Shown one piece after another: positions 1-64,000 of a DNA stretch of 64,000 nucleotides; positions within the stretch are counted from its first letter, which is position 1; the number at the start of each line of letters is the position of its first letter. The translations under genes were made by a program, and so were the position numbers. The DNA lies in contig JAWLHB010000012.1 of assembly GCA_041690595.1 (NCBI GenBank), positions 100,785 to 164,784 on the forward strand. Direction: 5' to 3'. Under the pieces are notes generated by a model that saw only the letters and a program-made list of their open reading frames with translations, was not told where the DNA came from and did no database searches. The stretch is from Lentisphaeria bacterium (GTDB taxonomy: Bacteria > Verrucomicrobiota > Lentisphaeria > JABSQK01 > JAWLHB01).

Positions 1-267
1 GCGCATCAAGGTTACCTTCTGGCTGCCGCCATGCAGCGGCCAGATACGGATGACGAATTTGTGCTCCGGGTTGAGCGCCAGGATGCGGTTGCAGCGATCC
101 ACCGTCGTCTGGTTGGCCGAGACACCCCCAAAATTGATCAGCGACCAATCCCAGCGCGCCACATCGAGGTCGCTGGAGCCCCCATAGCTGCCCCAGCCCC
201 ACTGCCAGTACTCCGCCCCGCCGGCCACGCAGGTCACCGTCAGCAGGAGGATGATCAGCCTTCTCAT
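1..267 (-). CDS. Secreted hypothetical protein, 5' part only (runs off the left edge); paralog of 1727..3994
   Basis: Not in the ORF track. Hand translation from ATG 267 gives MRRLIILLLTVTCVAGGAEYWQWGWGSYGGSSDLDVARWDWSLINFGGVSANQTTVDRCNRILALNPEHKFVIRIWP, closely matching the N-terminus of 1727..3994. ATGA overlap with the stop of the upstream gene. Confidence 0.85.
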   Translation of the reverse strand, partial: MRRLIILLLTVTCVAGGAEYWQWGWGSYGGSSDLDVARWDWSLINFGGVSANQTTVDRCNRILALNPEHKFVIRIWPLHGGSQKVTLMR

Positions 268-1712
268 GTCGCTTCTCCAATAAAAAGATCATCGAAAGAA
301 GCCAGACCGTCGCCGGTCACCTCCAGCCATACCTCGAGGTACGGATAATCCGTTGTCGTCACTTCGACATGCAGTTCTTCCCAATTATCGCAGCGCCGTG
401 GCTCGGTGGCCTGCTGCACCGAAATCTCGTAGAAATTGCCCCAGATATTGGCCACTCGCAGGACGGCGCGGGCGCGTCCCGTGGTGCGAACCCAGGCGCT
501 GAACCGATAGCGGCGGGACGGCGCGACGTGAAAGGCCTGCCCCACGGCCAGCCAGGCCACACGCTGCTCCGACAGTCCCTGGAGTTGCAGGCAACCGCTC
601 CCGCCCCGGCCTTCATCGCGAGACCATGCAGCGAGTTTCCCGCAGCGTTCCCGGTAGCGCCATTCATAGCCCGGCTCGCCGCCGGCAGGACTGATCTCGA
701 CCACCCGGTCGTGGTTCGGCACGAAGACCATGCAGGCGTACGGCAGCCGCGGATCCAGCGCCTCATCCATGGTGCTTGTCCGGTTCCAGTGCAGTGCCGG
801 CACTGCCTTTTCCAGCTCCACCTCGTCGATCGGAATGGGCGACGCTTCATCGAGAAGCGGCCGCATCGCCGCCGCCGGGAGATTGATCAATTCGACATGC
901 GCCCGCTGCACGGCTCTGCCGCCCTCCCAGGATTCCAGACCCGGCGCGGTAAAGGAGAGGTGTTCGTCGTGCCACATATCGCAGGTTGCCGAGAGCAGCG
1001 GAACATTCGCCTCATGGAAAAGCACGACTGGATTGGCGTCGTCCTCCACACCAAAGCCCAGAAAGCCGCGGCGGGCGAGATGCTTCAGAAGTTGTCCACC
1101 TTTGCGGATGCCGAAGGAATGACAGGGGTTCTGCGCCATCTTCCACAGCCTGCCGTCATGCCCCTCCCAGATCGTGTACTGATACCGTTTCCCGGAAGGA
1201 ATGCCGTCCCCCAGCCCCTGCACATAGACATTGCAGAACTCCCGTCGCGCCGGCGGTTCGGGCTCCGCAAGCTCCACCTTCAGGTCGTAGCTGTAGGCTT
1301 CCCGTTCTGAACGATATCCGACGGTCAGGAGACTCTCGGCCCCAGCCCCATCCGGATGCGTCTGCACCACCTGCAGCTGAATCTCGTGCGGTGCAACCCG
1401 CCAATCCAGCATGACGATCTTCTTCCTGCGCGAAAAGATGCTGCCGATGCCGGTCATCATGCTCAGGTGCATGAAGATGCGTGTGCCCATGTCGTAACAC
1501 GGATGCGCCTTCGCCTCTCGCCCCAAGTTCTGAAAGGGCGAGAACTCGAAGGGATCGAAGGCCAGGCTCTCCCGGTGGAGAAAGGCGATGCGCCGTCCAC
1601 CGTCGGAGAACCACCATCCTTCCGGCGCTTCCTCCAGCGCGAAGGCGGGCGCATGCTCCCGCGGCTCCTCCAGAAGCAGGGCCTGCACCATACGATCGGT
1701 CGTGCCACTCAC
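264..1712 (-). CDS. Hypothetical protein with probable C-terminal carbohydrate-binding (CBM4/9-like) domain
   Basis: GTG start at 1712 after GGAGG. C-terminal VAPSRRYRFSAWVRT...WEEL...ASFDDL pattern is typical of galactose-binding-like CBM folds. Confidence 0.6.
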   Translation of the reverse strand: MSGTTDRMVQALLLEEPREHAPAFALEEAPEGWWFSDGGRRIAFLHRESLAFDPFEFSPFQNLGREAKAHPCYDMGTRIFMHLSMMTGIGSIFSRRKKIVMLDWRVAPHEIQLQVVQTHPDGAGAESLLTVGYRSEREAYSYDLKVELAEPEPPARREFCNVYVQGLGDGIPSGKRYQYTIWEGHDGRLWKMAQNPCHSFGIRKGGQLLKHLARRGFLGFGVEDDANPVVLFHEANVPLLSATCDMWHDEHLSFTAPGLESWEGGRAVQRAHVELINLPAAAMRPLLDEASPIPIDEVELEKAVPALHWNRTSTMDEALDPRLPYACMVFVPNHDRVVEISPAGGEPGYEWRYRERCGKLAAWSRDEGRGGSGCLQLQGLSEQRVAWLAVGQAFHVAPSRRYRFSAWVRTTGRARAVLRVANIWGNFYEISVQQATEPRRCDNWEELHVEVTTTDYPYLEVWLEVTGDGLASFDDLFIGEAT

Positions 1713-1726
1713 GTCACACCTCCCGG

Positions 1727-3994
1727 TTAGAAATCGTCGCCGCCCTGCCGTTCCTTCAGGGCGATGGCCTGGCGGTCGGCAGGCTGGAAAAACCGCAGCT
1801 GCAGCTTGGCCCGGCCGAAGCGATCCGGATCGGAGCGATCGTGGTAGCTCCACTCGGTGAAGGGGCGGGCCAACGCCGGAAGTTCGCCTTCCAGCTTGTC
1901 TGTCACGTCAAGCCCCTCCGGTGGGAGATCCGCCAGCTTCATATCGAAGCTCTTCAGATGAATCGCCCCCTGTTTGTTGTGGCGGTAGACGCGTACAATC
2001 GCCGTCATGTCGTCTCCCTCCGGCGAGGTCACCAATCCCTCGAGGCTCGTCACCTCGCTTTTGAGCTGGTTGTAGAAACAGGATTGGCTGTGCTCCACCG
2101 GCTTGCGGTTCTGCGTACCGGTGAAGAAGACGATGGCGTGGAAGATGCTTTCGCCGCTGGTCTTGCCGGTGAAGGTAAGGGTATAGTTGGCCCCCGGCCG
2201 CACCTGCAGGCGCGGCGAAGAAAAGACCAGGTAGCCATCATCGAAGGTGGCAAATTCCTGATCGCCCCGCGCCGTCGAGAGCGTACGCAGCGCCTCGTCC
2301 ACCAGTGGCCTGGCGAAAAGGCGGGCCTGATAGCCCGGTCCGATTACCAGCCGCGAATCTGTCCGCAGCTTGTCCCGCCAGAGGATGCGCTTGTCTTGCA
2401 TGCGCAGCTCGGGAAAGAGGATGTCCATGTGGAGCGGCGTCAGTTCAACCGCGGGATCGAAGGCCGGAAGCTGATAGCCAGGCTCCACCCAGGTATCGCC
2501 ATCGCGGACAATCTCCTGCTGGCGCATGCTCGGCACTGCCGCCAGCAGCTCCGTCGATGCAGTCTGAACGCGGGCGCCGTCAGCCGTTTCGGCCGTCAGG
2601 GTGAAGGCCTGGCCGTTCGGAATGGTGCCATCGCCCGTCACGCGCACCCACCAGTCACCGGCTTTGGCATGGAGGGGAGGGATGTCGCCAAGGGGCAGCG
2701 TAGCCGGCGGACTGTTCGTCAGGGGAAGCTCGAAGCCGTCCGGAAGCTGCAGGGTGACCCGCACCCCCTTCATCCGCGCCAGCTCCTCGTCACCGCCAAA
2801 CCAACTGGCGTCGCCAGGGTTGATCACCTGGCCGTAGACGTGGATGAAGTCGCCGGGTCCTTTGTTGGTGGCATTGTAGTCGAGGGCAATCTGTGGTTGC
2901 AGATGGCGTTTGACGATGTCATTGCCGATCTGCCGTTCCCAGGCAAAGCGCCGCGAGAGATCCGCGGTGCTCCAGAAGTAGCTGCCGTCCAGGTAAGGCA
3001 GCTCGTTCCAGGCTCTGGTGCCGGCGGTGGCGGAGCTGTACAGGAAGGTCCCCAGATTGCGGGGATCTTTCCAGAGGGCCATCTCCACCGTCTCGTCAAA
3101 CTCGCTGAGCCGCATGCCGGCTGGCGTCGACAACTGGCTGAACATCAGGCAATCGAGCTTCTCGACCATCGCCTTGGTCTGCCGTTCCCACACGTAGTCG
3201 TTGTTGGGATAGCCGAAAAGGCCGTCGCAAACGCCCGGCTTGACGATCTGCTCGTAATGGATGGGGACGACACCCATGGTGAAGATATCCTCACCTTCGG
3301 CGAGCTGGTCGAGGGTGTACCAGGAGGTTGCCTGCCAGTAGATAACGGTGCGGTTGTCGCTGCTCTCCTTCATGGCGCGGTGGATGTGCTCCAGCGCGGC
3401 GGCGTAAGCCTTGCCCCACCAGAGCCGATGCTCTGCCTTCGCCATGTCGAAAGGTTCGCCCAACTCGGCAACGATTTCATCATTGAAATGGACCACGGTC
3501 CACGGCTGCGGCTTGCCGGGGCGCCAGCTTCGCCAGGGAGCCGCGGTAAAGTGGCCCGGAAGCTCCTCCAGAAAGGTCAGTCCGACGACATTTTCCGGCT
3601 TGTCCAGACCGTCGAGAACCAGACGGATCTGCTTGCGGGTGTTGTCGAGAACCTTCTCCCTCGCTTCCGGTCGGAAATAGACGTGAAGAAAGGTGGCGGC
3701 GCGCCGATTCTCATTGGAGTCGCCCGCGCTGATGATCGGCCATATGCGAATGACAAACTTGTGGTCGGGGTTGATGGCCAGGATTTCGTTGCAGCGATCC
3801 ACCGTGCGCTGATCCGCGGGCACATTGCCAAAGTTGATCAGCGACCAGTCAAAGCGGGCCACATCGAGCGCCGTCGGCCCGCCATAGGTGCCCCACCCCC
3901 ACGACCAGAAGCGATTGCCCTCATCACCATCCGCCCGCAACGAGACGACCAGCAGCACCATGCACGACACCGTAACCAGTAAACGACATCTCAT
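1727..3994 (-). CDS. Secreted 755-aa hypothetical protein, possibly glycoside-hydrolase-like barrel plus Ig/CBM-like domains
   Basis: Signal peptide, AGGAG RBS, Trp-rich N-domain with LTFLEELPG, C-terminal VRPGANYTLTFTGK CBM-like segment. Confidence 0.65.
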   Translation of the reverse strand: MRCRLLVTVSCMVLLVVSLRADGDEGNRFWSWGWGTYGGPTALDVARFDWSLINFGNVPADQRTVDRCNEILAINPDHKFVIRIWPIISAGDSNENRRAATFLHVYFRPEAREKVLDNTRKQIRLVLDGLDKPENVVGLTFLEELPGHFTAAPWRSWRPGKPQPWTVVHFNDEIVAELGEPFDMAKAEHRLWWGKAYAAALEHIHRAMKESSDNRTVIYWQATSWYTLDQLAEGEDIFTMGVVPIHYEQIVKPGVCDGLFGYPNNDYVWERQTKAMVEKLDCLMFSQLSTPAGMRLSEFDETVEMALWKDPRNLGTFLYSSATAGTRAWNELPYLDGSYFWSTADLSRRFAWERQIGNDIVKRHLQPQIALDYNATNKGPGDFIHVYGQVINPGDASWFGGDEELARMKGVRVTLQLPDGFELPLTNSPPATLPLGDIPPLHAKAGDWWVRVTGDGTIPNGQAFTLTAETADGARVQTASTELLAAVPSMRQQEIVRDGDTWVEPGYQLPAFDPAVELTPLHMDILFPELRMQDKRILWRDKLRTDSRLVIGPGYQARLFARPLVDEALRTLSTARGDQEFATFDDGYLVFSSPRLQVRPGANYTLTFTGKTSGESIFHAIVFFTGTQNRKPVEHSQSCFYNQLKSEVTSLEGLVTSPEGDDMTAIVRVYRHNKQGAIHLKSFDMKLADLPPEGLDVTDKLEGELPALARPFTEWSYHDRSDPDRFGRAKLQLRFFQPADRQAIALKERQGGDDF

Positions 3995-4143
3995 ACCTGC
4001 TCCTCCTTGTCATGAAAGCCAAAATTGCCGTAACCCAGGTTGATATAGCAACCATAGGCAAACAAAATCACCTTTGCAAGATAATTTCCCGGCATCAGCG
4101 AAATTTGGTTTCTGGGATCCTTGTGCCGGCGCGACGCGGCGTG

Positions 4144-4172
4144 TTGACAGTACGGGGGCAGGGCGATAGGTT
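4144..4172 (+). promoter_or_regulatory. Sigma70-type promoter TTGACA-N17-TAGGTT
   Basis: Perfect -35 box, 17-bp spacer, TAnnnT -10 box ending 7 nt before ATG 4180. Confidence 0.6.
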
Positions 4173-4179
4173 AACCGGC

Positions 4180-4863
4180 ATGAAAGTGCTTGCCCTCAGC
4201 AGTATCCTGTTCGTCACGCTGCTCGCCGGCGTGATGGCGGAAGAGTACACTGGCCGTTATCTCTATCGGCAAGGTGACGCCGACGATACCGGCGCTATTC
4301 TCCTCACCCTGGCGGAGGGATCGCCCCGCCCCACTATTGCCGTCGCCGTCGGCCAACGCTCGGGCGAACCATACCTCGGCGTCGTCCGCGCCGACGGCAG
4401 CATTGCCTTTAAGAATCTACCCGTCGATAAGTACGACCTGATGGTGGTGACGGAGGATACCTTTCATGAAGGCTTCACAATGATCCAGAATAGCCAGCCG
4501 GAGGTTCCCGAGGGGGACCGGGAGGCCCTGGCCCAGGAGATTGCCAAGATCGAAGGCTTCTTTGACGGCAAGACGATTCACCGGACGGCGTGGTCCGGGG
4601 AGCGTGCCTGCGTTCTCCTCCAGCAGTGGCGGATCGGGCAGGCGGTCAAACAGAGCGGAGAAGCGGTTAAGGGAACGATCCACAGCATCGACCTGATCTG
4701 GTTCGAAAAGCCGCTGAAGGGCTGGCAATTGGTCAAACGACGTCAAGTGTACCGTGAGGAGCTGGCGCGTAAGGAACCACTGGAGCACCTTCATGTGGGT
4801 GCGCTGGGGGATATACGAGTGGTGAAGAGCGAGAAATCGGTTGGTCCGGTGCCACTGAAATGA
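4180..4863 (+). CDS. Exported hypothetical protein (carboxypeptidase-regulatory/prealbumin-like N-domain)
   Basis: Signal peptide MKVLALSSILFVTLLAGVMA; DGSIAFKNLPVDKYDL motif. Confidence 0.7.
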   Translation: MKVLALSSILFVTLLAGVMAEEYTGRYLYRQGDADDTGAILLTLAEGSPRPTIAVAVGQRSGEPYLGVVRADGSIAFKNLPVDKYDLMVVTEDTFHEGFTMIQNSQPEVPEGDREALAQEIAKIEGFFDGKTIHRTAWSGERACVLLQQWRIGQAVKQSGEAVKGTIHSIDLIWFEKPLKGWQLVKRRQVYREELARKEPLEHLHVGALGDIRVVKSEKSVGPVPLK

Positions 4864-4892
4864 GCGAGACCCGCAACTACGGAGAGCTGTAA

Positions 4893-6260
4893 ATGCCAAG
4901 CGTCGTGCTGCTCAGCGGGGATACCCCCGGCAAGAGAATCGAGCTGAAAGCGGGCGAAATCTATACGCTCGGCCGCCAGGAAGACTGCGCTATCTGCGTG
5001 GACAACGTGCCCGGCGTCTCGCGCCAGCATGCCCGCTTCCGGCAGGAGGATGGCAGCTGGCTGGTGGAGGATCTCGGCAGCCAGAACGGCATCTATTTCA
5101 ACAACCAGAAGCACGAACGCAAGCAGCTCGAGGATGGCGACGTCCTCTGGTTCAGCAATTTCAGCCTGCGGTATGAAAGCGCCAACGGCAATGCTCCCGG
5201 CAATGCGGCGGACACCGCCGCTCATCCACGCCATGGCGGCGCACCGCCCGCGGAGGTCGACATCGATCCCGAGCGCGTCCGGGAAGTCGGGCGGCTGATC
5301 ACCCAGGTGGAGATGGAATTCCGCAAGGTGATCGTTGGGCAGAAACAGGTTCTGGAAGAACTGCTGGTGGCGCTGCTGTCGAACGGGCACTGCCTGATGA
5401 TCGGCTTGCCCGGTCTGGCCAAGACGTTGATGATCAAGACGTTGAGCGACATTCTGGAGCTGAGCTTCAAGCGCATCCAGTTCACGCCCGACCTGATGCC
5501 CTCGGATATTATCGGGTCGGACGTGCTGGACGTGGATGAAGACACGGGACGGAAGTCCTTTCGCTTCATACGCGGCCCGATCTTCACCAACATGCTCCTC
5601 GCCGACGAGATCAACCGTACGCCGCCGAAGACACAGGCCGCGCTTCTCGAAGCCATGCAGGAGCGCCAGGTGACCGCCTCGAATCATGTCTTCCCGCTCC
5701 CTCAGCCCTTCTTCGTGCTGGCCACCCAGAACCCGCTGGAACAGGAAGGCACCTATCCCCTTCCCGAAGCACAGCTCGACCGCTTCATGTTCAACATCAT
5801 TGTCGAATATCCAAGCGAGAGCGAGGAAGAAGAGATCGTGCGGCAGACCACCGGCCGCAAGCAGGTGGAGCTGAATCACGTGATCAGTGCCCAGCAGTTG
5901 ATCGACATCCAGGCCATGGTGCGCGACCTGCCCGTCAGCCCGCACGTGATCAAATACGCGACCCGCCTCGCCCGCGCCACCCGCCCCAAGGATCGGCAGG
6001 CCCCGGATTACATCCGCCAGCATGTCGCCTGCGGCGCCGGCCCGCGCGCCGCCCAATTCCTGATACTCGGCGCCAAGGCCAAGGCTGTTCTCGAGGGCAA
6101 CCTCAACGTCAACTGTGACCACGTCCGCTCCCTGGCGCTCCCCATCCTGCGCCACCGTATCTTCACGAATTTTACGGCTGACTCGGAAGGCATCACCACC
6201 GACAAACTGGTGGAGAGCCTCATTCTCAACGTTCCCGAGCCAGGCCCCGGCGACTATTGA
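4893..6260 (+). CDS. FHA domain-MoxR family AAA+ ATPase fusion
   Basis: FHA: LGR...VSRQHA...DLGSQNG. MoxR: GLPGLAKT, RIQFTPDLMPSD, LLADEINR, ATQNPLEQEGTYPLPEAQLDRF. Confidence 0.92.
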   Translation: MPSVVLLSGDTPGKRIELKAGEIYTLGRQEDCAICVDNVPGVSRQHARFRQEDGSWLVEDLGSQNGIYFNNQKHERKQLEDGDVLWFSNFSLRYESANGNAPGNAADTAAHPRHGGAPPAEVDIDPERVREVGRLITQVEMEFRKVIVGQKQVLEELLVALLSNGHCLMIGLPGLAKTLMIKTLSDILELSFKRIQFTPDLMPSDIIGSDVLDVDEDTGRKSFRFIRGPIFTNMLLADEINRTPPKTQAALLEAMQERQVTASNHVFPLPQPFFVLATQNPLEQEGTYPLPEAQLDRFMFNIIVEYPSESEEEEIVRQTTGRKQVELNHVISAQQLIDIQAMVRDLPVSPHVIKYATRLARATRPKDRQAPDYIRQHVACGAGPRAAQFLILGAKAKAVLEGNLNVNCDHVRSLALPILRHRIFTNFTADSEGITTDKLVESLILNVPEPGPGDY

Positions 6261-6288
6261 CCCCAAGCTATCACAAGGACTCTTCGGC

Positions 6289-7653
6289 ATGACCCTGACT
6301 GCCAATGCGCAAGACCGATTGAATGATTTCGACGCCAATCACCGCCGCCAGGCGATGGAAGACTTGGCGCCACGGACCGATGAAGAGGCGACGCCGCGAC
6401 AGCCGCTGCATGTCAACATGCACTGCCACACCTTCTTCTCCTACAACGGCTATGGCGCCTCCCCCAGCGCGATTGCATGGAAAGCTCGCCAGGACGGCTG
6501 GTATGCCGCTGGAATCTGCGATTTCGATGTCCTCGACGCGATGGACGAATTTCTGACGGCCTGCGATACTTTCGGTGTTCGGGGCACCGCCAACCTGGAG
6601 ACGCGGGTCTTCTTCAAAGAGTATGCCGACGTCTGGATCAATTCCCCGGGGGAGCCCGGCGTTTACTACTTCATGGGTGCCGGCTTCGTCACACCGCCCA
6701 AGCCCGGAACGTCGGCGGCGGCCCAGCTTCAGGCGATGCGCGACGGTGCCGACAGCCGCAATCGTGAAGTCATCGAGCGGGTCAATGGCTATCTTGCGCC
6801 GCTGGCGATCGACTATGCCACGGAAGTCCTGCCGCTGACGCCGAACGGCAACGCGACCGAACGTCACATCGTCAGCGCCTACTACGACAAGTCCCGGACA
6901 GAGTATCCTGAAGAATCGGCTTGGTGCGCCTTCTGGAGCGCCAAGCTGGGGGTCGATGCGGCCGCCGCGCTTCACCTGCTGAAGCACCCGATGGACTTCA
7001 GCGACAAGGCGCGCGGCAAGCTCATGAAGGCCGGCGGCCCCGGTTATGTCGAGCCCACCCCATCCTCTTTCCCTGCCCTCGACGAGGTCATCGCCATGAT
7101 CCGCGACTGTCAGGCCATCCCCACAGCAACCTGGCTCGACGGAACCAGTCCCGGCGAGGAAGATCTGGAGGGGCAGCTCGACATCCTCATGGCCAAAGGC
7201 ATCGCCGCCATCAACATCATTCCCGATCGCAACTGGAATCTCAAGCCGGGCGACGAGCGTGACCTCAAGATCCGCAAGTTCCACGAGTGCGTAGCCATTG
7301 CGGACCGCCGGCAGTTGCCGGTCAACGTGGGCACCGAACTGAACAAGTATGGGCAACCGTGGGTCGACGACTTCACGGCAGCGCCCATGCGTGCGGTTGC
7401 CGCCAGTTGCATTCGTGGCGCGCGCATCATGGTCGGTCACACACGCCTCCTCCGCTATGCCGACTTCTCCTACATCAGCGACGCCGCCGCGACGGAATAC
7501 TCGGACACAGGTGCTCGAAACGACTTCTTTGAAGCCGTCGGAGCCTTGCCGGTGCCCGGGCTGAAGCTGCGCCGGAAGCTGGCCGAGCAGACCGCCGGCG
7601 AGAATCTGGCGCTCCTGCATGATGCCGCCCGGCAAGGCGTCTGGCCGGCATAG
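6289..7653 (+). CDS. PHP-domain metallo-hydrolase
   Basis: NMHCHTFFS (HxH), GICDFD and TERH motifs. Confidence 0.75.
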   Translation: MTLTANAQDRLNDFDANHRRQAMEDLAPRTDEEATPRQPLHVNMHCHTFFSYNGYGASPSAIAWKARQDGWYAAGICDFDVLDAMDEFLTACDTFGVRGTANLETRVFFKEYADVWINSPGEPGVYYFMGAGFVTPPKPGTSAAAQLQAMRDGADSRNREVIERVNGYLAPLAIDYATEVLPLTPNGNATERHIVSAYYDKSRTEYPEESAWCAFWSAKLGVDAAAALHLLKHPMDFSDKARGKLMKAGGPGYVEPTPSSFPALDEVIAMIRDCQAIPTATWLDGTSPGEEDLEGQLDILMAKGIAAINIIPDRNWNLKPGDERDLKIRKFHECVAIADRRQLPVNVGTELNKYGQPWVDDFTAAPMRAVAASCIRGARIMVGHTRLLRYADFSYISDAAATEYSDTGARNDFFEAVGALPVPGLKLRRKLAEQTAGENLALLHDAARQGVWPA

Positions 7654-7667
7654 TCGCGCGACGCCGA

Positions 7668-10600
7668 TTAGCCCTTCTGAGATGGTGGCGGAGCATTCTT
7701 CAGGGCGCTCCAGAATTCACCGTTGGGCAACGCGTAGGGTCGAAACTTCTCGAATCGGCCACGGTTTTCATCGGCAAGAAGTGCCAGGTGAAGACCGAGC
7801 TTGGCCGCTTCGGGCTGGTCGATCAGCGAGGTGGAGTCAGTGACGCTCATCTGGAAGAGGACCTTGTAGGCAAAGGCATTCTGGGCGCGGCGACTGAGGG
7901 TGCGGGTGAGGTTGGCCGTGGAATCGCACCAAACAACCAGATGCAGCCCCAGTTCCGCGCCTTCGTTGATAAGCCGGTCGAGCAGCTTGTCGGGCGCTGG
8001 AGGTTTGTCCGAATCGCCGCTATAGCCGAAATCGTCTTCATAGCGGAACTGCCGGAAACGCTGCAGGCCGAAGATCACCAGGACGGCAGGTGGCTGATGC
8101 ACACGCTCCGCCTCGCGGGTGGTCAGCATCTCGCTGAGGCTCTTCAGTGTCTCGTCCACGTCACGATAGGCAACAACCTCCAGCGGCAGCTCGATCTTCT
8201 CGGCGACCTCCTTCAAACTCTCGGCTTGGGGCGCATCCGCGGGCGAGCCATCGATGAGCAGTACGCGAGGCAAGGGGTCACGATGAGCGGCCAGGCTGAC
8301 AAGAATGCCGGCCGTCAGCGATCGGGCTTCGGCGAGGCTCTGGCCGACCACGAGCAGGTGCTGGGCGGTCTGTGGTTCAAGGTCGGCGTGGACGGGTCCC
8401 TTGATGGTGTTGGGCGCCCCCAGCCACAGGCGCAGCGTCTCGCCCGTACGCGGCGTCTCGCCCCGCAACGACGCCATCAGCTTGCTGTTCTCGACGAGAT
8501 GCGCCGGGGCATTGCCCTCGAAGACGATAGGTGGCCGCGACACGTCGATCTTCTGCTCCCTGGCATGGTCCGCGACGCGGTGAAGATAGTCGTCGCGCTC
8601 CTGATCGGACAACCAGGCGACCTGAAAGGGGCTGTTTCCTTCGACCATGCCGGCGGCATCGTTGTAGATGGCTTCGCCGGGACGGTTGAGGAGGCGGGCC
8701 GCGGCATTGTCGTCACTGAGAATGAGATAGGAATCGGCCTCTGAGCATTGAAGCGCTATGCGAACGGTCATCTGGCCCATGGTGGTGCGGGCCAGGGAAT
8801 AGGCGCCACCGAGAGTCTGCGAGCCGAGGATGACGTGAATGCCGAAAGCGCGCCCCTGCCGGACAATGCGGTCAAGGAGCAGCGCCGACTCCTGGGAGAT
8901 GCGGTCATCCTCGGTGAACAGCTCCTGGAACTCATCCACGATGAGCAGGACGCGCGGCATGGGGTGATCGGGCGCCTGTTGGCGATAGGCAGAGAGATTC
9001 TGCACCTCGAGTTCACGGAAGCGCTCACCTCGCTTCTTCAGTTCCTCGTCGAGCCGGTGGAGGATCGAGAGTCCGAAATCGCGGTCCGACTCGATCGCGA
9101 CGGCGCGAACGTGCGGCAGGAGGCCACGGGCATAGATTTTGAATTCCACCCCCTTCTTGAAGTCGACCAGGTAGAATTCGACCTCATCGGGGCTGTACCA
9201 TAGGCTGAGGCTGGTGATGATCACGTGAAAGAGGGTCGACTTGCCGGAACCGGTCTTGCCCGCGATGATGGCGTGCTGAGAGGTGCCATAGCCAATGGCC
9301 ATCTCCTGGCGCTTGTTGGCGCCGGACTTGCCGATCGGGATGTCGAGGCCATCGGCCGAGCTGCGCGACCAGGTTTCTTCGGGCAGAGGCGCCACTGTTT
9401 TGTAGGAGACCTCCACGCGCAGGGCTTCTTCCACACATTCGCCCACCCGCTGCAGGATGGTGGTGAAAAGCTCCCGATCGGGCGGCTCTTCGGCAACCAG
9501 AGGGAGCGGCTCGAGAACATGATGGCGCCATTTGAGCTCGTCGTGCTCCAAGCTCAGGCAGACGGCGTTGCGCCGCAGTTGCACCATGTCGAAGCCCTTG
9601 GGCGTCGGTTCCCGGCGATCCTTGTGCAGGAGGACAAAGACGCCGCACCGCGCTCCGCTGCTGACGATGCTCGAGAGCCGTTGCGCCGCGCTTTCCGTGA
9701 AGTTGGCGGGAAAGTCGCAGATGACCACGAAGCGATACCGCTCGGCCAGTTCACCGGCCGACTCATTGTACTCGGCAATCGACTCGTATTCGTTGCGCAG
9801 GTACTTCTGGATGACCTTCTCCATGTGCTCGTTGATGTCCGCCAACTGCTGTTCGATATGGCGCGATTCCGTCCAGATGCGGCGTCCCACGAAGGACTCG
9901 TCGTAGTCGGCCAGGTGCATGAAGGCGGCAAAGCTCTGTCCGAGGCCAATGGGATCGATGATGGTGAAGCTGATGCGCCCCGGCGAGGAGTTGACGAGGA
10001 GGCGCAGCATGATCTGCTGGATGACGGCGATGGCGGGTTCGCGGGCGGTGCCGGCGGATTCGATGAGCAGGGAGCTGTCGGCCGGCACATCGAAGGTGGC
10101 AGGCAGATCATAGGTATAGGAACCGGGCAGCGGCAGCAGCTCGGGATTGGGGGAGCGGCCGGCAAAGGTGGGCAGATCGATGGGTAATCTGCCGAACGAG
10201 GCGGCGGGGGCGGCCTGTTGCGGCGGTCGCCAGGCGGCCCAGTCGATCGTGTCGAGAGGCGGAAACAACTCCCGGGCGGCGATTTCCAGATGGGCAAGCT
10301 CGTCGACCAGGGGTTTTGTCTTGGTCTGCCAATCGTTCACCAGCGTTTCCCAGGCACGATCGAGATCCTCCCGCTCCTTCTGGAGCTTGACGGCATGCTC
10401 GCGCTGCAGTGCCTCCTGTTCTTCCGGTTGGCGCTCGTGCAGTTCGGCGAGCTGTTCGACCGCCCGATCGCGTGCCCTGGCGAGAGCGGTTTCGCGGGCG
10501 CGGTCCAAGTGTGCTCGCGCCACGTCCAAGCGCCCATTGATCTCCTCCACCCGCTCGCGATGGCGTACCACGGCCTCTTCGACCTTGCCGTCATGCTCGA

Positions 10601-11615
10601 GCCTGCTCTCTTCCTCAGCCTTTTCTCGCCGTCTTTCCGCGGCGCTTTCCTGCTCACTGTAGCTGGCCTTCACCAACGCATCCGCCGCGAGATGAAGCCA
10701 ATGCGCCTGGCAGATACGCTCCCAGACCTCCAGAAGATCGGGCGCCAGGCGGCGCTGGTAGAGCTTGTACCAGGCCCACGGCAGCCCGAAGAGCACCACG
10801 ACCGGCATCAAGAGGGAGGCGATTCTCACCCATCCCGGCACCTCGAATATCCCCATCCACATGGCACCCGTGACGCCAAGTGCCAGCAGCGCCAGAATGA
10901 GCAGGGTCATGCCGGGAAGGCTCTTGATGGTTGCCATCAGGCCATGGCGCTGGCGGAGCGTAACGCGGCTCTCCTCCAGCTCGGTCAGCCGCCGCACCAG
11001 ATCCTCGATGGCGGCCTCCGGCGAGGGGTAGTCCGCATCGAAACCTGGGGCGTCCTCGATCGTCGGGAGGTCGGAAAGGGTGAGCTTGGCAAAGCGAGCG
11101 CGGCGCCGCATCATGTGTTCGAGCTTGGCGCGTAGCCCCGCCAGCTCGGAAAGCCGCGCCTGGCGCCGATTGTACTCTCGCGAAAGTGAGGTGTGGGCGG
11201 AGTTGAGATTGGTGCTGGTGCTCCAGACAGTGTGCTGGAAATTGGCCGCCAGCTTGTCCTTATCGACGTCGAGGGTGCTCTCGGACTCCTTGCGAAAGCG
11301 TTCGCCAAGTGCATCGATGCGGGCCAGGCGTCCGTCGAATCTCGCCTGCAGCTCCACTCTCTTCTCGCCCCAGAGAGCTTCAAGTTCGCGTGCATCGGCC
11401 TTCGCCTGGATCTCGAAATCTTCATGAGCCTCCGCGAGGCCTGTTTCAGCCCGCTGCGTAATCGTTCGCCGGTCGCGATCGAGTTTCTCGGAGGTGACGG
11501 AGAAGTCCCGCATGAGTTCGCGGAGGGAATTGAGGAGCTTGGCGATCTGCTCGTGTCCTGGCCATGGGGTCATGCGCGCATCCTTTGCATCGTCAACCAG
11601 CCACCTGTTGGGCAT
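7668..11615 (-). CDS. FtsK/SpoIIIE-family membrane ATPase, EccC/EssC-like (type VII-like coupling protein)
   Basis: Coiled coils and two TM helices, then IAGKTGSGKS Walker A, LVDFKKG, LLIVDEFQ Walker B and RQGRAFGIHVILGSQ. Flanked by degenerate ATPase-like domains; co-oriented and overlapping with the WXG100-like genes. Confidence 0.88.
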   Translation of the reverse strand: MPNRWLVDDAKDARMTPWPGHEQIAKLLNSLRELMRDFSVTSEKLDRDRRTITQRAETGLAEAHEDFEIQAKADARELEALWGEKRVELQARFDGRLARIDALGERFRKESESTLDVDKDKLAANFQHTVWSTSTNLNSAHTSLSREYNRRQARLSELAGLRAKLEHMMRRRARFAKLTLSDLPTIEDAPGFDADYPSPEAAIEDLVRRLTELEESRVTLRQRHGLMATIKSLPGMTLLILALLALGVTGAMWMGIFEVPGWVRIASLLMPVVVLFGLPWAWYKLYQRRLAPDLLEVWERICQAHWLHLAADALVKASYSEQESAAERRREKAEEESRLEHDGKVEEAVVRHRERVEEINGRLDVARAHLDRARETALARARDRAVEQLAELHERQPEEQEALQREHAVKLQKEREDLDRAWETLVNDWQTKTKPLVDELAHLEIAARELFPPLDTIDWAAWRPPQQAAPAASFGRLPIDLPTFAGRSPNPELLPLPGSYTYDLPATFDVPADSSLLIESAGTAREPAIAVIQQIMLRLLVNSSPGRISFTIIDPIGLGQSFAAFMHLADYDESFVGRRIWTESRHIEQQLADINEHMEKVIQKYLRNEYESIAEYNESAGELAERYRFVVICDFPANFTESAAQRLSSIVSSGARCGVFVLLHKDRREPTPKGFDMVQLRRNAVCLSLEHDELKWRHHVLEPLPLVAEEPPDRELFTTILQRVGECVEEALRVEVSYKTVAPLPEETWSRSSADGLDIPIGKSGANKRQEMAIGYGTSQHAIIAGKTGSGKSTLFHVIITSLSLWYSPDEVEFYLVDFKKGVEFKIYARGLLPHVRAVAIESDRDFGLSILHRLDEELKKRGERFRELEVQNLSAYRQQAPDHPMPRVLLIVDEFQELFTEDDRISQESALLLDRIVRQGRAFGIHVILGSQTLGGAYSLARTTMGQMTVRIALQCSEADSYLILSDDNAAARLLNRPGEAIYNDAAGMVEGNSPFQVAWLSDQERDDYLHRVADHAREQKIDVSRPPIVFEGNAPAHLVENSKLMASLRGETPRTGETLRLWLGAPNTIKGPVHADLEPQTAQHLLVVGQSLAEARSLTAGILVSLAAHRDPLPRVLLIDGSPADAPQAESLKEVAEKIELPLEVVAYRDVDETLKSLSEMLTTREAERVHQPPAVLVIFGLQRFRQFRYEDDFGYSGDSDKPPAPDKLLDRLINEGAELGLHLVVWCDSTANLTRTLSRRAQNAFAYKVLFQMSVTDSTSLIDQPEAAKLGLHLALLADENRGRFEKFRPYALPNGEFWSALKNAPPPSQKG

Positions 11616-11805
11616 GCTTGATCAGTTTTTCAAGTTCTTCGATGCCTTCGAGCGCGCGGCGGACATCCGGCCCCAGCGGCTGAAGGAAACGTCTCTCGAA
11701 CTCGATGCTCTTGACGTCCTGCCAGGTGTGAAGCGTGCGGTTCCACTGCTCACGAAGGTCGCGATGGGCCTCGTCCAGTTCATTTCGGGAGGTGCTCAGG
11801 CTCAT
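11593..11805 (-). CDS. Small WXG100-like protein (70 aa, central TWQD)
   Basis: Predicted helix-turn-helix hairpin with W-x-D followed by F (TWQDVKSIEF); overlaps both neighbours. Confidence 0.65.
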   Translation of the reverse strand: MSLSTSRNELDEAHRDLREQWNRTLHTWQDVKSIEFERRFLQPLGPDVRRALEGIEELEKLIKHAQQVAG

Positions 11806-12356
11806 GCTTTCCCCTTATCGTTCGAGGCAGGTTTCTCTTCCTCGTCCTCATCCGTCGGCGCGGAATCCGTATCTTCCGCATCGGCAAAGGCTTCTGAATA
11901 GTCGTCGAGGGTGTCGATGATGTTTCGGAGGTAATCGACTGCCTGTGGGAGATCCTGATCGACGTCGTTGGCAAGCTTGTTGCAGGCGGTGAGGTGCCTG
12001 CGGGCCTCGCCATCAAAATCGCGTATGAGCTGTCGTATGGCTACGACCTTCTGCTCGGCCTCCTTCAGCTGCCGGTCCAGCAGGTCGACCTGGCGGCGCT
12101 CCTCCAGTTGCTCCACCGGGGACTTGAAAAGCTTGGCGCCCAGGAGGTTTCCGCGCGCGTCGGCATGCTTGGTGCGGAGCCGTTTGACCTGATTCTGCCA
12201 GTGGGGCAGCCGATCCTGCTGGAGCCAGCCCATGGTGCGCGTGACCGCGCTGGACGACTCATCGAGGATGGCGCGCGTCCGCTCCATGAAGATCATGAGG
12301 TTTCCCCGAAAGCGACGCAGATCGTCGATCGAATAGACGCGTGCCTGCCTGGCCAT
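11802..12356 (-). CDS. Coiled-coil WXG100-associated protein (184 aa, acidic tail)
   Basis: N-terminus ARVYSIDDLRRF resembles the WXG100 start (AIVDPEELRRF). All-helical; sits within the operon. Confidence 0.7.
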   Translation of the reverse strand: MARQARVYSIDDLRRFRGNLMIFMERTRAILDESSSAVTRTMGWLQQDRLPHWQNQVKRLRTKHADARGNLLGAKLFKSPVEQLEERRQVDLLDRQLKEAEQKVVAIRQLIRDFDGEARRHLTACNKLANDVDQDLPQAVDYLRNIIDTLDDYSEAFADAEDTDSAPTDEDEEEKPASNDKGKA

Positions 12357-12368
12357 GATGCCTGCCTG

Positions 12369-12641
12369 TTAACGCTGTTTGAGATACTCTTCGGCGCGCT
12401 CGGCCTTGCGCATGAGATAAGGAACCTGCTCATGCGCTTCGATGACGAACTTGCCCAGCATGCGCATCGTCTGGTCGAAGGTTTCGGCGAACTTCACCTG
12501 TTCCTGATCCTTCCACGTATCGCCGAGTGCCTTGAAGCGCCCCTGCAGGCTGCTCATGCGGTTCTGCATCTCCTGCGACGCGCGATCGAGTTCCTGCGCG
12601 AAGCGTCTAAGTTCTTCGGGATCGACTATGGCTCTAGCCAT
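12369..12641 (-). CDS. WXG100 family (EsxA-like) protein
   Basis: 90 aa, VDPEELRRFAQEL N-motif, central LGDTWKDQEQVKF, AGGAGG RBS. Confidence 0.88.
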   Translation of the reverse strand: MARAIVDPEELRRFAQELDRASQEMQNRMSSLQGRFKALGDTWKDQEQVKFAETFDQTMRMLGKFVIEAHEQVPYLMRKAERAEEYLKQR

Positions 12642-12777
12642 ACATGGCCTCCTTGCGGCAATATCTCATTCGTTCTCCCCGCGGTTGGCACCAGAATATT
12701 AATGTACAGGCAGCCGTCGGATGAATCAAGCCGATGGCTGACCGGCGCCCGCCGCCAACCCGCTGCGTTGGGGTCAA

Positions 12778-14103
12778 TCATGCTTCAATGCGGGTCCTGG
12801 CTGTCTCCTGAAGCAGAATCTGGTCGATGTCGGCTGTGAAGGGGGCGGGACGGGAATGAAAATAGAGGGACTGATACACTTCGTGACCTTCCTCGGGCAA
12901 CAGCGCCGCGGTGGGAATATAGGCATCGGTATAGTTGCAGTATCCGAGCATGATCGTATCGATCTGTTCGGCGTCCTTGAGCAGGCGTCCCACCTGGGCA
13001 GTGATCTCTCCTGAAAGGGTCAGCATCTGAAGGTGCGGATCGAGGGTCAGCCGTGTCACCAGCATGCCGAATCCCCGAGCCTGCGTTCCCTGGCGCAGCC
13101 GTTCGAGCAGCCCGTCCGCCCAAAGCCGGAGAATCTGGCGGTTGGCTGGCCCGATGTAACGATCGACGGGCGGCTCCGCGGGATCGGCATAGTGGCGCAG
13201 GGTCTCCAGGTCGGGCATTCGGGCCATGTCGTAGGGAAGCTGAAATTCGTGCTCGCGGGCGGCAAGGCGCAGGTTGACGTCGCGCATGTCGTCGGAGCAC
13301 AGGAAGGCGCTCATGCGCTCCGCCTCCGCGTCGTAGAAGGCAGCGTAGGGTTCCGGATCCTCCGGCCGGAATCCACACCGTGGCATGACGCTCGCGCCGG
13401 CTCCCTGCGCAAAGAGGGTCACCACATCCTCGCCCAGACGGCGCTTCATACCGCGGGAGATGACGCCCGGCCAGTCGGCGCTGACACGATTGATGTGCCG
13501 TGATGTCGGATGGCAGCCATAGCTGTAGAGCACCGCCCGCAAGCGGCCGTCGGCGGCATCGGCGATACTGAGCAGGGGCATCTCGGGGTCATGATAACCA
13601 TCGGGATACGCGCCAAGGCGCACCTTGCCCGGGTAATCGGGATGGGGTTGACGCCGGCTGACGCCGAGATCCGAATGGTGCAGGCCGTAGCGGATGGTAG
13701 TGGGTCGCATCTCGCCGAAGGCGGCGGTAAGGCCATGCCGGATGGTCAGCTCGAGCTGGCGGATGTAGGCGACGTCAAGCGGCCACTGGGGGTAGCATTC
13801 CTGCCAGAAAAGCGCCGGTGTGCAATGGCTGTGAGAGACGTTGAGAACCAGCGCGGCGCTGTCGACATTCAGGGTCTTCGCGGCCCAGTGTTTCAGGCGC
13901 CAGGCAAGATCCTTTGGCAGCTTGAGCAGGTCGGCGGTGACGATGGCGGCACGGCTGCCGCGCTCGTCCTGCAGCGCCAGGATGCGGAGAAAGAGAGGGT
14001 CATCCACCCCTTCGCTGGGGAGAAAGCGATTTGGGAAACCGGCAAGATAGATTGGTTTGTCGGGAGTAATCGTCGTCTCGAAGAGTCCTGCCATTGCCAC
14101 CAT
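12778..14103 (-). CDS. Neutral/alkaline ceramidase N-terminal-domain family hydrolase
   Basis: ITPDKPIYLAGF, GVDDPLFLRILAL, SHSHCTP, YGCHPT and SADWPG motifs. Confidence 0.8.
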   Translation of the reverse strand: MVAMAGLFETTITPDKPIYLAGFPNRFLPSEGVDDPLFLRILALQDERGSRAAIVTADLLKLPKDLAWRLKHWAAKTLNVDSAALVLNVSHSHCTPALFWQECYPQWPLDVAYIRQLELTIRHGLTAAFGEMRPTTIRYGLHHSDLGVSRRQPHPDYPGKVRLGAYPDGYHDPEMPLLSIADAADGRLRAVLYSYGCHPTSRHINRVSADWPGVISRGMKRRLGEDVVTLFAQGAGASVMPRCGFRPEDPEPYAAFYDAEAERMSAFLCSDDMRDVNLRLAAREHEFQLPYDMARMPDLETLRHYADPAEPPVDRYIGPANRQILRLWADGLLERLRQGTQARGFGMLVTRLTLDPHLQMLTLSGEITAQVGRLLKDAEQIDTIMLGYCNYTDAYIPTAALLPEEGHEVYQSLYFHSRPAPFTADIDQILLQETARTRIEA

Positions 14104-14130
14104 CTTGAAATCCTCACGGTATGAAATGGT

Positions 14131-15021
14131 TTACATGCTTGCCAACGATAAGATAATCACTCCGAGCACGGCTGCCACCATGCCGGCGTAGCCCCAGCGG
14201 CCCAGTCGCGTCTTCCACCACCAGGCGCTGGCCCCCTGCGTCAACAGGATAACGCCGACAGCGGTCGCGGGAAAGACGACGATGCCGGGCAGATCGCGCA
14301 AGGCCCATGGCCTCGTGCCGGTGCCAACGACCGTGCACAGGCCCGCCAGAATGCCGAACTTCACCGCCAGCCGTGACGGCAGCCGCCGCATTGCCGCCAG
14401 CGAGATCAGCGACAGCACCATCGCCACCGTAAAGGCGATACAAATATACGCCAACCGATAGGTCTCATTGCCGAAACCGCCCGCGGCGCGCAGGGTCAAT
14501 TCCCAGCCACCCTGGAAGAGGAAAGAGGCAGCCAGCCAGATGTACCAGCGACGGGATGACGAACCATGCGTCATGGCATGATTCATCCGATCGAGACCGA
14601 ATGCCACCAGCGCCGCCAGGGTCAGCACCGTTCCTCCAATCGCCATCCACATGCCGGGCGAATCGACCCGCAACGCCACCTCGTGCCAGATGAGCATGGA
14701 CGCGAGCGTGGGGATGACCATGGCGGAGCGGCTGACCGTCCAGGTGATTCCCAGGTGGCCGAGACCACTGGCGCGCAAGTTGGCAAAGCCTGCCAGCCAG
14801 TAAAAGGCGCCGGCAGTGAGTGCCCAGGCCCACACCTGTGCCGGTAACTCGCTGATGGCTTCTCCCTTCAACCCCGGCGCCAAGAGGCAGAGGGCAAGTA
14901 CTCCCCCAACCAGGCGAAAGACGGCATTCACCTCCAGCGCAGAGGCTCCACGGTCGGCGGAGAGGCGGAAGACGACCGCGGAGGTGCTGATGAAGACGAT
15001 CGACAGTACCAGAAATACCAC
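14131..15021 (-). CDS. EamA/DMT-family transporter
   Basis: About 10 hydrophobic segments in a 5+5 arrangement, 296 aa. Confidence 0.7.
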   Translation of the reverse strand: MVFLVLSIVFISTSAVVFRLSADRGASALEVNAVFRLVGGVLALCLLAPGLKGEAISELPAQVWAWALTAGAFYWLAGFANLRASGLGHLGITWTVSRSAMVIPTLASMLIWHEVALRVDSPGMWMAIGGTVLTLAALVAFGLDRMNHAMTHGSSSRRWYIWLAASFLFQGGWELTLRAAGGFGNETYRLAYICIAFTVAMVLSLISLAAMRRLPSRLAVKFGILAGLCTVVGTGTRPWALRDLPGIVVFPATAVGVILLTQGASAWWWKTRLGRWGYAGMVAAVLGVIILSLASM

Positions 15022-15067
15022 TCTCGCCTTTCCCCTTGCGTCTGCCGACCAGAGCGCCCCTTTGCGC

Positions 15068-16093
15068 TCAGTCCGTCAACAAGGTACTCCGCACGCGCTG
15101 CAGTTCAATCTCGATCTCGCGGACCATGTCGTCCATGATCTCCTGGATCGATTCTTCCTTGTTCACCAGTCCGACGGACTGCCCGGCCATGAGGGAGCCA
15201 CTGTCGATGTCGCCATCCATGACGGCACGGCGCAGGGCGCCCACCCAGTACTCCTCGACCTTGTACTGCGCTTCATGACGGGTGATGCGCTCTTCCTCGA
15301 GTTCCTTGATCAGCTTGAGCTGCAGGCGGCCAAAGTCGTCGGTGCCCTTGTTGCGCAGAGCACGAACGGCCACGACGGGTAGACGACTGTCGAACTGGGG
15401 GGTCGATACGGCGTCGCGGGCATTGGCGCTGATGAAGCGCTTCTTGAAGGCGGGATGGGCGCAGCTTTCGTTGGCCACGGCAAAACGGGTGCCCATCTGT
15501 ACCCCCGCGGCGCCCATGAGAAGCAGGTGCGCGCTGAGGCGCCCGGTGGCGATACCGCCCGCCACAAAGACTGGCACCTCGTTCACGGCGAAGAGGACCT
15601 GTTGCAGCAGAACGGTGAGCGTCACATGGCCGACATGCCCGCCGGCTTCCATGCCTTCGAGGATCAGCGCATCGGCGCCATAGCGAATCATCCGCATGGC
15701 AATGGAGTCCGTCGAGACAAAGCAGAGAACCTTCGCCCCACTCTCCTTGGCGATCTTGATCTCGGGTTCGCGCGGAAAGCTTCCGGCAAAGATGACGAAG
15801 GGCAGCTTCATCTCGCTCACCAGCTCCAGATGCTGATGATAGGCGGGCGCGATGGTGATCAGGTTGACGCCGAATGGCTTGTCGGTCAGCCGACGCGTCT
15901 CTTCGATCTGGGCTCGGAAAATGTCCACGGGGGTATTGCCGCCGGCGAGGGAACCGAAGCCACCGGCATTGCAGACCGCCGCCACCAGTTGCGGGTTGCT
16001 CACCCACGTCATGGCCCCACACATGATCGGATACTCGACACCGAAAAAGTCGCGTCCCTTCTGGAAAAAGCGGTCTGAAAGATTGTGGCTCAT
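15068..16093 (-). CDS. fabK: Nitronate monooxygenase family / FabK-like enoyl-ACP reductase
   Basis: YPIMCGAMTWVS, KPFGVN, EGMEAGGHVG, AGGIATG, GVQMGTRF and SLMAGQSVGLV motifs. Confidence 0.75.
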   Translation of the reverse strand: MSHNLSDRFFQKGRDFFGVEYPIMCGAMTWVSNPQLVAAVCNAGGFGSLAGGNTPVDIFRAQIEETRRLTDKPFGVNLITIAPAYHQHLELVSEMKLPFVIFAGSFPREPEIKIAKESGAKVLCFVSTDSIAMRMIRYGADALILEGMEAGGHVGHVTLTVLLQQVLFAVNEVPVFVAGGIATGRLSAHLLLMGAAGVQMGTRFAVANESCAHPAFKKRFISANARDAVSTPQFDSRLPVVAVRALRNKGTDDFGRLQLKLIKELEEERITRHEAQYKVEEYWVGALRRAVMDGDIDSGSLMAGQSVGLVNKEESIQEIMDDMVREIEIELQRVRSTLLTD

Positions 16094-16652
16094 ACTGGTC
16101 TACCCCTAACATTCGTTTAAACGTGAAAATTCCATCCGCTGGTAGCTTAGCCGTGGCTTCGGTGAAGTCAAGGAGCTCAGGAGGTATTCTACATCGCTTG
16201 CCATTCAAATCCCGGAGGGCTTATAGCCTGCAGGGGACACGGGGACACACGAGCAGCATCCAGTCGAGGGGCACTCGGTCTCGTTGCTCATTCAACTTGA
16301 TTCAATCGATCACTCGACAGCATCCTCAGGAGCAGCAGGTCGCCGTTCGGAGAACGCCGTGGAAACGGCCCTAATCGCCGCCGGGAGAACGCCGCATGAA
16401 TAAGTCCATGGAATTGAACGTCCGATGGGGTGGCGAGGGGATATGAGGGGAGCCAGGCGTCGGGGAGTGGCAACGTCCAACGCCAGAGCCACTCAGGCGA
16501 GTGGCGTGCCCAGGGTGCGCGGGAGGAGTGATGGAAGGTTGGGAGGTGGCAGGGCTTGAGGGCAAGTGTTGGGGCAACGGCTATTGATTATGGGCGGGGC
16601 GCGGCTAAACTAACGGCTTGAACATCGACCACCCAATCCAAGGAAGAGCGGC

Positions 16653-17234
16653 ATGAGCGAAGAAGCAGTGAGAACCTATGTACTCAGCGTTATGAGCGAC
16701 GACCATCCGGGCATTGTCTCCGCGGTTACCGGCGCCATCGGCGAGTTGCAAGGGAATATCACCTCATGCAGCCAGACGGTGGTGGAAGGGTACTTTACCC
16801 TGATCATGATCGCGAGTTTTCCCGCCTCGGTGACGAAGGAGGCGATCGTGGAACTGGTGGAGGCGCCCTCGACGAACCGGGGGCAGCTTCAGGTCATCGT
16901 GCAGCCCTATCGCGAACACCCGACTCCGCCGATGCTGCAGAAGGCGGAGCGCTTCGTGGTCACCGCGTTCGGTGCGGACAAGCCGGGGATCATTCGCGGC
17001 TTCACGCGGTACCTGGCGGACAAGGAGATCAACATCATCGACCTCTACGGCGACCTGCGGGGCGAGGAATTCGTCCTGATCACGCAGGTGGAGATGCCGA
17101 CCCACTGGAGCGTACGGATGATCCAGGCGGACCTGGAGGAGATGGGCGCTCAGGATGGTTTCACGGTCCGTTTTCAGCACGAGAACGTCTTCGTCGCCAC
17201 CAATCAACTTCGCCTCACCCCAAGCCAGGGATAA
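16653..17234 (+). CDS. Tandem ACT-domain protein (GcvR-like)
   Basis: Two ACT signatures, SVMSDDHPGIV and TAFGADKPGII; directly upstream of the DUF711 gene. Confidence 0.85.
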   Translation: MSEEAVRTYVLSVMSDDHPGIVSAVTGAIGELQGNITSCSQTVVEGYFTLIMIASFPASVTKEAIVELVEAPSTNRGQLQVIVQPYREHPTPPMLQKAERFVVTAFGADKPGIIRGFTRYLADKEINIIDLYGDLRGEEFVLITQVEMPTHWSVRMIQADLEEMGAQDGFTVRFQHENVFVATNQLRLTPSQG

Positions 17235-17238
17235 GACC

Positions 17239-18612
17239 ATGCTGCGAACCGATGAAATCATGTCGACGATCCAGATGCTGCACAGCGAGCACCTGGATGT
17301 GCGGACGGTCACGCTGGCGCTCAATGTGGATGAATGCGCGGCCGCGGGGATCGGGCACCTCTGCCGGAAGCTGCACCATCTGATCGTCAGCCGGGCCGGT
17401 CGTCTGGTGGAGATCTGCGACCGGATCGGCGCCAAGTACAGCATCCCCGTCACCAACAAGCGGCTGGCGATTTCGCCAATCAGCACGCTGCTGGCGGGCC
17501 ATGGGCACAGCACGGCGGTGGATGTGGCCCGGACGCTGGATGAAGCAGCCGCGGAATGCGGGATCAATCTGGTTGGGGGTTTCACGGCGCTGGTGCAGAA
17601 AGGTATGACGAAGGCGGATCGGGTCGTGATGGAGTCTCTGCCGGATGTGCTTTCGGGGACGCAGCGGGTCTGCTCGAGCGTGCAGGTAGCGACGCGCAAG
17701 GCGGGGATCAACATGGATGCGGTGGGACGCATGGGTGAAATTGTCTGCCGCATCGCCGAAGCCACCGCCGCGCAGAATGGCTTTGGCTGCGCCAAGCTGG
17801 TGATCTTTGCCAACATTCCCGAAGACAATCCCTTCATGGCGGGGGCGTACATGGGGGCGGGCGAAGGGGACGCCACCATCAACATCGGGGTTTCCGGCCC
17901 GGGGGTCATCGGTTCAGCGCTGCGTCGCCGCATCGAGCAGGGGCAGCAGTTGACGCTGGGTGACCTGGCGGAGGAGATCAAGATCACAAGTTTTCGAGTG
18001 ACGCGCGTAGGCGAGTTGATCGGGCGGGAGGTCGCCGCGGCGCTTGGGGTTCCCTTCGGGATCGTCGATCTGTCGCTGGCGCCGACGCCGCAGGTTGGGG
18101 ACAGTGTGGGGGAGATCATCAAGTTGCTGGGCATCGAGCATGTGGGTGCGCCGGGGTCGACGGCGGCAGTGGCGATGCTCAACGATGCGGTGAAGAAGGG
18201 GGGCGCCTTTGCGTCCAGTTCGGTAGGCGGCATGAGCGGCGCCTTCATCCCGGTAAGCGAAGATGCTACGCTTTCCGAGGCCGTGAAGAATGGCCACCTT
18301 TCGCTGGAGAAGCTCGAGGCGATGACCAGCGTTTGCTCGGTCGGGCTGGACATGATCGCGGTGCCTGGCGATATTTCGCCCAAGACGGTGGCCGCCATCA
18401 TAGCCGACGAAGCAGCGATCGGTGTCATCAACAACAAGACGACGGCGGTGCGCCTCATTCCGGTGCCCGGCGCCAAAGCCGGTGATTTTGTCGAGTTTGG
18501 CGGTTTGTTCGGCTCGGCCACGGTGATGGATGTGCGGAACTGTGGTGCGAGCGACGCCTTCGTGAATTTCGGCGGACGCATTCCCGCCCCCATTCAGTCG
18601 CTCGGAAACTGA
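17239..18612 (+). CDS. PFL-fold family protein (DUF711/UPF0210)
   Basis: [62 protein letters not shown]. Confidence 0.92.
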
Positions 18613-18709
18613 AAAGGCAGCACTCGCCCTACCCTCTTGCGGTCCGGAAAGAAGTCGTCTATGTTGTTATCGTGTCAACCTGCACGAAACTAACATTTGG
18701 AGGCGTAGC

Positions 18710-19108
18710 ATGGATCTGAAACGAGGAAGCATATTGACGTGTGGCAAGGGGCTGCAAGTGGAGGTTCTGGAAGGGAATACGTCCTGTGAGCTTTCCTGCT
18801 GTGGCGAGCCGATGGTGCGGCTGAAGGAGAAAACGGCGGATTCCAGGAACGAGAAGCATGTCCCGGTCATCGAGAAGATCGCCGGCGGTTATAAGGTGAA
18901 GGTGGGATCGGTTCCCCATCCGATGACGGCGGAGCACTGGATTCAATGGATCGAGCTGCGAGTCGGCAACAAGCTTTATCGCGAGTTTCTGGAGCCTGGC
19001 GCTCCGCCTGAAGCCATCTTCATGGTGAGCGGCGAAGGTTCGCCGATTGCCCGTGAGTACTGCAACGTGCACGGACTCTGGCAGGAATCTTCGGCGGTTC
19101 CCGTATAG
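18710..19108 (+). CDS. dfx: Desulfoferrodoxin / superoxide reductase
   Basis: CCGEPM, EKHVP, HPM..EHWIQW and [16 protein letters not shown]. Confidence 0.92.
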
Positions 19109-19264
19109 GCATATGCCTCCATCGTCCAGGCGCCACATGTCGCGCGCATGGCGGTGAAAGTGGCTCTCTTGGGAAGCCCGAAAAAAACTCACAAAGAGCA
19201 TTTGAAATCGAAGGTAGTCGAGGCATTTTAAGAGCTCATTCGATTTCACGTCGGGTGTATAGGC

Positions 19265-19340
19265 GACCCCATCGTCTAGTGGCCTAGGACATCGGGTTTT
19301 CATCCCGGTAACACGGGTTCGACTCCCGTTGGGGTCGCCA
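19265..19340 (+). tRNA. tRNA-Glu (anticodon TTC)
   Basis: Acceptor stem GACCCCA/TGGGGTC, anticodon arm TCGGG-TTTTCAT-CCCGG, T-loop GTTCGAC, encoded CCA. Confidence 0.97.
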
Positions 19341-19503
19341 TTTTTATTTTCTTGCGAACGTCCTGCCACGAGCAGCCAGTTTGCATAAGCGTCGAGTGCG
19401 GGATAAGCTATTTATACTTCGGTTGAGCTTGAATTCTGCGTGTGGCGAGCCGAAGTTACCTTTCCACTGAGGCATCCCGCCACCCCCGCGAAGAGTACCC
19501 CCC

Positions 19504-20892
19504 ATGCTCCTTACAGTCTGCAATGGTTTGCACGAAGGCTGGACCATCCGTCTGGTGAAGGAGAGCTATTCGCTGGGTCGGAATCGTGACAACGATCTGA
19601 TCATGGTGGATCGCTGGATCTCCAGGCGCCATTGCCTCTTCAGCCAGAGCAACGGCCGCTGGCAGGTGATCGATCTGGGCAGTACCCACGGGGTCCGCGT
19701 TAACGGCACGCAAATTCGGGATCAGCATCTGCTGCGAGATGGCGACTCGATCGAGCTGGGCGAAGTGCGGTTGCAGGTGAACGATTCGCCGGATGCCGCG
19801 CCGCTTTCGGGGCTGGAGATGCCGAGCGTGCAGGAGCATCCGGCCGTGCTGCGCATCGAATCGGGTCCACAGGCAGGACTCGAGGTGCGGCTGGAAAACC
19901 AGACGTATACGGTCGGTCGGGTCGCCAAGAACGACATCACCCTTTCAGACCCGACGATATCGCGTCGTCACTGCCTGATCGGCCTGTCGAAGAGTGATTG
20001 GTACATACTGGATCTGAACAGCCGTCACGGGGTCCTCGTCAATGGGGAGTTGATCGAGGAGCGCCAGGTGCTGCATGGTGATGAAGCGGTGCAGGTGGGC
20101 GACATCCAGATGGCGTTGCGTTTTGTCTTCGATCCCCTGGCCGGTGAGGGGCAACGCAGTCGCAGCATCCCGCGGCCGCTGGTGCTCTCGGTCCGGGACG
20201 GACTGCATGAGGAGTGGGAGATACCGCTGATCCATCCCAGCTATACGCTTGGGCGCTCGCGCTGCAACGACATCATCCTGGCGGATCCATCGATTTCGCG
20301 CATTCACTGCCTCTTCGTCTATCATCGCGGGAATTGGACAGTCGAGGATCTGGGATCGAGCCTTGGGGTACTGGTGAACGGCAAGGCCATCGATACGAAG
20401 CAGCTCCTGCGAGGGTGCGAACAGCTGCGCATCGGCGACGTCAACATCCTCGTCAGGGATAGCTTTACGCCGGCAGCGGGCCAGACAGATTCCGTCGGCG
20501 ATCGCTCGAGCCAGAAGCGAGCCCGGCGCAAGCTGCGGATCATTCAGACCCTTCCGGTCGACATGGACAGCACATTTGTGTTTGATCGCGACCCAGACGA
20601 ATCCCCGCTGGCGGGTCTCGAAACGACGCGGCATGATGCGCCCATAGATCAGGATTCCGCCATGGATCAGACGATCTCGATCGATGGCCCAGGCAGGCGC
20701 CTGCGTGACGAGCATGAGATGAATGACACGGTTAATTTCGGGCGAACACCGCTGATCGATCCCAACCAGGCCATGCCGCTGGACAATGAAGAGTACATAA
20801 AGACCTACAGCATGCAGATGCCTGACGAGTTCCGGCAGTTGCGAGACCGCTACCGGCACGATTTCGGCCAGAAGGATAGAGACGACGACTGA
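19504..20892 (+). CDS. Protein with three tandem FHA domains and an acidic disordered tail
   Basis: Three copies of GR...ND...ISRxHC...DLxSxxGV.VNG. Confidence 0.9.
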   Translation: MLLTVCNGLHEGWTIRLVKESYSLGRNRDNDLIMVDRWISRRHCLFSQSNGRWQVIDLGSTHGVRVNGTQIRDQHLLRDGDSIELGEVRLQVNDSPDAAPLSGLEMPSVQEHPAVLRIESGPQAGLEVRLENQTYTVGRVAKNDITLSDPTISRRHCLIGLSKSDWYILDLNSRHGVLVNGELIEERQVLHGDEAVQVGDIQMALRFVFDPLAGEGQRSRSIPRPLVLSVRDGLHEEWEIPLIHPSYTLGRSRCNDIILADPSISRIHCLFVYHRGNWTVEDLGSSLGVLVNGKAIDTKQLLRGCEQLRIGDVNILVRDSFTPAAGQTDSVGDRSSQKRARRKLRIIQTLPVDMDSTFVFDRDPDESPLAGLETTRHDAPIDQDSAMDQTISIDGPGRRLRDEHEMNDTVNFGRTPLIDPNQAMPLDNEEYIKTYSMQMPDEFRQLRDRYRHDFGQKDRDDD

Positions 20893-20898
20893 TCGAGG

Positions 20899-21747
20899 TC
20901 ATTGCCGCCCAAGCGCATTGTCGAGCGCCCGGCGCATGACTTCGACCGGCGCGGGTTCTTCCGTCCAGATGGTGAAGCTGCGTGCGCCCTGGTGGAGGAG
21001 CATCCGCCTGCCGTCGGCAACGGCGCATCCACGACTGACCGCCATGTCAAGCAGCCGCGTCGGATGGTAGATCATATCCATGATGCGGCGGCTGGACGCA
21101 ATCAGCTCGAAAGGAATGGCACAGGGGTCATCAGGCTTGAGGCCGACACTGGTACACTGAAAGATGATGTCGGCCTCGGCGAAGGCAACCGCAAGCGGCG
21201 CCAACTCGTCTGGAGCGAAAGTGCGAATGTTGCACGCCGGGGCAATGGCACGGAGCTGCTCCGCCAGGGCCTGAGCCGTGGAGAGGGTGCGATTGACGAG
21301 GGTGATGGCAGTGGCGCCCTCGATGGCAAAGTGAATGCTCGTGGCGCGGGCAGCACCGCCGGTGCCCCAGAAAACAAAGGTGCCGCGGCGCGCGGAAATG
21401 CCGAAGGCTTCCTGGATCGCCATGTCCAGGCCGTACCCGTCGGTGGAGTAGCCGTGGAGCTGCCCATCACGCACCAGAACGGTGTTGACGCTTTGGGCAT
21501 GGCGGGCGGCGGGCTCGGCGGTATCGACGAGCTGCATCATGGCGCGCTTGTGGGGCACGGTCACGTTCCAGCCGCGAAATCCCTGCTCGTGCAGCTCACG
21601 GACCTTGGCTGGGAAGTCGTCAGGAGGAACGGGCAGCAGCTCGTAGGAGGCATCGAGACCGATGGCGCGGAAGCCCGCCTGCTGCATCTGGGGAGAGACG
21701 GAGTGGCTGACCGGCCACCCGAGAAGACCGAACTTAAGCGTGCTCAT
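20899..21747 (-). CDS. aroE: Shikimate dehydrogenase
   Basis: GWPVSHSVSP, GWNVTVPHK, SVNT, TDGYG, GTGGAARA and MLLHQGA motifs. Confidence 0.95.
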   Translation of the reverse strand: MSTLKFGLLGWPVSHSVSPQMQQAGFRAIGLDASYELLPVPPDDFPAKVRELHEQGFRGWNVTVPHKRAMMQLVDTAEPAARHAQSVNTVLVRDGQLHGYSTDGYGLDMAIQEAFGISARRGTFVFWGTGGAARATSIHFAIEGATAITLVNRTLSTAQALAEQLRAIAPACNIRTFAPDELAPLAVAFAEADIIFQCTSVGLKPDDPCAIPFELIASSRRIMDMIYHPTRLLDMAVSRGCAVADGRRMLLHQGARSFTIWTEEPAPVEVMRRALDNALGRQ

Positions 21748-22705
21748 GCAGCAGATTCCTGGCGCGAATAACCATGCAGGTCGGGTGCAGTTCATCTTCA
21801 AGCGACAAGGGCATCGGAGTTCGCCCTAGGATGTCGTCAATGAACCTGTCGAACCACTCGACATCCGGCGACGCAAGGTCAAGGGGCCCCAAGTCGTCTT
21901 TGCCGATGATGAGGCGGGTACGGCTGCCCCCGTCGGTGGCTTCCACAAAGCCTTTGGTGCCGAATATGCGCAGCATCTCATTGCCCCAGCTGCCGAGCCC
22001 CGGTGGGTTGAGGTAGTTGGAGATGACGGTGGCGATGGCGCCGGATTCGAGGGTCATGATGCTGGTGGAAGCCAGCCGCAATTGACCGCCGGAGACAGGA
22101 TTGCCGAGGGTGGTCTCCATGGCGGGGCGCACCTCGGCGATGCGTTCGCCGGCGACGTGTTCGATCCAGCGGTAGGCGTGGACGCCCACCTGGCAGGTGA
22201 GGCCACCGTCGATCTGCTCATCCTGCGGACGTCCCTCGAAGAGCGGGTAGGATTTTTGGGCAAGGATCTGCACGATGGTTCCAAGTCTGCCGCCCTGCAC
22301 CACTTCCCGCATCGCGAGCCATGGTTGGGCGAAGGCGGTGCCGGCCATCTCGTGAAAGCGGCCTTCGCTGTTGGCGGCGGCTTCCATGATGGCATCGAGT
22401 TCGCGCTCGGTCATGGCGCAAGGCTTTTCCGCGTAGACGTGCTTGCCCGCCTGGAGGGCGCGGATGGCATCGGCAGCCTGGTCGGCACGGCGTGGTGAAC
22501 AGAGGGAGATGAAGTTGACCCGCGGGTTGTCGATCAGCTCGTCGAGGGATTCACCGATGGCGATATCCGGCCAGCTGCTCTTCAATTCGGCCAGGCGAGC
22601 CGGTGGCATGCCCGTAGCGGCGACGACGCGCACATCCGGGTTGGCTTGACATTGTGCATAGATCTGATGGCCATTGGCCCCATGGAGGCCGATTCCTATA
22701 GGCAT
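21734..22705 (-). CDS. Gfo/Idh/MocA family oxidoreductase
   Basis: ALQAGKHVYAEKP, GRLGTIV and GGLTCQVGVH motifs. Confidence 0.88.
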   Translation of the reverse strand: MPIGIGLHGANGHQIYAQCQANPDVRVVAATGMPPARLAELKSSWPDIAIGESLDELIDNPRVNFISLCSPRRADQAADAIRALQAGKHVYAEKPCAMTERELDAIMEAAANSEGRFHEMAGTAFAQPWLAMREVVQGGRLGTIVQILAQKSYPLFEGRPQDEQIDGGLTCQVGVHAYRWIEHVAGERIAEVRPAMETTLGNPVSGGQLRLASTSIMTLESGAIATVISNYLNPPGLGSWGNEMLRIFGTKGFVEATDGGSRTRLIIGKDDLGPLDLASPDVEWFDRFIDDILGRTPMPLSLEDELHPTCMVIRARNLLHEHA

Positions 22706-22725
22706 GAAGTGTTCCTTGCGAGTGG

Positions 22726-23325
22726 CTACTTGTTGTCTACCGGTCGCAAATAGACATTGCGAAACCAGGCATTACCGGCAGGATGAAAAGCGTAGAGCTT
22801 GATGAGCATGTGGGAGGGGCGATAGCGGTCCTGAGTGGGGAGGGTGATGACCCGTTTGGCCTGGCCCCATTGGTTCCTGGGTATCTTGACATGGATGGTG
22901 GCGCGGTAGCTGCGGGCGAATCCGGGATAATGGTCGTTGCCCTTTTCCTGTTGCTCTGGATCGCGCTGATAGCCTTCGATGAAGAGGATAAGCGAAGGAT
23001 TATCCGAGTAGACCTCGGCGCCGAATTCATAAGCTTTTCCCGGAAGATCCTCGATCTTCATCAAGGGGGTGACGGCCTTGACGCCTTCCGAAGCGGCAAC
23101 CGCGGCACTGAGGGTGAAGTGAATGGCTTTATCTTTGCCTTCGGGGCCGGGTGCTATCTCGATCCACTCATGATTACGGCTGTAGTTCTGCTCATTCTCC
23201 TCAGGAAAATGAACGATCCAGCCCTTGAAGCCATCGGAAAAATCGGGATTGGCGACCAGGTTGTCGGCACGGGCGCAATGCGTCAGGAGGATCAGGACGA
23301 CGAATCGCAGAAAGTTGGGATGCAT
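22726..23325 (-). CDS. Exported protein with CBM-like (galactose-binding) fold
   Basis: Signal peptide, then NLVANPDFSDGFKGW and a C-terminal AWFRNVYL. Confidence 0.65.
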   Translation of the reverse strand: MHPNFLRFVVLILLTHCARADNLVANPDFSDGFKGWIVHFPEENEQNYSRNHEWIEIAPGPEGKDKAIHFTLSAAVAASEGVKAVTPLMKIEDLPGKAYEFGAEVYSDNPSLILFIEGYQRDPEQQEKGNDHYPGFARSYRATIHVKIPRNQWGQAKRVITLPTQDRYRPSHMLIKLYAFHPAGNAWFRNVYLRPVDNK

Positions 23326-23473
23326 GAGGTGGAGCTTTTTTGGGGGAGAGGAGGAACCATGGTTGAAGCCGCGATGTCTCTTGAGCAATAGTAATCATGT
23401 TCGTGCCTGAGATCAAGCACGATTGGCGAGGCTCCGGCACCACGGGCAGAACAGTTCGACAAGGAAATGGATA

Positions 23474-23737
23474 ATGAAGACCATCGAGATTGACCAGCAG
23501 CTTAAAGAATTGATCGTGGAACGCCTCTTTCTGGAGCTGGATCCAGACGAAATCGAGGCAGAGACGCCCCTTGTGGAGTATGGCGTCGATTCGTTTCTGC
23601 TTGTCGAGCTGATTGTTGCCATGGAGGAGATCTTTGTCGTGCAGTTTGATCAGTCGGACATCAATGCCGAGAGCTTGAGCAGCGTGGCCAGCATGCGGGA
23701 GCTGATTCTCGCCAAGCAATCCGGAAAAAGCGGCTGA
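23474..23737 (+). CDS. Acyl carrier protein
   Basis: Acidic 87-aa protein with GVDSFLLVEL phosphopantetheine site. Confidence 0.88.
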   Translation: MKTIEIDQQLKELIVERLFLELDPDEIEAETPLVEYGVDSFLLVELIVAMEEIFVVQFDQSDINAESLSSVASMRELILAKQSGKSG

Positions 23738-23753
23738 CGGATCAGGGAGCGGC

Positions 23754-26102
23754 TCAGGTGGCGCGATTCGTTTCGGTGCGCCAGGCTTTGATGACTTCGA
23801 GGAAGAGCGGCAGTACCACGCGCTCCTTGTAGGGTCCGATGCCGGAGATGCTGCGTGCTTCCGCGATGGTGACCGGGCGTTTTGCCGCCAGCTCCTGCAG
23901 GGTTTTGTTGGGGAAGATCTGGTAGATGGGGACACGGCGCTTTGCCGCCAGTTCGTCGCGGAGTTCGCGCAGACGGACGAGAAGATCGTCGTCAACGGCA
24001 GCGGATCTTTGTTCGGTTCGCCCCGTGCCTCTGGACGGAGCGGGCGCGCCGGCATGGTCGGTGCTGGGAATGCTGAAGTCTATCGGTACCTGTCGGCTGC
24101 CATCGAGGACGCTCTTGCCCAAGTCGGTGATACGCAGGCAGGGAAATCGGGTGTCGCCGCTGGTGTCGAGACATCGGGCATTGAGCAGGGCTTCGATAAG
24201 GCGGATGACGGTGGGCTGGTCGAAGTTGGCGAGCAGGCCGTAGAGGGTGTCGATGTGCAGCTTGTTGGCAAAGATCTCGCGACTGCGGGAGCCGGTCAGC
24301 ATCTGGGCGATGCGGTTCTTGCCGAAGCGATTATCGTAACGCTTGACGGCGGATAGTGCGGTGCGGACGAGCTGCAACTCGGCGCCTATCGGAGTATGGG
24401 CGGCATGATGCTCATGAGAGCGGCAGCGGTCACAGACCTGGCAGACCCAGCCATCGAGGACTTGCCCGAAGTAACCGATGATGTAGGACTGGCGACAGCC
24501 GGTAGTGTTGGAATAGTCGAACATCAGATCGAGGCGGCGCTGCTCCATCTCGGTATGGCGCTTCAACTCGGAAAAATCGATGTCGAGGGTGGTCTCGTCG
24601 GGGCGAAGGAGATTGACCCCTCGCCCGGAGAAGGGGGGATCCCAGGTGAGTTCGACGCCGTCGAGGGCGCGGATGACGCGCTTGACCTGCTCCGGCTGAA
24701 GCCTGCTCTCGCGCTCGAGTTCTTCGTAGGTACACTCGACGCCGTCGACGAGCTGATTGCCAAAGGCGCGGATGATCTGGCGAATGAAGAGGGCGCGCTG
24801 CGTGGTCGGAGCGGGAAACCGGCCGAGTACCTGTTCAGGAGGCATGAGGAGGGCGAGGCGGCCTCGATTGGCGCCGCGGTAGCCACGCTCGAGATAGCCG
24901 TTCTTTTCGAGGATCTTGAGGACGGCGCTGATCTGTTGATCGCTCTTCGCGCCGGAGACGCGCTGGGCCAGTTCGGCCTGGGTGACTTCCAGATGGGCGC
25001 TGCCCTCCTGCATGGCCATGAGGGTGAGCGTCTGCCAGGTGGCGTGAACCACATATTCGGGCGGATTGCTCATCTCGATAAAGAACTCATGGATGTAGCG
25101 GTCCTGGTGACTGAAGAGGAGGTAGCAATCGGCATCCTCGCCATCCCGCCCGGCGCGGCCAGCCTCCTGATAATAGGCTTCGAGACTTCCCGGGACGTTG
25201 TAGTGAACGACGCGCCGGATGTCCGGCCGATCAATACCCATACCGAAGGCATTGGTGGCGACGATGACGGGGCAGCTATCCTGCATGAAGCGGTTCTGCG
25301 CCTCTTCGCGTTCGGCATCCTCCAGCCCGGCATGATAGCGGATACACTGCAGTTCGTCACCGATCAGATCGACGTTCTTGCGGGTGGCCGCATAGATGAT
25401 CGTCGGCTTCGGATCCTTGAGCAGCGAACGGAGGAATTGCAGCTTGTCTTCGTTGCGGCTGGTGTTGCGGACCGAGAAATGAAGATTGGGACGAGTGAAG
25501 CCGGTAACATAGGCTTCCATACCCGGTCGATGGAGTTGGCGGACGATGTCGTCCTGGACAATGGGAGTGGCGGTGGCGGTGAAGGCGCCGATCTGGCCGA
25601 TCTGCAGTTCATCGATGAAGTCGCCGATGCGGGCATAATCCGGGCGGAAATCGTGTCCCCACTGGCTGATGCAGTGGGCTTCATCGACGACGAGGAAAGC
25701 TGGGGGAAACTGCTGAACCATCCGCCGGAAGCCCTGCAACCGCAGGCGCTCGGGGGCCACGTAAAGGAGCTTGACGCGACCGCTCTGCCAGCGGGATAAT
25801 ACGCTCTGCCGCTCCGCATTGCTCTGGGTGCTGTTGATGTAGGCGGCTTCGATGCCCCGCTCGACCAGCGCATCGACCTGATCCTTCATCAGCGAGATGA
25901 GGGGCGAAACGATCAGCGTGTAGCCATCAGCCAGTAGTGCCGGCAACTGGTAGCAGAGGGATTTTCCGGCGCCAGTGGGCATGATGACGCAGAGATCCTC
26001 ACCCTCGATGAGGCGAGAGACGACTTCTTCCTGCCCTTCGAGAAAGCGATCGTACCCAAAGCTCTGCTTGAGGGTTTCAGCTGCACGGTCCAAGACGGTC
26101 AT
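23754..26102 (-). CDS. recQ: RecQ family ATP-dependent DNA helicase (RQC and HRDC domains)
   Basis: MPTGAGKS, DEAHCISQWGHDFRP, QEAGRAGRDG, Zn motif CR...CQVCDRC and C-terminal HRDC. ATG 26102 overlaps the pgsA stop. Confidence 0.95.
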   Translation of the reverse strand: MTVLDRAAETLKQSFGYDRFLEGQEEVVSRLIEGEDLCVIMPTGAGKSLCYQLPALLADGYTLIVSPLISLMKDQVDALVERGIEAAYINSTQSNAERQSVLSRWQSGRVKLLYVAPERLRLQGFRRMVQQFPPAFLVVDEAHCISQWGHDFRPDYARIGDFIDELQIGQIGAFTATATPIVQDDIVRQLHRPGMEAYVTGFTRPNLHFSVRNTSRNEDKLQFLRSLLKDPKPTIIYAATRKNVDLIGDELQCIRYHAGLEDAEREEAQNRFMQDSCPVIVATNAFGMGIDRPDIRRVVHYNVPGSLEAYYQEAGRAGRDGEDADCYLLFSHQDRYIHEFFIEMSNPPEYVVHATWQTLTLMAMQEGSAHLEVTQAELAQRVSGAKSDQQISAVLKILEKNGYLERGYRGANRGRLALLMPPEQVLGRFPAPTTQRALFIRQIIRAFGNQLVDGVECTYEELERESRLQPEQVKRVIRALDGVELTWDPPFSGRGVNLLRPDETTLDIDFSELKRHTEMEQRRLDLMFDYSNTTGCRQSYIIGYFGQVLDGWVCQVCDRCRSHEHHAAHTPIGAELQLVRTALSAVKRYDNRFGKNRIAQMLTGSRSREIFANKLHIDTLYGLLANFDQPTVIRLIEALLNARCLDTSGDTRFPCLRITDLGKSVLDGSRQVPIDFSIPSTDHAGAPAPSRGTGRTEQRSAAVDDDLLVRLRELRDELAAKRRVPIYQIFPNKTLQELAAKRPVTIAEARSISGIGPYKERVVLPLFLEVIKAWRTETNRAT

Positions 26103-26680
26103 TTCATGTCTTTGATATACAGGTCGCGTCCTTTGATGTAGTACTCGAAACCGGAGTAGATGGTGACCAGTACGATCAAGGTGAGAATGGTGAGCCAGGT
26201 GGCGCGGAACCAGAGCAGCTGCTGCCACTCCGCGAACCAGCCGACCCAGATGCAGCCGCCCAGGGCCAGTACGGCCATCTGCAAGCCGGTCTTCAGCTTG
26301 CCGGTGCTGGAGGCAGACATCACCTGCCCGCGATTGGCGGCGATGGTCCGCAAGCCGGTGACGGCGAATTCGCGGGTCAGGATGAGGACGGTTATCCAGC
26401 CGGGAACGATGCGGTATTCGGTCAGGACGACAAAGCAACTGACGGTGAAGATCTTGTCGGTGAGGGGATCCATCAGTTTGCCGAAATCGGTGACCAGATC
26501 AAAACGGCGGGCAAGATAGCCGTCCAGATAGTCGGTGAAGCCAGCGATGATGGCGAGCGCAAAAGCGATCTTCCAATGCATCGGGTAGACGCCGTTCTCG
26601 ACATGGCCGACAGAGGCCAGGGCCAGGAAGATCATGGTGAGGACAAACCTGCCGATGGTTAGTTTGTTTGGCAGATTCAT
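26099..26680 (-). CDS. pgsA: CDP-diacylglycerol--glycerol-3-phosphate 3-phosphatidyltransferase
   Basis: MNLPNKLTIGR, TDYLDGYLARR...TDFGKLMDPLTDK and GKLKT. Confidence 0.93.
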   Translation of the reverse strand: MNLPNKLTIGRFVLTMIFLALASVGHVENGVYPMHWKIAFALAIIAGFTDYLDGYLARRFDLVTDFGKLMDPLTDKIFTVSCFVVLTEYRIVPGWITVLILTREFAVTGLRTIAANRGQVMSASSTGKLKTGLQMAVLALGGCIWVGWFAEWQQLLWFRATWLTILTLIVLVTIYSGFEYYIKGRDLYIKDMK

Positions 26681-26856
26681 GCTGTTCCACAAGGCAATCA
26701 TGGGAGACTTTGGCTGAAATGATGGGGCAAGGGCGGAGATTGGCTTATCATACGGGAATGGCGCTGGAATGCAAATCCGGCCCTCGCATTTCGTGCCGGC
26801 GCCGCTATAGTCAGCCATGGCCGGAACGGGCATGATCACCAGGAGGAGAGGAGCGA

Positions 26857-27948
26857 ATGCGAAGCGGATATGCGCATTTGCCGCTACATGGCGGCAAGGC
26901 CCCAAGCTGGTTATTCAGCCGCATGGTGCGGCTGGCCAGAGAGATTGCGATACACGTCGTAAGCGAGTATGGGCCGGACGATCTTCTGCATCGGCTCTCG
27001 GATCCTCACTGGTTCCAGGCGTTCGGCTGCGTTCTCGGCTTCGACTGGCATTCAAGCGGGGTCACGACAACCACCTGCGGCGCCCTGAAGGAAGGGATCA
27101 AGGGGCTTCAGCAGGACTTGGGCTTCTTTGCCGGGGGCGGCAAGGGAGGCACCTCCAGAAAGACGCCACAGGAGATCGTAACGGCCTGTGAGATCACCGG
27201 TGACAATGCCGCCCCCCTCGTTCACGCGAGCAAGATGAGCGCCAAGGTGGACAGCGCGGCCGTACAGGACGGCTATCAGCTCTACCATCACTGCTTCTTC
27301 TTCACCAAGGGGGGCCGGTGGTGCGTGGTGCAGCAGGGAATGAACGATGCCACCGGGATGGCGCGGCGTTATCACTGGCTGGGGGAACCCGGCAAACGCT
27401 TCGATGTCGAGCCGCACAGCGCGATATGCTGCGATACGCGCTCCCCTACCCTCAATCTGGTTGCCGAAGAGAGCGAAGGGGTCCGCCGCACCTCCACCGA
27501 GTTGGCCTCACAGCCATCGCTGGAGACCCTCTTTGCCTTGGAGCAACTGCCGACGCTGAGGCTGCCGAAGCGCCACGGGATCGAGATGTCCGACATTGAG
27601 CCGGCGTTTGTGCGGAAGGTTCTGCTGCAGACGTACGAGCAGCCGCCGGAGAACTTCGAGCAGTTGCTTGGCATGCAAGGGGTTGGCGCCAAGACGCTGC
27701 GGGCGCTGACGCTGGTCTCGGAACTGATTTACGGTGAACGCGCCAGCATCCGCGATCCCGCGCGCTTTTCCTTCGCACACGGCGGCAAGGATGGCATCCC
27801 CTTTCCGGTCGACAAGGATACCTACGAAAGGACCATCCAGGTGCTGCATGGCGCGGTCGACCGCGCAAAGATCGATCGAACTGAAAAGGTGGACGCACTC
27901 AAGAGGTTGGCAAGGCTGCAATGGAAGGCGGAGATCGAGCAGTCCTGA
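26857..27948 (+). CDS. DUF763 domain protein
   Basis: LPLHGGKAP, GFDWHSSGVTT, QDGYQLYHH, HhH-like GVGAKTLRAL and FSFAHGGKDG. Confidence 0.9.
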   Translation: MRSGYAHLPLHGGKAPSWLFSRMVRLAREIAIHVVSEYGPDDLLHRLSDPHWFQAFGCVLGFDWHSSGVTTTTCGALKEGIKGLQQDLGFFAGGGKGGTSRKTPQEIVTACEITGDNAAPLVHASKMSAKVDSAAVQDGYQLYHHCFFFTKGGRWCVVQQGMNDATGMARRYHWLGEPGKRFDVEPHSAICCDTRSPTLNLVAEESEGVRRTSTELASQPSLETLFALEQLPTLRLPKRHGIEMSDIEPAFVRKVLLQTYEQPPENFEQLLGMQGVGAKTLRALTLVSELIYGERASIRDPARFSFAHGGKDGIPFPVDKDTYERTIQVLHGAVDRAKIDRTEKVDALKRLARLQWKAEIEQS

Positions 27949-28748
27949 TTCGAACCGGAGGCTTGGGTGACTTCGTCCTGACGCTGCCCTTTCTGGCGGA
28001 GCTGCGCCGTCGTTTCGCACATGTGACGGTCATCACCCACAGACGTTATTGGGAGTTGATTGCGGGTGACGGGCTGGCAGACGATTGGCTGAGCGTGGAC
28101 AATAGGTCGATGTCGACGCTGTGGAGCATTCCGGAGGGAGAGGTGGCGCGGCGACTGGCCGGGGCCGAGCTTTTCCTTGCGTGGAAGGACCCTGACGGCT
28201 CGTTGGCACGCGGCTTGGCGCGGGCGGGCGTCCTGCATACGTGCTGGTTGGAGTCTCGACCGGGGACGGCGCCGCATGTCACGCTTCGAATGTTTGCGGC
28301 AGCGGGTTGGGAACCACCAGCGGGGCTGCTCGAGCAACCGGTGCTGGCCCGTGCGACCGCCCCCCGCACGGGCGTATTGTGGCTACATCCTGGCAGCGGC
28401 GCCAGCGAGAAGAACGCGCCGGTGGCCTGGTTTGCCGCGCGAGCCAAGGCATGGCTTTCGCGTACGGGGCTGAATGGCGTCATCATCTCACTGGGAGAAG
28501 CGGATCTTGCCTTGGAAGCACCGATGCGGGAGTTGTTCGCGGGGCTGCCGCATGAACGGCTCATCATGCCCTCCCTGCGCGACCTGCGCCGGCGCCTTGC
28601 GGGCGAAGCCTTGCAGCTGATCGGCAACGACACGGGCGTCACCCACCTGGCCGCCGCCCTCGGGGTGCCAGTGGAGGTGGCGTTTCGCTGCACTGACGAC
28701 GAAGTGTGGCGCCCGATCGGTCGCCACGTCACCATCGTGCATCCATGA
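27921..28748 (+). CDS. Glycosyltransferase family 9 (heptosyltransferase-like)
   Basis: GGLGDFVLTLP, LHPGSG and IGNDTGVTHLAAALG. Confidence 0.88.
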   Translation: MEGGDRAVLIRTGGLGDFVLTLPFLAELRRRFAHVTVITHRRYWELIAGDGLADDWLSVDNRSMSTLWSIPEGEVARRLAGAELFLAWKDPDGSLARGLARAGVLHTCWLESRPGTAPHVTLRMFAAAGWEPPAGLLEQPVLARATAPRTGVLWLHPGSGASEKNAPVAWFAARAKAWLSRTGLNGVIISLGEADLALEAPMRELFAGLPHERLIMPSLRDLRRRLAGEALQLIGNDTGVTHLAAALGVPVEVAFRCTDDEVWRPIGRHVTIVHP

Positions 28749-28834
28749 TAATATGGCGCTATCGCTTGCGTGCAATGCCTTTACCGAAGTAGAGTACGCC
28801 GCATGAAACAACTCCAGAGACGGATACAGCTGCC

Positions 28835-29416
28835 ATGATCAGTTGGAAAGTAGTGGCGCCGGTGCTCATGATAGCACTTGCATGCAGTGGATGCCGCACC
28901 CGCGACATGGTGCGTGGCGACTCATATCACGACGATGCAATGCTCTTGATTGCCGAACGCCCATTCCGCCTTCGCGTACAGGCAGACACCGAAGAGCTTC
29001 GGGAACTGCTGATGCAGTACGCCACCGAGAAGTTGGAGCCGATCGTGACACTGGCCCCGGTCGAGGATGGCGAGGCCGGCTGGGTGGATCTCACCTTTCT
29101 CAACAGCGAGGAGACAGGAACGCGCTGGAGGCCGGAGGTCGGCATGAGCATCGGCGCAAGCACGAGCGGCGCCCGGTACAGTGGCCTTTCGCTCGGCCTC
29201 AGCGGGGAGAAGCCCAGGTTCCCGACCATGGTGATGGCTTTCAAGGCGGACAACGTCACACGCTTGTGGATGGGAACGACCTGGGTGAAGGCAGGCGATG
29301 CACTGAACAAGAAGCCGGCCGAGTTGGCGCGACTGTGCGTCGACCTTCTGATCGACAAGCTTCGGGAAGATCAGGCCGTCGCCCAGAAGAAAGCCGCGGG
29401 CAGCAGCGAGCCTTGA
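28835..29416 (+). CDS. Hypothetical lipoprotein
   Basis: Lipoprotein-type signal ending ACSGC. Confidence 0.65.
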   Translation: MISWKVVAPVLMIALACSGCRTRDMVRGDSYHDDAMLLIAERPFRLRVQADTEELRELLMQYATEKLEPIVTLAPVEDGEAGWVDLTFLNSEETGTRWRPEVGMSIGASTSGARYSGLSLGLSGEKPRFPTMVMAFKADNVTRLWMGTTWVKAGDALNKKPAELARLCVDLLIDKLREDQAVAQKKAAGSSEP

Positions 29417-29495
29417 AATCGCGCCGCGGAGCGCTATACTCATTCGACCGCACAGCACAGTTGACGGGGAATCTGCACGAGAGGATACTCGACGG

Positions 29496-30974
29496 ATGAG
29501 TGAAAGCGCCCAGGATATCGAAATCCGAATCAAACAGCTGGACGAAAAATGGGAGCTGGAGGAGCTTTCGGAGCTCGAGTACAAAGAGCAGAAGTGGAAG
29601 GCGCTTCAGCAGCTTTGCGATCGTGGCAAAGTGCTTTCACCCGAGTTTTTCTTTCCAGAGATGCAGGAAACGACGGATGCCAACGGCAAAGAATTCTGCT
29701 ACGTCGGCACCGGACCCTTTGTTTTTGGCCCGGAAGATCAGTTCTGCGAGTTGAAGGCGCCCATCTACATCAGTAAGTTTCCGGTGACGGTAGCGGAGTT
29801 CGTGACCTTTGTGGAAGAAAGTGGCTACAGTTATCCTGAAGAGGATCTGGAGCAATTGCATCTGGTATCCCCTGAGCCGACCTGCCCGGCCTGCCATATC
29901 AGCTGGCTGGATGCCAAGGAATACTGCCGCTGGCTGCGCAAGCGCAACTGCGAGTACTACAGCCTGCCCCATGAGATTGAGTGGGAGCGAGCCGCGCGGG
30001 GCATTGACGGCCGCTTCTATCCGTGGGGAAATTCCGACCCGACTCCGGAACAGGCCTGTTTCCGCGACCCGATCGACTACAAAGGCACAGCGCCCGTTGA
30101 GGCCTTCATCGAGAATTGCAGCCCCACCGGCTGCGTCGGCATGGTCGGCAACACCTGGGAATGGTGCCTGGACACGATCAAGGATCCCCGTGATCCGCAT
30201 ATTCTGCGCGGCGGTTCCTGGTGCAATCCGGTCGACTACTGCAACTGCATCTCGCGAACCTTCTCCTTTCCTCCCGAGAAGCGCGTCGATTACGGCGGTT
30301 TCCGCATCGTCTACCTGCCGCAGGAGATGCTGATCGAGTATCGCCGGCAATATGCCAGCGGCATGACCACGTCCTCCAACCTGACGGTCGTAACCCATGC
30401 CAAGCGCAAAACCCGCATGCTGGAAGAGCGACCAGAATGGCAACCCAGCGCAACCGCCAATTCACCCAGCGAAACCGGCGCCGTTCGAGCCAAGAAGGCC
30501 GCCAAGTCGCCGGAGCAACCCTCCGCGGCCGCCAGCAAGCCTTCCGGCACCGCGGATGCGGACGACTTCTCACTGAACGAGTTGATGGCTCAGGCAATCA
30601 GCGAAGCTGCGGACATCTATCGTACGTCATTGGAGAACCCCCAGGAACTTCCGCCGTTGAAGACTCGCCCACGCATGGAGCCGATCGCGCCGGTCGTCGT
30701 TCCCATGCAGAAGGAGAAGGAGGCGAAGGACGAGCCGAAGGCAGAGAAGAAGGCACTGAAGAAGTCGGAGGTTGCGGCAGAACCAGAGGAGAAGGCCTCG
30801 CCGCTGCGAAAGCTCGGAGAGCAGGAGAAGGAGAAGAAGAAGAAGAAAGGCCGGACGCGAAGCGACCTGGATCAGGCGGTGCAGAAGTACCTTCGCATCG
30901 CGGTAATCGTCTGGTGCTCGATCTTTGCGGCCCTTATCGCGCTGATCGTGCAGAAGATGCTTACCTTCGGCTGA
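29496..30974 (+). CDS. FGE-sulfatase (SUMF1/EgtB/PvdO) domain protein with C-terminal membrane anchor
   Basis: KFPVTVAEF, SLPHEIEWERAARG, YPWG, GNTWEW, RGGSW, GFR; low-complexity linker; terminal TM helix. Confidence 0.88.
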   Translation: MSESAQDIEIRIKQLDEKWELEELSELEYKEQKWKALQQLCDRGKVLSPEFFFPEMQETTDANGKEFCYVGTGPFVFGPEDQFCELKAPIYISKFPVTVAEFVTFVEESGYSYPEEDLEQLHLVSPEPTCPACHISWLDAKEYCRWLRKRNCEYYSLPHEIEWERAARGIDGRFYPWGNSDPTPEQACFRDPIDYKGTAPVEAFIENCSPTGCVGMVGNTWEWCLDTIKDPRDPHILRGGSWCNPVDYCNCISRTFSFPPEKRVDYGGFRIVYLPQEMLIEYRRQYASGMTTSSNLTVVTHAKRKTRMLEERPEWQPSATANSPSETGAVRAKKAAKSPEQPSAAASKPSGTADADDFSLNELMAQAISEAADIYRTSLENPQELPPLKTRPRMEPIAPVVVPMQKEKEAKDEPKAEKKALKKSEVAAEPEEKASPLRKLGEQEKEKKKKKGRTRSDLDQAVQKYLRIAVIVWCSIFAALIALIVQKMLTFG

Positions 30975-30999
30975 TGGGCAACGGCGTCGGCAATCAGGA

Positions 31000-31473
31000 T
31001 CAGCTTTCGAAGACGATATAGCGTTCGACGGGCCGCTTCTGGAAATGCTCTTGAACCTGATCGAAGTCCAGTTCGATTTTGGGATCCGAGGGAATCTGGG
31101 TGAAATCATCCTCGGAATAGTCCCGGCATTCGCCTTCCATGACGATCTGCGAGATGCCGAGAGCAGGGAGGCTGACGTCTTCCGCGGTAGGCCCGGGCAG
31201 GCCGTCCAACGTCTCGAGAACCTTGCGCGTGTCAAGCCGATCCATGATATGGGCATTGAGGAGGACGCGGAGGCGGTGGTTCTTGATCTTGTTCAGTGCC
31301 TGCTGCAGGTCGGCGATGCACTCGGCGCGTTCCTCTTTCGGCAAGACGTCCAGTTCGGCGGTGATGCCACGCAGCTGGTCTGAGATCTCCTGCAGGGTGG
31401 CAAAGGGGTCGATCTGGTACTTGTCGTAGATGGACGGCTGGCTGAACGGATTGAGATTATCTGGTATTGCCAT
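31000..31473 (-). CDS. Hypothetical protein with weak J-domain-like N-terminus
   Basis: ATG overlaps the end of the TPR gene. IYDKYQIDPFATLQEI...QQALNKIKNHRLR resembles J-domain helices but lacks HPD. Confidence 0.65.
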   Translation of the reverse strand: MAIPDNLNPFSQPSIYDKYQIDPFATLQEISDQLRGITAELDVLPKEERAECIADLQQALNKIKNHRLRVLLNAHIMDRLDTRKVLETLDGLPGPTAEDVSLPALGISQIVMEGECRDYSEDDFTQIPSDPKIELDFDQVQEHFQKRPVERYIVFES

Positions 31474-34400
31474 CGCTCTTCGGCTTGTTGAGGTTGATGG
31501 TACGAGCCGTGGCGTAAGCCTTCTCGAACTGCTGGCTGAGGTTGATACCCCGTTCGGCGTATGCAGCGGGATTTCGGCATGCTTCGCGCAGGAGCCGCAG
31601 ATTGTCATTCAGCTTCTCCAGATCCACTCCGGGCGGAATGCTGGCCAGGATCTTGTCGATCAAGTCGCCAGCTTCTGAGAAGCTGCCGCGTACCCCGACC
31701 TGTACGGCTTCGAGCAGCTCGGTGTTGAACTGGCGCTTGGCGCGCTGATAATCAGCGGGGGTAGCATAGATTGTACGCGTCGTGCGATAAAGTTCGAGCT
31801 GAGACTGCGCGTTGTCATGATCGAGGCCGAGCACGTCCGCGATCTGGACCTGCAGACTGAGTGAAGCAATGGTAAACTCCCAGCTGTTCCAGACCGGGTT
31901 GGTCTTGTCGATGCCGCGCAGATACTGCTCGACCTTCTCGCCAAGCCGCCGATAGTAGACCTTCAACTTGTTATCCTTGTCGGCCACTATCCGCAGCAGA
32001 TGGAGATGACGTTGCGTGCCGACTTCATCGCCGGCAGAAAGGCAGTGCAGCGCCTGGCCGATGAAGGCATTGACGAAAAGCTGGTCCTTGCAGGCCTGGT
32101 TGATCTTTTCGATGTCTTCGTTGGCGAAAGGGCGAAGCTTGTTGTCGTCATCGCTGAAGCGCGCCTGCGCAAGATTCCAGTAGGAGGGATTGGCGAAGAT
32201 GAACTGGTACCAGAAATCGATACTGCGCTGCCAGTTATCCCGCTTCGTCTCGTCGCCGGCGATCTCATTTTCCACCTGGTAGGCGCGCCGCAAATGGAGA
32301 ACAGCCAGATTATGCAGGATGAAGTAGTTGAGGTACTCGTCCTCCATCTTGCCGAGGTCCTGGGTCAGCGTGTCGATCAGGTCATTGGGGGCGAGGAGAT
32401 TTTCGTCCCGCTGCAGTTGGTCACTGATATCCCAGGCGTTGAGGATGGTGACGACTTCGCGAGGCGGCTTGGCAATGTCACGCAGGGCGAGTTTCGCCTC
32501 CTTCAGCTGGTTCTGCTTGAGGTGTCGGATGGCGCCCTGGGCAGCGAGATAGGTAAAGAGCTTGCGATCACGCTCGGATTGGTCGGCAAAGGGGCGCATG
32601 AACTCGAGTGCCTGCTGGTGATCGTTGTTCTGCAGACAGGCGATGGCCTGCATGTAGAGGGCCTTGGAGCGCTTCTCGTCCGGCAGGTCCTTCGCCAGAG
32701 TGGCGATGGTGGCATGATCCTGCAACTGGCAGAGATAATAGATCCTGGCAAGGAGTATCTTGTCCCGCAGATAGGCGTCGCCGGCGGTTTCGCCAGCCGG
32801 CAGGGAGACGCGGGCGAGGCTGCGCTCGGCGTCCTGAATCTTGCCCCGGCGAGCATTCATGAAGGCCTGAATGGTGACGAGGCCGGCCGTCAGATGATCG
32901 GGACGGTCGCTCATGCCGGAGAAGCTATTCATCGCCTCCCGCGCCTGCTGCTCATGACCACATCCAAGTTCAGCAATGATCAGATGGTAGCGGTAGCGGG
33001 CATTGGCGCCATCGGCCTCGATCAGTGAACTCAGCAGCGACGCGGCGTCGGCATACTGTCCTTGGAAGAGCTGGCAGAGGGCGAGATAGTATTGGCAACT
33101 CTGATAGCGCGCCTTGTCCTTGGCTTCCAACTGCAGTTCCGCGCAGCGCGCCTGGGCCTCGACGTACTCGCCCTGCTCGAGCCAGTTGATCACCATGCGG
33201 AAACGTGCTTCCTCGACGAAATCCGCCACGGATCGCAACTCGGCATCCGGAAGCGGGTTCTCGCTCACGAACTCGAAGCATTGGTGCGCCATTTTGTAGG
33301 CGTGCTGCTCGAAGAGCATGACGCCGATGGAGTACATGGCGCGGGTGGCGGTTTCCGCGGACCAGTCCTTGCTCTGGGCCGTACGGCCAAGGATCTTGAT
33401 CAGCGTCTGTTCGCAGCGCCGCAGCTCCCGTCTGGCAGCGAGGGAGTAGGCATAGAGGAAGAGGAACCAAGGGGAACTCTCGCCGGCATCCTCGGCGATG
33501 GCGAAGTAGTGGAGCGAGGTATCACTGTCGCTGCGGAAGAAGGCGATATAGCCAATGCGACGTGACGCCCACCGGCGGAAGGCTGGTTCGGTGACCGCTT
33601 TCTTGAGGTGGTCGATCGCCCGTTCCGGCGCCTTCTCCTGCAGGAGTACGCCGAGGAAGTAGTTGCCAGCGGGGTCTTCCGGCTTAAGTTCCACAATGCG
33701 CTTGAAGGAGGCCAGAGCAGCTTCGCCATCGTTCTTCGACAGGTGTATCTGGCCGATGCCGACCAGGGCAGGCGCGAAATCCGGATTCAGTTCCAGCGCC
33801 TTGGTATAGAAGACTTCCGCCTTCTGCAGTTCATCGCGCTTGAAGAGGATGTTGCCCTGCAAGGTGAGGGCGGAAGGATAACAGGGGTCATCGCTCTTGA
33901 TCACGGCGGCGACCTTGAGCGCCTTGAGGTGTTGCCCCATCTCGGCGAAGGTGGAGGCGAGATAGTAGATGGCCTCGCTGTCGTTCGGATATTTCTTGAG
34001 GAGGGCCTGATACCACTTGGCGGCCCGTTCACCCTCGCCTGCCCGGCCAAAGGCGCGAGCGCCCCAGTAGAGGATGTCCCGGTCCTTGTGCTTGGCCGCT
34101 TCGAAACACTTGTAGGCGGAAACGTACTTCTCCGTCTCGAAGAAGCACCGGCCCAGCTTGTACCAGAGCTGCTCATCCTGGCCATTGACCGCGAGCGACA
34201 CCTTGAGATGCGGGATGGCCTCCTCGTAGTCCTGCCGCTGGTAGGCGAGGTCGCCGACGATCTGCCGCACGTCCACATCCTTGGGATTGTGCTCGATGTA
34301 GGCGGTGAGATGATGCCGCGCTTTGTCGCTGTTGCCCTGCAGATGGGCGATCATGCCAAGCTGGTGCACAACCATGGCGTGGTGCTTGTTCCAAATGGCG

Positions 34401-37400
34401 TCGCGGCTCTCGGCGGGCGTCTGTTCAAGTTCCTGCAGGATGCTTTGCAGTTGCAGCGAGCCTTTTACCGGATCCCGTTCGGATCTGCGCATGGCGACAT
34501 GGATCGCGAAGAGCTTGCGGTCGTTCATCAGGGCAACCATGTTGGCCAGCTCACGCGCATGGGCAGCGAGCTTCCGGCGGGCCGTTTCGGAGGCAGCCGT
34601 GTTGAGGGGCGTATCGGAAAGAACCCAGAGTAGGGCTCGCTCCAGCATCAACCGCCGTTCATAATACACCAACGGAAAGAATCGGTAGGTCGTGCAGCCA
34701 TAGCCGTTGAAGAGAATGCCCGGCAGTACAAAGGCGAGTGCAAACGAGTTGGCGTGCGAGATGTCCGACAGGAGCGACGCCACCAGAAAGAGGAGAAAGA
34801 CACAGAAGACAGTGAAGAAGTGGTGCAAACGATATTCGAGTTCATCCCTCTCCCGCCCACGCCGAATGGCAAAGACAAAGAAGCTGGACCAGATGGCGAT
34901 CCAGGCGACCAGCGCGGCCCAATCCAGACCGCCGCGGATGCGCAAGGGCAGGCGGATCTTCTCCATGCGCAGTTCCCACTGCTTGTCGTCCCGCAACTGG
35001 CTGATGTTACGCTCTTCGGCAATGGCTGGAAAGTCGCGCTGGAGCTGCTCATAGATGGTAAAAGCGCGCTCAACCTGGCCGAGGGCGAGATAATTCTCGG
35101 CGCGATTCATCATCAGCGAGACGAACTTCTGCTGGGTCACGGGCAGTTGGGTATTGTCGGCAAGCTCGGGGAGGCTCAGAACATCCGTGGCGGTGTCGAG
35201 AATATCGGTGGAGACGGTGGCCGCGGCGGCTTCTGGGGTGGTGTTGGTGGGGTTGGTGAGGTTGTGCAGGTGATTGCGCACGATGATCAAGAGCTGGTGG
35301 TGCAACTGAATCTCTTCGGTCAAACCGGGATACTGCTCGTGCATGCCGCGGTAAAGCGCAAGAGCCTGCCTGGATTTGCCGTCCTGCCAGGTCTCATTGA
35401 GAATGCCGACCAGCTTCTTGCCGAGGACCTGAACAGGAGGAAGCAGGCGCAGGCGGCCAGGGAAACGCTGGCTGTACCGATCGTACACTTGCATCAGTTC
35501 CGGAGAATCGAGCGGATCGTGAACATTGGTGTACTGGCGGCTGGCAAGGCTGAGAATCCTGGCAACCAGTTGGTGCGTTTCGGCGAACTGGGGTGCGCTC
35601 AGAGCGATCTCTTCATAGTTGGCGATGGCCTCCGTGATACTGCCTGCCGCTACCTGCTGTTCCGCCAACTTGAGTCTGGCCCGCGCGAGCTGCGCGTTCA
35701 CGTTGTGCCTGGTGGCAAAAGTCGTGTACGGCTCGTCGAGCAGGCTGGCGTAGACACTCATGGCGGTGGTCAAGTCGCCCTGCTCTTCATACCGTTGGGC
35801 TATCTCCATTTTACGGCTGAGCAGCTTGTAGCCAAGGCTTTCACCGATCTGCCTGCTGTCGAGCTGCTGGAGCACTTTCTGAATGGATTCGGCTGCCCGC
35901 ATATACTCGCCATCATGGATGAACTTATCGACGAAACTGATATAGATGGCCTGGTTATGCTCATCGGCCAGCCCCTCGCCCCGCTTCTCCAGATCCTCGC
36001 TCGCCTCGCGAAAAATGGCTTCCCTGTTGTTGCTGAGGAAGGCTTCCCAATGGCTGATTGCCGCGGCAGGCAAGGTGCCCTTGGCCGCCTCGACGGCGGC
36101 CCCCAACTCGAGGACGAGGTTCCATGCCTTGAGCGGTTCCTTGTGGCGCAGCGCCCGCAGTTCATCGTACTGGCGCAGATACAGCTCATAGCGTCGGACC
36201 GCATCGACATCCCCGCGAAGCTGACGCACGGATATGCCCAGCGCGGTGAGTTGCTTGCCCTCCTGATCGATGAAGTCGGAGCTGCTGTCGATGAGAGATT
36301 GCAGCTCTTCACGAGGGAAACGTTCGGGATGAATGAGGTTGTCCTGTATCTGCAGAGCCTGGTTGCGCAGTTGCTCGGCAATGGCCCCCGTGGCAACCGC
36401 ACTCTCTTCCATGCCGGCCTCTTTCAGCGCCTCACTTGCCTGGGCAAAAGTTTCGGCCGCCCTCCCAAAGCGCTTGCCCTGATTGTGCTGCCAGCCGTCA
36501 TCGTACAACTGCTTGACTTGCCGGAGCAGGAGCACTCGCTGCGCCGTCTCGTCAAGCGCCTGGCGGTAGGAAGCGAGCATCGTGTCGAGACGGTCCACAT
36601 GCTGCTGGCGTCCCTCGCCGAAAGTGGCATCGCGGATCATGGCAAGACCGGGAAAAATCGTACGCTCGACCGTCTGACGAAGCTCGTTATACGCATCGTC
36701 GGAGAACTGCAGCTGTCCCGCAGCATCGAGCAGAAGAATCTGCTTGGAGACCTCGGGTAGCTGATCCGCCTTGTTGGAGGCTACGGTGATGATCCCTTCC
36801 AGAAGCCTGGCTTGTTCGATGTCGATCAGGGGGCTGACACCGGCTCCCTTGGCGAGAGTTTGCAGAAGGCTGACAACAGGCTCGGGCTTGAGCGTATCGC
36901 TGTAGGCTTCCAGCACCTTGTCCTGCAGGCGGGTCACCGTGGCCGTCATCAAGTCCCCAAGGATCTGATGGCTGTTGACGCGCTCCTTGCGAGCGAGAGG
37001 GGTATACTCGGGGATGCTGTTGAGGGCACGCTGGTAGGCAATCAGGGCATGCAGCGCCTCTTCATCCGAAACCGCCTGCCCGGCCTCGTGCTGTTCACGT
37101 AGCGTCTGGATGGCGGCGGCCAGCTTGAGAAGCGCGATCGTCGGCTCGAGTGAACCGTACTCTTCGCGATAGTAATTGACGGCATGGCGCAGGGCGTCCT
37201 TGTGCCTGGCGCTGACGACGGCGGAATTGAGTTGGGGTTGCAGCCGCTGCTCGAAGTCGGCGATCATACTGCGCAGAGTCCCCAGATCGTTCTCCACCCG
37301 GAGGAAGCTGTTCGAGACAACCCACTGCGCCATCAGGTTGAGCAGCTCGTTGATCCGCATCGACTCGGCGATCATGCCGGGGGAGACGGAGATGCGCCCG

Positions 37401-37645
37401 ATCGGCACCTGCTGCACACCCTCAGGGGCGGCGAATACGACATGGGACGGCAGTCGGCGCACCTCGACTCCCTGCAGGTGCTTGCCGTCCGCCAGTATGA
37501 TGTTGCCAATGGCGTTTTCCGCGCCTCCCGCCGGGGCGGCGATCAGCAACGCAAATGCAACGGCAACCACCGAGTGACAGAGGAGGAGAATAGGTTGAGC
37601 CGCGGGAAAGATTCTACGCATCATGGTGTTCTTGGACGCGCGCAA
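31457..37645 (-). CDS. Giant (~2060 aa) transmembrane TPR-repeat protein
   Basis: Signal peptide, about three central TM segments, many TPR units (e.g. YTKALELNPDFAPALVGIGQI). Exact start uncertain. Confidence 0.88.
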   Translation of the reverse strand: MRASKNTMMRRIFPAAQPILLLCHSVVAVAFALLIAAPAGGAENAIGNIILADGKHLQGVEVRRLPSHVVFAAPEGVQQVPIGRISVSPGMIAESMRINELLNLMAQWVVSNSFLRVENDLGTLRSMIADFEQRLQPQLNSAVVSARHKDALRHAVNYYREEYGSLEPTIALLKLAAAIQTLREQHEAGQAVSDEEALHALIAYQRALNSIPEYTPLARKERVNSHQILGDLMTATVTRLQDKVLEAYSDTLKPEPVVSLLQTLAKGAGVSPLIDIEQARLLEGIITVASNKADQLPEVSKQILLLDAAGQLQFSDDAYNELRQTVERTIFPGLAMIRDATFGEGRQQHVDRLDTMLASYRQALDETAQRVLLLRQVKQLYDDGWQHNQGKRFGRAAETFAQASEALKEAGMEESAVATGAIAEQLRNQALQIQDNLIHPERFPREELQSLIDSSSDFIDQEGKQLTALGISVRQLRGDVDAVRRYELYLRQYDELRALRHKEPLKAWNLVLELGAAVEAAKGTLPAAAISHWEAFLSNNREAIFREASEDLEKRGEGLADEHNQAIYISFVDKFIHDGEYMRAAESIQKVLQQLDSRQIGESLGYKLLSRKMEIAQRYEEQGDLTTAMSVYASLLDEPYTTFATRHNVNAQLARARLKLAEQQVAAGSITEAIANYEEIALSAPQFAETHQLVARILSLASRQYTNVHDPLDSPELMQVYDRYSQRFPGRLRLLPPVQVLGKKLVGILNETWQDGKSRQALALYRGMHEQYPGLTEEIQLHHQLLIIVRNHLHNLTNPTNTTPEAAAATVSTDILDTATDVLSLPELADNTQLPVTQQKFVSLMMNRAENYLALGQVERAFTIYEQLQRDFPAIAEERNISQLRDDKQWELRMEKIRLPLRIRGGLDWAALVAWIAIWSSFFVFAIRRGRERDELEYRLHHFFTVFCVFLLFLVASLLSDISHANSFALAFVLPGILFNGYGCTTYRFFPLVYYERRLMLERALLWVLSDTPLNTAASETARRKLAAHARELANMVALMNDRKLFAIHVAMRRSERDPVKGSLQLQSILQELEQTPAESRDAIWNKHHAMVVHQLGMIAHLQGNSDKARHHLTAYIEHNPKDVDVRQIVGDLAYQRQDYEEAIPHLKVSLAVNGQDEQLWYKLGRCFFETEKYVSAYKCFEAAKHKDRDILYWGARAFGRAGEGERAAKWYQALLKKYPNDSEAIYYLASTFAEMGQHLKALKVAAVIKSDDPCYPSALTLQGNILFKRDELQKAEVFYTKALELNPDFAPALVGIGQIHLSKNDGEAALASFKRIVELKPEDPAGNYFLGVLLQEKAPERAIDHLKKAVTEPAFRRWASRRIGYIAFFRSDSDTSLHYFAIAEDAGESSPWFLFLYAYSLAARRELRRCEQTLIKILGRTAQSKDWSAETATRAMYSIGVMLFEQHAYKMAHQCFEFVSENPLPDAELRSVADFVEEARFRMVINWLEQGEYVEAQARCAELQLEAKDKARYQSCQYYLALCQLFQGQYADAASLLSSLIEADGANARYRYHLIIAELGCGHEQQAREAMNSFSGMSDRPDHLTAGLVTIQAFMNARRGKIQDAERSLARVSLPAGETAGDAYLRDKILLARIYYLCQLQDHATIATLAKDLPDEKRSKALYMQAIACLQNNDHQQALEFMRPFADQSERDRKLFTYLAAQGAIRHLKQNQLKEAKLALRDIAKPPREVVTILNAWDISDQLQRDENLLAPNDLIDTLTQDLGKMEDEYLNYFILHNLAVLHLRRAYQVENEIAGDETKRDNWQRSIDFWYQFIFANPSYWNLAQARFSDDDNKLRPFANEDIEKINQACKDQLFVNAFIGQALHCLSAGDEVGTQRHLHLLRIVADKDNKLKVYYRRLGEKVEQYLRGIDKTNPVWNSWEFTIASLSLQVQIADVLGLDHDNAQSQLELYRTTRTIYATPADYQRAKRQFNTELLEAVQVGVRGSFSEAGDLIDKILASIPPGVDLEKLNDNLRLLREACRNPAAYAERGINLSQQFEKAYATARTINLNKPKSDGNTR

Positions 37646-37888
37646 TACGCTGGAGCAGGTGCTTGATCGGTGGTGATTCCTTGGTCTGGTTGCGGTAATA
37701 TAGCGGTCGGAAAGAATTTGTCACGAAATGCTCGCTCGAAATCGTCGCCGAAGCAGCGGGAAGGCTGCCGGGGACGCTTCCCTGGTGAGGCGTGGTCGAA
37801 CATGTCGGACAAGTCGGAAGAGAGCAACGGGTGGTCTCTGGTGGCGAGGAGGGGGAGCCCCTGAGTTGTTGGGATGGAGTCGTGAGCA

Positions 37889-37917
37889 TTGACAAGGTGG
37901 GCGGCGCCTATTAACTT
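37889..37917 (+). promoter_or_regulatory. Sigma70-type promoter TTGACA-N17-TAACTT
   Basis: Consensus -35 box, 17-bp spacer, TAnnnT -10 box upstream of 37975. Confidence 0.5.
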
Positions 37918-37974
37918 GCGATTTGCATTTTCACGGATGGCGAACGGCGCCCAGCGTTCATAAGAAGGATAAAC

Positions 37975-38820
37975 ATGATGGACTGGAAGCGGGATGAGGT
38001 GGCGGCACTGCTGCTGGAAGCCGGGCGCTGTGCGTTGCGGCATTATGAAACCCCACGCCGGCAGGTAAAGAACGATGGGACTCTGGTGACCCAGGCCGAC
38101 CAGGAGATCGAAGCGTTGCTGGCGCGTTATCTGGACCGGCCGGAGGAGGGCTTCTACCTTCTGGGCGAGGAGACCGAGGGGAGCCGGTCGGAGAGCTATC
38201 TTGCCGCTGCTTTGAAGGAGACTGCGTATGTGGTCGACCCGATCGATGGGACGGCCTGCTATGCGCATCATGTTCCGATATGGGGGATCTCGCTCGGCCG
38301 CATGCGCAAGGGCGTGCTGGATGAAGGGGCCGTCTACATGCCGGTGACTGGGGAGCTGTTCATCTCGGAGGGGCCGCACGTGTACCTGGCGGAGGCAGCG
38401 GCGACGGCCGATGCTGGCAGCCTGACATGGGAAGAGTTGACGCCGCCCACGGCTGGCCCGTTCCGCGCCACCGGCCTGATCGCGCTGACGCAGGATCTGG
38501 GCAAGAGCGGCGGGTTGAGCCTGCCGAACCCGGTTCATGTGCTGGCATGCGCGGTGGTGCCTCTCACCTACCTTCTGCTGGGCCGCTACGAAGCCTACAT
38601 CGGCTATCTGAAGGTCTGGGATCTGGCGGGCGGGCTGCCGTTGCTGCTCAAGCTTGGCTTTGCCGCGACTTTGCTGGATGGGCGGGTGCTGGACGGGCGG
38701 GTGGATGAGGAGTATTATTGTCTGGGTCCGCAGGAGGGCCAGCGCTGGAAGCTCAGGAAGCCTTGCCTCTTTGCCAGGCCGGGCATCGACGCCGAGTTGC
38801 TCCCGCGGATTCCTGTTTGA
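37975..38820 (+). CDS. Inositol monophosphatase family protein
   Basis: LVTQAD, LLGEE, VVDPIDGT and VWDLAGG. Confidence 0.92.
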   Translation: MMDWKRDEVAALLLEAGRCALRHYETPRRQVKNDGTLVTQADQEIEALLARYLDRPEEGFYLLGEETEGSRSESYLAAALKETAYVVDPIDGTACYAHHVPIWGISLGRMRKGVLDEGAVYMPVTGELFISEGPHVYLAEAAATADAGSLTWEELTPPTAGPFRATGLIALTQDLGKSGGLSLPNPVHVLACAVVPLTYLLLGRYEAYIGYLKVWDLAGGLPLLLKLGFAATLLDGRVLDGRVDEEYYCLGPQEGQRWKLRKPCLFARPGIDAELLPRIPV

Positions 38821-38881
38821 AGGCGGTGCAAAACCGCTGACCCATTTACCACTACCATGTCCTGACCGAGGAACGATAACC

Positions 38882-40174
38882 ATGCCGCCACTAGTTGCCG
38901 CGGGAGGCGCCGATCAGGTGCTCACGCGTGAAGATAAGGAACGAGTCATCGCCGAAGCGCTGGAGCGCATCGGCGGGAATCCGCGTCGCGTCCTCCTCGT
39001 GCCCCCTGATTTTACGCGCGCCAATTCCGGGGCGGGTGAACTGACGGCGATTCTGTACGAGATGCTTTCGCCCACCGCCCACGTGGATATCCTGCCCGCC
39101 ATCGGGACCCATGTGCCGATGACGGCAAGCGAGATTGTGCGCATGTTCGGTGACGGTATTCCCCTGGATCGCTTTCTGGTCCACGACTGGCGCAACGCAC
39201 TGTCGCATCTGGGTACCATCCCCGGCGATCTCATCGCCGAATGGTCCGAGGGCAAGGTGGACTACCCCGTCTTCATCGAGGTCAACGAGCGTCTGGTGAA
39301 GGGGAGCTACGACCTGATCCTGTCAGTTGGCCAGATCGTGCCGCACGAAGTGGTGGGCATGGCCAACTACACGAAGAACATCTGCGTGGGCATCGGCGGG
39401 CGGGACACCATCAACAAGTCGCATTTCCTGGGCGCGGTTCATGGGATGGAACGGATCATGGGGCAGGCGGATTCGCCGCCGCGGCGGGTCTTCAATTATG
39501 GCTGCTCGGCCTTCATGGCGGAGCTGCCCATTTATTACCTGCTGACGGTGATGGAGCGAGATCCTGTCGCGAATCGGATGATGATGCGCGGCCTCTATGT
39601 CGGCAATGACGATGCGACCTTCGAGGAGGGGTGCCGCCTCTGCCGCAAGTGCAACATCAACCTGCTGGACGAAGCGCTTCACAAGGTGGTTGTCTACCTG
39701 GATCCCGAGGAGTTCAAGAGCACGTGGCTCGGCAACAAGGCGGTCTACCGTACGCGGATGGCGATCGCGGATGGGGGCGAACTGATCGTGCTGGCGCCGG
39801 CGCTGCGGGAGTTCGGTGAAGACCGGCAGATCGACAAGCTCATCCGCAAGTACGGCTACCGGACCACACCGGAGATCCTGGAGGCCGTCGAGAAGAACGA
39901 AGAGCTTCGCGAGAACCTCAGCGCGGCGGCGCATCTTATTCACGGCTCCAGCGAGAAGCGCTTCACCATCACCTACTGCCCCGGTCCCGGCATGTCGCAC
40001 GACGAAGTCCGCGCGGTCGGCTATAATGTCGCTGACCTGGATACGATGATGGAGCGCTACCCGCCGAGCAAGCTGCATGACGGGATGAACGAGCTGCCCA
40101 GCGGCGAGCGGGTCTTCTTCATCAGCAATCCGGCTCTTGGACTCTGGGCGCTCCGCAGCCGATTCAAGGATTGA
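38882..40174 (+). CDS. LarA/lactate racemase-domain (DUF2088) protein, probable sugar-acid epimerase
   Basis: PPDFTR, AIGTH, HDW, VPHEVVGMANYTKN and TWLGNK. Confidence 0.82.
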   Translation: MPPLVAAGGADQVLTREDKERVIAEALERIGGNPRRVLLVPPDFTRANSGAGELTAILYEMLSPTAHVDILPAIGTHVPMTASEIVRMFGDGIPLDRFLVHDWRNALSHLGTIPGDLIAEWSEGKVDYPVFIEVNERLVKGSYDLILSVGQIVPHEVVGMANYTKNICVGIGGRDTINKSHFLGAVHGMERIMGQADSPPRRVFNYGCSAFMAELPIYYLLTVMERDPVANRMMMRGLYVGNDDATFEEGCRLCRKCNINLLDEALHKVVVYLDPEEFKSTWLGNKAVYRTRMAIADGGELIVLAPALREFGEDRQIDKLIRKYGYRTTPEILEAVEKNEELRENLSAAAHLIHGSSEKRFTITYCPGPGMSHDEVRAVGYNVADLDTMMERYPPSKLHDGMNELPSGERVFFISNPALGLWALRSRFKD

Positions 40175-40790
40175 TCGATTCGTCGCTGACCAGCGTGATC
40201 TCGATCTTGCTGAGGAGCCGGCGCAGCTCGACATCGTCCTTGAGCAGGAGGATGATGTCCTGCCAGCGCTGCTGATTCTTCCAGACCGAGGGATTCCAGT
40301 GATAGGCCCTCTCGACAAAGGCTGGGCCGGTCACGCTGCCGGTCGTGTCGCCAATGCTGTAGCTGACCTCGAGAATGTTGCCGGGCTCATGGGGGAGATC
40401 CTTGAGATCGAGCACCCCTGCCTCGACAGCTTGCTGAAAGAGGCGCTTGCCCTTGGCGATGTCGATGAGGTCTTCCTTGCTGAAGTGGATGATGCGCAAC
40501 TCCTTGTCGTTCTTGAGTTTCCAGCCACCGCCTTCCGGCAGGTCGGCATCTCCCTGAGGACGCAGAATGCGGATGGTGTTGCGACCATCGCCATGGAGGA
40601 GGAGTTCCTGGTAGACGTTCTTATCCTCCACTTCGTTGAAGCGGAAGGTGATCGAGTCGCCTGGGGCGATGGTCGCCGGCTGGGTAGCCGTCATCGGCAT
40701 GTAGAGCGGATGAAAGGCGTAGGCAGCAACGGCCAGCACGACAATTCTGACGATCCAGCGAGTGGATGCTCCGGACGACTTCTCTGACAT
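40164..40790 (-). CDS. Hypothetical protein with N-terminal membrane anchor
   Basis: 208-aa ORF, GAGG RBS, N-terminal hydrophobic helix. Confidence 0.7.
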   Translation of the reverse strand: MSEKSSGASTRWIVRIVVLAVAAYAFHPLYMPMTATQPATIAPGDSITFRFNEVEDKNVYQELLLHGDGRNTIRILRPQGDADLPEGGGWKLKNDKELRIIHFSKEDLIDIAKGKRLFQQAVEAGVLDLKDLPHEPGNILEVSYSIGDTTGSVTGPAFVERAYHWNPSVWKNQQRWQDIILLLKDDVELRRLLSKIEITLVSDESINP

Positions 40791-40908
40791 AGCTTTACCT
40801 CATACGGGAATACAGGGGCAGGATGGAAAGCCCAAACGTATCATCTGTGCACGGGAATGCAACGTCAAGAAATGTCGCATTCCTGACGGTTGCGCCGTGC
40901 CAAAATGG

Positions 40909-40948
40909 TGCAACATAAGTTGACAACCGATGAGCTGATGGCTACTAT
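40909..40948 (+). promoter_or_regulatory. Sigma70 promoter TTGACA-N17-TACTAT with dyad CAAC-N4-GTTG overlapping the -35 box
   Basis: -35 at 40920-40925, -10 at 40943-40948; dyad at 40911-40922. Confidence 0.6.
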
Positions 40949-40984
40949 TGCAGGAAAACAGAGCGAGCAGGTGGTGAGGGAAAG

Positions 40985-42454
40985 ATGAATCAACCGTTGC
41001 GTATCGAGTATACGGGTACCTTTAATTCTCTTCTGGTCATCGACGATGACCAGGCGACGCGCATGTACATTTCCAAGGTACTGGAGCGGAAGGGGTTTCA
41101 GGTCCAGCAGGCCAACTGCGGCCAGGCGGCTCTGGCGCTGCTCGAAAGCTTTATCCCCGATCTGATCCTCCTCGATGTGGTCATGCCCGAGATGGATGGT
41201 TTCGAGACTTTTACGCGCATCCGGGATTTGCCACACCTGCGGAAGACGCCCATCATCTTTGTCACCGCGATGGAAGATCAGCGGACCATCTACCGCATCT
41301 TCGAGAACGTGGAGACGGACTATGTAGGTAAGCCGGTGCGGGAGAACGAGTTGCTGGCCCGCATCCAGCTTCACCTTGAGCTGCGGCGCAAGGCCGTCGA
41401 GAACGACGAGCGGTTGCAGGAGATCTATCACCTGCGCGAGCATCTGCTCAGCGGCAAAGTAAACATGCCGGAAGCTTTCAAGGCGATCATCACCCGCGAT
41501 CAGGTGATGTACTCGCTCTTTCAGTACGCCGAGTCCATTGCCGTGACCTCCTGGCCGGTTCTGATTACGGGCGAAACGGGAACCGGCAAGGAACTGGTGG
41601 CACATGCGCTGCACGAACTGAGCGGGCGCGGCAACCATGCCTTTGTCCCGGTCAACGTCGCCGGGCTGGACGACAACATGTTTGCCGATACGCTCTTCGG
41701 CCATACACGCGGCGCCTTCACTGGCGCTGACGCGGAGCGGCGCGGGTTGATCGAACAGGCCAGCAAAGGCACGCTCTTTCTCGACGAGATCGGAGATCTG
41801 GAGCAGCAATCGCAGGTAAAGCTGCTGCGCCTGCTTCAGGAGCGCGAGTATTATCCTCTGGGTTCCGACGTGCGCAAGGTGACCGATGCACGTGTCGTGG
41901 TGGCGACCAACCGCCCACTGGAAGAGATGTTGCGCGAGGGGCGCTTCCGCCGCGATCTCTACTACCGCCTGAGAACGCATCATCTGCATCTGCCTCCGCT
42001 GCGCGAGCGGCGCGGTGACCTGCCTCTGCTCCTCGATGCCTTTGCAGGTGAGGCGGCGCGTCAACTCAAGCGGGCGGCGCCGGTCTGCGATCAGGAGGTC
42101 ATCAGCCTCCTCAAGCGCTATGATTTTCCCGGCAATGTGCGTGAATTGGAATCGATTGTGATCGATGCGGTGAGTCGTGCCACCAACGGCAATCTCAGCG
42201 CGGAGTTGCTTCGCCAGTGCATGACCACCAGCGCGGCCTTCGCGGAGGCGCCTGAGGTGCCCGGCGAGCGCGACGACCTTTCGCTGGAGAGCTATCTGGA
42301 GGAAGAGTTTCCAACGCTCAAGGAGATGAACGAGATCCTCATCGAGAAGGCGCTGCAACGCACGGACGGCAACCAGACGAGTGCCGCCAAACTGCTCGGC
42401 ATCAGCCGCCAGGCGCTCAACAAGCGGCTGAAGCGCGGTGATAGCAGCGCGTGA
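40985..42454 (+). CDS. Sigma54-dependent response regulator (REC-AAA+-Fis HTH)
   Basis: LLDVVMP receiver, GETGTGKE, GAFTGA, FLDEIG, FPGNVREL and C-terminal HTH. Confidence 0.95.
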   Translation: MNQPLRIEYTGTFNSLLVIDDDQATRMYISKVLERKGFQVQQANCGQAALALLESFIPDLILLDVVMPEMDGFETFTRIRDLPHLRKTPIIFVTAMEDQRTIYRIFENVETDYVGKPVRENELLARIQLHLELRRKAVENDERLQEIYHLREHLLSGKVNMPEAFKAIITRDQVMYSLFQYAESIAVTSWPVLITGETGTGKELVAHALHELSGRGNHAFVPVNVAGLDDNMFADTLFGHTRGAFTGADAERRGLIEQASKGTLFLDEIGDLEQQSQVKLLRLLQEREYYPLGSDVRKVTDARVVVATNRPLEEMLREGRFRRDLYYRLRTHHLHLPPLRERRGDLPLLLDAFAGEAARQLKRAAPVCDQEVISLLKRYDFPGNVRELESIVIDAVSRATNGNLSAELLRQCMTTSAAFAEAPEVPGERDDLSLESYLEEEFPTLKEMNEILIEKALQRTDGNQTSAAKLLGISRQALNKRLKRGDSSA

Positions 42455-42473
42455 CCGGGTTACTGGCGCTTGG

Positions 42474-42836
42474 TCAGGCCAGCCGCGCCATGATATCGGT
42501 CAGCAGTGTTTCATCAACAATGGGCTTGGCGAGATAATCGTCGAAGCCTTCGGCCAGGAACATTTCGCGATCCCCAGCCATGGCGTGGGCGGTAAAGGCC
42601 ACCACCGGTAAGGTGCTGAGTTCCGCGTCCTGACGAATGTCGTGAAGGACCTCGACCCCATCCTTGCCGGGCAGGGAGATGTCCAGCAGGACGACGTCGG
42701 GGCGCTTTCGCCGGAGCCCCTCAAGGCCTTCGAAACCATCCGTGTAGGTATCGATATCAAAAGTGCGGCGAAGCAGGGCGCTGACGATCAGCCGGTTATC
42801 GGCGTTGTCCTCGATCAGGGCGATGGTCTTCTTCAT
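42474..42836 (-). CDS. Single-domain response regulator
   Basis: IEDN, LLDISLP, TAHAM and YLAKP. Confidence 0.92.
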   Translation of the reverse strand: MKKTIALIEDNADNRLIVSALLRRTFDIDTYTDGFEGLEGLRRKRPDVVLLDISLPGKDGVEVLHDIRQDAELSTLPVVAFTAHAMAGDREMFLAEGFDDYLAKPIVDETLLTDIMARLA

Positions 42837-43186
42837 GAGATGAGATGTACCTCGAGGGCTTCGGTGGCATCCCTGGCGGCGTCGGAGAGGAGCACGAGCA
42901 TCTCCTGGAGCCCTTCAGCCTGACCGCCGCGCGCCTGCTTCTCGAACTGAATGACCAACCGTTCCAAGCGGCTGCACCCCAGATTACCGGCGCTGGAGCG
43001 CATGGCGTGCACGATGTCGGCAGCCTGGCGCAGATCGGCGGATTCGAGGGCGCGGCCCACCTGTTCGAGGCGGCTGGGCGTTTCCCGCAGAAATAAGGTC
43101 ACCAGTTGCCCGAGCATATCCTTGCCGCCCCATTGTACGATGCGGCTGAGTGCTTCTTCGTTCAGGTGGGGGCAATTGTCCTGCAT
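42833..43186 (-). CDS. Hpt (histidine phosphotransfer) domain protein
   Basis: VHAMRSSAGNLG motif; stop overlaps the response regulator start. Confidence 0.85.
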   Translation of the reverse strand: MQDNCPHLNEEALSRIVQWGGKDMLGQLVTLFLRETPSRLEQVGRALESADLRQAADIVHAMRSSAGNLGCSRLERLVIQFEKQARGGQAEGLQEMLVLLSDAARDATEALEVHLIS

Positions 43187-43441
43187 GCTGGTGGAAGTGT
43201 CCTGCAATGGAAAGTCCTCGTTTTCCCATACTATAGCCAGTCGAAAGCGACTGACAATGCGTCCCTCGAATTCCTCACGCGGTGGCGCCAGCCTCATCGC
43301 GGTATTTGGTGCGGAAGAGGCAGAGAACAACCTTCTCTTTCCAAAGAATCGCTTGCAAGCTGCAGTTTGACAAGTCATCGTAGATCATGCACGCAATACT
43401 TTGGAGTGGGTCATGTGTTCGCTCAACGCGGAGTTCGGATA

Positions 43442-45115
43442 ATGGTTGACGGAGACGAAAAAACCCCGGAAGATGAGGGTCAGAGTGCCCGTGATGAGGC
43501 TCAGGAGAACCTGCTGCATCTGGCCTACTTCGAGCGGAGGCTAAATCACTTTGTCGCGAAGTGCCGCGAGTTGGAGTCGGATCCGTATCTGCGGCAGAAT
43601 GCGGCGATCAGCCATGAGATCAAGACGCTGTGTGATGCCTACCGTGCGGTGATCCCCGCGCTGCGCTCCAAGGTCGATCAAGGCAGCATGGAATCGGCGT
43701 CCAGAAACGCGGGCAAGGATCTGCGCGAGATACTGGACAATCTGAATAATTATGGCATGTGGCTGCGGTTGGATAGTTACTTTTCCGCCGCGACGCGAGA
43801 ACGGGTGCTGAATCTGCGGGATCTGGCGGAATCCATCTGCACCGAGTTGGTGGAGCCTTCCCGGATTGAGGAGAGGAAGCTCGATGAACTCCTGCTCGAG
43901 TTGGATGAGTCGGCCCCAGCGCTCCCCGCCGATGGCGATGAAAAGGAGCTGCCACCGGAACGCCAGCCCACTCGCCGATCGCGGCGCCCCGGCAGTGCAC
44001 TGCCGCAGACGGTCAAGTCGAAGCGTACCCCGATCTCGCCGACCGCGCAAGGGCCGGTAGAAACCGCGAGGCCGGACGATCAGGAGACGGGAGAGGAGAC
44101 TCTCAACCTGCGTCGCCTCGGCTCGACGAGCCACAATCTCGAGCTGAGCGAGCGCGGCGTTCGCTCCCGTGAGGTACTATTGCCCCCCATGCCGATAGTG
44201 GAGAGCAGCCGGCGCAAGCAGCTGCGCAACGCAGTCCACTGGCTGAAACTGATCGTCCTCGGCGTCTTGATCCTCGCACTCCTGACAGGCATCTTCCTCG
44301 GCGTGCGCATGGCCTGGCAGCATTTCGGCGGAGGCGGGCCGGCAGGCGTCATGCCGCTGGAAGCGGAAGCTCTGGCACGCAACGGGCTCGGCGCCATCGA
44401 TAAGGCGCTGCCGGAGGCCATGGCGGCGGAGACGGACCTTTCGCGGCGCAGGGTGCTCCTGGCAGCGGCGCTGACCAGACGCCTGCATGATCCGGCTGCC
44501 GAGCTCACGCCCGATCAGCGTAACGATTTGAAGGCCAGGATCGTAAGTATCTTTGTGGAGCTGGAGCCGATGCCAACGACGCCGGAGACATCCTGCATCA
44601 TCGGGGATTTCTGCCGTCAGGAGGCAAAAAGGGGAGCACACCAGCAGTTGCAGGCGCTACCGCCCTTCCCAGAGGAAGAGGTGCTTGCCGCAGCCAGGCA
44701 GAAGTACCCGTTCTACAGGATCGGGGAGCAGATCGAGGTGCTCTATCAGCTCAATCCGCAACGGATACTGAGCTGCAAGGGGGAATTCAAGGGACGTGAG
44801 GGCGATGACATTCTGGTGGGTGACAAACGCATACCGATCCAGTCCGTGGCGTCGGAATCATCCTTGGAGCTGATGCGTTTCGACCAGCAGCGTTCGGAGA
44901 CCATGCAGCGCAAGTATGTGGAGCAGCAGAAGGCGGAATACGAGAAGCGGATAGCGGCCAAGGGTGAAGAGGTGTATGCGCGGCAGCTGCGCGCACAACT
45001 CGATGTGGCCAAGCGGGTTAACGAGGCCAGCGGCTATATCTACCGCGACAAAGCCTGGTACAGCTTGCCGCAGTTGGTCGATGCGTTATTGTTGGCCGGC
45101 GTTGACGCTCATTGA
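43442..45115 (+). CDS. Hypothetical single-pass membrane protein
   Basis: Long ORF with helical N-domain, disordered linker and central TM (LIVLGVLILALLTGIFLGV). Confidence 0.7.
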   Translation: MVDGDEKTPEDEGQSARDEAQENLLHLAYFERRLNHFVAKCRELESDPYLRQNAAISHEIKTLCDAYRAVIPALRSKVDQGSMESASRNAGKDLREILDNLNNYGMWLRLDSYFSAATRERVLNLRDLAESICTELVEPSRIEERKLDELLLELDESAPALPADGDEKELPPERQPTRRSRRPGSALPQTVKSKRTPISPTAQGPVETARPDDQETGEETLNLRRLGSTSHNLELSERGVRSREVLLPPMPIVESSRRKQLRNAVHWLKLIVLGVLILALLTGIFLGVRMAWQHFGGGGPAGVMPLEAEALARNGLGAIDKALPEAMAAETDLSRRRVLLAAALTRRLHDPAAELTPDQRNDLKARIVSIFVELEPMPTTPETSCIIGDFCRQEAKRGAHQQLQALPPFPEEEVLAAARQKYPFYRIGEQIEVLYQLNPQRILSCKGEFKGREGDDILVGDKRIPIQSVASESSLELMRFDQQRSETMQRKYVEQQKAEYEKRIAAKGEEVYARQLRAQLDVAKRVNEASGYIYRDKAWYSLPQLVDALLLAGVDAH

Positions 45116-45339
45116 AGTTTTGCCTCAAGGATGCATGGTAACCGGCACCCCAAAAAGTCGCTGAACGAGGACTTCCCGCTTTCCGAGAACAGGAAGCTGT
45201 ACTACATGTACAACTTCGCCGACTGCGCTCTTGAGCCTTTGAGCAGGCTTGCCTTACGGGTTGCGGCGTGGTATATCTACCATTCGCTTTTGCGCTGCCT
45301 GGGGGAACATAATCACGCGCCGCCAAAGGGCTTTTAGGT

Positions 45340-47040
45340 ATGCTGGATCGCGCTAAACTATGGCCATGGACCAAGGGCTATTCCACCGTCGGCTTCAGGG
45401 GAGACCTGACGGGCGGACTGGCGGTTGGCGTGATGCTGATTCCACATGCCATGGCCGTTGCCATGATCGCGGGGCTGCCGCCGATCGTCGGTCTTTATGC
45501 GGCAGTGGGCGCCCTCCTCTTTTTTGTTCCTTTTGCGACCTCGCGGCGATTGACGGTCGGCCCGGTGGCTCTGGACTCGCTGCTGGTGCTGGCAGTCCTG
45601 ACGCAGCTCTACGAGCCGGGCTCGAACGATTACGTCATCAAAGCGGCAGCGCTGGCGGCCATCGTGGGGGCGCTCCAGGTCGGGCTTGGACTGGCGCGGC
45701 TGGGTTTTCTGGTCAACTTCCTGTCGCGGCCGGTGTTGAGCGGTTTCATGCTGGGTGCTCCCTTCATCATCGGCCTGGCGCAGCTCAAGCACCTGGTCGG
45801 GATCGAGCTGCCGCAGAGCCAGCAGATCTATCTGGTGCTGGCCGGCGCGGCGCGGAATCTGGGGGATATCCACTGGCCCACCTTCGCCGTGGGAACCAGC
45901 GGCATTCTGATACAGGTTGCCCTGCGGAAGTGGAAGCCGATGTGGCCGGACATCCTCATCATGGTGGTGCTTATGAGCATCGGCTGCTGGGCCTTCGGCT
46001 GGCAGGATTCCGGCGTGGCCGTAGTAGGGCAAGTGCCGGCCGGACTGCCGATGCCGAAGCTGCCCATGGTGACCCTGGCGGAGATCTGGCGTATGCTGCC
46101 GAGTGCCTTTGCCATCGCCATCATCGGCTACATGGAAGGCATTGCCATCGCCAAGGTCTTCGCGCAGAAGTATCAGCACCGCCTCGATGAGAACCGCGAG
46201 ATGGTGGCGATCGGCATGGGCAACCTGGGGGCGAGCCTCTTTCGCGGTTACCCGATCGGCGGGAGTTTTGCCCGGACGGCGGTCAACGACCAGGCGGGGG
46301 CGCGGACCCCTCTCGCCAACCTGATTGCGGCCATTGTCGTCATCTTCACCCTCCTCTTCCTCTCCCGCCTCTTCTACTTCATGCCAAAGGCGGTACTTGC
46401 GGCGGTGGTCATCGTCGCGGTCAGCAAGTTCGTGAATGTAGGGCCGATACGGGCGCTCTTTCACATCAAGCGGTCGGACGGCCTGCTGGCGATAGCGACC
46501 TTTGTCGCGACCCTGAGCCTTGGTGTGCTCTGGGGATTGACGATCGGCGTCGTCGCCTCGATCATTCCCACGCTGATGCGACTGGCGCGGCCGCACGCGG
46601 TGGAGTTGGGGTTGATGCCGGATGGCCGGGAGTATCGCGATCTGGCGCGGAACCGCGGTGCGGTGCGGCTTCCCGGCATCGTGCTGCTGCGAGTCGATGC
46701 CTCCTTCTGCTTCCTGAACGCCGGCTTTCTGCGTGACAAGATCCACGACATGACACTCGACCGCGACGTTCGCGTCATGATTATCGATGCGTCCAGCATC
46801 AACGATCTCGACAGCACGGCCTTCGACGTACTGGAAAGGGTGGTCGAATCCTTGCAGGATCGGGGCATTCACCTGTACATTACCGGGGTGAAAGGGCCGG
46901 TGCGCGATATTCTCAAGCGCGGTAGACTGTGGGAGAAGATCGGCCCCAGCCACTTCTATCTCAATCCCCATGCCGCCGTCCAGCACATTCGTCACTACAC
47001 CGACCTCTTGAGTGAGTGCAGCGCCGGCGCCGGTATCTGA
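45340..47040 (+). CDS. SulP family anion transporter with STAS domain
   Basis: DLTGGLAVGVMLIP, NFLSRPVLSGF, GSFARTAVN and STAS DASSINDLDST. Confidence 0.95.
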   Translation: MLDRAKLWPWTKGYSTVGFRGDLTGGLAVGVMLIPHAMAVAMIAGLPPIVGLYAAVGALLFFVPFATSRRLTVGPVALDSLLVLAVLTQLYEPGSNDYVIKAAALAAIVGALQVGLGLARLGFLVNFLSRPVLSGFMLGAPFIIGLAQLKHLVGIELPQSQQIYLVLAGAARNLGDIHWPTFAVGTSGILIQVALRKWKPMWPDILIMVVLMSIGCWAFGWQDSGVAVVGQVPAGLPMPKLPMVTLAEIWRMLPSAFAIAIIGYMEGIAIAKVFAQKYQHRLDENREMVAIGMGNLGASLFRGYPIGGSFARTAVNDQAGARTPLANLIAAIVVIFTLLFLSRLFYFMPKAVLAAVVIVAVSKFVNVGPIRALFHIKRSDGLLAIATFVATLSLGVLWGLTIGVVASIIPTLMRLARPHAVELGLMPDGREYRDLARNRGAVRLPGIVLLRVDASFCFLNAGFLRDKIHDMTLDRDVRVMIIDASSINDLDSTAFDVLERVVESLQDRGIHLYITGVKGPVRDILKRGRLWEKIGPSHFYLNPHAAVQHIRHYTDLLSECSAGAGI

Positions 47041-47071
47041 ACAGCCTTGCAGCCAGAGAGTCAACGGCCCT

Positions 47072-48652
47072 ATGCCCAAGAAGAGCACCTTTCCCGGATC
47101 CGACGCGCCGATTGTCGTGCGCAACGCCCGCCTCGACGAAGCCGAAGCGATCAGCGAGTTCACCAACCGTATCTATCGCGCGCACAACACCGTCGGGTAC
47201 CAGGCAGGCATGATCCGTGGGCAGATCACCCGCTTCCCGGAAGGTCAGTTCGTGGTCGAGCAGCAGGGGCGAATCATCGGCTACTGCGCCACCTTCTGCA
47301 TTTCCGGAAAAATGGCCCTGAAGCCGCACACCTGGGTGGGCATCACCGGGAATGGATTTGCCTCGCGCCACGATCCGGAAGGTGACTGGCTGTACGGCAT
47401 GGAGGTCTGCGTCGACCCGGAGTTTCGAGGCTACCGCCTTGGGCAGCGGCTCTACAACGAGCGGAAGAAGCTCTGCACGGAGCTGCGGCTGAATGGCATT
47501 GTCATTGCCGGGCGCCTGCCATCGCTGCATCGGCGCATCAAGGAAGTGGAATCGGTGGAGGCCTTCGTTCAGGGCGTACAGGAGCGGCGCTTCCGCGACC
47601 CGGTACTCTACTTCCAACTGCGCAATGGCTTTCAGTTTCAGGGTGTGCTGGAGAACTACGATCCGTCGGACCGAGAATCTCTCGGCCATGCCGCCCACCT
47701 GATCTGGCGCAATCCCGACGTGCCGCAGGACGAACTCGAGCCCAGGCCGAGTCACACCCCACGCACGCAGGACGTGGTGCGCGTCGCCTCCGTTCAGTAC
47801 GAGCAGCGGCGGGTCTCCTCCTTTGACGAGTTCGTCTCGATGGTCGAGTACTTCGTGGATGTCGCCGCCGACTACAAGGCAGACTTTGTCGTTCTACCGG
47901 AGCTCTTCTCGCTGCAACTGCTCTCCATGGAGGACAACGAGCTTACCCCTCGTGAAGCGATCGAGGCGCTGACCAAGTACACGCCCCGCCTGGAGAAGGC
48001 GCTGCGCGACATGGCAATCCGCTTCAATGTCAATCTGATCGGCGGCTCCCATCCTACCCGCATGCCGAACGGTCGCGTGGAGAACATCTGCTACGTCTGC
48101 CTGCGTGACGGCACCGTCCACGTGCAGCCGAAGATCCACCCCACCCCGAACGAAGTCTACTGGTGGAACATCGAAGGTGGCGACGATCTGCGCGTGATCG
48201 ACACGGACTGCGGGCCGATCGGCGTCCTCATCTGCTACGACAGCGAGTTCCCGGAGCTCGGGCGCTATCTGGTGGACCAGGGCGCCAACATCATCTTTGT
48301 CCCCTTCTGTACAGACGAGCGGCAGAGTTACCTGCGGGTACGCTACTGCTGCCAGGCGCGCGCGGTGGAGAACCAGTGCTACGTGGTGCTCTCCGGCAAC
48401 GTCGGAAACCTGCCGCGCGTGGCCAACATGGACATCCAGTACGCTCAGAGCTGCATTCTCACGCCCTGCGATTTCCCCTTTGCGCGGGACGGTATCGCCG
48501 CCGACTCCACCCCCAATGTGGAGACGGTCATCTTCGCCGATCTGCGCATCACGTCGCTGCGTGAAGCGCGCAGTTCCGGCACGGTGCGCAACCTCAAGGA
48601 CCGGCGCCACGAACTCTATCGCACCCAATGGCGGGCCGCTCCCGGCACCTGA
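47072..48652 (+). CDS. Bifunctional GNAT acetyltransferase / carbon-nitrogen hydrolase
   Basis: GNAT VDPEFRGYRLG; nitrilase triad LPELF, QPKIH and ICYD. Confidence 0.92.
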   Translation: MPKKSTFPGSDAPIVVRNARLDEAEAISEFTNRIYRAHNTVGYQAGMIRGQITRFPEGQFVVEQQGRIIGYCATFCISGKMALKPHTWVGITGNGFASRHDPEGDWLYGMEVCVDPEFRGYRLGQRLYNERKKLCTELRLNGIVIAGRLPSLHRRIKEVESVEAFVQGVQERRFRDPVLYFQLRNGFQFQGVLENYDPSDRESLGHAAHLIWRNPDVPQDELEPRPSHTPRTQDVVRVASVQYEQRRVSSFDEFVSMVEYFVDVAADYKADFVVLPELFSLQLLSMEDNELTPREAIEALTKYTPRLEKALRDMAIRFNVNLIGGSHPTRMPNGRVENICYVCLRDGTVHVQPKIHPTPNEVYWWNIEGGDDLRVIDTDCGPIGVLICYDSEFPELGRYLVDQGANIIFVPFCTDERQSYLRVRYCCQARAVENQCYVVLSGNVGNLPRVANMDIQYAQSCILTPCDFPFARDGIAADSTPNVETVIFADLRITSLREARSSGTVRNLKDRRHELYRTQWRAAPGT

Positions 48653-48659
48653 GCCCAGC

Positions 48660-49754
48660 TCAGCGATAGGCTAACTCGGCTGAATCTTCGAGGTACTGCT
48701 TGATGGCTGCCGGCGGCACATTCCAGGGAATGTGATTGCCGATACACATCATGTAGCCACCGCACATGCGGCCGGTCTCCACCATGCCTTCCACCATGGC
48801 GCGGATCTCCGCGGGATTGTTGCGATAGAGGACGCGATTGTCCCCCTCGCCCGCCAGGACGATGTCTCCATGCTTACGGGCCATTGCCTTGAAGTTCGTA
48901 TACGGCTCGGTGATGATCCCTTCGGCACCGCAGGCGATGACTCTGTCCGCGCATGCATCCATGTTACCGTCGGCCATGAAGACCACCTTCTTGCCCGCGT
49001 CCCTCAGAATGGACCAGAACTCCTCGTAAGCCGGATAGATGTACTTGTTCATCCAGGCTGGCGAACAGACGGGGCCGCGGGTCGTGACGATGTCATCATG
49101 GCAGGTGACGAAGTTGACCGGGAGCCGTGCGAAGGTTCGGAAGACGCGGCGGTTCAGCTCGCGAAACTCGTTCATGACCCGTTCGAAGCGCGGGTCGAGG
49201 CAGGTTTCGAGGAAGAGATCCCAGCCGAAGGTCAGGAGGGGCCACATGAACATGGTGTTGTAGAAGCCGACGCCGGCGGCGGACTCCGGCGGCGCCGTAT
49301 CCCCCCACTCCGCGGGAAACCTGGAGCGGTACCACTGGTACAGGGCCTCTTCATCGCGATAGTCCTTGGCTTCGACGACGGGCATCTCGCGGAAATCCGC
49401 ATGTTCGAGCGGACTGAAGGCGAAGACGTCGGCGGCGGACTTGAAGTGGGCTTCGCCGTGCTCCCAGGTGCCGCTCTCACTGTCCCCCCAACGCACGGTG
49501 TGACGATCCTCATTGGAACTGGTCCCTTCGAGGGCCATGCTCGGCCGGGGCTTGGGTTCATCGGTGGCGGGAATGCCCAGGCGCAACTGAGGGTAGAGTT
49601 CCCTGAGCCGTTCTCGACAGAGTCGCGGATGATCGTAGTAGTCAATCCCCGTCAGGAAGCTTTCGGCATCCGGGCAAGACCAGTGCTCGAGGTGCACGAT
49701 ACGCTTCGGCCCCCGGCCCATATAGGTTTCGTAGACTGGATCCGTATTCCCCAT
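48660..49754 (-). CDS. Uroporphyrinogen decarboxylase (URO-D/MtaA-CmuA) superfamily protein
   Basis: HDDIV...PVCSP, FMADGN and GGYMMCIGNHIPWNVP. Confidence 0.8.
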   Translation of the reverse strand: MGNTDPVYETYMGRGPKRIVHLEHWSCPDAESFLTGIDYYDHPRLCRERLRELYPQLRLGIPATDEPKPRPSMALEGTSSNEDRHTVRWGDSESGTWEHGEAHFKSAADVFAFSPLEHADFREMPVVEAKDYRDEEALYQWYRSRFPAEWGDTAPPESAAGVGFYNTMFMWPLLTFGWDLFLETCLDPRFERVMNEFRELNRRVFRTFARLPVNFVTCHDDIVTTRGPVCSPAWMNKYIYPAYEEFWSILRDAGKKVVFMADGNMDACADRVIACGAEGIITEPYTNFKAMARKHGDIVLAGEGDNRVLYRNNPAEIRAMVEGMVETGRMCGGYMMCIGNHIPWNVPPAAIKQYLEDSAELAYR

Positions 49755-49788
49755 GATGAACTCCCCCACCCTGATGAAATGTTGAAAA

Positions 49789-50601
49789 CTACCCCTCGTC
49801 CCCATCCCGGTCCGTCCGCGGGACGCCCGGCGTGATGCCGCGCTTGCTGCCGCGCACGAAGTCGATGAAGGCGGTGATGGCCGGCTCCTCCGGATACTTC
49901 GCCGTCAACCTATCCAGCGCGGCGCTCTGGTTCAAGTCGCTGAAGAAATAGATCTTGACGGCATCCTTGATCGCCGTGCGCTGCGCCAGAGAATAGCCGG
50001 CGCGGCGAAGGCCCACCACGTTCGGGCCGTAGACGCCATGCTCGCGAACCATATCGCGGCCGACAATGACATAGGGCGCCGCATCCTGGTTGAGCTGCAC
50101 GGCGCCACTCACCATGGCGATCGTGCCGATGTGGACGAACTGATGAACACTGACGCGGGCACTGAGGAAGGCACGCTCGCCAATGTGCACATGGCCGGCC
50201 AGCAAGGTGTTGTTGGCGATGATGACGCGATCGGCAAGCTGGCAGTTGTGGGCGACGTGGACAAAGGCCATCAGCATGCAGTTGTTGCCGATGGTGGTGG
50301 CGCTCCCCTCCGTCGTTCCGCGGTGGATGGTGACGTACTCGCGGATGATGCAATCTTCACCGATCCGGCAGTACGTCTCGCGCTCCTGGAAGTCGTAGTC
50401 CTGCGGCAAGTCACCGACCACGGCGCCGTTGTGGATGGTGGTCCGCGCCCCGATCGTCGTGTAGCCGCTGATATGACAGTGGGGGCCGACGCGACAGCCG
50501 TCGCCGATCGTCACCTCGCCCTCGATGACGGTATAGGCCCCGACGCTGACCTCTTCGCCCAGGCGCACCTGTTCACCAATGACCGCTGTTGGATGGATCA
50601 T
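49789..50601 (-). CDS. lpxA: Acyl-ACP--UDP-N-acetylglucosamine O-acyltransferase
   Basis: IHPTAVI, hexapeptide repeats, IREYVTIHRGT, HVAHNC, VHQF and NVVGLRR. Confidence 0.95.
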   Translation of the reverse strand: MIHPTAVIGEQVRLGEEVSVGAYTVIEGEVTIGDGCRVGPHCHISGYTTIGARTTIHNGAVVGDLPQDYDFQERETYCRIGEDCIIREYVTIHRGTTEGSATTIGNNCMLMAFVHVAHNCQLADRVIIANNTLLAGHVHIGERAFLSARVSVHQFVHIGTIAMVSGAVQLNQDAAPYVIVGRDMVREHGVYGPNVVGLRRAGYSLAQRTAIKDAVKIYFFSDLNQSAALDRLTAKYPEEPAITAFIDFVRGSKRGITPGVPRTDRDGDEG

Positions 50602-50623
50602 CTTTTCCCCCGCTGCCTCCCTG

Positions 50624-53320
50624 TCATGCTCGTTTTGGCTCTTTCAGATCTTCCAGTGAAGGTGACGTATAGTCACACTTGGGATACTTCTCGCAGCCGT
50701 AGAAGACGCGTTTGCGATAGGTGCGCTTGATCAGCTCCGCCTCGTTGCATTGCGGGCATTTCACGCCCGTCTTCTCGGGCTTTGCCGGCAGAGCGTCGCT
50801 CAACTCCAGACTCTTGGCCCGCTGCTCGAAGTCGGGGATCTGGTCGGTATACTTGCCCAGGACCTTCTGCAGCGCCTGCCACTGGCGCTCGCTCAGTTGG
50901 CGCCCCTGCTTATGCTGCTGCCGCAGCGAGTCCATGAACTCCTTGTCATCGTACTTGCGCTTGCCGCGAGCCCGGGGCGGCTCCCAAGTCTTGATCTCGT
51001 CCATCATGCCGAAGACCTGATCGATCTTCTCCCGGGAGAGATCGACGGTTTCGGGCTCGGCCGGCATCTCGTCCATGCTGGCGCGCAACTCCTGGTAGTC
51101 CTCGAGTTGGTCCCGGTACTTGACGACCAGACGCATGAGCGCCTTGAGCTGCGGCGGCGTCAGCATGCGGCCGGAGTCCGTGCGTTCGCGCAGAGATTCC
51201 AGAAACTTTCGGTCGTCATAGGTGCGTTTGCCGCGGGTAACGGGCTCTTCCCACTTCTTGACCTTGTCGAGGGAGGCCATGAGGCGCAGGGTATCTTCGC
51301 GCGGCTCTTCGGCGTCGATCTGCTGACGCTGCTCCCGCATCGCGGCCAGCTTCTTGAGGATATCCTCATTGTCGCCGAAGAGTTGCTCCAACTCCGGGAA
51401 GCCCTGCTTCTCGTACTTGACGGCGAGCTGCAGAAGGGCATCCCACTGACGGCCGCTGAACTCCTTGCCTTCCGCGAGCTGCTCCTTGAAGGACTCGAAG
51501 AACTTCTTGTCGTCATAGGTGCGCTTGCCGCGCTTCGCGGGCTTCTCCCAGTCGATATTCTCCGGGAAGACCGCCAGCAACCTGGCTATCGTATCATTGC
51601 CGGGGCCGTCGAATTTCGCTTCGCCCAGCCAGTCGGAGAAGCGGCCGTAGAAGTCCTTGAGCATGTCGTGCCATTCGCGGGAGCCGCTCTCGACCTCGTC
51701 CAGCTCATTCTCCATGCGGGCGGTGAAGTCCACTTCGAAGAGCTTGGGCATGCGGCTGATCAGGTAGTCGTTGACCGTGAAGCCCAGCTGCGTGGGCACG
51801 AGCTTCCCCTGCTCCTTCTGCACGTAGGTGCGCTGCTGAATGGTGTTGACGATGCTGGCGTAGGTGGACGGGCGGCCGATGCCGTTCTTCTCCAGCTCGC
51901 GCACGAGCATCGCTTCCGAGAAGCGCGGGGGCGGCTCCGTGAACTTCTGCTGCCGATCGAGGCTACGCAGGGCGCACTCGTCAGCCTGAGACAGTTCCGG
52001 CAGCGTCGTCTCTTCCTCGTCCTCTTCCTCGACATCCTTGAGGTTGTAGACCTGCAGGAAGCCGGCAAACGTCGTCATCGTACTTGTGGCGCGGAAGAGA
52101 TACCGATGCTCGCAGCTTTCGGGCTTGCTGGTGATCTCGACCGTATAGCGCATCTGCTTTGCGGCCGCCATCTGGCTGGCGATGAAGCGGTTCCAGATGA
52201 GGCGGTAGAGCTTCTGCTGCGGCGGATCGAGAAACTTGGCCGCTCGCTCCGGGGTGATGCTCACATCGGTCGGACGAATCGCTTCATGCGCTTCCTGCGC
52301 GTTCCCGCGGGACCGGTAGGCGTTGGGCTTCTCCGGCACATACTCCTCGCCAAAGCTCTTCTTTATGAAGTCGCGGGCGTGCGATTGCGCTTCCTTGGAG
52401 ACGCTGACCGAGTCGGTACGCATGTAGGTGATGAGTCCCGAAGGCCCCCCGTCGGTATTGACACCTTCGTAGAGCTGCTGGGCGATGCGCATGGTGAAGT
52501 CGGGGCTGAAGCGCAGGTTCGAGCTGGCCGCCTGCTGCAGCGTACTGGTGATGAAGGGAGGCGCCGCCCGGCGCTGGCGCGGCGTCTTCTTGACGCTCCC
52601 GACATGGAAATCACCCTTCTCGACATCGGCGCCATACCGTTCGGCATCCGCCTGGTTGCCGATCTGCACCTTCTCCCCATCGATCTGGTGAAGACGAGCC
52701 TGGAAATCGGTGTCGCGGGCATTGAAGGTGGCGATCATGTTCCAGTATTCTTCCGGAACGAAGTTGCGCACCTCCGTCTCGCGCTCACAGATGAGGCGCA
52801 GGGCTACCGACTGGACGCGTCCGGCGCTGGTTCCCTTCTCTACTTTCTGCCAGAGCAGCGGGCTGACCTGGTAGCCCACAATGCGGTCGAGCATGCGCCG
52901 CGCCTGCTGCGCGTTCACCCGGTCCATATTCAGCTCGCCCGGATGGTCGAAAGCCTCCTGCACGGCACCCTTCGTGATCTCGTGAAAGGTGACCCGCTTG
53001 AACTCCGCCGCCTTGTTCTGCCCCTTGAGGATCTCGTAGATATGCCACGCGATCGCTTCTCCTTCGCGGTCAGGGTCAGTCGCCAGATAGACGGTCTTCG
53101 CCTTCTTGGTCGCGTCCTTCAGCTCCTGGATCACCTTCTTGCGGGAAGCGGTCACCTCGTACTTGGGGGCGAAATTGTTCTTGATGTCGACACCGAGCTG
53201 GCGCTCCGGCAGGTCGCGCACGTGGCCCATCGAGGCGGTCACCAGGTAATCCGAAGAGAGGATGCGACCGATGGTGCGGGCCTTGGCGGGCGATTCAACT
53301 ATGACTAAGTCCTTGCTCAT
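50624..53320 (-). CDS. topA: DNA topoisomerase I
   Basis: LVIVESPAKA, ATDPDREGEAI, SAGRVQS, LITYMRTDS and GIGRPSTYA. Confidence 0.97.
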   Translation of the reverse strand: MSKDLVIVESPAKARTIGRILSSDYLVTASMGHVRDLPERQLGVDIKNNFAPKYEVTASRKKVIQELKDATKKAKTVYLATDPDREGEAIAWHIYEILKGQNKAAEFKRVTFHEITKGAVQEAFDHPGELNMDRVNAQQARRMLDRIVGYQVSPLLWQKVEKGTSAGRVQSVALRLICERETEVRNFVPEEYWNMIATFNARDTDFQARLHQIDGEKVQIGNQADAERYGADVEKGDFHVGSVKKTPRQRRAAPPFITSTLQQAASSNLRFSPDFTMRIAQQLYEGVNTDGGPSGLITYMRTDSVSVSKEAQSHARDFIKKSFGEEYVPEKPNAYRSRGNAQEAHEAIRPTDVSITPERAAKFLDPPQQKLYRLIWNRFIASQMAAAKQMRYTVEITSKPESCEHRYLFRATSTMTTFAGFLQVYNLKDVEEEDEEETTLPELSQADECALRSLDRQQKFTEPPPRFSEAMLVRELEKNGIGRPSTYASIVNTIQQRTYVQKEQGKLVPTQLGFTVNDYLISRMPKLFEVDFTARMENELDEVESGSREWHDMLKDFYGRFSDWLGEAKFDGPGNDTIARLLAVFPENIDWEKPAKRGKRTYDDKKFFESFKEQLAEGKEFSGRQWDALLQLAVKYEKQGFPELEQLFGDNEDILKKLAAMREQRQQIDAEEPREDTLRLMASLDKVKKWEEPVTRGKRTYDDRKFLESLRERTDSGRMLTPPQLKALMRLVVKYRDQLEDYQELRASMDEMPAEPETVDLSREKIDQVFGMMDEIKTWEPPRARGKRKYDDKEFMDSLRQQHKQGRQLSERQWQALQKVLGKYTDQIPDFEQRAKSLELSDALPAKPEKTGVKCPQCNEAELIKRTYRKRVFYGCEKYPKCDYTSPSLEDLKEPKRA
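50840..51560 (-). repeat. Three ~50-aa coding repeats in the TopA C-terminus
   Basis: WE.P..RGKR.YDD..F..S.......G.......Q..AL......KY..Q occurs three times. Confidence 0.9.
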
Positions 53321-53434
53321 AAACCTATGCGTGGATTAAGATCGTGATTGCGGGCATGAAGGCGTTTCAAGCGAAACGCGGCGTCGCTGGCTATCTTCTG
53401 CCATGGTGCGACTGTCGGAGTGTTTTCCCCATTT

Positions 53435-54586
53435 TCAGGAGGTAGTATAAAGTGCATAATGGCGACCTGGCAACTGGCGCACGATTCTTTTCAGTTCGAG
53501 CATGGAGAGGGTCGCGAGGAGAGTCGGCAGGGAATCTCCCACTCCTTCGACCATCGCATCGAGCGGGCGTTCCCCATCACGCAAAAAGGCGACGATACGC
53601 GATTCCTGGGGGCTCAGTTCGGGCAGAGAGTCCCGTTGCGCGTCCAGCTCAAGCTCCTGCTGCCGGGGCTGGCTGGAGCCGCCATCAAAAAGGTCGAAGC
53701 CGGGCAGAAAGCAGAAATCTTCCATGATGTCGTCCAGGCTCTCTACCAGCTTGGCGCCATTCTTGATGAGACGGTTGCAGCCGCTGGACTGCGGCGCGTC
53801 GATACGTCCGGGGACCGCGTAGATGTTGCGTCCCTGCTCGAGCCCCTGCTGCGCCGTGATCAGCGCGCCGCTCTGCTCGCCCGCCTCCACCACCAGCACC
53901 GCCCGCGACATGCCCGCAATGATGCGGTTCCGCATCGGGAAGGTACGCTTGTCGGGCTTCATCAACATCGGCTGCTCCGTCACGACCGCGCCGCCGCTCT
54001 CGCTGATCGCCCGCGCCAGCTCCTTGTTCTCCGGCGGATAAAGCTGCGCCAGACCGCCTCCGAGAACCGCGATCGTGCAGCCACCGTTCTCCACCGTCGT
54101 CTGGTGAGCCACCGTGTCGATCCCCCGTGCCAGCCCCGAGATGACGATCCATCCGGCCTGCACGGCGGAGCGGACAAATCGCTGGGTGGTGCTGATACCG
54201 TAGTGCGTGTGGCGCCGCGATCCGACGATTCCCAGCCCCAGCTTGGCGGTGCGCTGAAGGGCGCTCAGGTTGCCGCTCACGTAGAGGGCCAGTGGCGGGT
54301 CGTGTATCTCCCGCAGCTCTTCGGGATAGGCGGGATCGTCGAGGCCGATCACCTGAGCGCCGGCCTGATCCGTCAAGCGCAATTCGCGGTCGAGATCGAT
54401 CTGCTGACGCCATCCCGCCAGCACCCCCGCCAGCTTCGCTCCGACCCCCGGCAGGCGGCTCAGCTCCTCGGCCGGACGCTCCAGGATCGCCTCCGGGCAA
54501 CCGTAAATCTGCACCAGATTCCGCACCCGCACCGCGCCGATGCCCGGGAGAAGATTCAAAATGATGTAAGCTTCTCCGCTAGTCAC
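53435..54586 (-). CDS. dprA: DNA-processing protein DprA
   Basis: DPPLALY, IVGSR, ISGLARGIDT, FPMRNRIIAG, SGALITA and C-terminal wHTH; GTG start. Confidence 0.95.
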   Translation of the reverse strand: MTSGEAYIILNLLPGIGAVRVRNLVQIYGCPEAILERPAEELSRLPGVGAKLAGVLAGWRQQIDLDRELRLTDQAGAQVIGLDDPAYPEELREIHDPPLALYVSGNLSALQRTAKLGLGIVGSRRHTHYGISTTQRFVRSAVQAGWIVISGLARGIDTVAHQTTVENGGCTIAVLGGGLAQLYPPENKELARAISESGGAVVTEQPMLMKPDKRTFPMRNRIIAGMSRAVLVVEAGEQSGALITAQQGLEQGRNIYAVPGRIDAPQSSGCNRLIKNGAKLVESLDDIMEDFCFLPGFDLFDGGSSQPRQQELELDAQRDSLPELSPQESRIVAFLRDGERPLDAMVEGVGDSLPTLLATLSMLELKRIVRQLPGRHYALYTTS

Positions 54587-55685
54587 AGCGCCCTCCGATC
54601 GCGCTGAGCACCTCGTCGTCCGGCACATCCTTCACCAGCTTGACCTCTCCCATCCGCGACGGCAGAATCAACCGGCTCTTTCCCTGCGCGTACTTCTTGT
54701 CCGTGCGCATTGCCGTCAGCACCTGCTCCGGGCTGTAATTCCCCCCCGTCGCCCGGATCGGCAGCCCCAGCGCCGCAAAGAGGGCGTCCTGACGCTCCCG
54801 CATCGTCTCGAGTTCCGCGGTCGCTCCGCGCAGGATGGCCAGATCCACCGCCATCCCCATGCCGATGGCGATCGCTTCGCCATGCGTCAGGGCGCTGTAC
54901 CCCGCGAGCATCTCCAGCGCGTGGCCGAAGGTGTGGCCATAGTTGAGGATCGCACGCCGGCCGGTCGTCTCCCGCTCATCCTCCAGAACAACCTGCGCCT
55001 TCAGCTCACAGCAGCGGCAGGTCACCTCCTCATAGAGGCCGCTATCCAGCCCCAGCAGACCCTCGACACGCGCTTCCAGAAAAGCGAAAAAGCCGGCATC
55101 CATGATGCAGCCATATTTCACCACTTCCGCCAGGCCGCAGCGCAACTGCCGCGGCGGCAGGCTCGCCAGGCTCTCCACGTCGACCAGCACCAGCTTCGGC
55201 TGATAGAAGGCGCCCACGAGGTTCTTCCCCTGGGGGAGATCCACCGCGGTCTTGCCACCCACCGAACTGTCCACCTGCGCCAGCAGCGTCGTCGGGATCT
55301 GCAGGTAATCTACGCCCCGCATGAACGTGGCCGCGAAGAAGCCCGCCGTGTCCCCCACGACGCCCCCTCCCAGCGCGATGACCAGAGAGCCGCGGTCGAT
55401 GCCATGCTCGATGCCGCCCGCATAGAGCGCCGCCAGCGTCTCGAGTGTCTTGTTCTGCTCGCCCGCGGGGAAGCTCACCGTCGCGACCTTCGCCGCGCCG
55501 GCGCTATTCAGCAACGCCTCGCAACGCGCCGCATACAACGGAGCCACGATGCTGTCCGTGATGATGAGGCAGTGGCGCCCACCTGCCAGTTGCCGCAGAT
55601 CCTCGCCAGGCTCACCGCTCGAGAAAGCCGGGGCAAAGAGAATATCATAGGGAGCATGAGATAATGGAACGGAAAGTCGTCGCAT
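54579..55685 (-). CDS. aroB: 3-dehydroquinate synthase
   Basis: ALGGGVVGD, PTTLLAQVDSSVGGKT, LNYGHTFGHALE and HGEAI. Confidence 0.97.
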   Translation of the reverse strand: MRRLSVPLSHAPYDILFAPAFSSGEPGEDLRQLAGGRHCLIITDSIVAPLYAARCEALLNSAGAAKVATVSFPAGEQNKTLETLAALYAGGIEHGIDRGSLVIALGGGVVGDTAGFFAATFMRGVDYLQIPTTLLAQVDSSVGGKTAVDLPQGKNLVGAFYQPKLVLVDVESLASLPPRQLRCGLAEVVKYGCIMDAGFFAFLEARVEGLLGLDSGLYEEVTCRCCELKAQVVLEDERETTGRRAILNYGHTFGHALEMLAGYSALTHGEAIAIGMGMAVDLAILRGATAELETMRERQDALFAALGLPIRATGGNYSPEQVLTAMRTDKKYAQGKSRLILPSRMGEVKLVKDVPDDEVLSAIGGRCD

Positions 55686-55874
55686 GCGCGCTCTCTGCAA
55701 GATGGCGGAAGTGGCCGTAATGCCCCTTCGTGCGCCTGTTGTCATGATGTGCCAGCCTCTGACTCACAATGCCTGGCTCGCAATTGGACGCTTACAATAA
55801 CAGCCATCCGCCCCTTGTCCACCCGCCGCCAGATTGCCGCCCCTTCGACGGCTCCCAAGGCCCTCCCACCGCGG

Positions 55875-57755
55875 TCAAGGGCTGGCCGGCTCGGGCGGCA
55901 CCCGCAGAAGCAGGTAAGGCTGACGCTGCCAGACGGCTTCGAGTTGCCCCCCGCGAGCTGCCTCTCCGATCACCGCCATCAAGCCATTCATGCGCTCGTT
56001 GTACCAGCTCAACTGGTCGGGATCGCGGAGCGGCAAGCCAACGAGCAGATAGTCGAACCGCTCCCTCCGCAGGTAGTCGGCAAGCTCTTTCGGCGAGTCG
56101 TCATGGAGTTCCGGCGGCGTCAGGTAAGCCCCCTGCATGAAGGGGGTGCCAAGCTCGACATGACGCTCGATGTACAGCGCGCGCTTCTCGATCAGGAGGA
56201 GGAGCCGGGCATCGGGCTCGGTGTGCAACCCGACGGCGTCGACCGCCGCCAGGTAGTCGTTCCCCACCCACGGCGCCACATACTCGCGCATGGAGGAACG
56301 CCCGGCAAGCACCGCCCACTGATCGCGGATGAGCCGCGGATCGCCCAGCCTGGAATCCCACAGGCCCACCGCCAACAGCAGAATCGTCGCGGCCAGCCGC
56401 CACCGTCCAGGCAGCTCATGCAGCGTCCACGCCGCCAGGACGTAGGCCACCACGACCGCCGGCAGGACAAACCGCGCCTGTTGCGCGCTCGCCAACCAGA
56501 GCAGGTAGCAGAGCATACCGCCAATGCCCCATCGCCACAGCAGCGGCCGGCGCGCCAGCGCCACCACCGCGGCCGCCAGTATCAGCAGCCACGGCCAGCC
56601 CAGCGCCCCATCGTAGCGACCACGCATCCACCCGAGATGAAGCGGCGACAGCACCACCTCCACCAGCGACTTCGCCCCGTATCGCGCCGTGGTCAGATGA
56701 TGGTGATACTCGCTGACCAGCACCGCCAGCCTATCCCCCGGCGTGAAGAGGCGGGCGTAGTAGGGATGAAGCGGGTTCCCCATCGCCAGGTAAGGCCGCG
56801 CATAGTAGCAGGCAACGATGGCCAGAAAGAGCGCCGCGCCCCCTGCCGCCAGACGCCAGGAGAGATGGCGGCGGCGATGCCAGAGCAGCGGCAGCAGAAG
56901 CGCGGGCAGCATGATCCCCGTCAGCTTGATGCCACAAGCGGCTCCACCCAGCAGCGCCCCCATCAGCACCGGCACCCGCACCTGCCGGGCCGCCGGGTAA
57001 TGGCGCAGCACGAGGAGCATTCCCAGCACGTTGAGCAGCAGGAATAGCTCCACATAGGTCTCGTAGACCAACGTCAGCGTCACGGTGCTGCAGGCGAAGA
57101 CCACCGCCAGCACCCCCGCGCTCCAGGGCCGGGCGAAGCGCCGCACCACCCGATACAGGGTCGCAATCGTCAGCAGCCAGACCAGGTAGTTCAGACTCCC
57201 CGGCGCGATCAGGTTACCGGCCCCCATGGCCAGCGTATAGAGCAGCTCCACACCGCTCGGCAGCCCAGAATACGGGTTGTCCGGATAGACCGCGATCTTG
57301 CCGTCCGCCAGCCATTGGGCAGGAACCGTCAGGTGATAGACCAACTCGTCCCACCCGATGGGTGCCGTCATCGCCTTGCCCAGCGGCAGCACCAGCAAGG
57401 GCAGAAAGAGCAGCAACCGCTTTCGCCGCCCCCACAGATGAACGGAGAGCGCGGTCAGCTCACGTCGACGCACCACCACGATAGCTACCGCCGCCAGCGT
57501 GCCCGCCATCAGGAGCGCCTGCAGCACCGGACGAGGAAGAAGCGCAACCTGGCCGATCGCCAACATCGCCAGCGAGAGCAGGTCCAGCCCCAGCAGCGCT
57601 GCCAGCAGGCTCGCATCGACCGGATGACGCCGAATCCTCAGCCGGCCAACGCGCAGCAGGATAACCCCAATCGCAAAGGCCGTGAAGAGCAGGGCCAAGG
57701 CCGTAAGCAGCCCCGTCAGCGATGCAGTGCGGTTCAGCATGAGAAGAGTGTTCAC
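55875..57755 (-). CDS. Polytopic membrane protein, probable GT-C fold glycosyltransferase
   Basis: More than 12 TM segments, loop motif PIGWDELVYHL, QQARF, soluble C-domain. Start uncertain. Confidence 0.65.
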   Translation of the reverse strand: MNTLLMLNRTASLTGLLTALALLFTAFAIGVILLRVGRLRIRRHPVDASLLAALLGLDLLSLAMLAIGQVALLPRPVLQALLMAGTLAAVAIVVVRRRELTALSVHLWGRRKRLLLFLPLLVLPLGKAMTAPIGWDELVYHLTVPAQWLADGKIAVYPDNPYSGLPSGVELLYTLAMGAGNLIAPGSLNYLVWLLTIATLYRVVRRFARPWSAGVLAVVFACSTVTLTLVYETYVELFLLLNVLGMLLVLRHYPAARQVRVPVLMGALLGGAACGIKLTGIMLPALLLPLLWHRRRHLSWRLAAGGAALFLAIVACYYARPYLAMGNPLHPYYARLFTPGDRLAVLVSEYHHHLTTARYGAKSLVEVVLSPLHLGWMRGRYDGALGWPWLLILAAAVVALARRPLLWRWGIGGMLCYLLWLASAQQARFVLPAVVVAYVLAAWTLHELPGRWRLAATILLLAVGLWDSRLGDPRLIRDQWAVLAGRSSMREYVAPWVGNDYLAAVDAVGLHTEPDARLLLLIEKRALYIERHVELGTPFMQGAYLTPPELHDDSPKELADYLRRERFDYLLVGLPLRDPDQLSWYNERMNGLMAVIGEAARGGQLEAVWQRQPYLLLRVPPEPASP

Positions 57756-57850
57756 CCGAGCCCCGGTTGGTCCTTGGCACTGTTTTGACTGTAGAGTGTA
57801 AACCAGACAGTAACCCGACAATGTGGCGTCGGCCACGGTTTCCTTCGCAA

Positions 57851-58552
57851 ATGCCCGTCCCTCCCCAAACTCCCCCGCCTCCCCCCGGATCTTCTCAGCG
57901 CAAGGCCGAACGCCTGCATCGCTGGATCGTCAACGCCATGCAGGTGACCATGGCGATCGGTCTCGTCGGCGCCTTGTATGAGGGGCAATGGCTGAATGCC
58001 TTCATGATCGCCTGTATCATGCTGCTCATGTTCCTGCCAACGACGCTCGGGCGGCGCTTCAGGGTCGAGATCCCCCCGGAGTTCGAGCTGATGGCCATCG
58101 TCTTCGTCTATGCCGCCCTCTTCCTTGGCGAAGTGCGCGGCTACTACACCCGCTTCTGGTGGTGGGATATCGCCCTCCACACCCTCTCCGGCCTCCTCCT
58201 CGGAATCTTCGGTTTCCTCCTCATCTATGTTCTCAACGCCGACGAACGCATCGACTTGCACATGCGTCCCCGCTTTGTCGCCCTGTTCGCCTTCGTCTTC
58301 GCCGTGGCCATGGGCGCCCTCTGGGAGATCTTCGAGTTCGCCATGGATCGGCTCCTCGGCACCAACATGCAGAAACCCATGCTCGGCGATCCTTCCGGCC
58401 TCACCGACACCATGTGGGACCTCATCGTCGATACCCTCGGCGCCGCCGTCGTCAGCCTGACCGCCCTCTGGTACATGCGCCGCCAGGTACCCTCCTTCAT
58501 CCACCTCTGGATCCAAAAATTCATCACCGCCAACCCCCGCCTCTTCCAATGA
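57851..58552 (+). CDS. Membrane protein (DUF2238-like)
   Basis: YYTRFWWWDIALHTLSG, ALWEIFEF and GLTDTMWDL. Confidence 0.75.
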   Translation: MPVPPQTPPPPPGSSQRKAERLHRWIVNAMQVTMAIGLVGALYEGQWLNAFMIACIMLLMFLPTTLGRRFRVEIPPEFELMAIVFVYAALFLGEVRGYYTRFWWWDIALHTLSGLLLGIFGFLLIYVLNADERIDLHMRPRFVALFAFVFAVAMGALWEIFEFAMDRLLGTNMQKPMLGDPSGLTDTMWDLIVDTLGAAVVSLTALWYMRRQVPSFIHLWIQKFITANPRLFQ

Positions 58553-58782
58553 CGCCATGAGCGAGTCGCTCCTCCGTGAGCCCCCCTTCCAGGCTCCATG
58601 AGCGGCGGAGCTGCCCCGGGAGCTGTCGAGGTGATCGACGAATCGAATCTTTTCTGAAGACACGTATGATCTGCCTCTATCACAACTCCACGGATCGCAC
58701 CTGTCATTCAGCAGCCGGAACCCTGAGGCGCCTCTGTGGTAGGTGGCTTCTCCTTTTCAATTAGGCTTGTCGCTGCGCGATG

Positions 58783-58850
58783 ATCAAGCCATCGATCGAT
58801 CACATCCGTTCCAATGCATCGCATCTCTGTAGTATAGACCGATGATAATT
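58783..58850. repeat. ~68-bp imperfect direct repeat, copy 1 (3' end of 58800 gene)
   Basis: atcaagccatcgatcgatcacatccgttccaatgcatcgcatctc...gatgataatt recurs at ~59860-59927. Confidence 0.9.
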
Positions 58851-59264
58851 GTCCAGCGATTCAGCGTGCGGAGATATCACAATAAACAGACTGGCATGTG
58901 GATCATAAAGAAATTGTCTGCCTGTAAACTCCCAGCCACGATCCGTAAAGAAATCGGCTACATCCTGACCGCTGGGACTTGCGCCATCAGGAAACTTGAA
59001 CGGGATGCGAATCACCACGTAATACTTTCGATCGCCGGTGTCATGATCCTTTACCAGCCCGTTAACCACCTGCACTTCTTCGTTGCTTAGTGATATGGGC
59101 TTAAGAAGACGTAAATGATCTGAATCAGTCAGCTTTGGACGGACGATTGCTGACTTATTATACAAATCACATGAAGCACCAAGAACAACACAGATTGCAG
59201 ATGGCACAATGATTGCCATCATGATGAGGATCTTTCCCCATCGTTTATGATGACTGGATTCCAT
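58800..59264 (-). CDS. Hypothetical exported protein or lipoprotein
   Basis: N-terminal hydrophobic stretch ending LGASC. Confidence 0.6.
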   Translation of the reverse strand: MESSHHKRWGKILIMMAIIVPSAICVVLGASCDLYNKSAIVRPKLTDSDHLRLLKPISLSNEEVQVVNGLVKDHDTGDRKYYVVIRIPFKFPDGASPSGQDVADFFTDRGWEFTGRQFLYDPHASLFIVISPHAESLDNYHRSILQRCDALERM

Positions 59265-59322
59265 TTCGTATACTTCGTCGCATCGCTTTGTTTTCATGAC
59301 TGGTCTTGCGGCCACCAGGAAC

Positions 59323-59787
59323 CTACGGTGCCTCTGTAGAGGGTGCCTTCTCCTTCAAGCTGTCCAAGTAAATCTGCTTCATTTTCCGGACGTGCTCAAC
59401 ATTATACCAGACGATAATCCTGTTGTTCGGCTCAAACCAAAACTCCAAGCCACTTTGTTGATCGCATAGCACTTGCAGCAAATACTCCACTGAAGTGGGC
59501 CCATGTACCAAGAAGAACTCATACTCTCCCTCCCAACCTTCTATTGGCAAGAGAGCTGCATCTGGCGCTACGTAGATTTTGATATTGGCTTCTGGAAAGA
59601 CCTTGTTAAGGCACTCCTGCATAGCCGCTAGCTTGACTGCGAGTGGCTCAGTTGGAGTCGTTTCCCAGAAAGCGATCCGACAATCCGCCATTAGCTGTGA
59701 GGACACTGTAAACTCTTTAAGCTCCTCCCCACAGGAATCCGCCGAAATGAAACTCAGCAAAGAACATAAAACAATAAAGATTCTCAT
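59323..59787 (-). CDS. Hypothetical exported protein
   Basis: GAGG RBS and signal peptide MRIFIVLCSLLSFISA. Confidence 0.65.
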   Translation of the reverse strand: MRIFIVLCSLLSFISADSCGEELKEFTVSSQLMADCRIAFWETTPTEPLAVKLAAMQECLNKVFPEANIKIYVAPDAALLPIEGWEGEYEFFLVHGPTSVEYLLQVLCDQQSGLEFWFEPNNRIIVWYNVEHVRKMKQIYLDSLKEKAPSTEAP

Positions 59788-59859
59788 TACATGACCTCGC
59801 ACCTGATGCGAAGTTAAAAGGTTCAATGTGGATTTCATCAAGCTGTTCGCTGCACAACC

Positions 59860-59930
59860 ATCAAGTCATTGATCGATCACATCCGTTCCAATGCATCGCA
59901 TCTCTCAAGTATAGCCCGATGATAATTTTC
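59860..59930 (-). pseudogene. C-terminal remnant of a paralog of 58800..59264 (repeat copy 2)
   Basis: Encodes ENYHRAILERCDALERM* versus DNYHRSILQRCDALERM* in the intact gene. Confidence 0.8.
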
Positions 59931-59999
59931 GAACTTTCTCGAGTTCGCTCCTTTCTTGTGCCAGGTGACGGTGGCGGCTGTGGTTGCTGGCTGATGCGG

Positions 60000-61037
60000 C
60001 TACTCCAGGGCCAGGTGTCGGCCGTCACCGAAAGACAGAATGTGGGCAAATCTTTTATATCTGTTACGCCACAGCTTGGCGCCAGTCTCCTTGTCCATGA
60101 TGACCAGTGACTCGTCAATGGGATCATCATAGGCTATCCGGTTATCGTCGACAAATACCGGTGTAGAAGCGCCCACGTCTCGTCCCGTAAACCTACGAAG
60201 TGGTCGAGCCGTAAGCCGTCCTTCAGGGGAGATCGTCAAACAGAAGATCGTCTTGTCCTTCAAGTTCCTGCTCGCCGCCAAGACAGCTTCATCCTTTGAG
60301 TTGAAGTTCCCACTTCCACACATGAAATTAGGGTGAAGGTCGATCTCGTCCATGAGCAGACCAGGTGTCACGCTGAGGTCAAACAAGCGCAACCGAACGC
60401 CTCCAGTGTCGTAGCCAGTTTCCGGGAGTATTGCGTATCGGCCATTGTGAAACCACACATTTTCAATCGTTATTCCGGAAACCAATGTCTTCTGCTGTAC
60501 AGGCCGCTTCGATATGTCGAACTGCTCAAGGGTGCATATCATATTCTTCCGCGTGGTGACAATTAGTTTGTCATTTGAAAGGAACGTAATACGCCCAATA
60601 AGAGTTTGTTCTTTGAGTGGCCCTTTGAAAGATGAAGAATATATTGCTGTTACCTCCTCAGACTCCATGTTCAACAATAGAACAAAAAACGTTTCTCCAT
60701 CGTAATATAAGTACGCCAAATGCCTTCCATCCGGCGATATCTCTCTATCCGTATGTACGTACCAGTACGGAACATAGATCGGTAGCAACTGATAAGAAAG
60801 AACATTTCCTTTCAAGTCACGTTTAAGCACAAAAGTCTGGTTATGATCCGTCTTGGTGATCGTGTACACGAAGTCGCTGTCCACTCCGGCACGAAGAAGC
60901 GATTCTATATACGGACTGGCGCGTGTGGGAAACTTGATCTTCTTTCCATCCACGTCGACCACCGAAAACTGATAGCTCCTGCAACCAAAAAGCTGAAACA
61001 TAGCCACCAGTACCAGCGATGTTACCATTAAACGCAT
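60000..61037 (-). CDS. Lipoprotein with probable beta-propeller (TolB-like) fold
   Basis: Lipobox LFGC; ISPDGRHLAY and ISPEGR blade motifs. Confidence 0.75.
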   Translation of the reverse strand: MRLMVTSLVLVAMFQLFGCRSYQFSVVDVDGKKIKFPTRASPYIESLLRAGVDSDFVYTITKTDHNQTFVLKRDLKGNVLSYQLLPIYVPYWYVHTDREISPDGRHLAYLYYDGETFFVLLLNMESEEVTAIYSSSFKGPLKEQTLIGRITFLSNDKLIVTTRKNMICTLEQFDISKRPVQQKTLVSGITIENVWFHNGRYAILPETGYDTGGVRLRLFDLSVTPGLLMDEIDLHPNFMCGSGNFNSKDEAVLAASRNLKDKTIFCLTISPEGRLTARPLRRFTGRDVGASTPVFVDDNRIAYDDPIDESLVIMDKETGAKLWRNRYKRFAHILSFGDGRHLALE

Positions 61038-61109
61038 TTTACCACCTACGGGGTTCGCTCCTTTCTTGTGCCAAGTGACGGTGGCGGCTGTGGTTGCTGG
61101 CTGATGCGG

Positions 61110-62143
61110 CTACTCCAGGGCCAGGTGTCGGCCGTCACCGAAAGACAGAATGTGGGCAAATCTTTTATATCTGTTACGCCACAGCTTGGTGCCAGTCTCC
61201 TTGTCCATGATGACCAGTGACTCGTCAATGGGATCATCATAGGCTATCCGGTTGTCGTCGACAAATACCGGTGAAGAAGCGCCGACGTTTCGTCCCGTAA
61301 AGGTACGCAATGGTCGAGCCGTCAGCCGTCCCTCGGGGGAGATCGTCAAACAGAAGATCGTCAGGTCCTTCAAGGTGCTCGCCGCCAGGACAGCTTCATT
61401 TATTGAGTTGAAGTCACCCGACCCACAGGTGAAGTTGGGGTATAGATCGATCTCGTCCATGAGCAGACCCGGTGTCACGCTGAGGTCAAACAGGCGCAAC
61501 CGAACGCCTCCAGTGTCGTAGCCAGTTTCCGGGAGTATTGCGTATCGGCCGTTGTGAAACCACTCATTTTCAATCTTGATTCCGGAAACCAATGTGTTCT
61601 GCTGCACAGGCCGCTTCGAAATGTCGAACTGCTCAAGAGCGCATATCATATTCTTCCGCGTGGTGACAATTAGTTTGTCATTTGAAAGGAACGTAATACG
61701 CCCAATAAGAGTTTGTTCTTTGAGTGGCCCTTTGAAGGATGAAGAATATATTGCTGTTACCTCCTCAGACTCCATGTTCAACAATCGAACAAAAAACGTT
61801 TCTCCATCGGAATATAAGTACGCCAAATGCCTTCCATCCGGCGATATCTCTCTATCCGTATGTACGTACCAGTACGGAACATAAATCGGCAGCAACTCAT
61901 AAGAAAGAACATTTCCTTCCAAGTCACGTTTAAGTACAAAGGTTTGGTTATGATCCGTCTTGGTGATTGTGTACACAAAGTTGGCGTCCACACCGGCACG
62001 AAGAAGCGATTCCAAGTACGAACTCGAGCGTGTGGGAAACTTGATCTTCTTTCCATCCACGTCGACCACCGCAAACTGATAGCTCCTGCAACCAAAAGCT
62101 GAAACATAGCCACCAGTACCAGAGATGTTACCATTAAACGCAT
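61110..62143 (-). pseudogene. Frameshifted paralog of 60000..61037
   Basis: A4 at 62094-62097 versus A5 at 60987-60991 disconnects the signal peptide from the intact downstream frame. Confidence 0.8.
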
Positions 62144-62151
62144 TTTACCAC

Positions 62152-62583
62152 CTACGGGGTTCGCTTTATCCATGGCTTTCTTTTCCCACCTACATATACA
62201 CATTTAATATCCCATTCATCCACCAATAATTTTGTTTGGTATTCGGCCTTATCCCATGCAAGTGCGTCGTCGTCAGGATGAAAACTCTTGTACAGGAATG
62301 ATTGTGGATGTCCAGTTCCTGGCAAATAAAATTTCGGACGAGTATACGGCCCCCCGGGAGGCGAAACCGACTTCCCAGGAGGAAGAAGAGCAGCTGGAAT
62401 CGCAATGAACCACCCAAATACATTGCCTCTTAGATCTTTGCCAAAGTGGGTGAAATTATCTTGCATGCGATGCATTGCGCGTTCGCATTTCTCCTTCTCG
62501 CAACATTTGGTCGCCTTATCGTTTCCACCAGAATCACAGAACTTCACATAAGCTCGCCTCTTCGCTTTTTGCCGAGCAATTTG
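62152..62583 (-). other. Headless Cys-rich ORF fragment, possible orphan polymorphic-toxin C-terminus
   Basis: Open frame QIARQKAKRRAYVKFCDSGG...KCCEKEKC...KRTP* with no convincing start; ends 8 nt before the next gene. Confidence 0.45.
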
Positions 62584-62601
62584 TCATTGCGGACGCAAAG
62601 G

Positions 62602-62868
62602 TTAAAGAATTAGAAACAAGCAGAAGACGATGGTGACAACAGCAATTATTACCAGGAATAAGGTGCTCGTCTTTCCTCCAATAATCGATCTTTGGAGAAT
62701 CTTACCAGATCGCTTATCAAACATTATGCTACATGTATTGCATATGTGGGGGACCTGGATACCGAAAAGCTCCTTTATGTTACTGATCCATTCGTCTGGA
62801 TGCATGCATGGTATTGCCCTTCTGCAATCGTCTTTTCCACAGTAAGGACATTTGATTGAGGTACTCAT
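62602..62868 (-). CDS. Small Zn-ribbon membrane protein
   Basis: CPYC...CNTC, C-terminal TM, AGGAG RBS. Confidence 0.65.
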   Translation of the reverse strand: MSTSIKCPYCGKDDCRRAIPCMHPDEWISNIKELFGIQVPHICNTCSIMFDKRSGKILQRSIIGGKTSTLFLVIIAVVTIVFCLFLIL

Positions 62869-62998
62869 TATAAGGGTATCTCCTGTCGACAAACAAACAA
62901 GCTATTCTTCTACTTTGTGGAAGTGTTTCCGAATAGAATCGCGAAGACAAGAAATGAGTAAGGGCGTATCAGGGTGAATAAGTTGAAGCATTGAGCAG

Positions 62999-63478
62999 TC
63001 ACGACTTAAATGTTTCATCACGGAAGGATGATGGTGTATCATTGTGTTCAAGAGTACGTAGAGAGAATCTATCCTCATGGGTGGTTTCAATCTCTTTTCC
63101 ACAGAACGGAGCAAAGTGTACGCAGGAATCCCAACCAAAGGCCTGAAGAAGATATAACCAAAGGCAGAGCATATCCCCTTGATTGTCCTCAAAAAGGATG
63201 CCTGGATGGTCAATAAGGTGATGACCTGCTGGTATTCCCCGATTGAGCGTCATTGCAATGCTCATCTCCGTCTCCGTGTACAGAGGCCAGTCTGTTATCC
63301 AGAGGAGCGCATGACGATAGGGTCCAACCCAGTTCATCACTTCCTCCATAAGCCGGAAAAGCCGACGTCCCGGTACTCTCGTCAAGAACGTCAGCTCAAG
63401 TGCCCCACGCATCCGCGGCGAATCCAGGCTGTGCAACTCGAGCCACTGTACGCACTCGTCTTTGGTAAGGCTCTGCAT
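62999..63478 (-). CDS. Hypothetical cytoplasmic protein, immunity-like by context
   Basis: GAGGA RBS before ATG 63478; LLWITDWP...PGILF...FGWD. Confidence 0.65.
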   Translation of the reverse strand: MQSLTKDECVQWLELHSLDSPRMRGALELTFLTRVPGRRLFRLMEEVMNWVGPYRHALLWITDWPLYTETEMSIAMTLNRGIPAGHHLIDHPGILFEDNQGDMLCLWLYLLQAFGWDSCVHFAPFCGKEIETTHEDRFSLRTLEHNDTPSSFRDETFKS

Positions 63479-63786
63479 GACGTCCTCATTCAATGATCAA
63501 CACAATGGAAGAAATTGCTTGGCTGTCTGATCATGCCATACGATAGCTCGCCATCGACTCGCGTACGAGTGGAAGATGATCCTGTGCTGGAAATGCGAGA
63601 ATTTCCTCAAGCTCCGAGGGGTGAGAGAAGAGCAGGCACTCGCGCCGCGCCTTGCGGCCCTCACTTGCTGGCCTTCTTGCGATCATCTGCCGGCAACGCT
63701 CGTTTACCATGCGGAACGCGATATAGTAGCCCATCCAACCTCGCTTACCCTTCTTCTCGTTCAACCGTCAGCCATGGAGCATAGTC

Positions 63787-64000
63787 ATGAGTGCCCCCGA
63801 ACGTGACCTTATCGATTCCCTCGCCAATGGCTACCGCGATGCTCAGATCGTCCTTGCCGCCGTCCGCCTCGACCTCTTCACCGCCATTGGTCGCGACGCG
63901 ATCCGTGCCGACGCGCTTGCCGCCAAGCTTGGCACCGACCCGCGCGCCACCCGCATTCTCTGCGACGCGTTGGCCGCGCTGCTGGTGCTGCGCAAGCGCG
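63787..64000 (+). CDS. O-methyltransferase (Methyltransf_2 family) dimerisation domain, 5' partial
   Basis: Hand translation: MSAPERDLIDSLANGYRDAQIVLAAVRLDLFTAIG...LAAKLGTDPRATRILCDALAALLVLRKR. Confidence 0.8.
   Translation, partial: MSAPERDLIDSLANGYRDAQIVLAAVRLDLFTAIGRDAIRADALAAKLGTDPRATRILCDALAALLVLRKR

Follow-up and report, generated by a model that had tools for sequence, protein, structure and literature searches.

The operon of four genes at positions 7668 to 12641 of the analysed stretch of Lentisphaeria DNA (64,000 nucleotides, hereafter the window) very probably belongs to the 'mobile T7SS' family, as a branch of the PVC superphylum that is settled in the chromosome and free of toxin. 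In this branch the second protein of the operon carries no nuclease and no immunity gene is present, and these features are among those that the present analysis adds to the known family. The family was published as early as 2012, when Zhang et al. (PMC3482391, Table 1 note 6) noted solo WXG domains alongside a YueA-like ATPase that has three FtsK domains, just the middle one being active, and named planctomycetes and verrucomicrobia as hosts. The ATPase architecture, the solo WXG protein and the host groups are the same here; however, the passage in that paper is a single sentence that does not treat gene order, the second and third proteins, the anchor or the payload, and the PVC form gives the impression of stable inheritance, not of mobility. 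A defence-island form of the family, Type III-A CoCoNuT, was described in section 10 of Bell 2024 (PMC11090510), and T7SSc-j have already been named in Gram-positives (PMC11217815). The preliminary description of the operon as an unrecognised third type of WXG100 system was thus overstated.

Organization of the operon and its genomic setting

Four tightly coupled genes had been recognised on the minus strand, and all four open reading frames were found. Gene A (12369..12641) encodes a W-x-D (HP0062-like) WXG100 protein of 90 aa, the best conserved of the small subunits. After a gap of 12 nt, gene B (11802..12356) encodes 184 aa, predicted to form a long antiparallel helical hairpin (around 160 aa) with an acidic tail of 24 aa. 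Gene C (11593..11805), which overlaps B by 4 nt, encodes a truncated WXG100-like protein of 70 aa with a W-x-D hinge and, in most relatives, a C-terminal Cys. Gene D (7668..11615) overlaps C by 23 nt and encodes an FtsK-type ATPase of 1315 aa, or 1301 aa if read from position 11573; the database copy, P0001, has 1301 aa and is compatible with a start at this second Met, behind AAGGA. A gene-neighbourhood survey by HMM searches found the order A-B-C-D in 62 of the 69 assessable PVC loci (those where the sequence upstream of D extends for 1500 nt or more), so the four-gene arrangement is not due to chance and is conserved, as had been anticipated. The operon is partial or split in the other seven. 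A scan for promoters and terminators gave no signal above that of shuffled sequences, and no conserved fifth gene was found, the next commonest neighbour family occurring in 9 of 84 loci. The flanking genes are PHP-like and ceramidase-like according to Pfam. FHA genes also lie near the operon (4893-6260 and 19504-20892), and in the survey of neighbours at the 84 loci they were not conserved beside relatives.

The organism is an LPS diderm. The window encodes an LpxA-like protein (49789-50601; 61 bits to PF13720) and a GT9 protein (27921-28748), and LpxC and BamA are present in the genome, which bears out the earlier proposal of a minimal module of WXG100 proteins and an EccC-like ATPase in such a host. 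Searches of the whole genome, which is 97% complete, likewise agreed with the earlier impression that other type VII components are missing: there was no match to EccB or EccD, with positive controls, or to EssA or EssB, and neither EccE nor MycP occurs within the operon or its flanks. One match to PF08817 (YukD) above the cut-off lies on another contig, where FHA, RING and E2 genes share its operon and we saw no link to the four-gene operon. Because of this ubiquitination-like context, the protein was set aside as a candidate for the missing EsaB.

Small proteins and the absence of a payload

Protein A exceeds the cut-off of PF06013 (42.5 bits against 27.3), and its best sequence match in the PDB is HP0062 of Helicobacter pylori (E 6e-8). 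It is encoded by a single copy in the genome and is 42-60% identical to 45 relatives, W43 and D45 being invariant in all 46 sequences. Protein C has no Pfam match of its own. The profile of its family (47 sequences) finds Staphylococcus aureus EsxA as its best PDB match (E 0.004) and aligns with the profile of A at a probability of 63% (hhalign); W28 and D30 are invariant in 47 of 47. The WXG100 label given earlier to these proteins therefore stands for A by Pfam and, by profile, for C as WXG100-like, but the hinge is W-x-D rather than W-x-G, in A as in HP0062 at the level of sequence. The profile match between A and B is weak (19%). In Helicobacter (HP0062/HP0066, PMC3397514), as here, a W-x-D WXG100 protein, there a hairpin dimer, is encoded beside an FtsK-domain gene. 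In a plasmid example of this arrangement (locus L101), however, the B slot holds a WHH nuclease and a SUKH immunity gene, and the ATPase is shorter, at 823 aa.

The AF2 model of B (pLDDT 91) consists of two helices, residues 6-77 and 80-163. No Pfam family, LXG included, is matched above cut-off, and no catalytic domain was found. B occupies the slot that in mobile relatives carries a nuclease, and its profile aligns from end to end with the hairpin at the N-terminus of the mobile nuclease fusions (probability 57%, E 1e-4). Its relatives end in a low-complexity tail of only 5-85 aa in 62 of 69 cases, and six of the 69 bear an Imm33-like domain (five at or above cut-off); the last ends at a contig end. 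Among the best 150 of 3287 matches to the B profile, 15 are longer than 280 aa, 13 of these being Imm33-like; as the evidence comes from these best 150, forms of B fused to a nuclease may sit lower in the ranking. A search for longer forms gave none at E 0.001, which is weak as evidence, and a word-index search with B matched only B itself. The assignment of B to LXG, PspA/ESCRT-III or YscO proteins was considered, and none was made: the model had no Foldseek match at E 0.001, and its top VIA match (Z 11.6, rmsd 11.6 Å over 178 residues) was to generic coiled coils.

The comparison with the EssC-like cassette of the CoCoNuT/TerY-P islands is particularly close (PMC11090510, PMC4978471; loci L102, L108 and L110). 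As presented in the relevant parts of these papers, the cassette shares with the operon a three-domain ATPase that is active in the middle domain and begins with a coiled coil, and two WXG100-type proteins with a coiled-coil protein between them in the same order. However, the coiled-coil protein of the cassette is fused to a D-ExK nuclease and followed by a small immunity-like gene. Here there is neither: no gene lies between B and C, and B ends in its 24-aa tail. The islands place the cassette among vWA, CARF, PP2C and kinase genes, whereas the PVC form is stand-alone, and their ATPase is described without membrane helices, whereas that of the PVC branch usually has a hairpin. Protein C gave a probability of <1% (three-sequence profile) against the protein of 76-82 aa that the island form has in this position, so any homology between the two is putative.

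The ATPase, its membrane hairpin and a possible working

D comprises a helical region (residues 1-230), two hydrophobic helices, a further helical region to about residue 450, and three FtsK/RecA-type domains without an FHA domain (Pfam). PF01580 is matched at 112 bits, at residues 760-934, and Walker A (786-793) and Walker B occur in the middle domain only. There is exactly one GxxxxGK[ST] in each of 38 D homologues (38/38), the P-loops of the first and third domains (D1 and D3) being degenerate. An AF2 model of residues 406-1315, with a pTM of only 0.40, contains three alpha/beta domains, and its best Foldseek match is EccC (4nh0, E 3e-31) in a full-length alignment. Scores against the EccC models TIGR03924 (121 bits, cut-off 509) and TIGR03925 (113, cut-off 347) and the EssC model TIGR03928 (113, cut-off 778) are far below threshold. 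In a quick IQ-TREE analysis of the middle domain (D2), with few outgroup rows and long branches, the PVC members fall in one clade with TerY-linked and plasmid ATPases (SH-aLRT 99), apart from EccC, EssC, FtsK and TcpA. The earlier name of EccC-like membrane ATPase is thus apt for the fold, but D is not EccC or EssC proper. As in T7SSa (EccC) and T7SSb-j (EssC/TsxC), a WXG100 partner accompanies tandem FtsK domains behind a two-helix anchor; T7SSa-j, as characterised in the portion of PMC11217815 concerned, combine four NTPase-fold domains with additional subunits and belong to Gram-positives only, whereas D has three domains and a single Walker A, together with a helical N-terminus of 200 aa and a clade of its own.

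The predicted membrane hairpin is encoded at 10773..10904 of the minus strand (around residues 238-281, the boundaries being approximate because they derive from 19-residue hydropathy windows). By hydropathy, both helices are retained in 78 of 84 PVC ATPases, including D of this operon, and in the other six the hairpin is missing by in-frame deletion. A grouping of the hairpin-less proteins in a single clade is rejected (AU p 5e-6; four changes on 28 rows), and the A-B-C-D order is intact at five of the six loci. In one verrucomicrobial family, 8 of 29 assessable loci are hairpin-less and keep a conserved tip, which can be read as amphipathic at moderate hydrophobic moments (0.29-0.51). The ATPases of the defence-island relatives L102, L108 and L110 are likewise without a hydrophobic helix. 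The hairpin has been lost in at least two separate lineages, in which only the short, putatively amphipathic tip remains.

How WXG100 proteins cross membranes, and whether the helices of EccC and EssC form the pore, is still argued, and to our knowledge the known type VII systems need five or more subunits. The present family comprises four genes and a single live ATPase site; some members possess the hairpin and others lack it, the same holds for the nuclease, and such natural pairs make the pore question directly testable. The hairpin losses in separate lineages make a self-made export pore doubtful. Since a short amphipathic tip can stand in for the hairpin, and the operon is accompanied by no further membrane or outer-membrane gene, we read the hairpin as an anchor rather than a pore.

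We therefore favour, tentatively and with somewhat less than even confidence, a membrane-tethered motor that would load or release helical rods of A, B and C on the cytoplasmic side. By analogy with LXG-Lap complexes, A and C may line up as a pair on B's long hairpin and so form the rod, and the lengths fit (A and C together have 160 aa, the core of B around 160). The LXG-Lap signal, as described in the part of PMC10801868 concerned, likewise joins a long helical domain to two WXG100-like partners; LXG domains carry toxins, however, and B has no LXG match, so the likeness is one of layout. D, to judge from the FtsK/EccC family, would be a ring on the inner membrane's cytoplasmic face, probably carried by a long stalk of coiled coil; of its three domains, the two dead ones could bind the rod while the middle one spends ATP to load, thread or release it. 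The output would consist in assembling or releasing helical rods on the inner membrane in a controlled way, in envelope stress handling or remodelling, and would point to an envelope function that is as yet unstudied in planctomycetes and verrucomicrobia. A bolder version, which we hold to be unlikely, makes the operon a WXG100-hairpin-polymer machine, that is, a domesticated toxin carrier whose stalked ATPase ring assembles or strips polymers on the inner membrane. The domestication, equally unlikely in our estimate, would have occurred early in the PVC superphylum and produced a non-secretory functional analogue of ESCRT-III and Vps4 built from unrelated parts. If so, hairpin-less forms would show that EccC-type motors work without a pore, and the four genes would be a minimal system for the roles of WXG100 proteins and motor alone.

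Minimal secretion is the rival that survives best, and we consider it possible though on the unlikely side. The hairpins of D would form a hexameric pore, or WXG100 rods their own conduit, and the middle ATPase would push A-B-C to the periplasm, B going with or without its Imm33-like tail. The hairpin of most PVC members and of this D lies at the position where two hydrophobic helices form the EccC pore (PMC11217815); the fold of D is closest to EccC, WXG100 proteins have been exported in every system tested, as is established knowledge (PMC11217815), the A-B-C layout resembles that of an LXG domain and its two small partners (PMC10801868), and the Imm33-like domain fused to some B proteins has the look of a passenger being carried. 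Secretion is also the reading to which both earlier accounts of the family incline, and PMC4978471 and PMC11090510 speak of a stand-alone secretion system. Against this, there were at least two losses of the hairpin in which the operon stayed intact, EccB, EccD, EssA and EssB were not found in the genome, and neither a conserved fifth gene nor, in the genome, a second B-like protein was found. As between export to the periplasm alone and a non-secretory role, both of which the preliminary description had entertained, the evidence leans, though not decisively, to non-export. Its statement that Gram-negative homologues are functionally uncharacterised agrees with the literature searched, in which we found no experimental study of the family and no account of hairpin losses; subscription journals and supplements, including that of Bell 2024, may hold one.

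Distribution and remaining alternatives

The four-gene form is present in 44 of 61 genomes of the verrucomicrobial family with the eight hairpin-less loci and in 8 of 8 of the family f9. It is nearly always in single copy, the tree largely tracks host taxonomy, and in all five genomes where A is missing beside D it was found elsewhere. The PVC branch looks vertically kept, as suggested by this family-level frequency and by the retention of genes after the operon has split. Phylum-level spread is patchy (12 of 401 and 36 of 301 genomes; 1 of 14 in the same order), so the function is not a core one. Single-protein searches gave nothing with A in viral contigs or with D in genome contigs, although an alignment search did give relatives; viral contigs held just six weak single-domain FtsK matches.

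The patchiness would suit an anti-phage or stress-suicide system, in which D would sense a phage product or damage and release hairpins that disturb the host membrane, and the closest sister form does lie within TerY/CoCoNuT islands with CARF, PP2C and kinase genes. We regard this as distinctly unlikely, because the genes around the PVC loci are unrelated and of housekeeping type, no defence gene recurs next to them (among neighbours annotated in part), the PADLOC match is to a generic FtsK domain only, and the operon is nearly always single-copy and is taxonomically coherent. One genome (G412) carries both the island and the stand-alone form, suggesting different jobs. That the operon is a decaying remnant of a mobile toxin cassette, with its nuclease and most of its function lost, might be argued from the missing payload and the seven partial or split loci; it is highly improbable, since the frames are intact, genes are retained after splitting, 2567 clusters of B are found at E 1e-10, and D is around 50% identical over 900 residues across phyla with invariant Walker motifs. 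We give as little credence to a DNA translocase (a conjugation coupling protein or segregation FtsK) with small accessory proteins, for which the PF01580 match might speak, as might source labels like 'DNA segregation ATPase': no relaxase or mating-pair genes recur nearby, the genome has a separate canonical FtsK, and D, in line with the preliminary description, groups with neither chromosomal FtsK nor TcpA and has a three-domain EccC-like layout in place of a single motor.

The operon and its host

An ORF check of the window recovered all four minus-strand genes of the preliminary description: A (12369-12641, 90 aa), B (11802-12356, 184 aa), C (11593-11805, 70 aa) and D (7668-11615, 1315 aa). 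A and B are 12 nt apart, B and C overlap by 4 nt and C and D by 23 nt, the last becoming a gap of 19 nt if D begins at its second Met, as implied by a 1301-aa database copy. The operon has a G+C content (60–63%) similar to that of the surrounding window, and each gene is present in a single copy in the host genome (GCA_041690595.1), which encodes a canonical FtsK separately. The host is an LPS diderm, as previously proposed, because LpxA-like and GT9 genes lie in the window and LpxC and BamA genes elsewhere in the genome. Its phylum-mates fall among Verrucomicrobiota-labelled tree rows, which suggests that it belongs to the Planctomycetota/Verrucomicrobiota (PVC) superphylum.

A is a WXG100 protein (PF06013, 42.5 bits) with a W-x-D hinge, and its best match among solved structures is Helicobacter pylori HP0062; C is, by profile, a shorter WXG100-type protein, with W-x-D invariant in 47 sequences. 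B is predicted to form a single long hairpin of helices 6–77 and 80–163, followed by an acidic tail (structure model, pLDDT 91). In D, a helical N-terminal region precedes a pair of hydrophobic helices, near residues 238 and 263; further helical sequence extends to about 450 and is followed by three alpha/beta domains, seen in a model of residues 406–1315 (mean pLDDT 71, pTM 0.40) whose top structural matches are EccC and EssC. The Walker A motif is confined to the middle domain, with exactly one copy in 38 of 38 homologues.

An FHA-MoxR AAA fusion (4893-6260) and a triple-FHA protein (19504-20892) lie near the operon and are not conserved beside its relatives. The window also encodes a 2062-aa TPR-repeat protein (31457-37645), and its 58800-63500 stretch, of low G+C content (47–52%) with several minus-strand ORFs lacking Pfam matches, is possibly an acquired island.

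Relation to type VII systems

Solo WXG domains accompanied by an ATPase that has three FtsK domains, the middle one alone being active, have been described in planctomycetes, verrucomicrobia and other diderms and named mobile T7SS (Zhang 2012, PMC3482391). The present module has both WXG proteins and such an ATPase; it is a real, conserved member of this family and, by the features tested, is not a T7SSa, T7SSb or CoCoNuT cassette. Thus the WXG100 plus EccC-like ATPase module of the preliminary description stands, whereas the separate type proposed there gives way to a known family. The consulted text of Garrett 2024 (PMC11217815) names T7SSc-j from Gram-positives only, and WxG with FtsK in H. 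pylori has been termed a minimal T7SS (Uchiyama 2016, PMC4978471).

Plasmid searches yielded five relatives with the full architecture. In three of them, L102 (Caballeronia) and L108 and L110 (from two genomes of the host's class), vWA and A are followed in turn by a coiled-coil protein of 436–442 aa whose C-terminus is of nuclease type, by genes of 110–125 aa and 76–82 aa, by D, and then by vWA, PP2C and kinase genes; on a Helicobacter plasmid (L101), a WHH nuclease occupies the second slot and a SUKH gene comes next. Such a defence-island form has been described and noted as lacking transmembrane helices by Bell 2024 (PMC11090510), where Anantharaman 2012 is cited for a stand-alone version. 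Whereas the island ATPase lacks these helices and its B slot holds a nuclease fusion, 78 of 84 PVC members carry a membrane hairpin and no nuclease was seen. In a profile comparison, B matches the hairpin at the N-terminus of the L102-type fusions end to end (probability 57%, E 1e-4, a score of the kind that coiled coils inflate), giving moderate support to B as the same carrier minus its payload. One genome, G412, has both forms, a stand-alone membrane-anchored one (L107) and a TerY/CARF island with a nuclease fusion (L108). In a quick active-domain tree with long outgroup branches and four stray D3 (third-domain) fragments among its rows, PVC and island forms group together (SH-aLRT 99), apart from EccC, EssC, FtsK and TcpA. 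This is a known kind of system, of which the payload-free, anchor-optional PVC branch appears to be the new part; in the literature searched we found neither an experimental study of the family nor a description of that branch.

L106, the sister locus of L107, has the stand-alone form beside yajC-like and thiG-like genes. Among three further divergent variants (L115, L116 in G041 and L117 in G105), one type combines a pair of small helical genes with a hairpin of 180 aa and an ATPase of 1255–1269 aa, once adjoining vWA and PP2C genes; in another, two WXG100-like genes accompany an ATPase of 836 aa. Two Rhodococcus plasmids (L103, NZ_CP126457.1; L126, NZ_CP070617.1) encode the same ATPase family, one with a fused TerD-like N-terminus near terD genes, the other behind Hsp70, TPR and GrpE genes. 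At L105:8070-10993 (G000:C47, about 62069-64992), an operon of YukD-type ubiquitin-like, membrane FHA, prokaryotic RING and E2-like proteins, the last with a Cys-rich tail, looks like a bacterial ubiquitination system.

Conservation and absence of a payload

An alignment search of species genomes confirmed at least 497 relatives. The best 80, a sample leaning to close relatives, are nearly all titled Planctomycetota or Verrucomicrobiota; a few labelled Bifidobacterium or Acidoferrum, possibly bins with wrong labels, are placed inside the verrucomicrobial clade. Eleven of these loci are cut by contig ends, and 62 of the 69 in which the sequence upstream of D spans 1500 nt or more have the order A-B-C-D, bearing out the conservation expected earlier. 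The others are C-D (four), B-C-D, D alone and A-B-D (one each), the last having a 73-aa ORF, left unscored, where C would be. By crude ORF calls covering about 10 kb, no other gene family recurs in more than nine of the 84 loci. All five tested genomes without A beside D (one a contig edge) have A elsewhere, adjoined by B in two, and D is present in all five genomes picked for having A.

Phylum-wide, the B profile was found in 12 of 401 genomes and the A profile in 36 of 301, and one of 14 same-order genomes has the module, whereas two families have it in 44 of 61 and 8 of 8 genomes. Because prevalence is low across phyla and high in some families, and the tree (FastTree) mostly tracks host groups, we infer old vertical retention with many losses. 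The window's own copy takes no firm position, near phycisphaeran rows, and transfer into the host's lineage is therefore possible. Among same-order relatives, A is present in G402 only, where it and a B of 285 aa (L109:8584-9713) are separated from D, located on a different contig.

The C-terminus of B in 69 relatives is a low-complexity tail of 5–85 aa (62), an Imm33-like domain (six) or truncated (one). Among the best 150 of 3287 B-profile matches, 15 exceed 280 aa, 13 of them Imm33-like and two without a Pfam match; no nuclease was seen on B in either set. PVC loci have no immunity gene between B and C, the exception in this interval being a Gp49-like/HI1420 toxin-antitoxin-like pair inserted at L054:3199-3800. 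In a subclade (L017, L018, L042, L056, L060, L088; protein P0137 and 12 more), B is fused to an Imm33-like immunity domain, not a toxin.

The membrane hairpin and possible functions

The hairpin of D is inserted at its coiled-coil tip; in six of the 84 PVC members, namely three Prosthecobacter-titled and three planctomycete bins, an in-frame deletion has removed it. These six are not one clade (AU p 5e-6, for a group defined by the trait and 28 rows picked after tree inspection). A family-wide search found the hairpin absent in eight of 29 assessable loci; as these were drawn from the top 30 matches of a hairpin-less query and overlap the earlier three, they give no frequency. All of these hairpin-less loci keep a short Gly/Phe/Lys-rich tip (hydrophobic moments 0.29–0.51), which may resemble the MinD membrane-targeting helix. 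In the planctomycete clade, hairpin-bearing rows are nested among hairpin-less ones, which could reflect either several losses or a regain.

The module is thus a conserved four-gene unit with one live ATPase site and a dispensable hairpin, and has no cargo and no partner membrane genes. It may work like a type VII targeting module with its motor, export being an unproven candidate function. A and C would stack along B, like two Lap proteins on an LXG domain (PMC10801868), an arrangement that the lengths fit. D would oligomerise, and a stalk of some 166 residues, which as one continuous helix could reach about 25 nm, would tether it to the inner membrane. We tentatively favour the hairpin as an anchor, with D loading and releasing helical rods at the cytoplasmic face, because a pore made from the D helices should not vanish repeatedly with the rest of the module intact. 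Export of the rods to the periplasm is a contender, if a rather doubtful one: the repeated losses speak against a D-helix pore, but the helices are retained in most members, the window copy included, a change of function is conceivable in hairpin-less lineages, and WXG100 rods might form their own path. Stand-alone defence fits worse than anchoring or export and is improbable; a relic or a DNA transporter, which also fit worse than those two, are both very remote.
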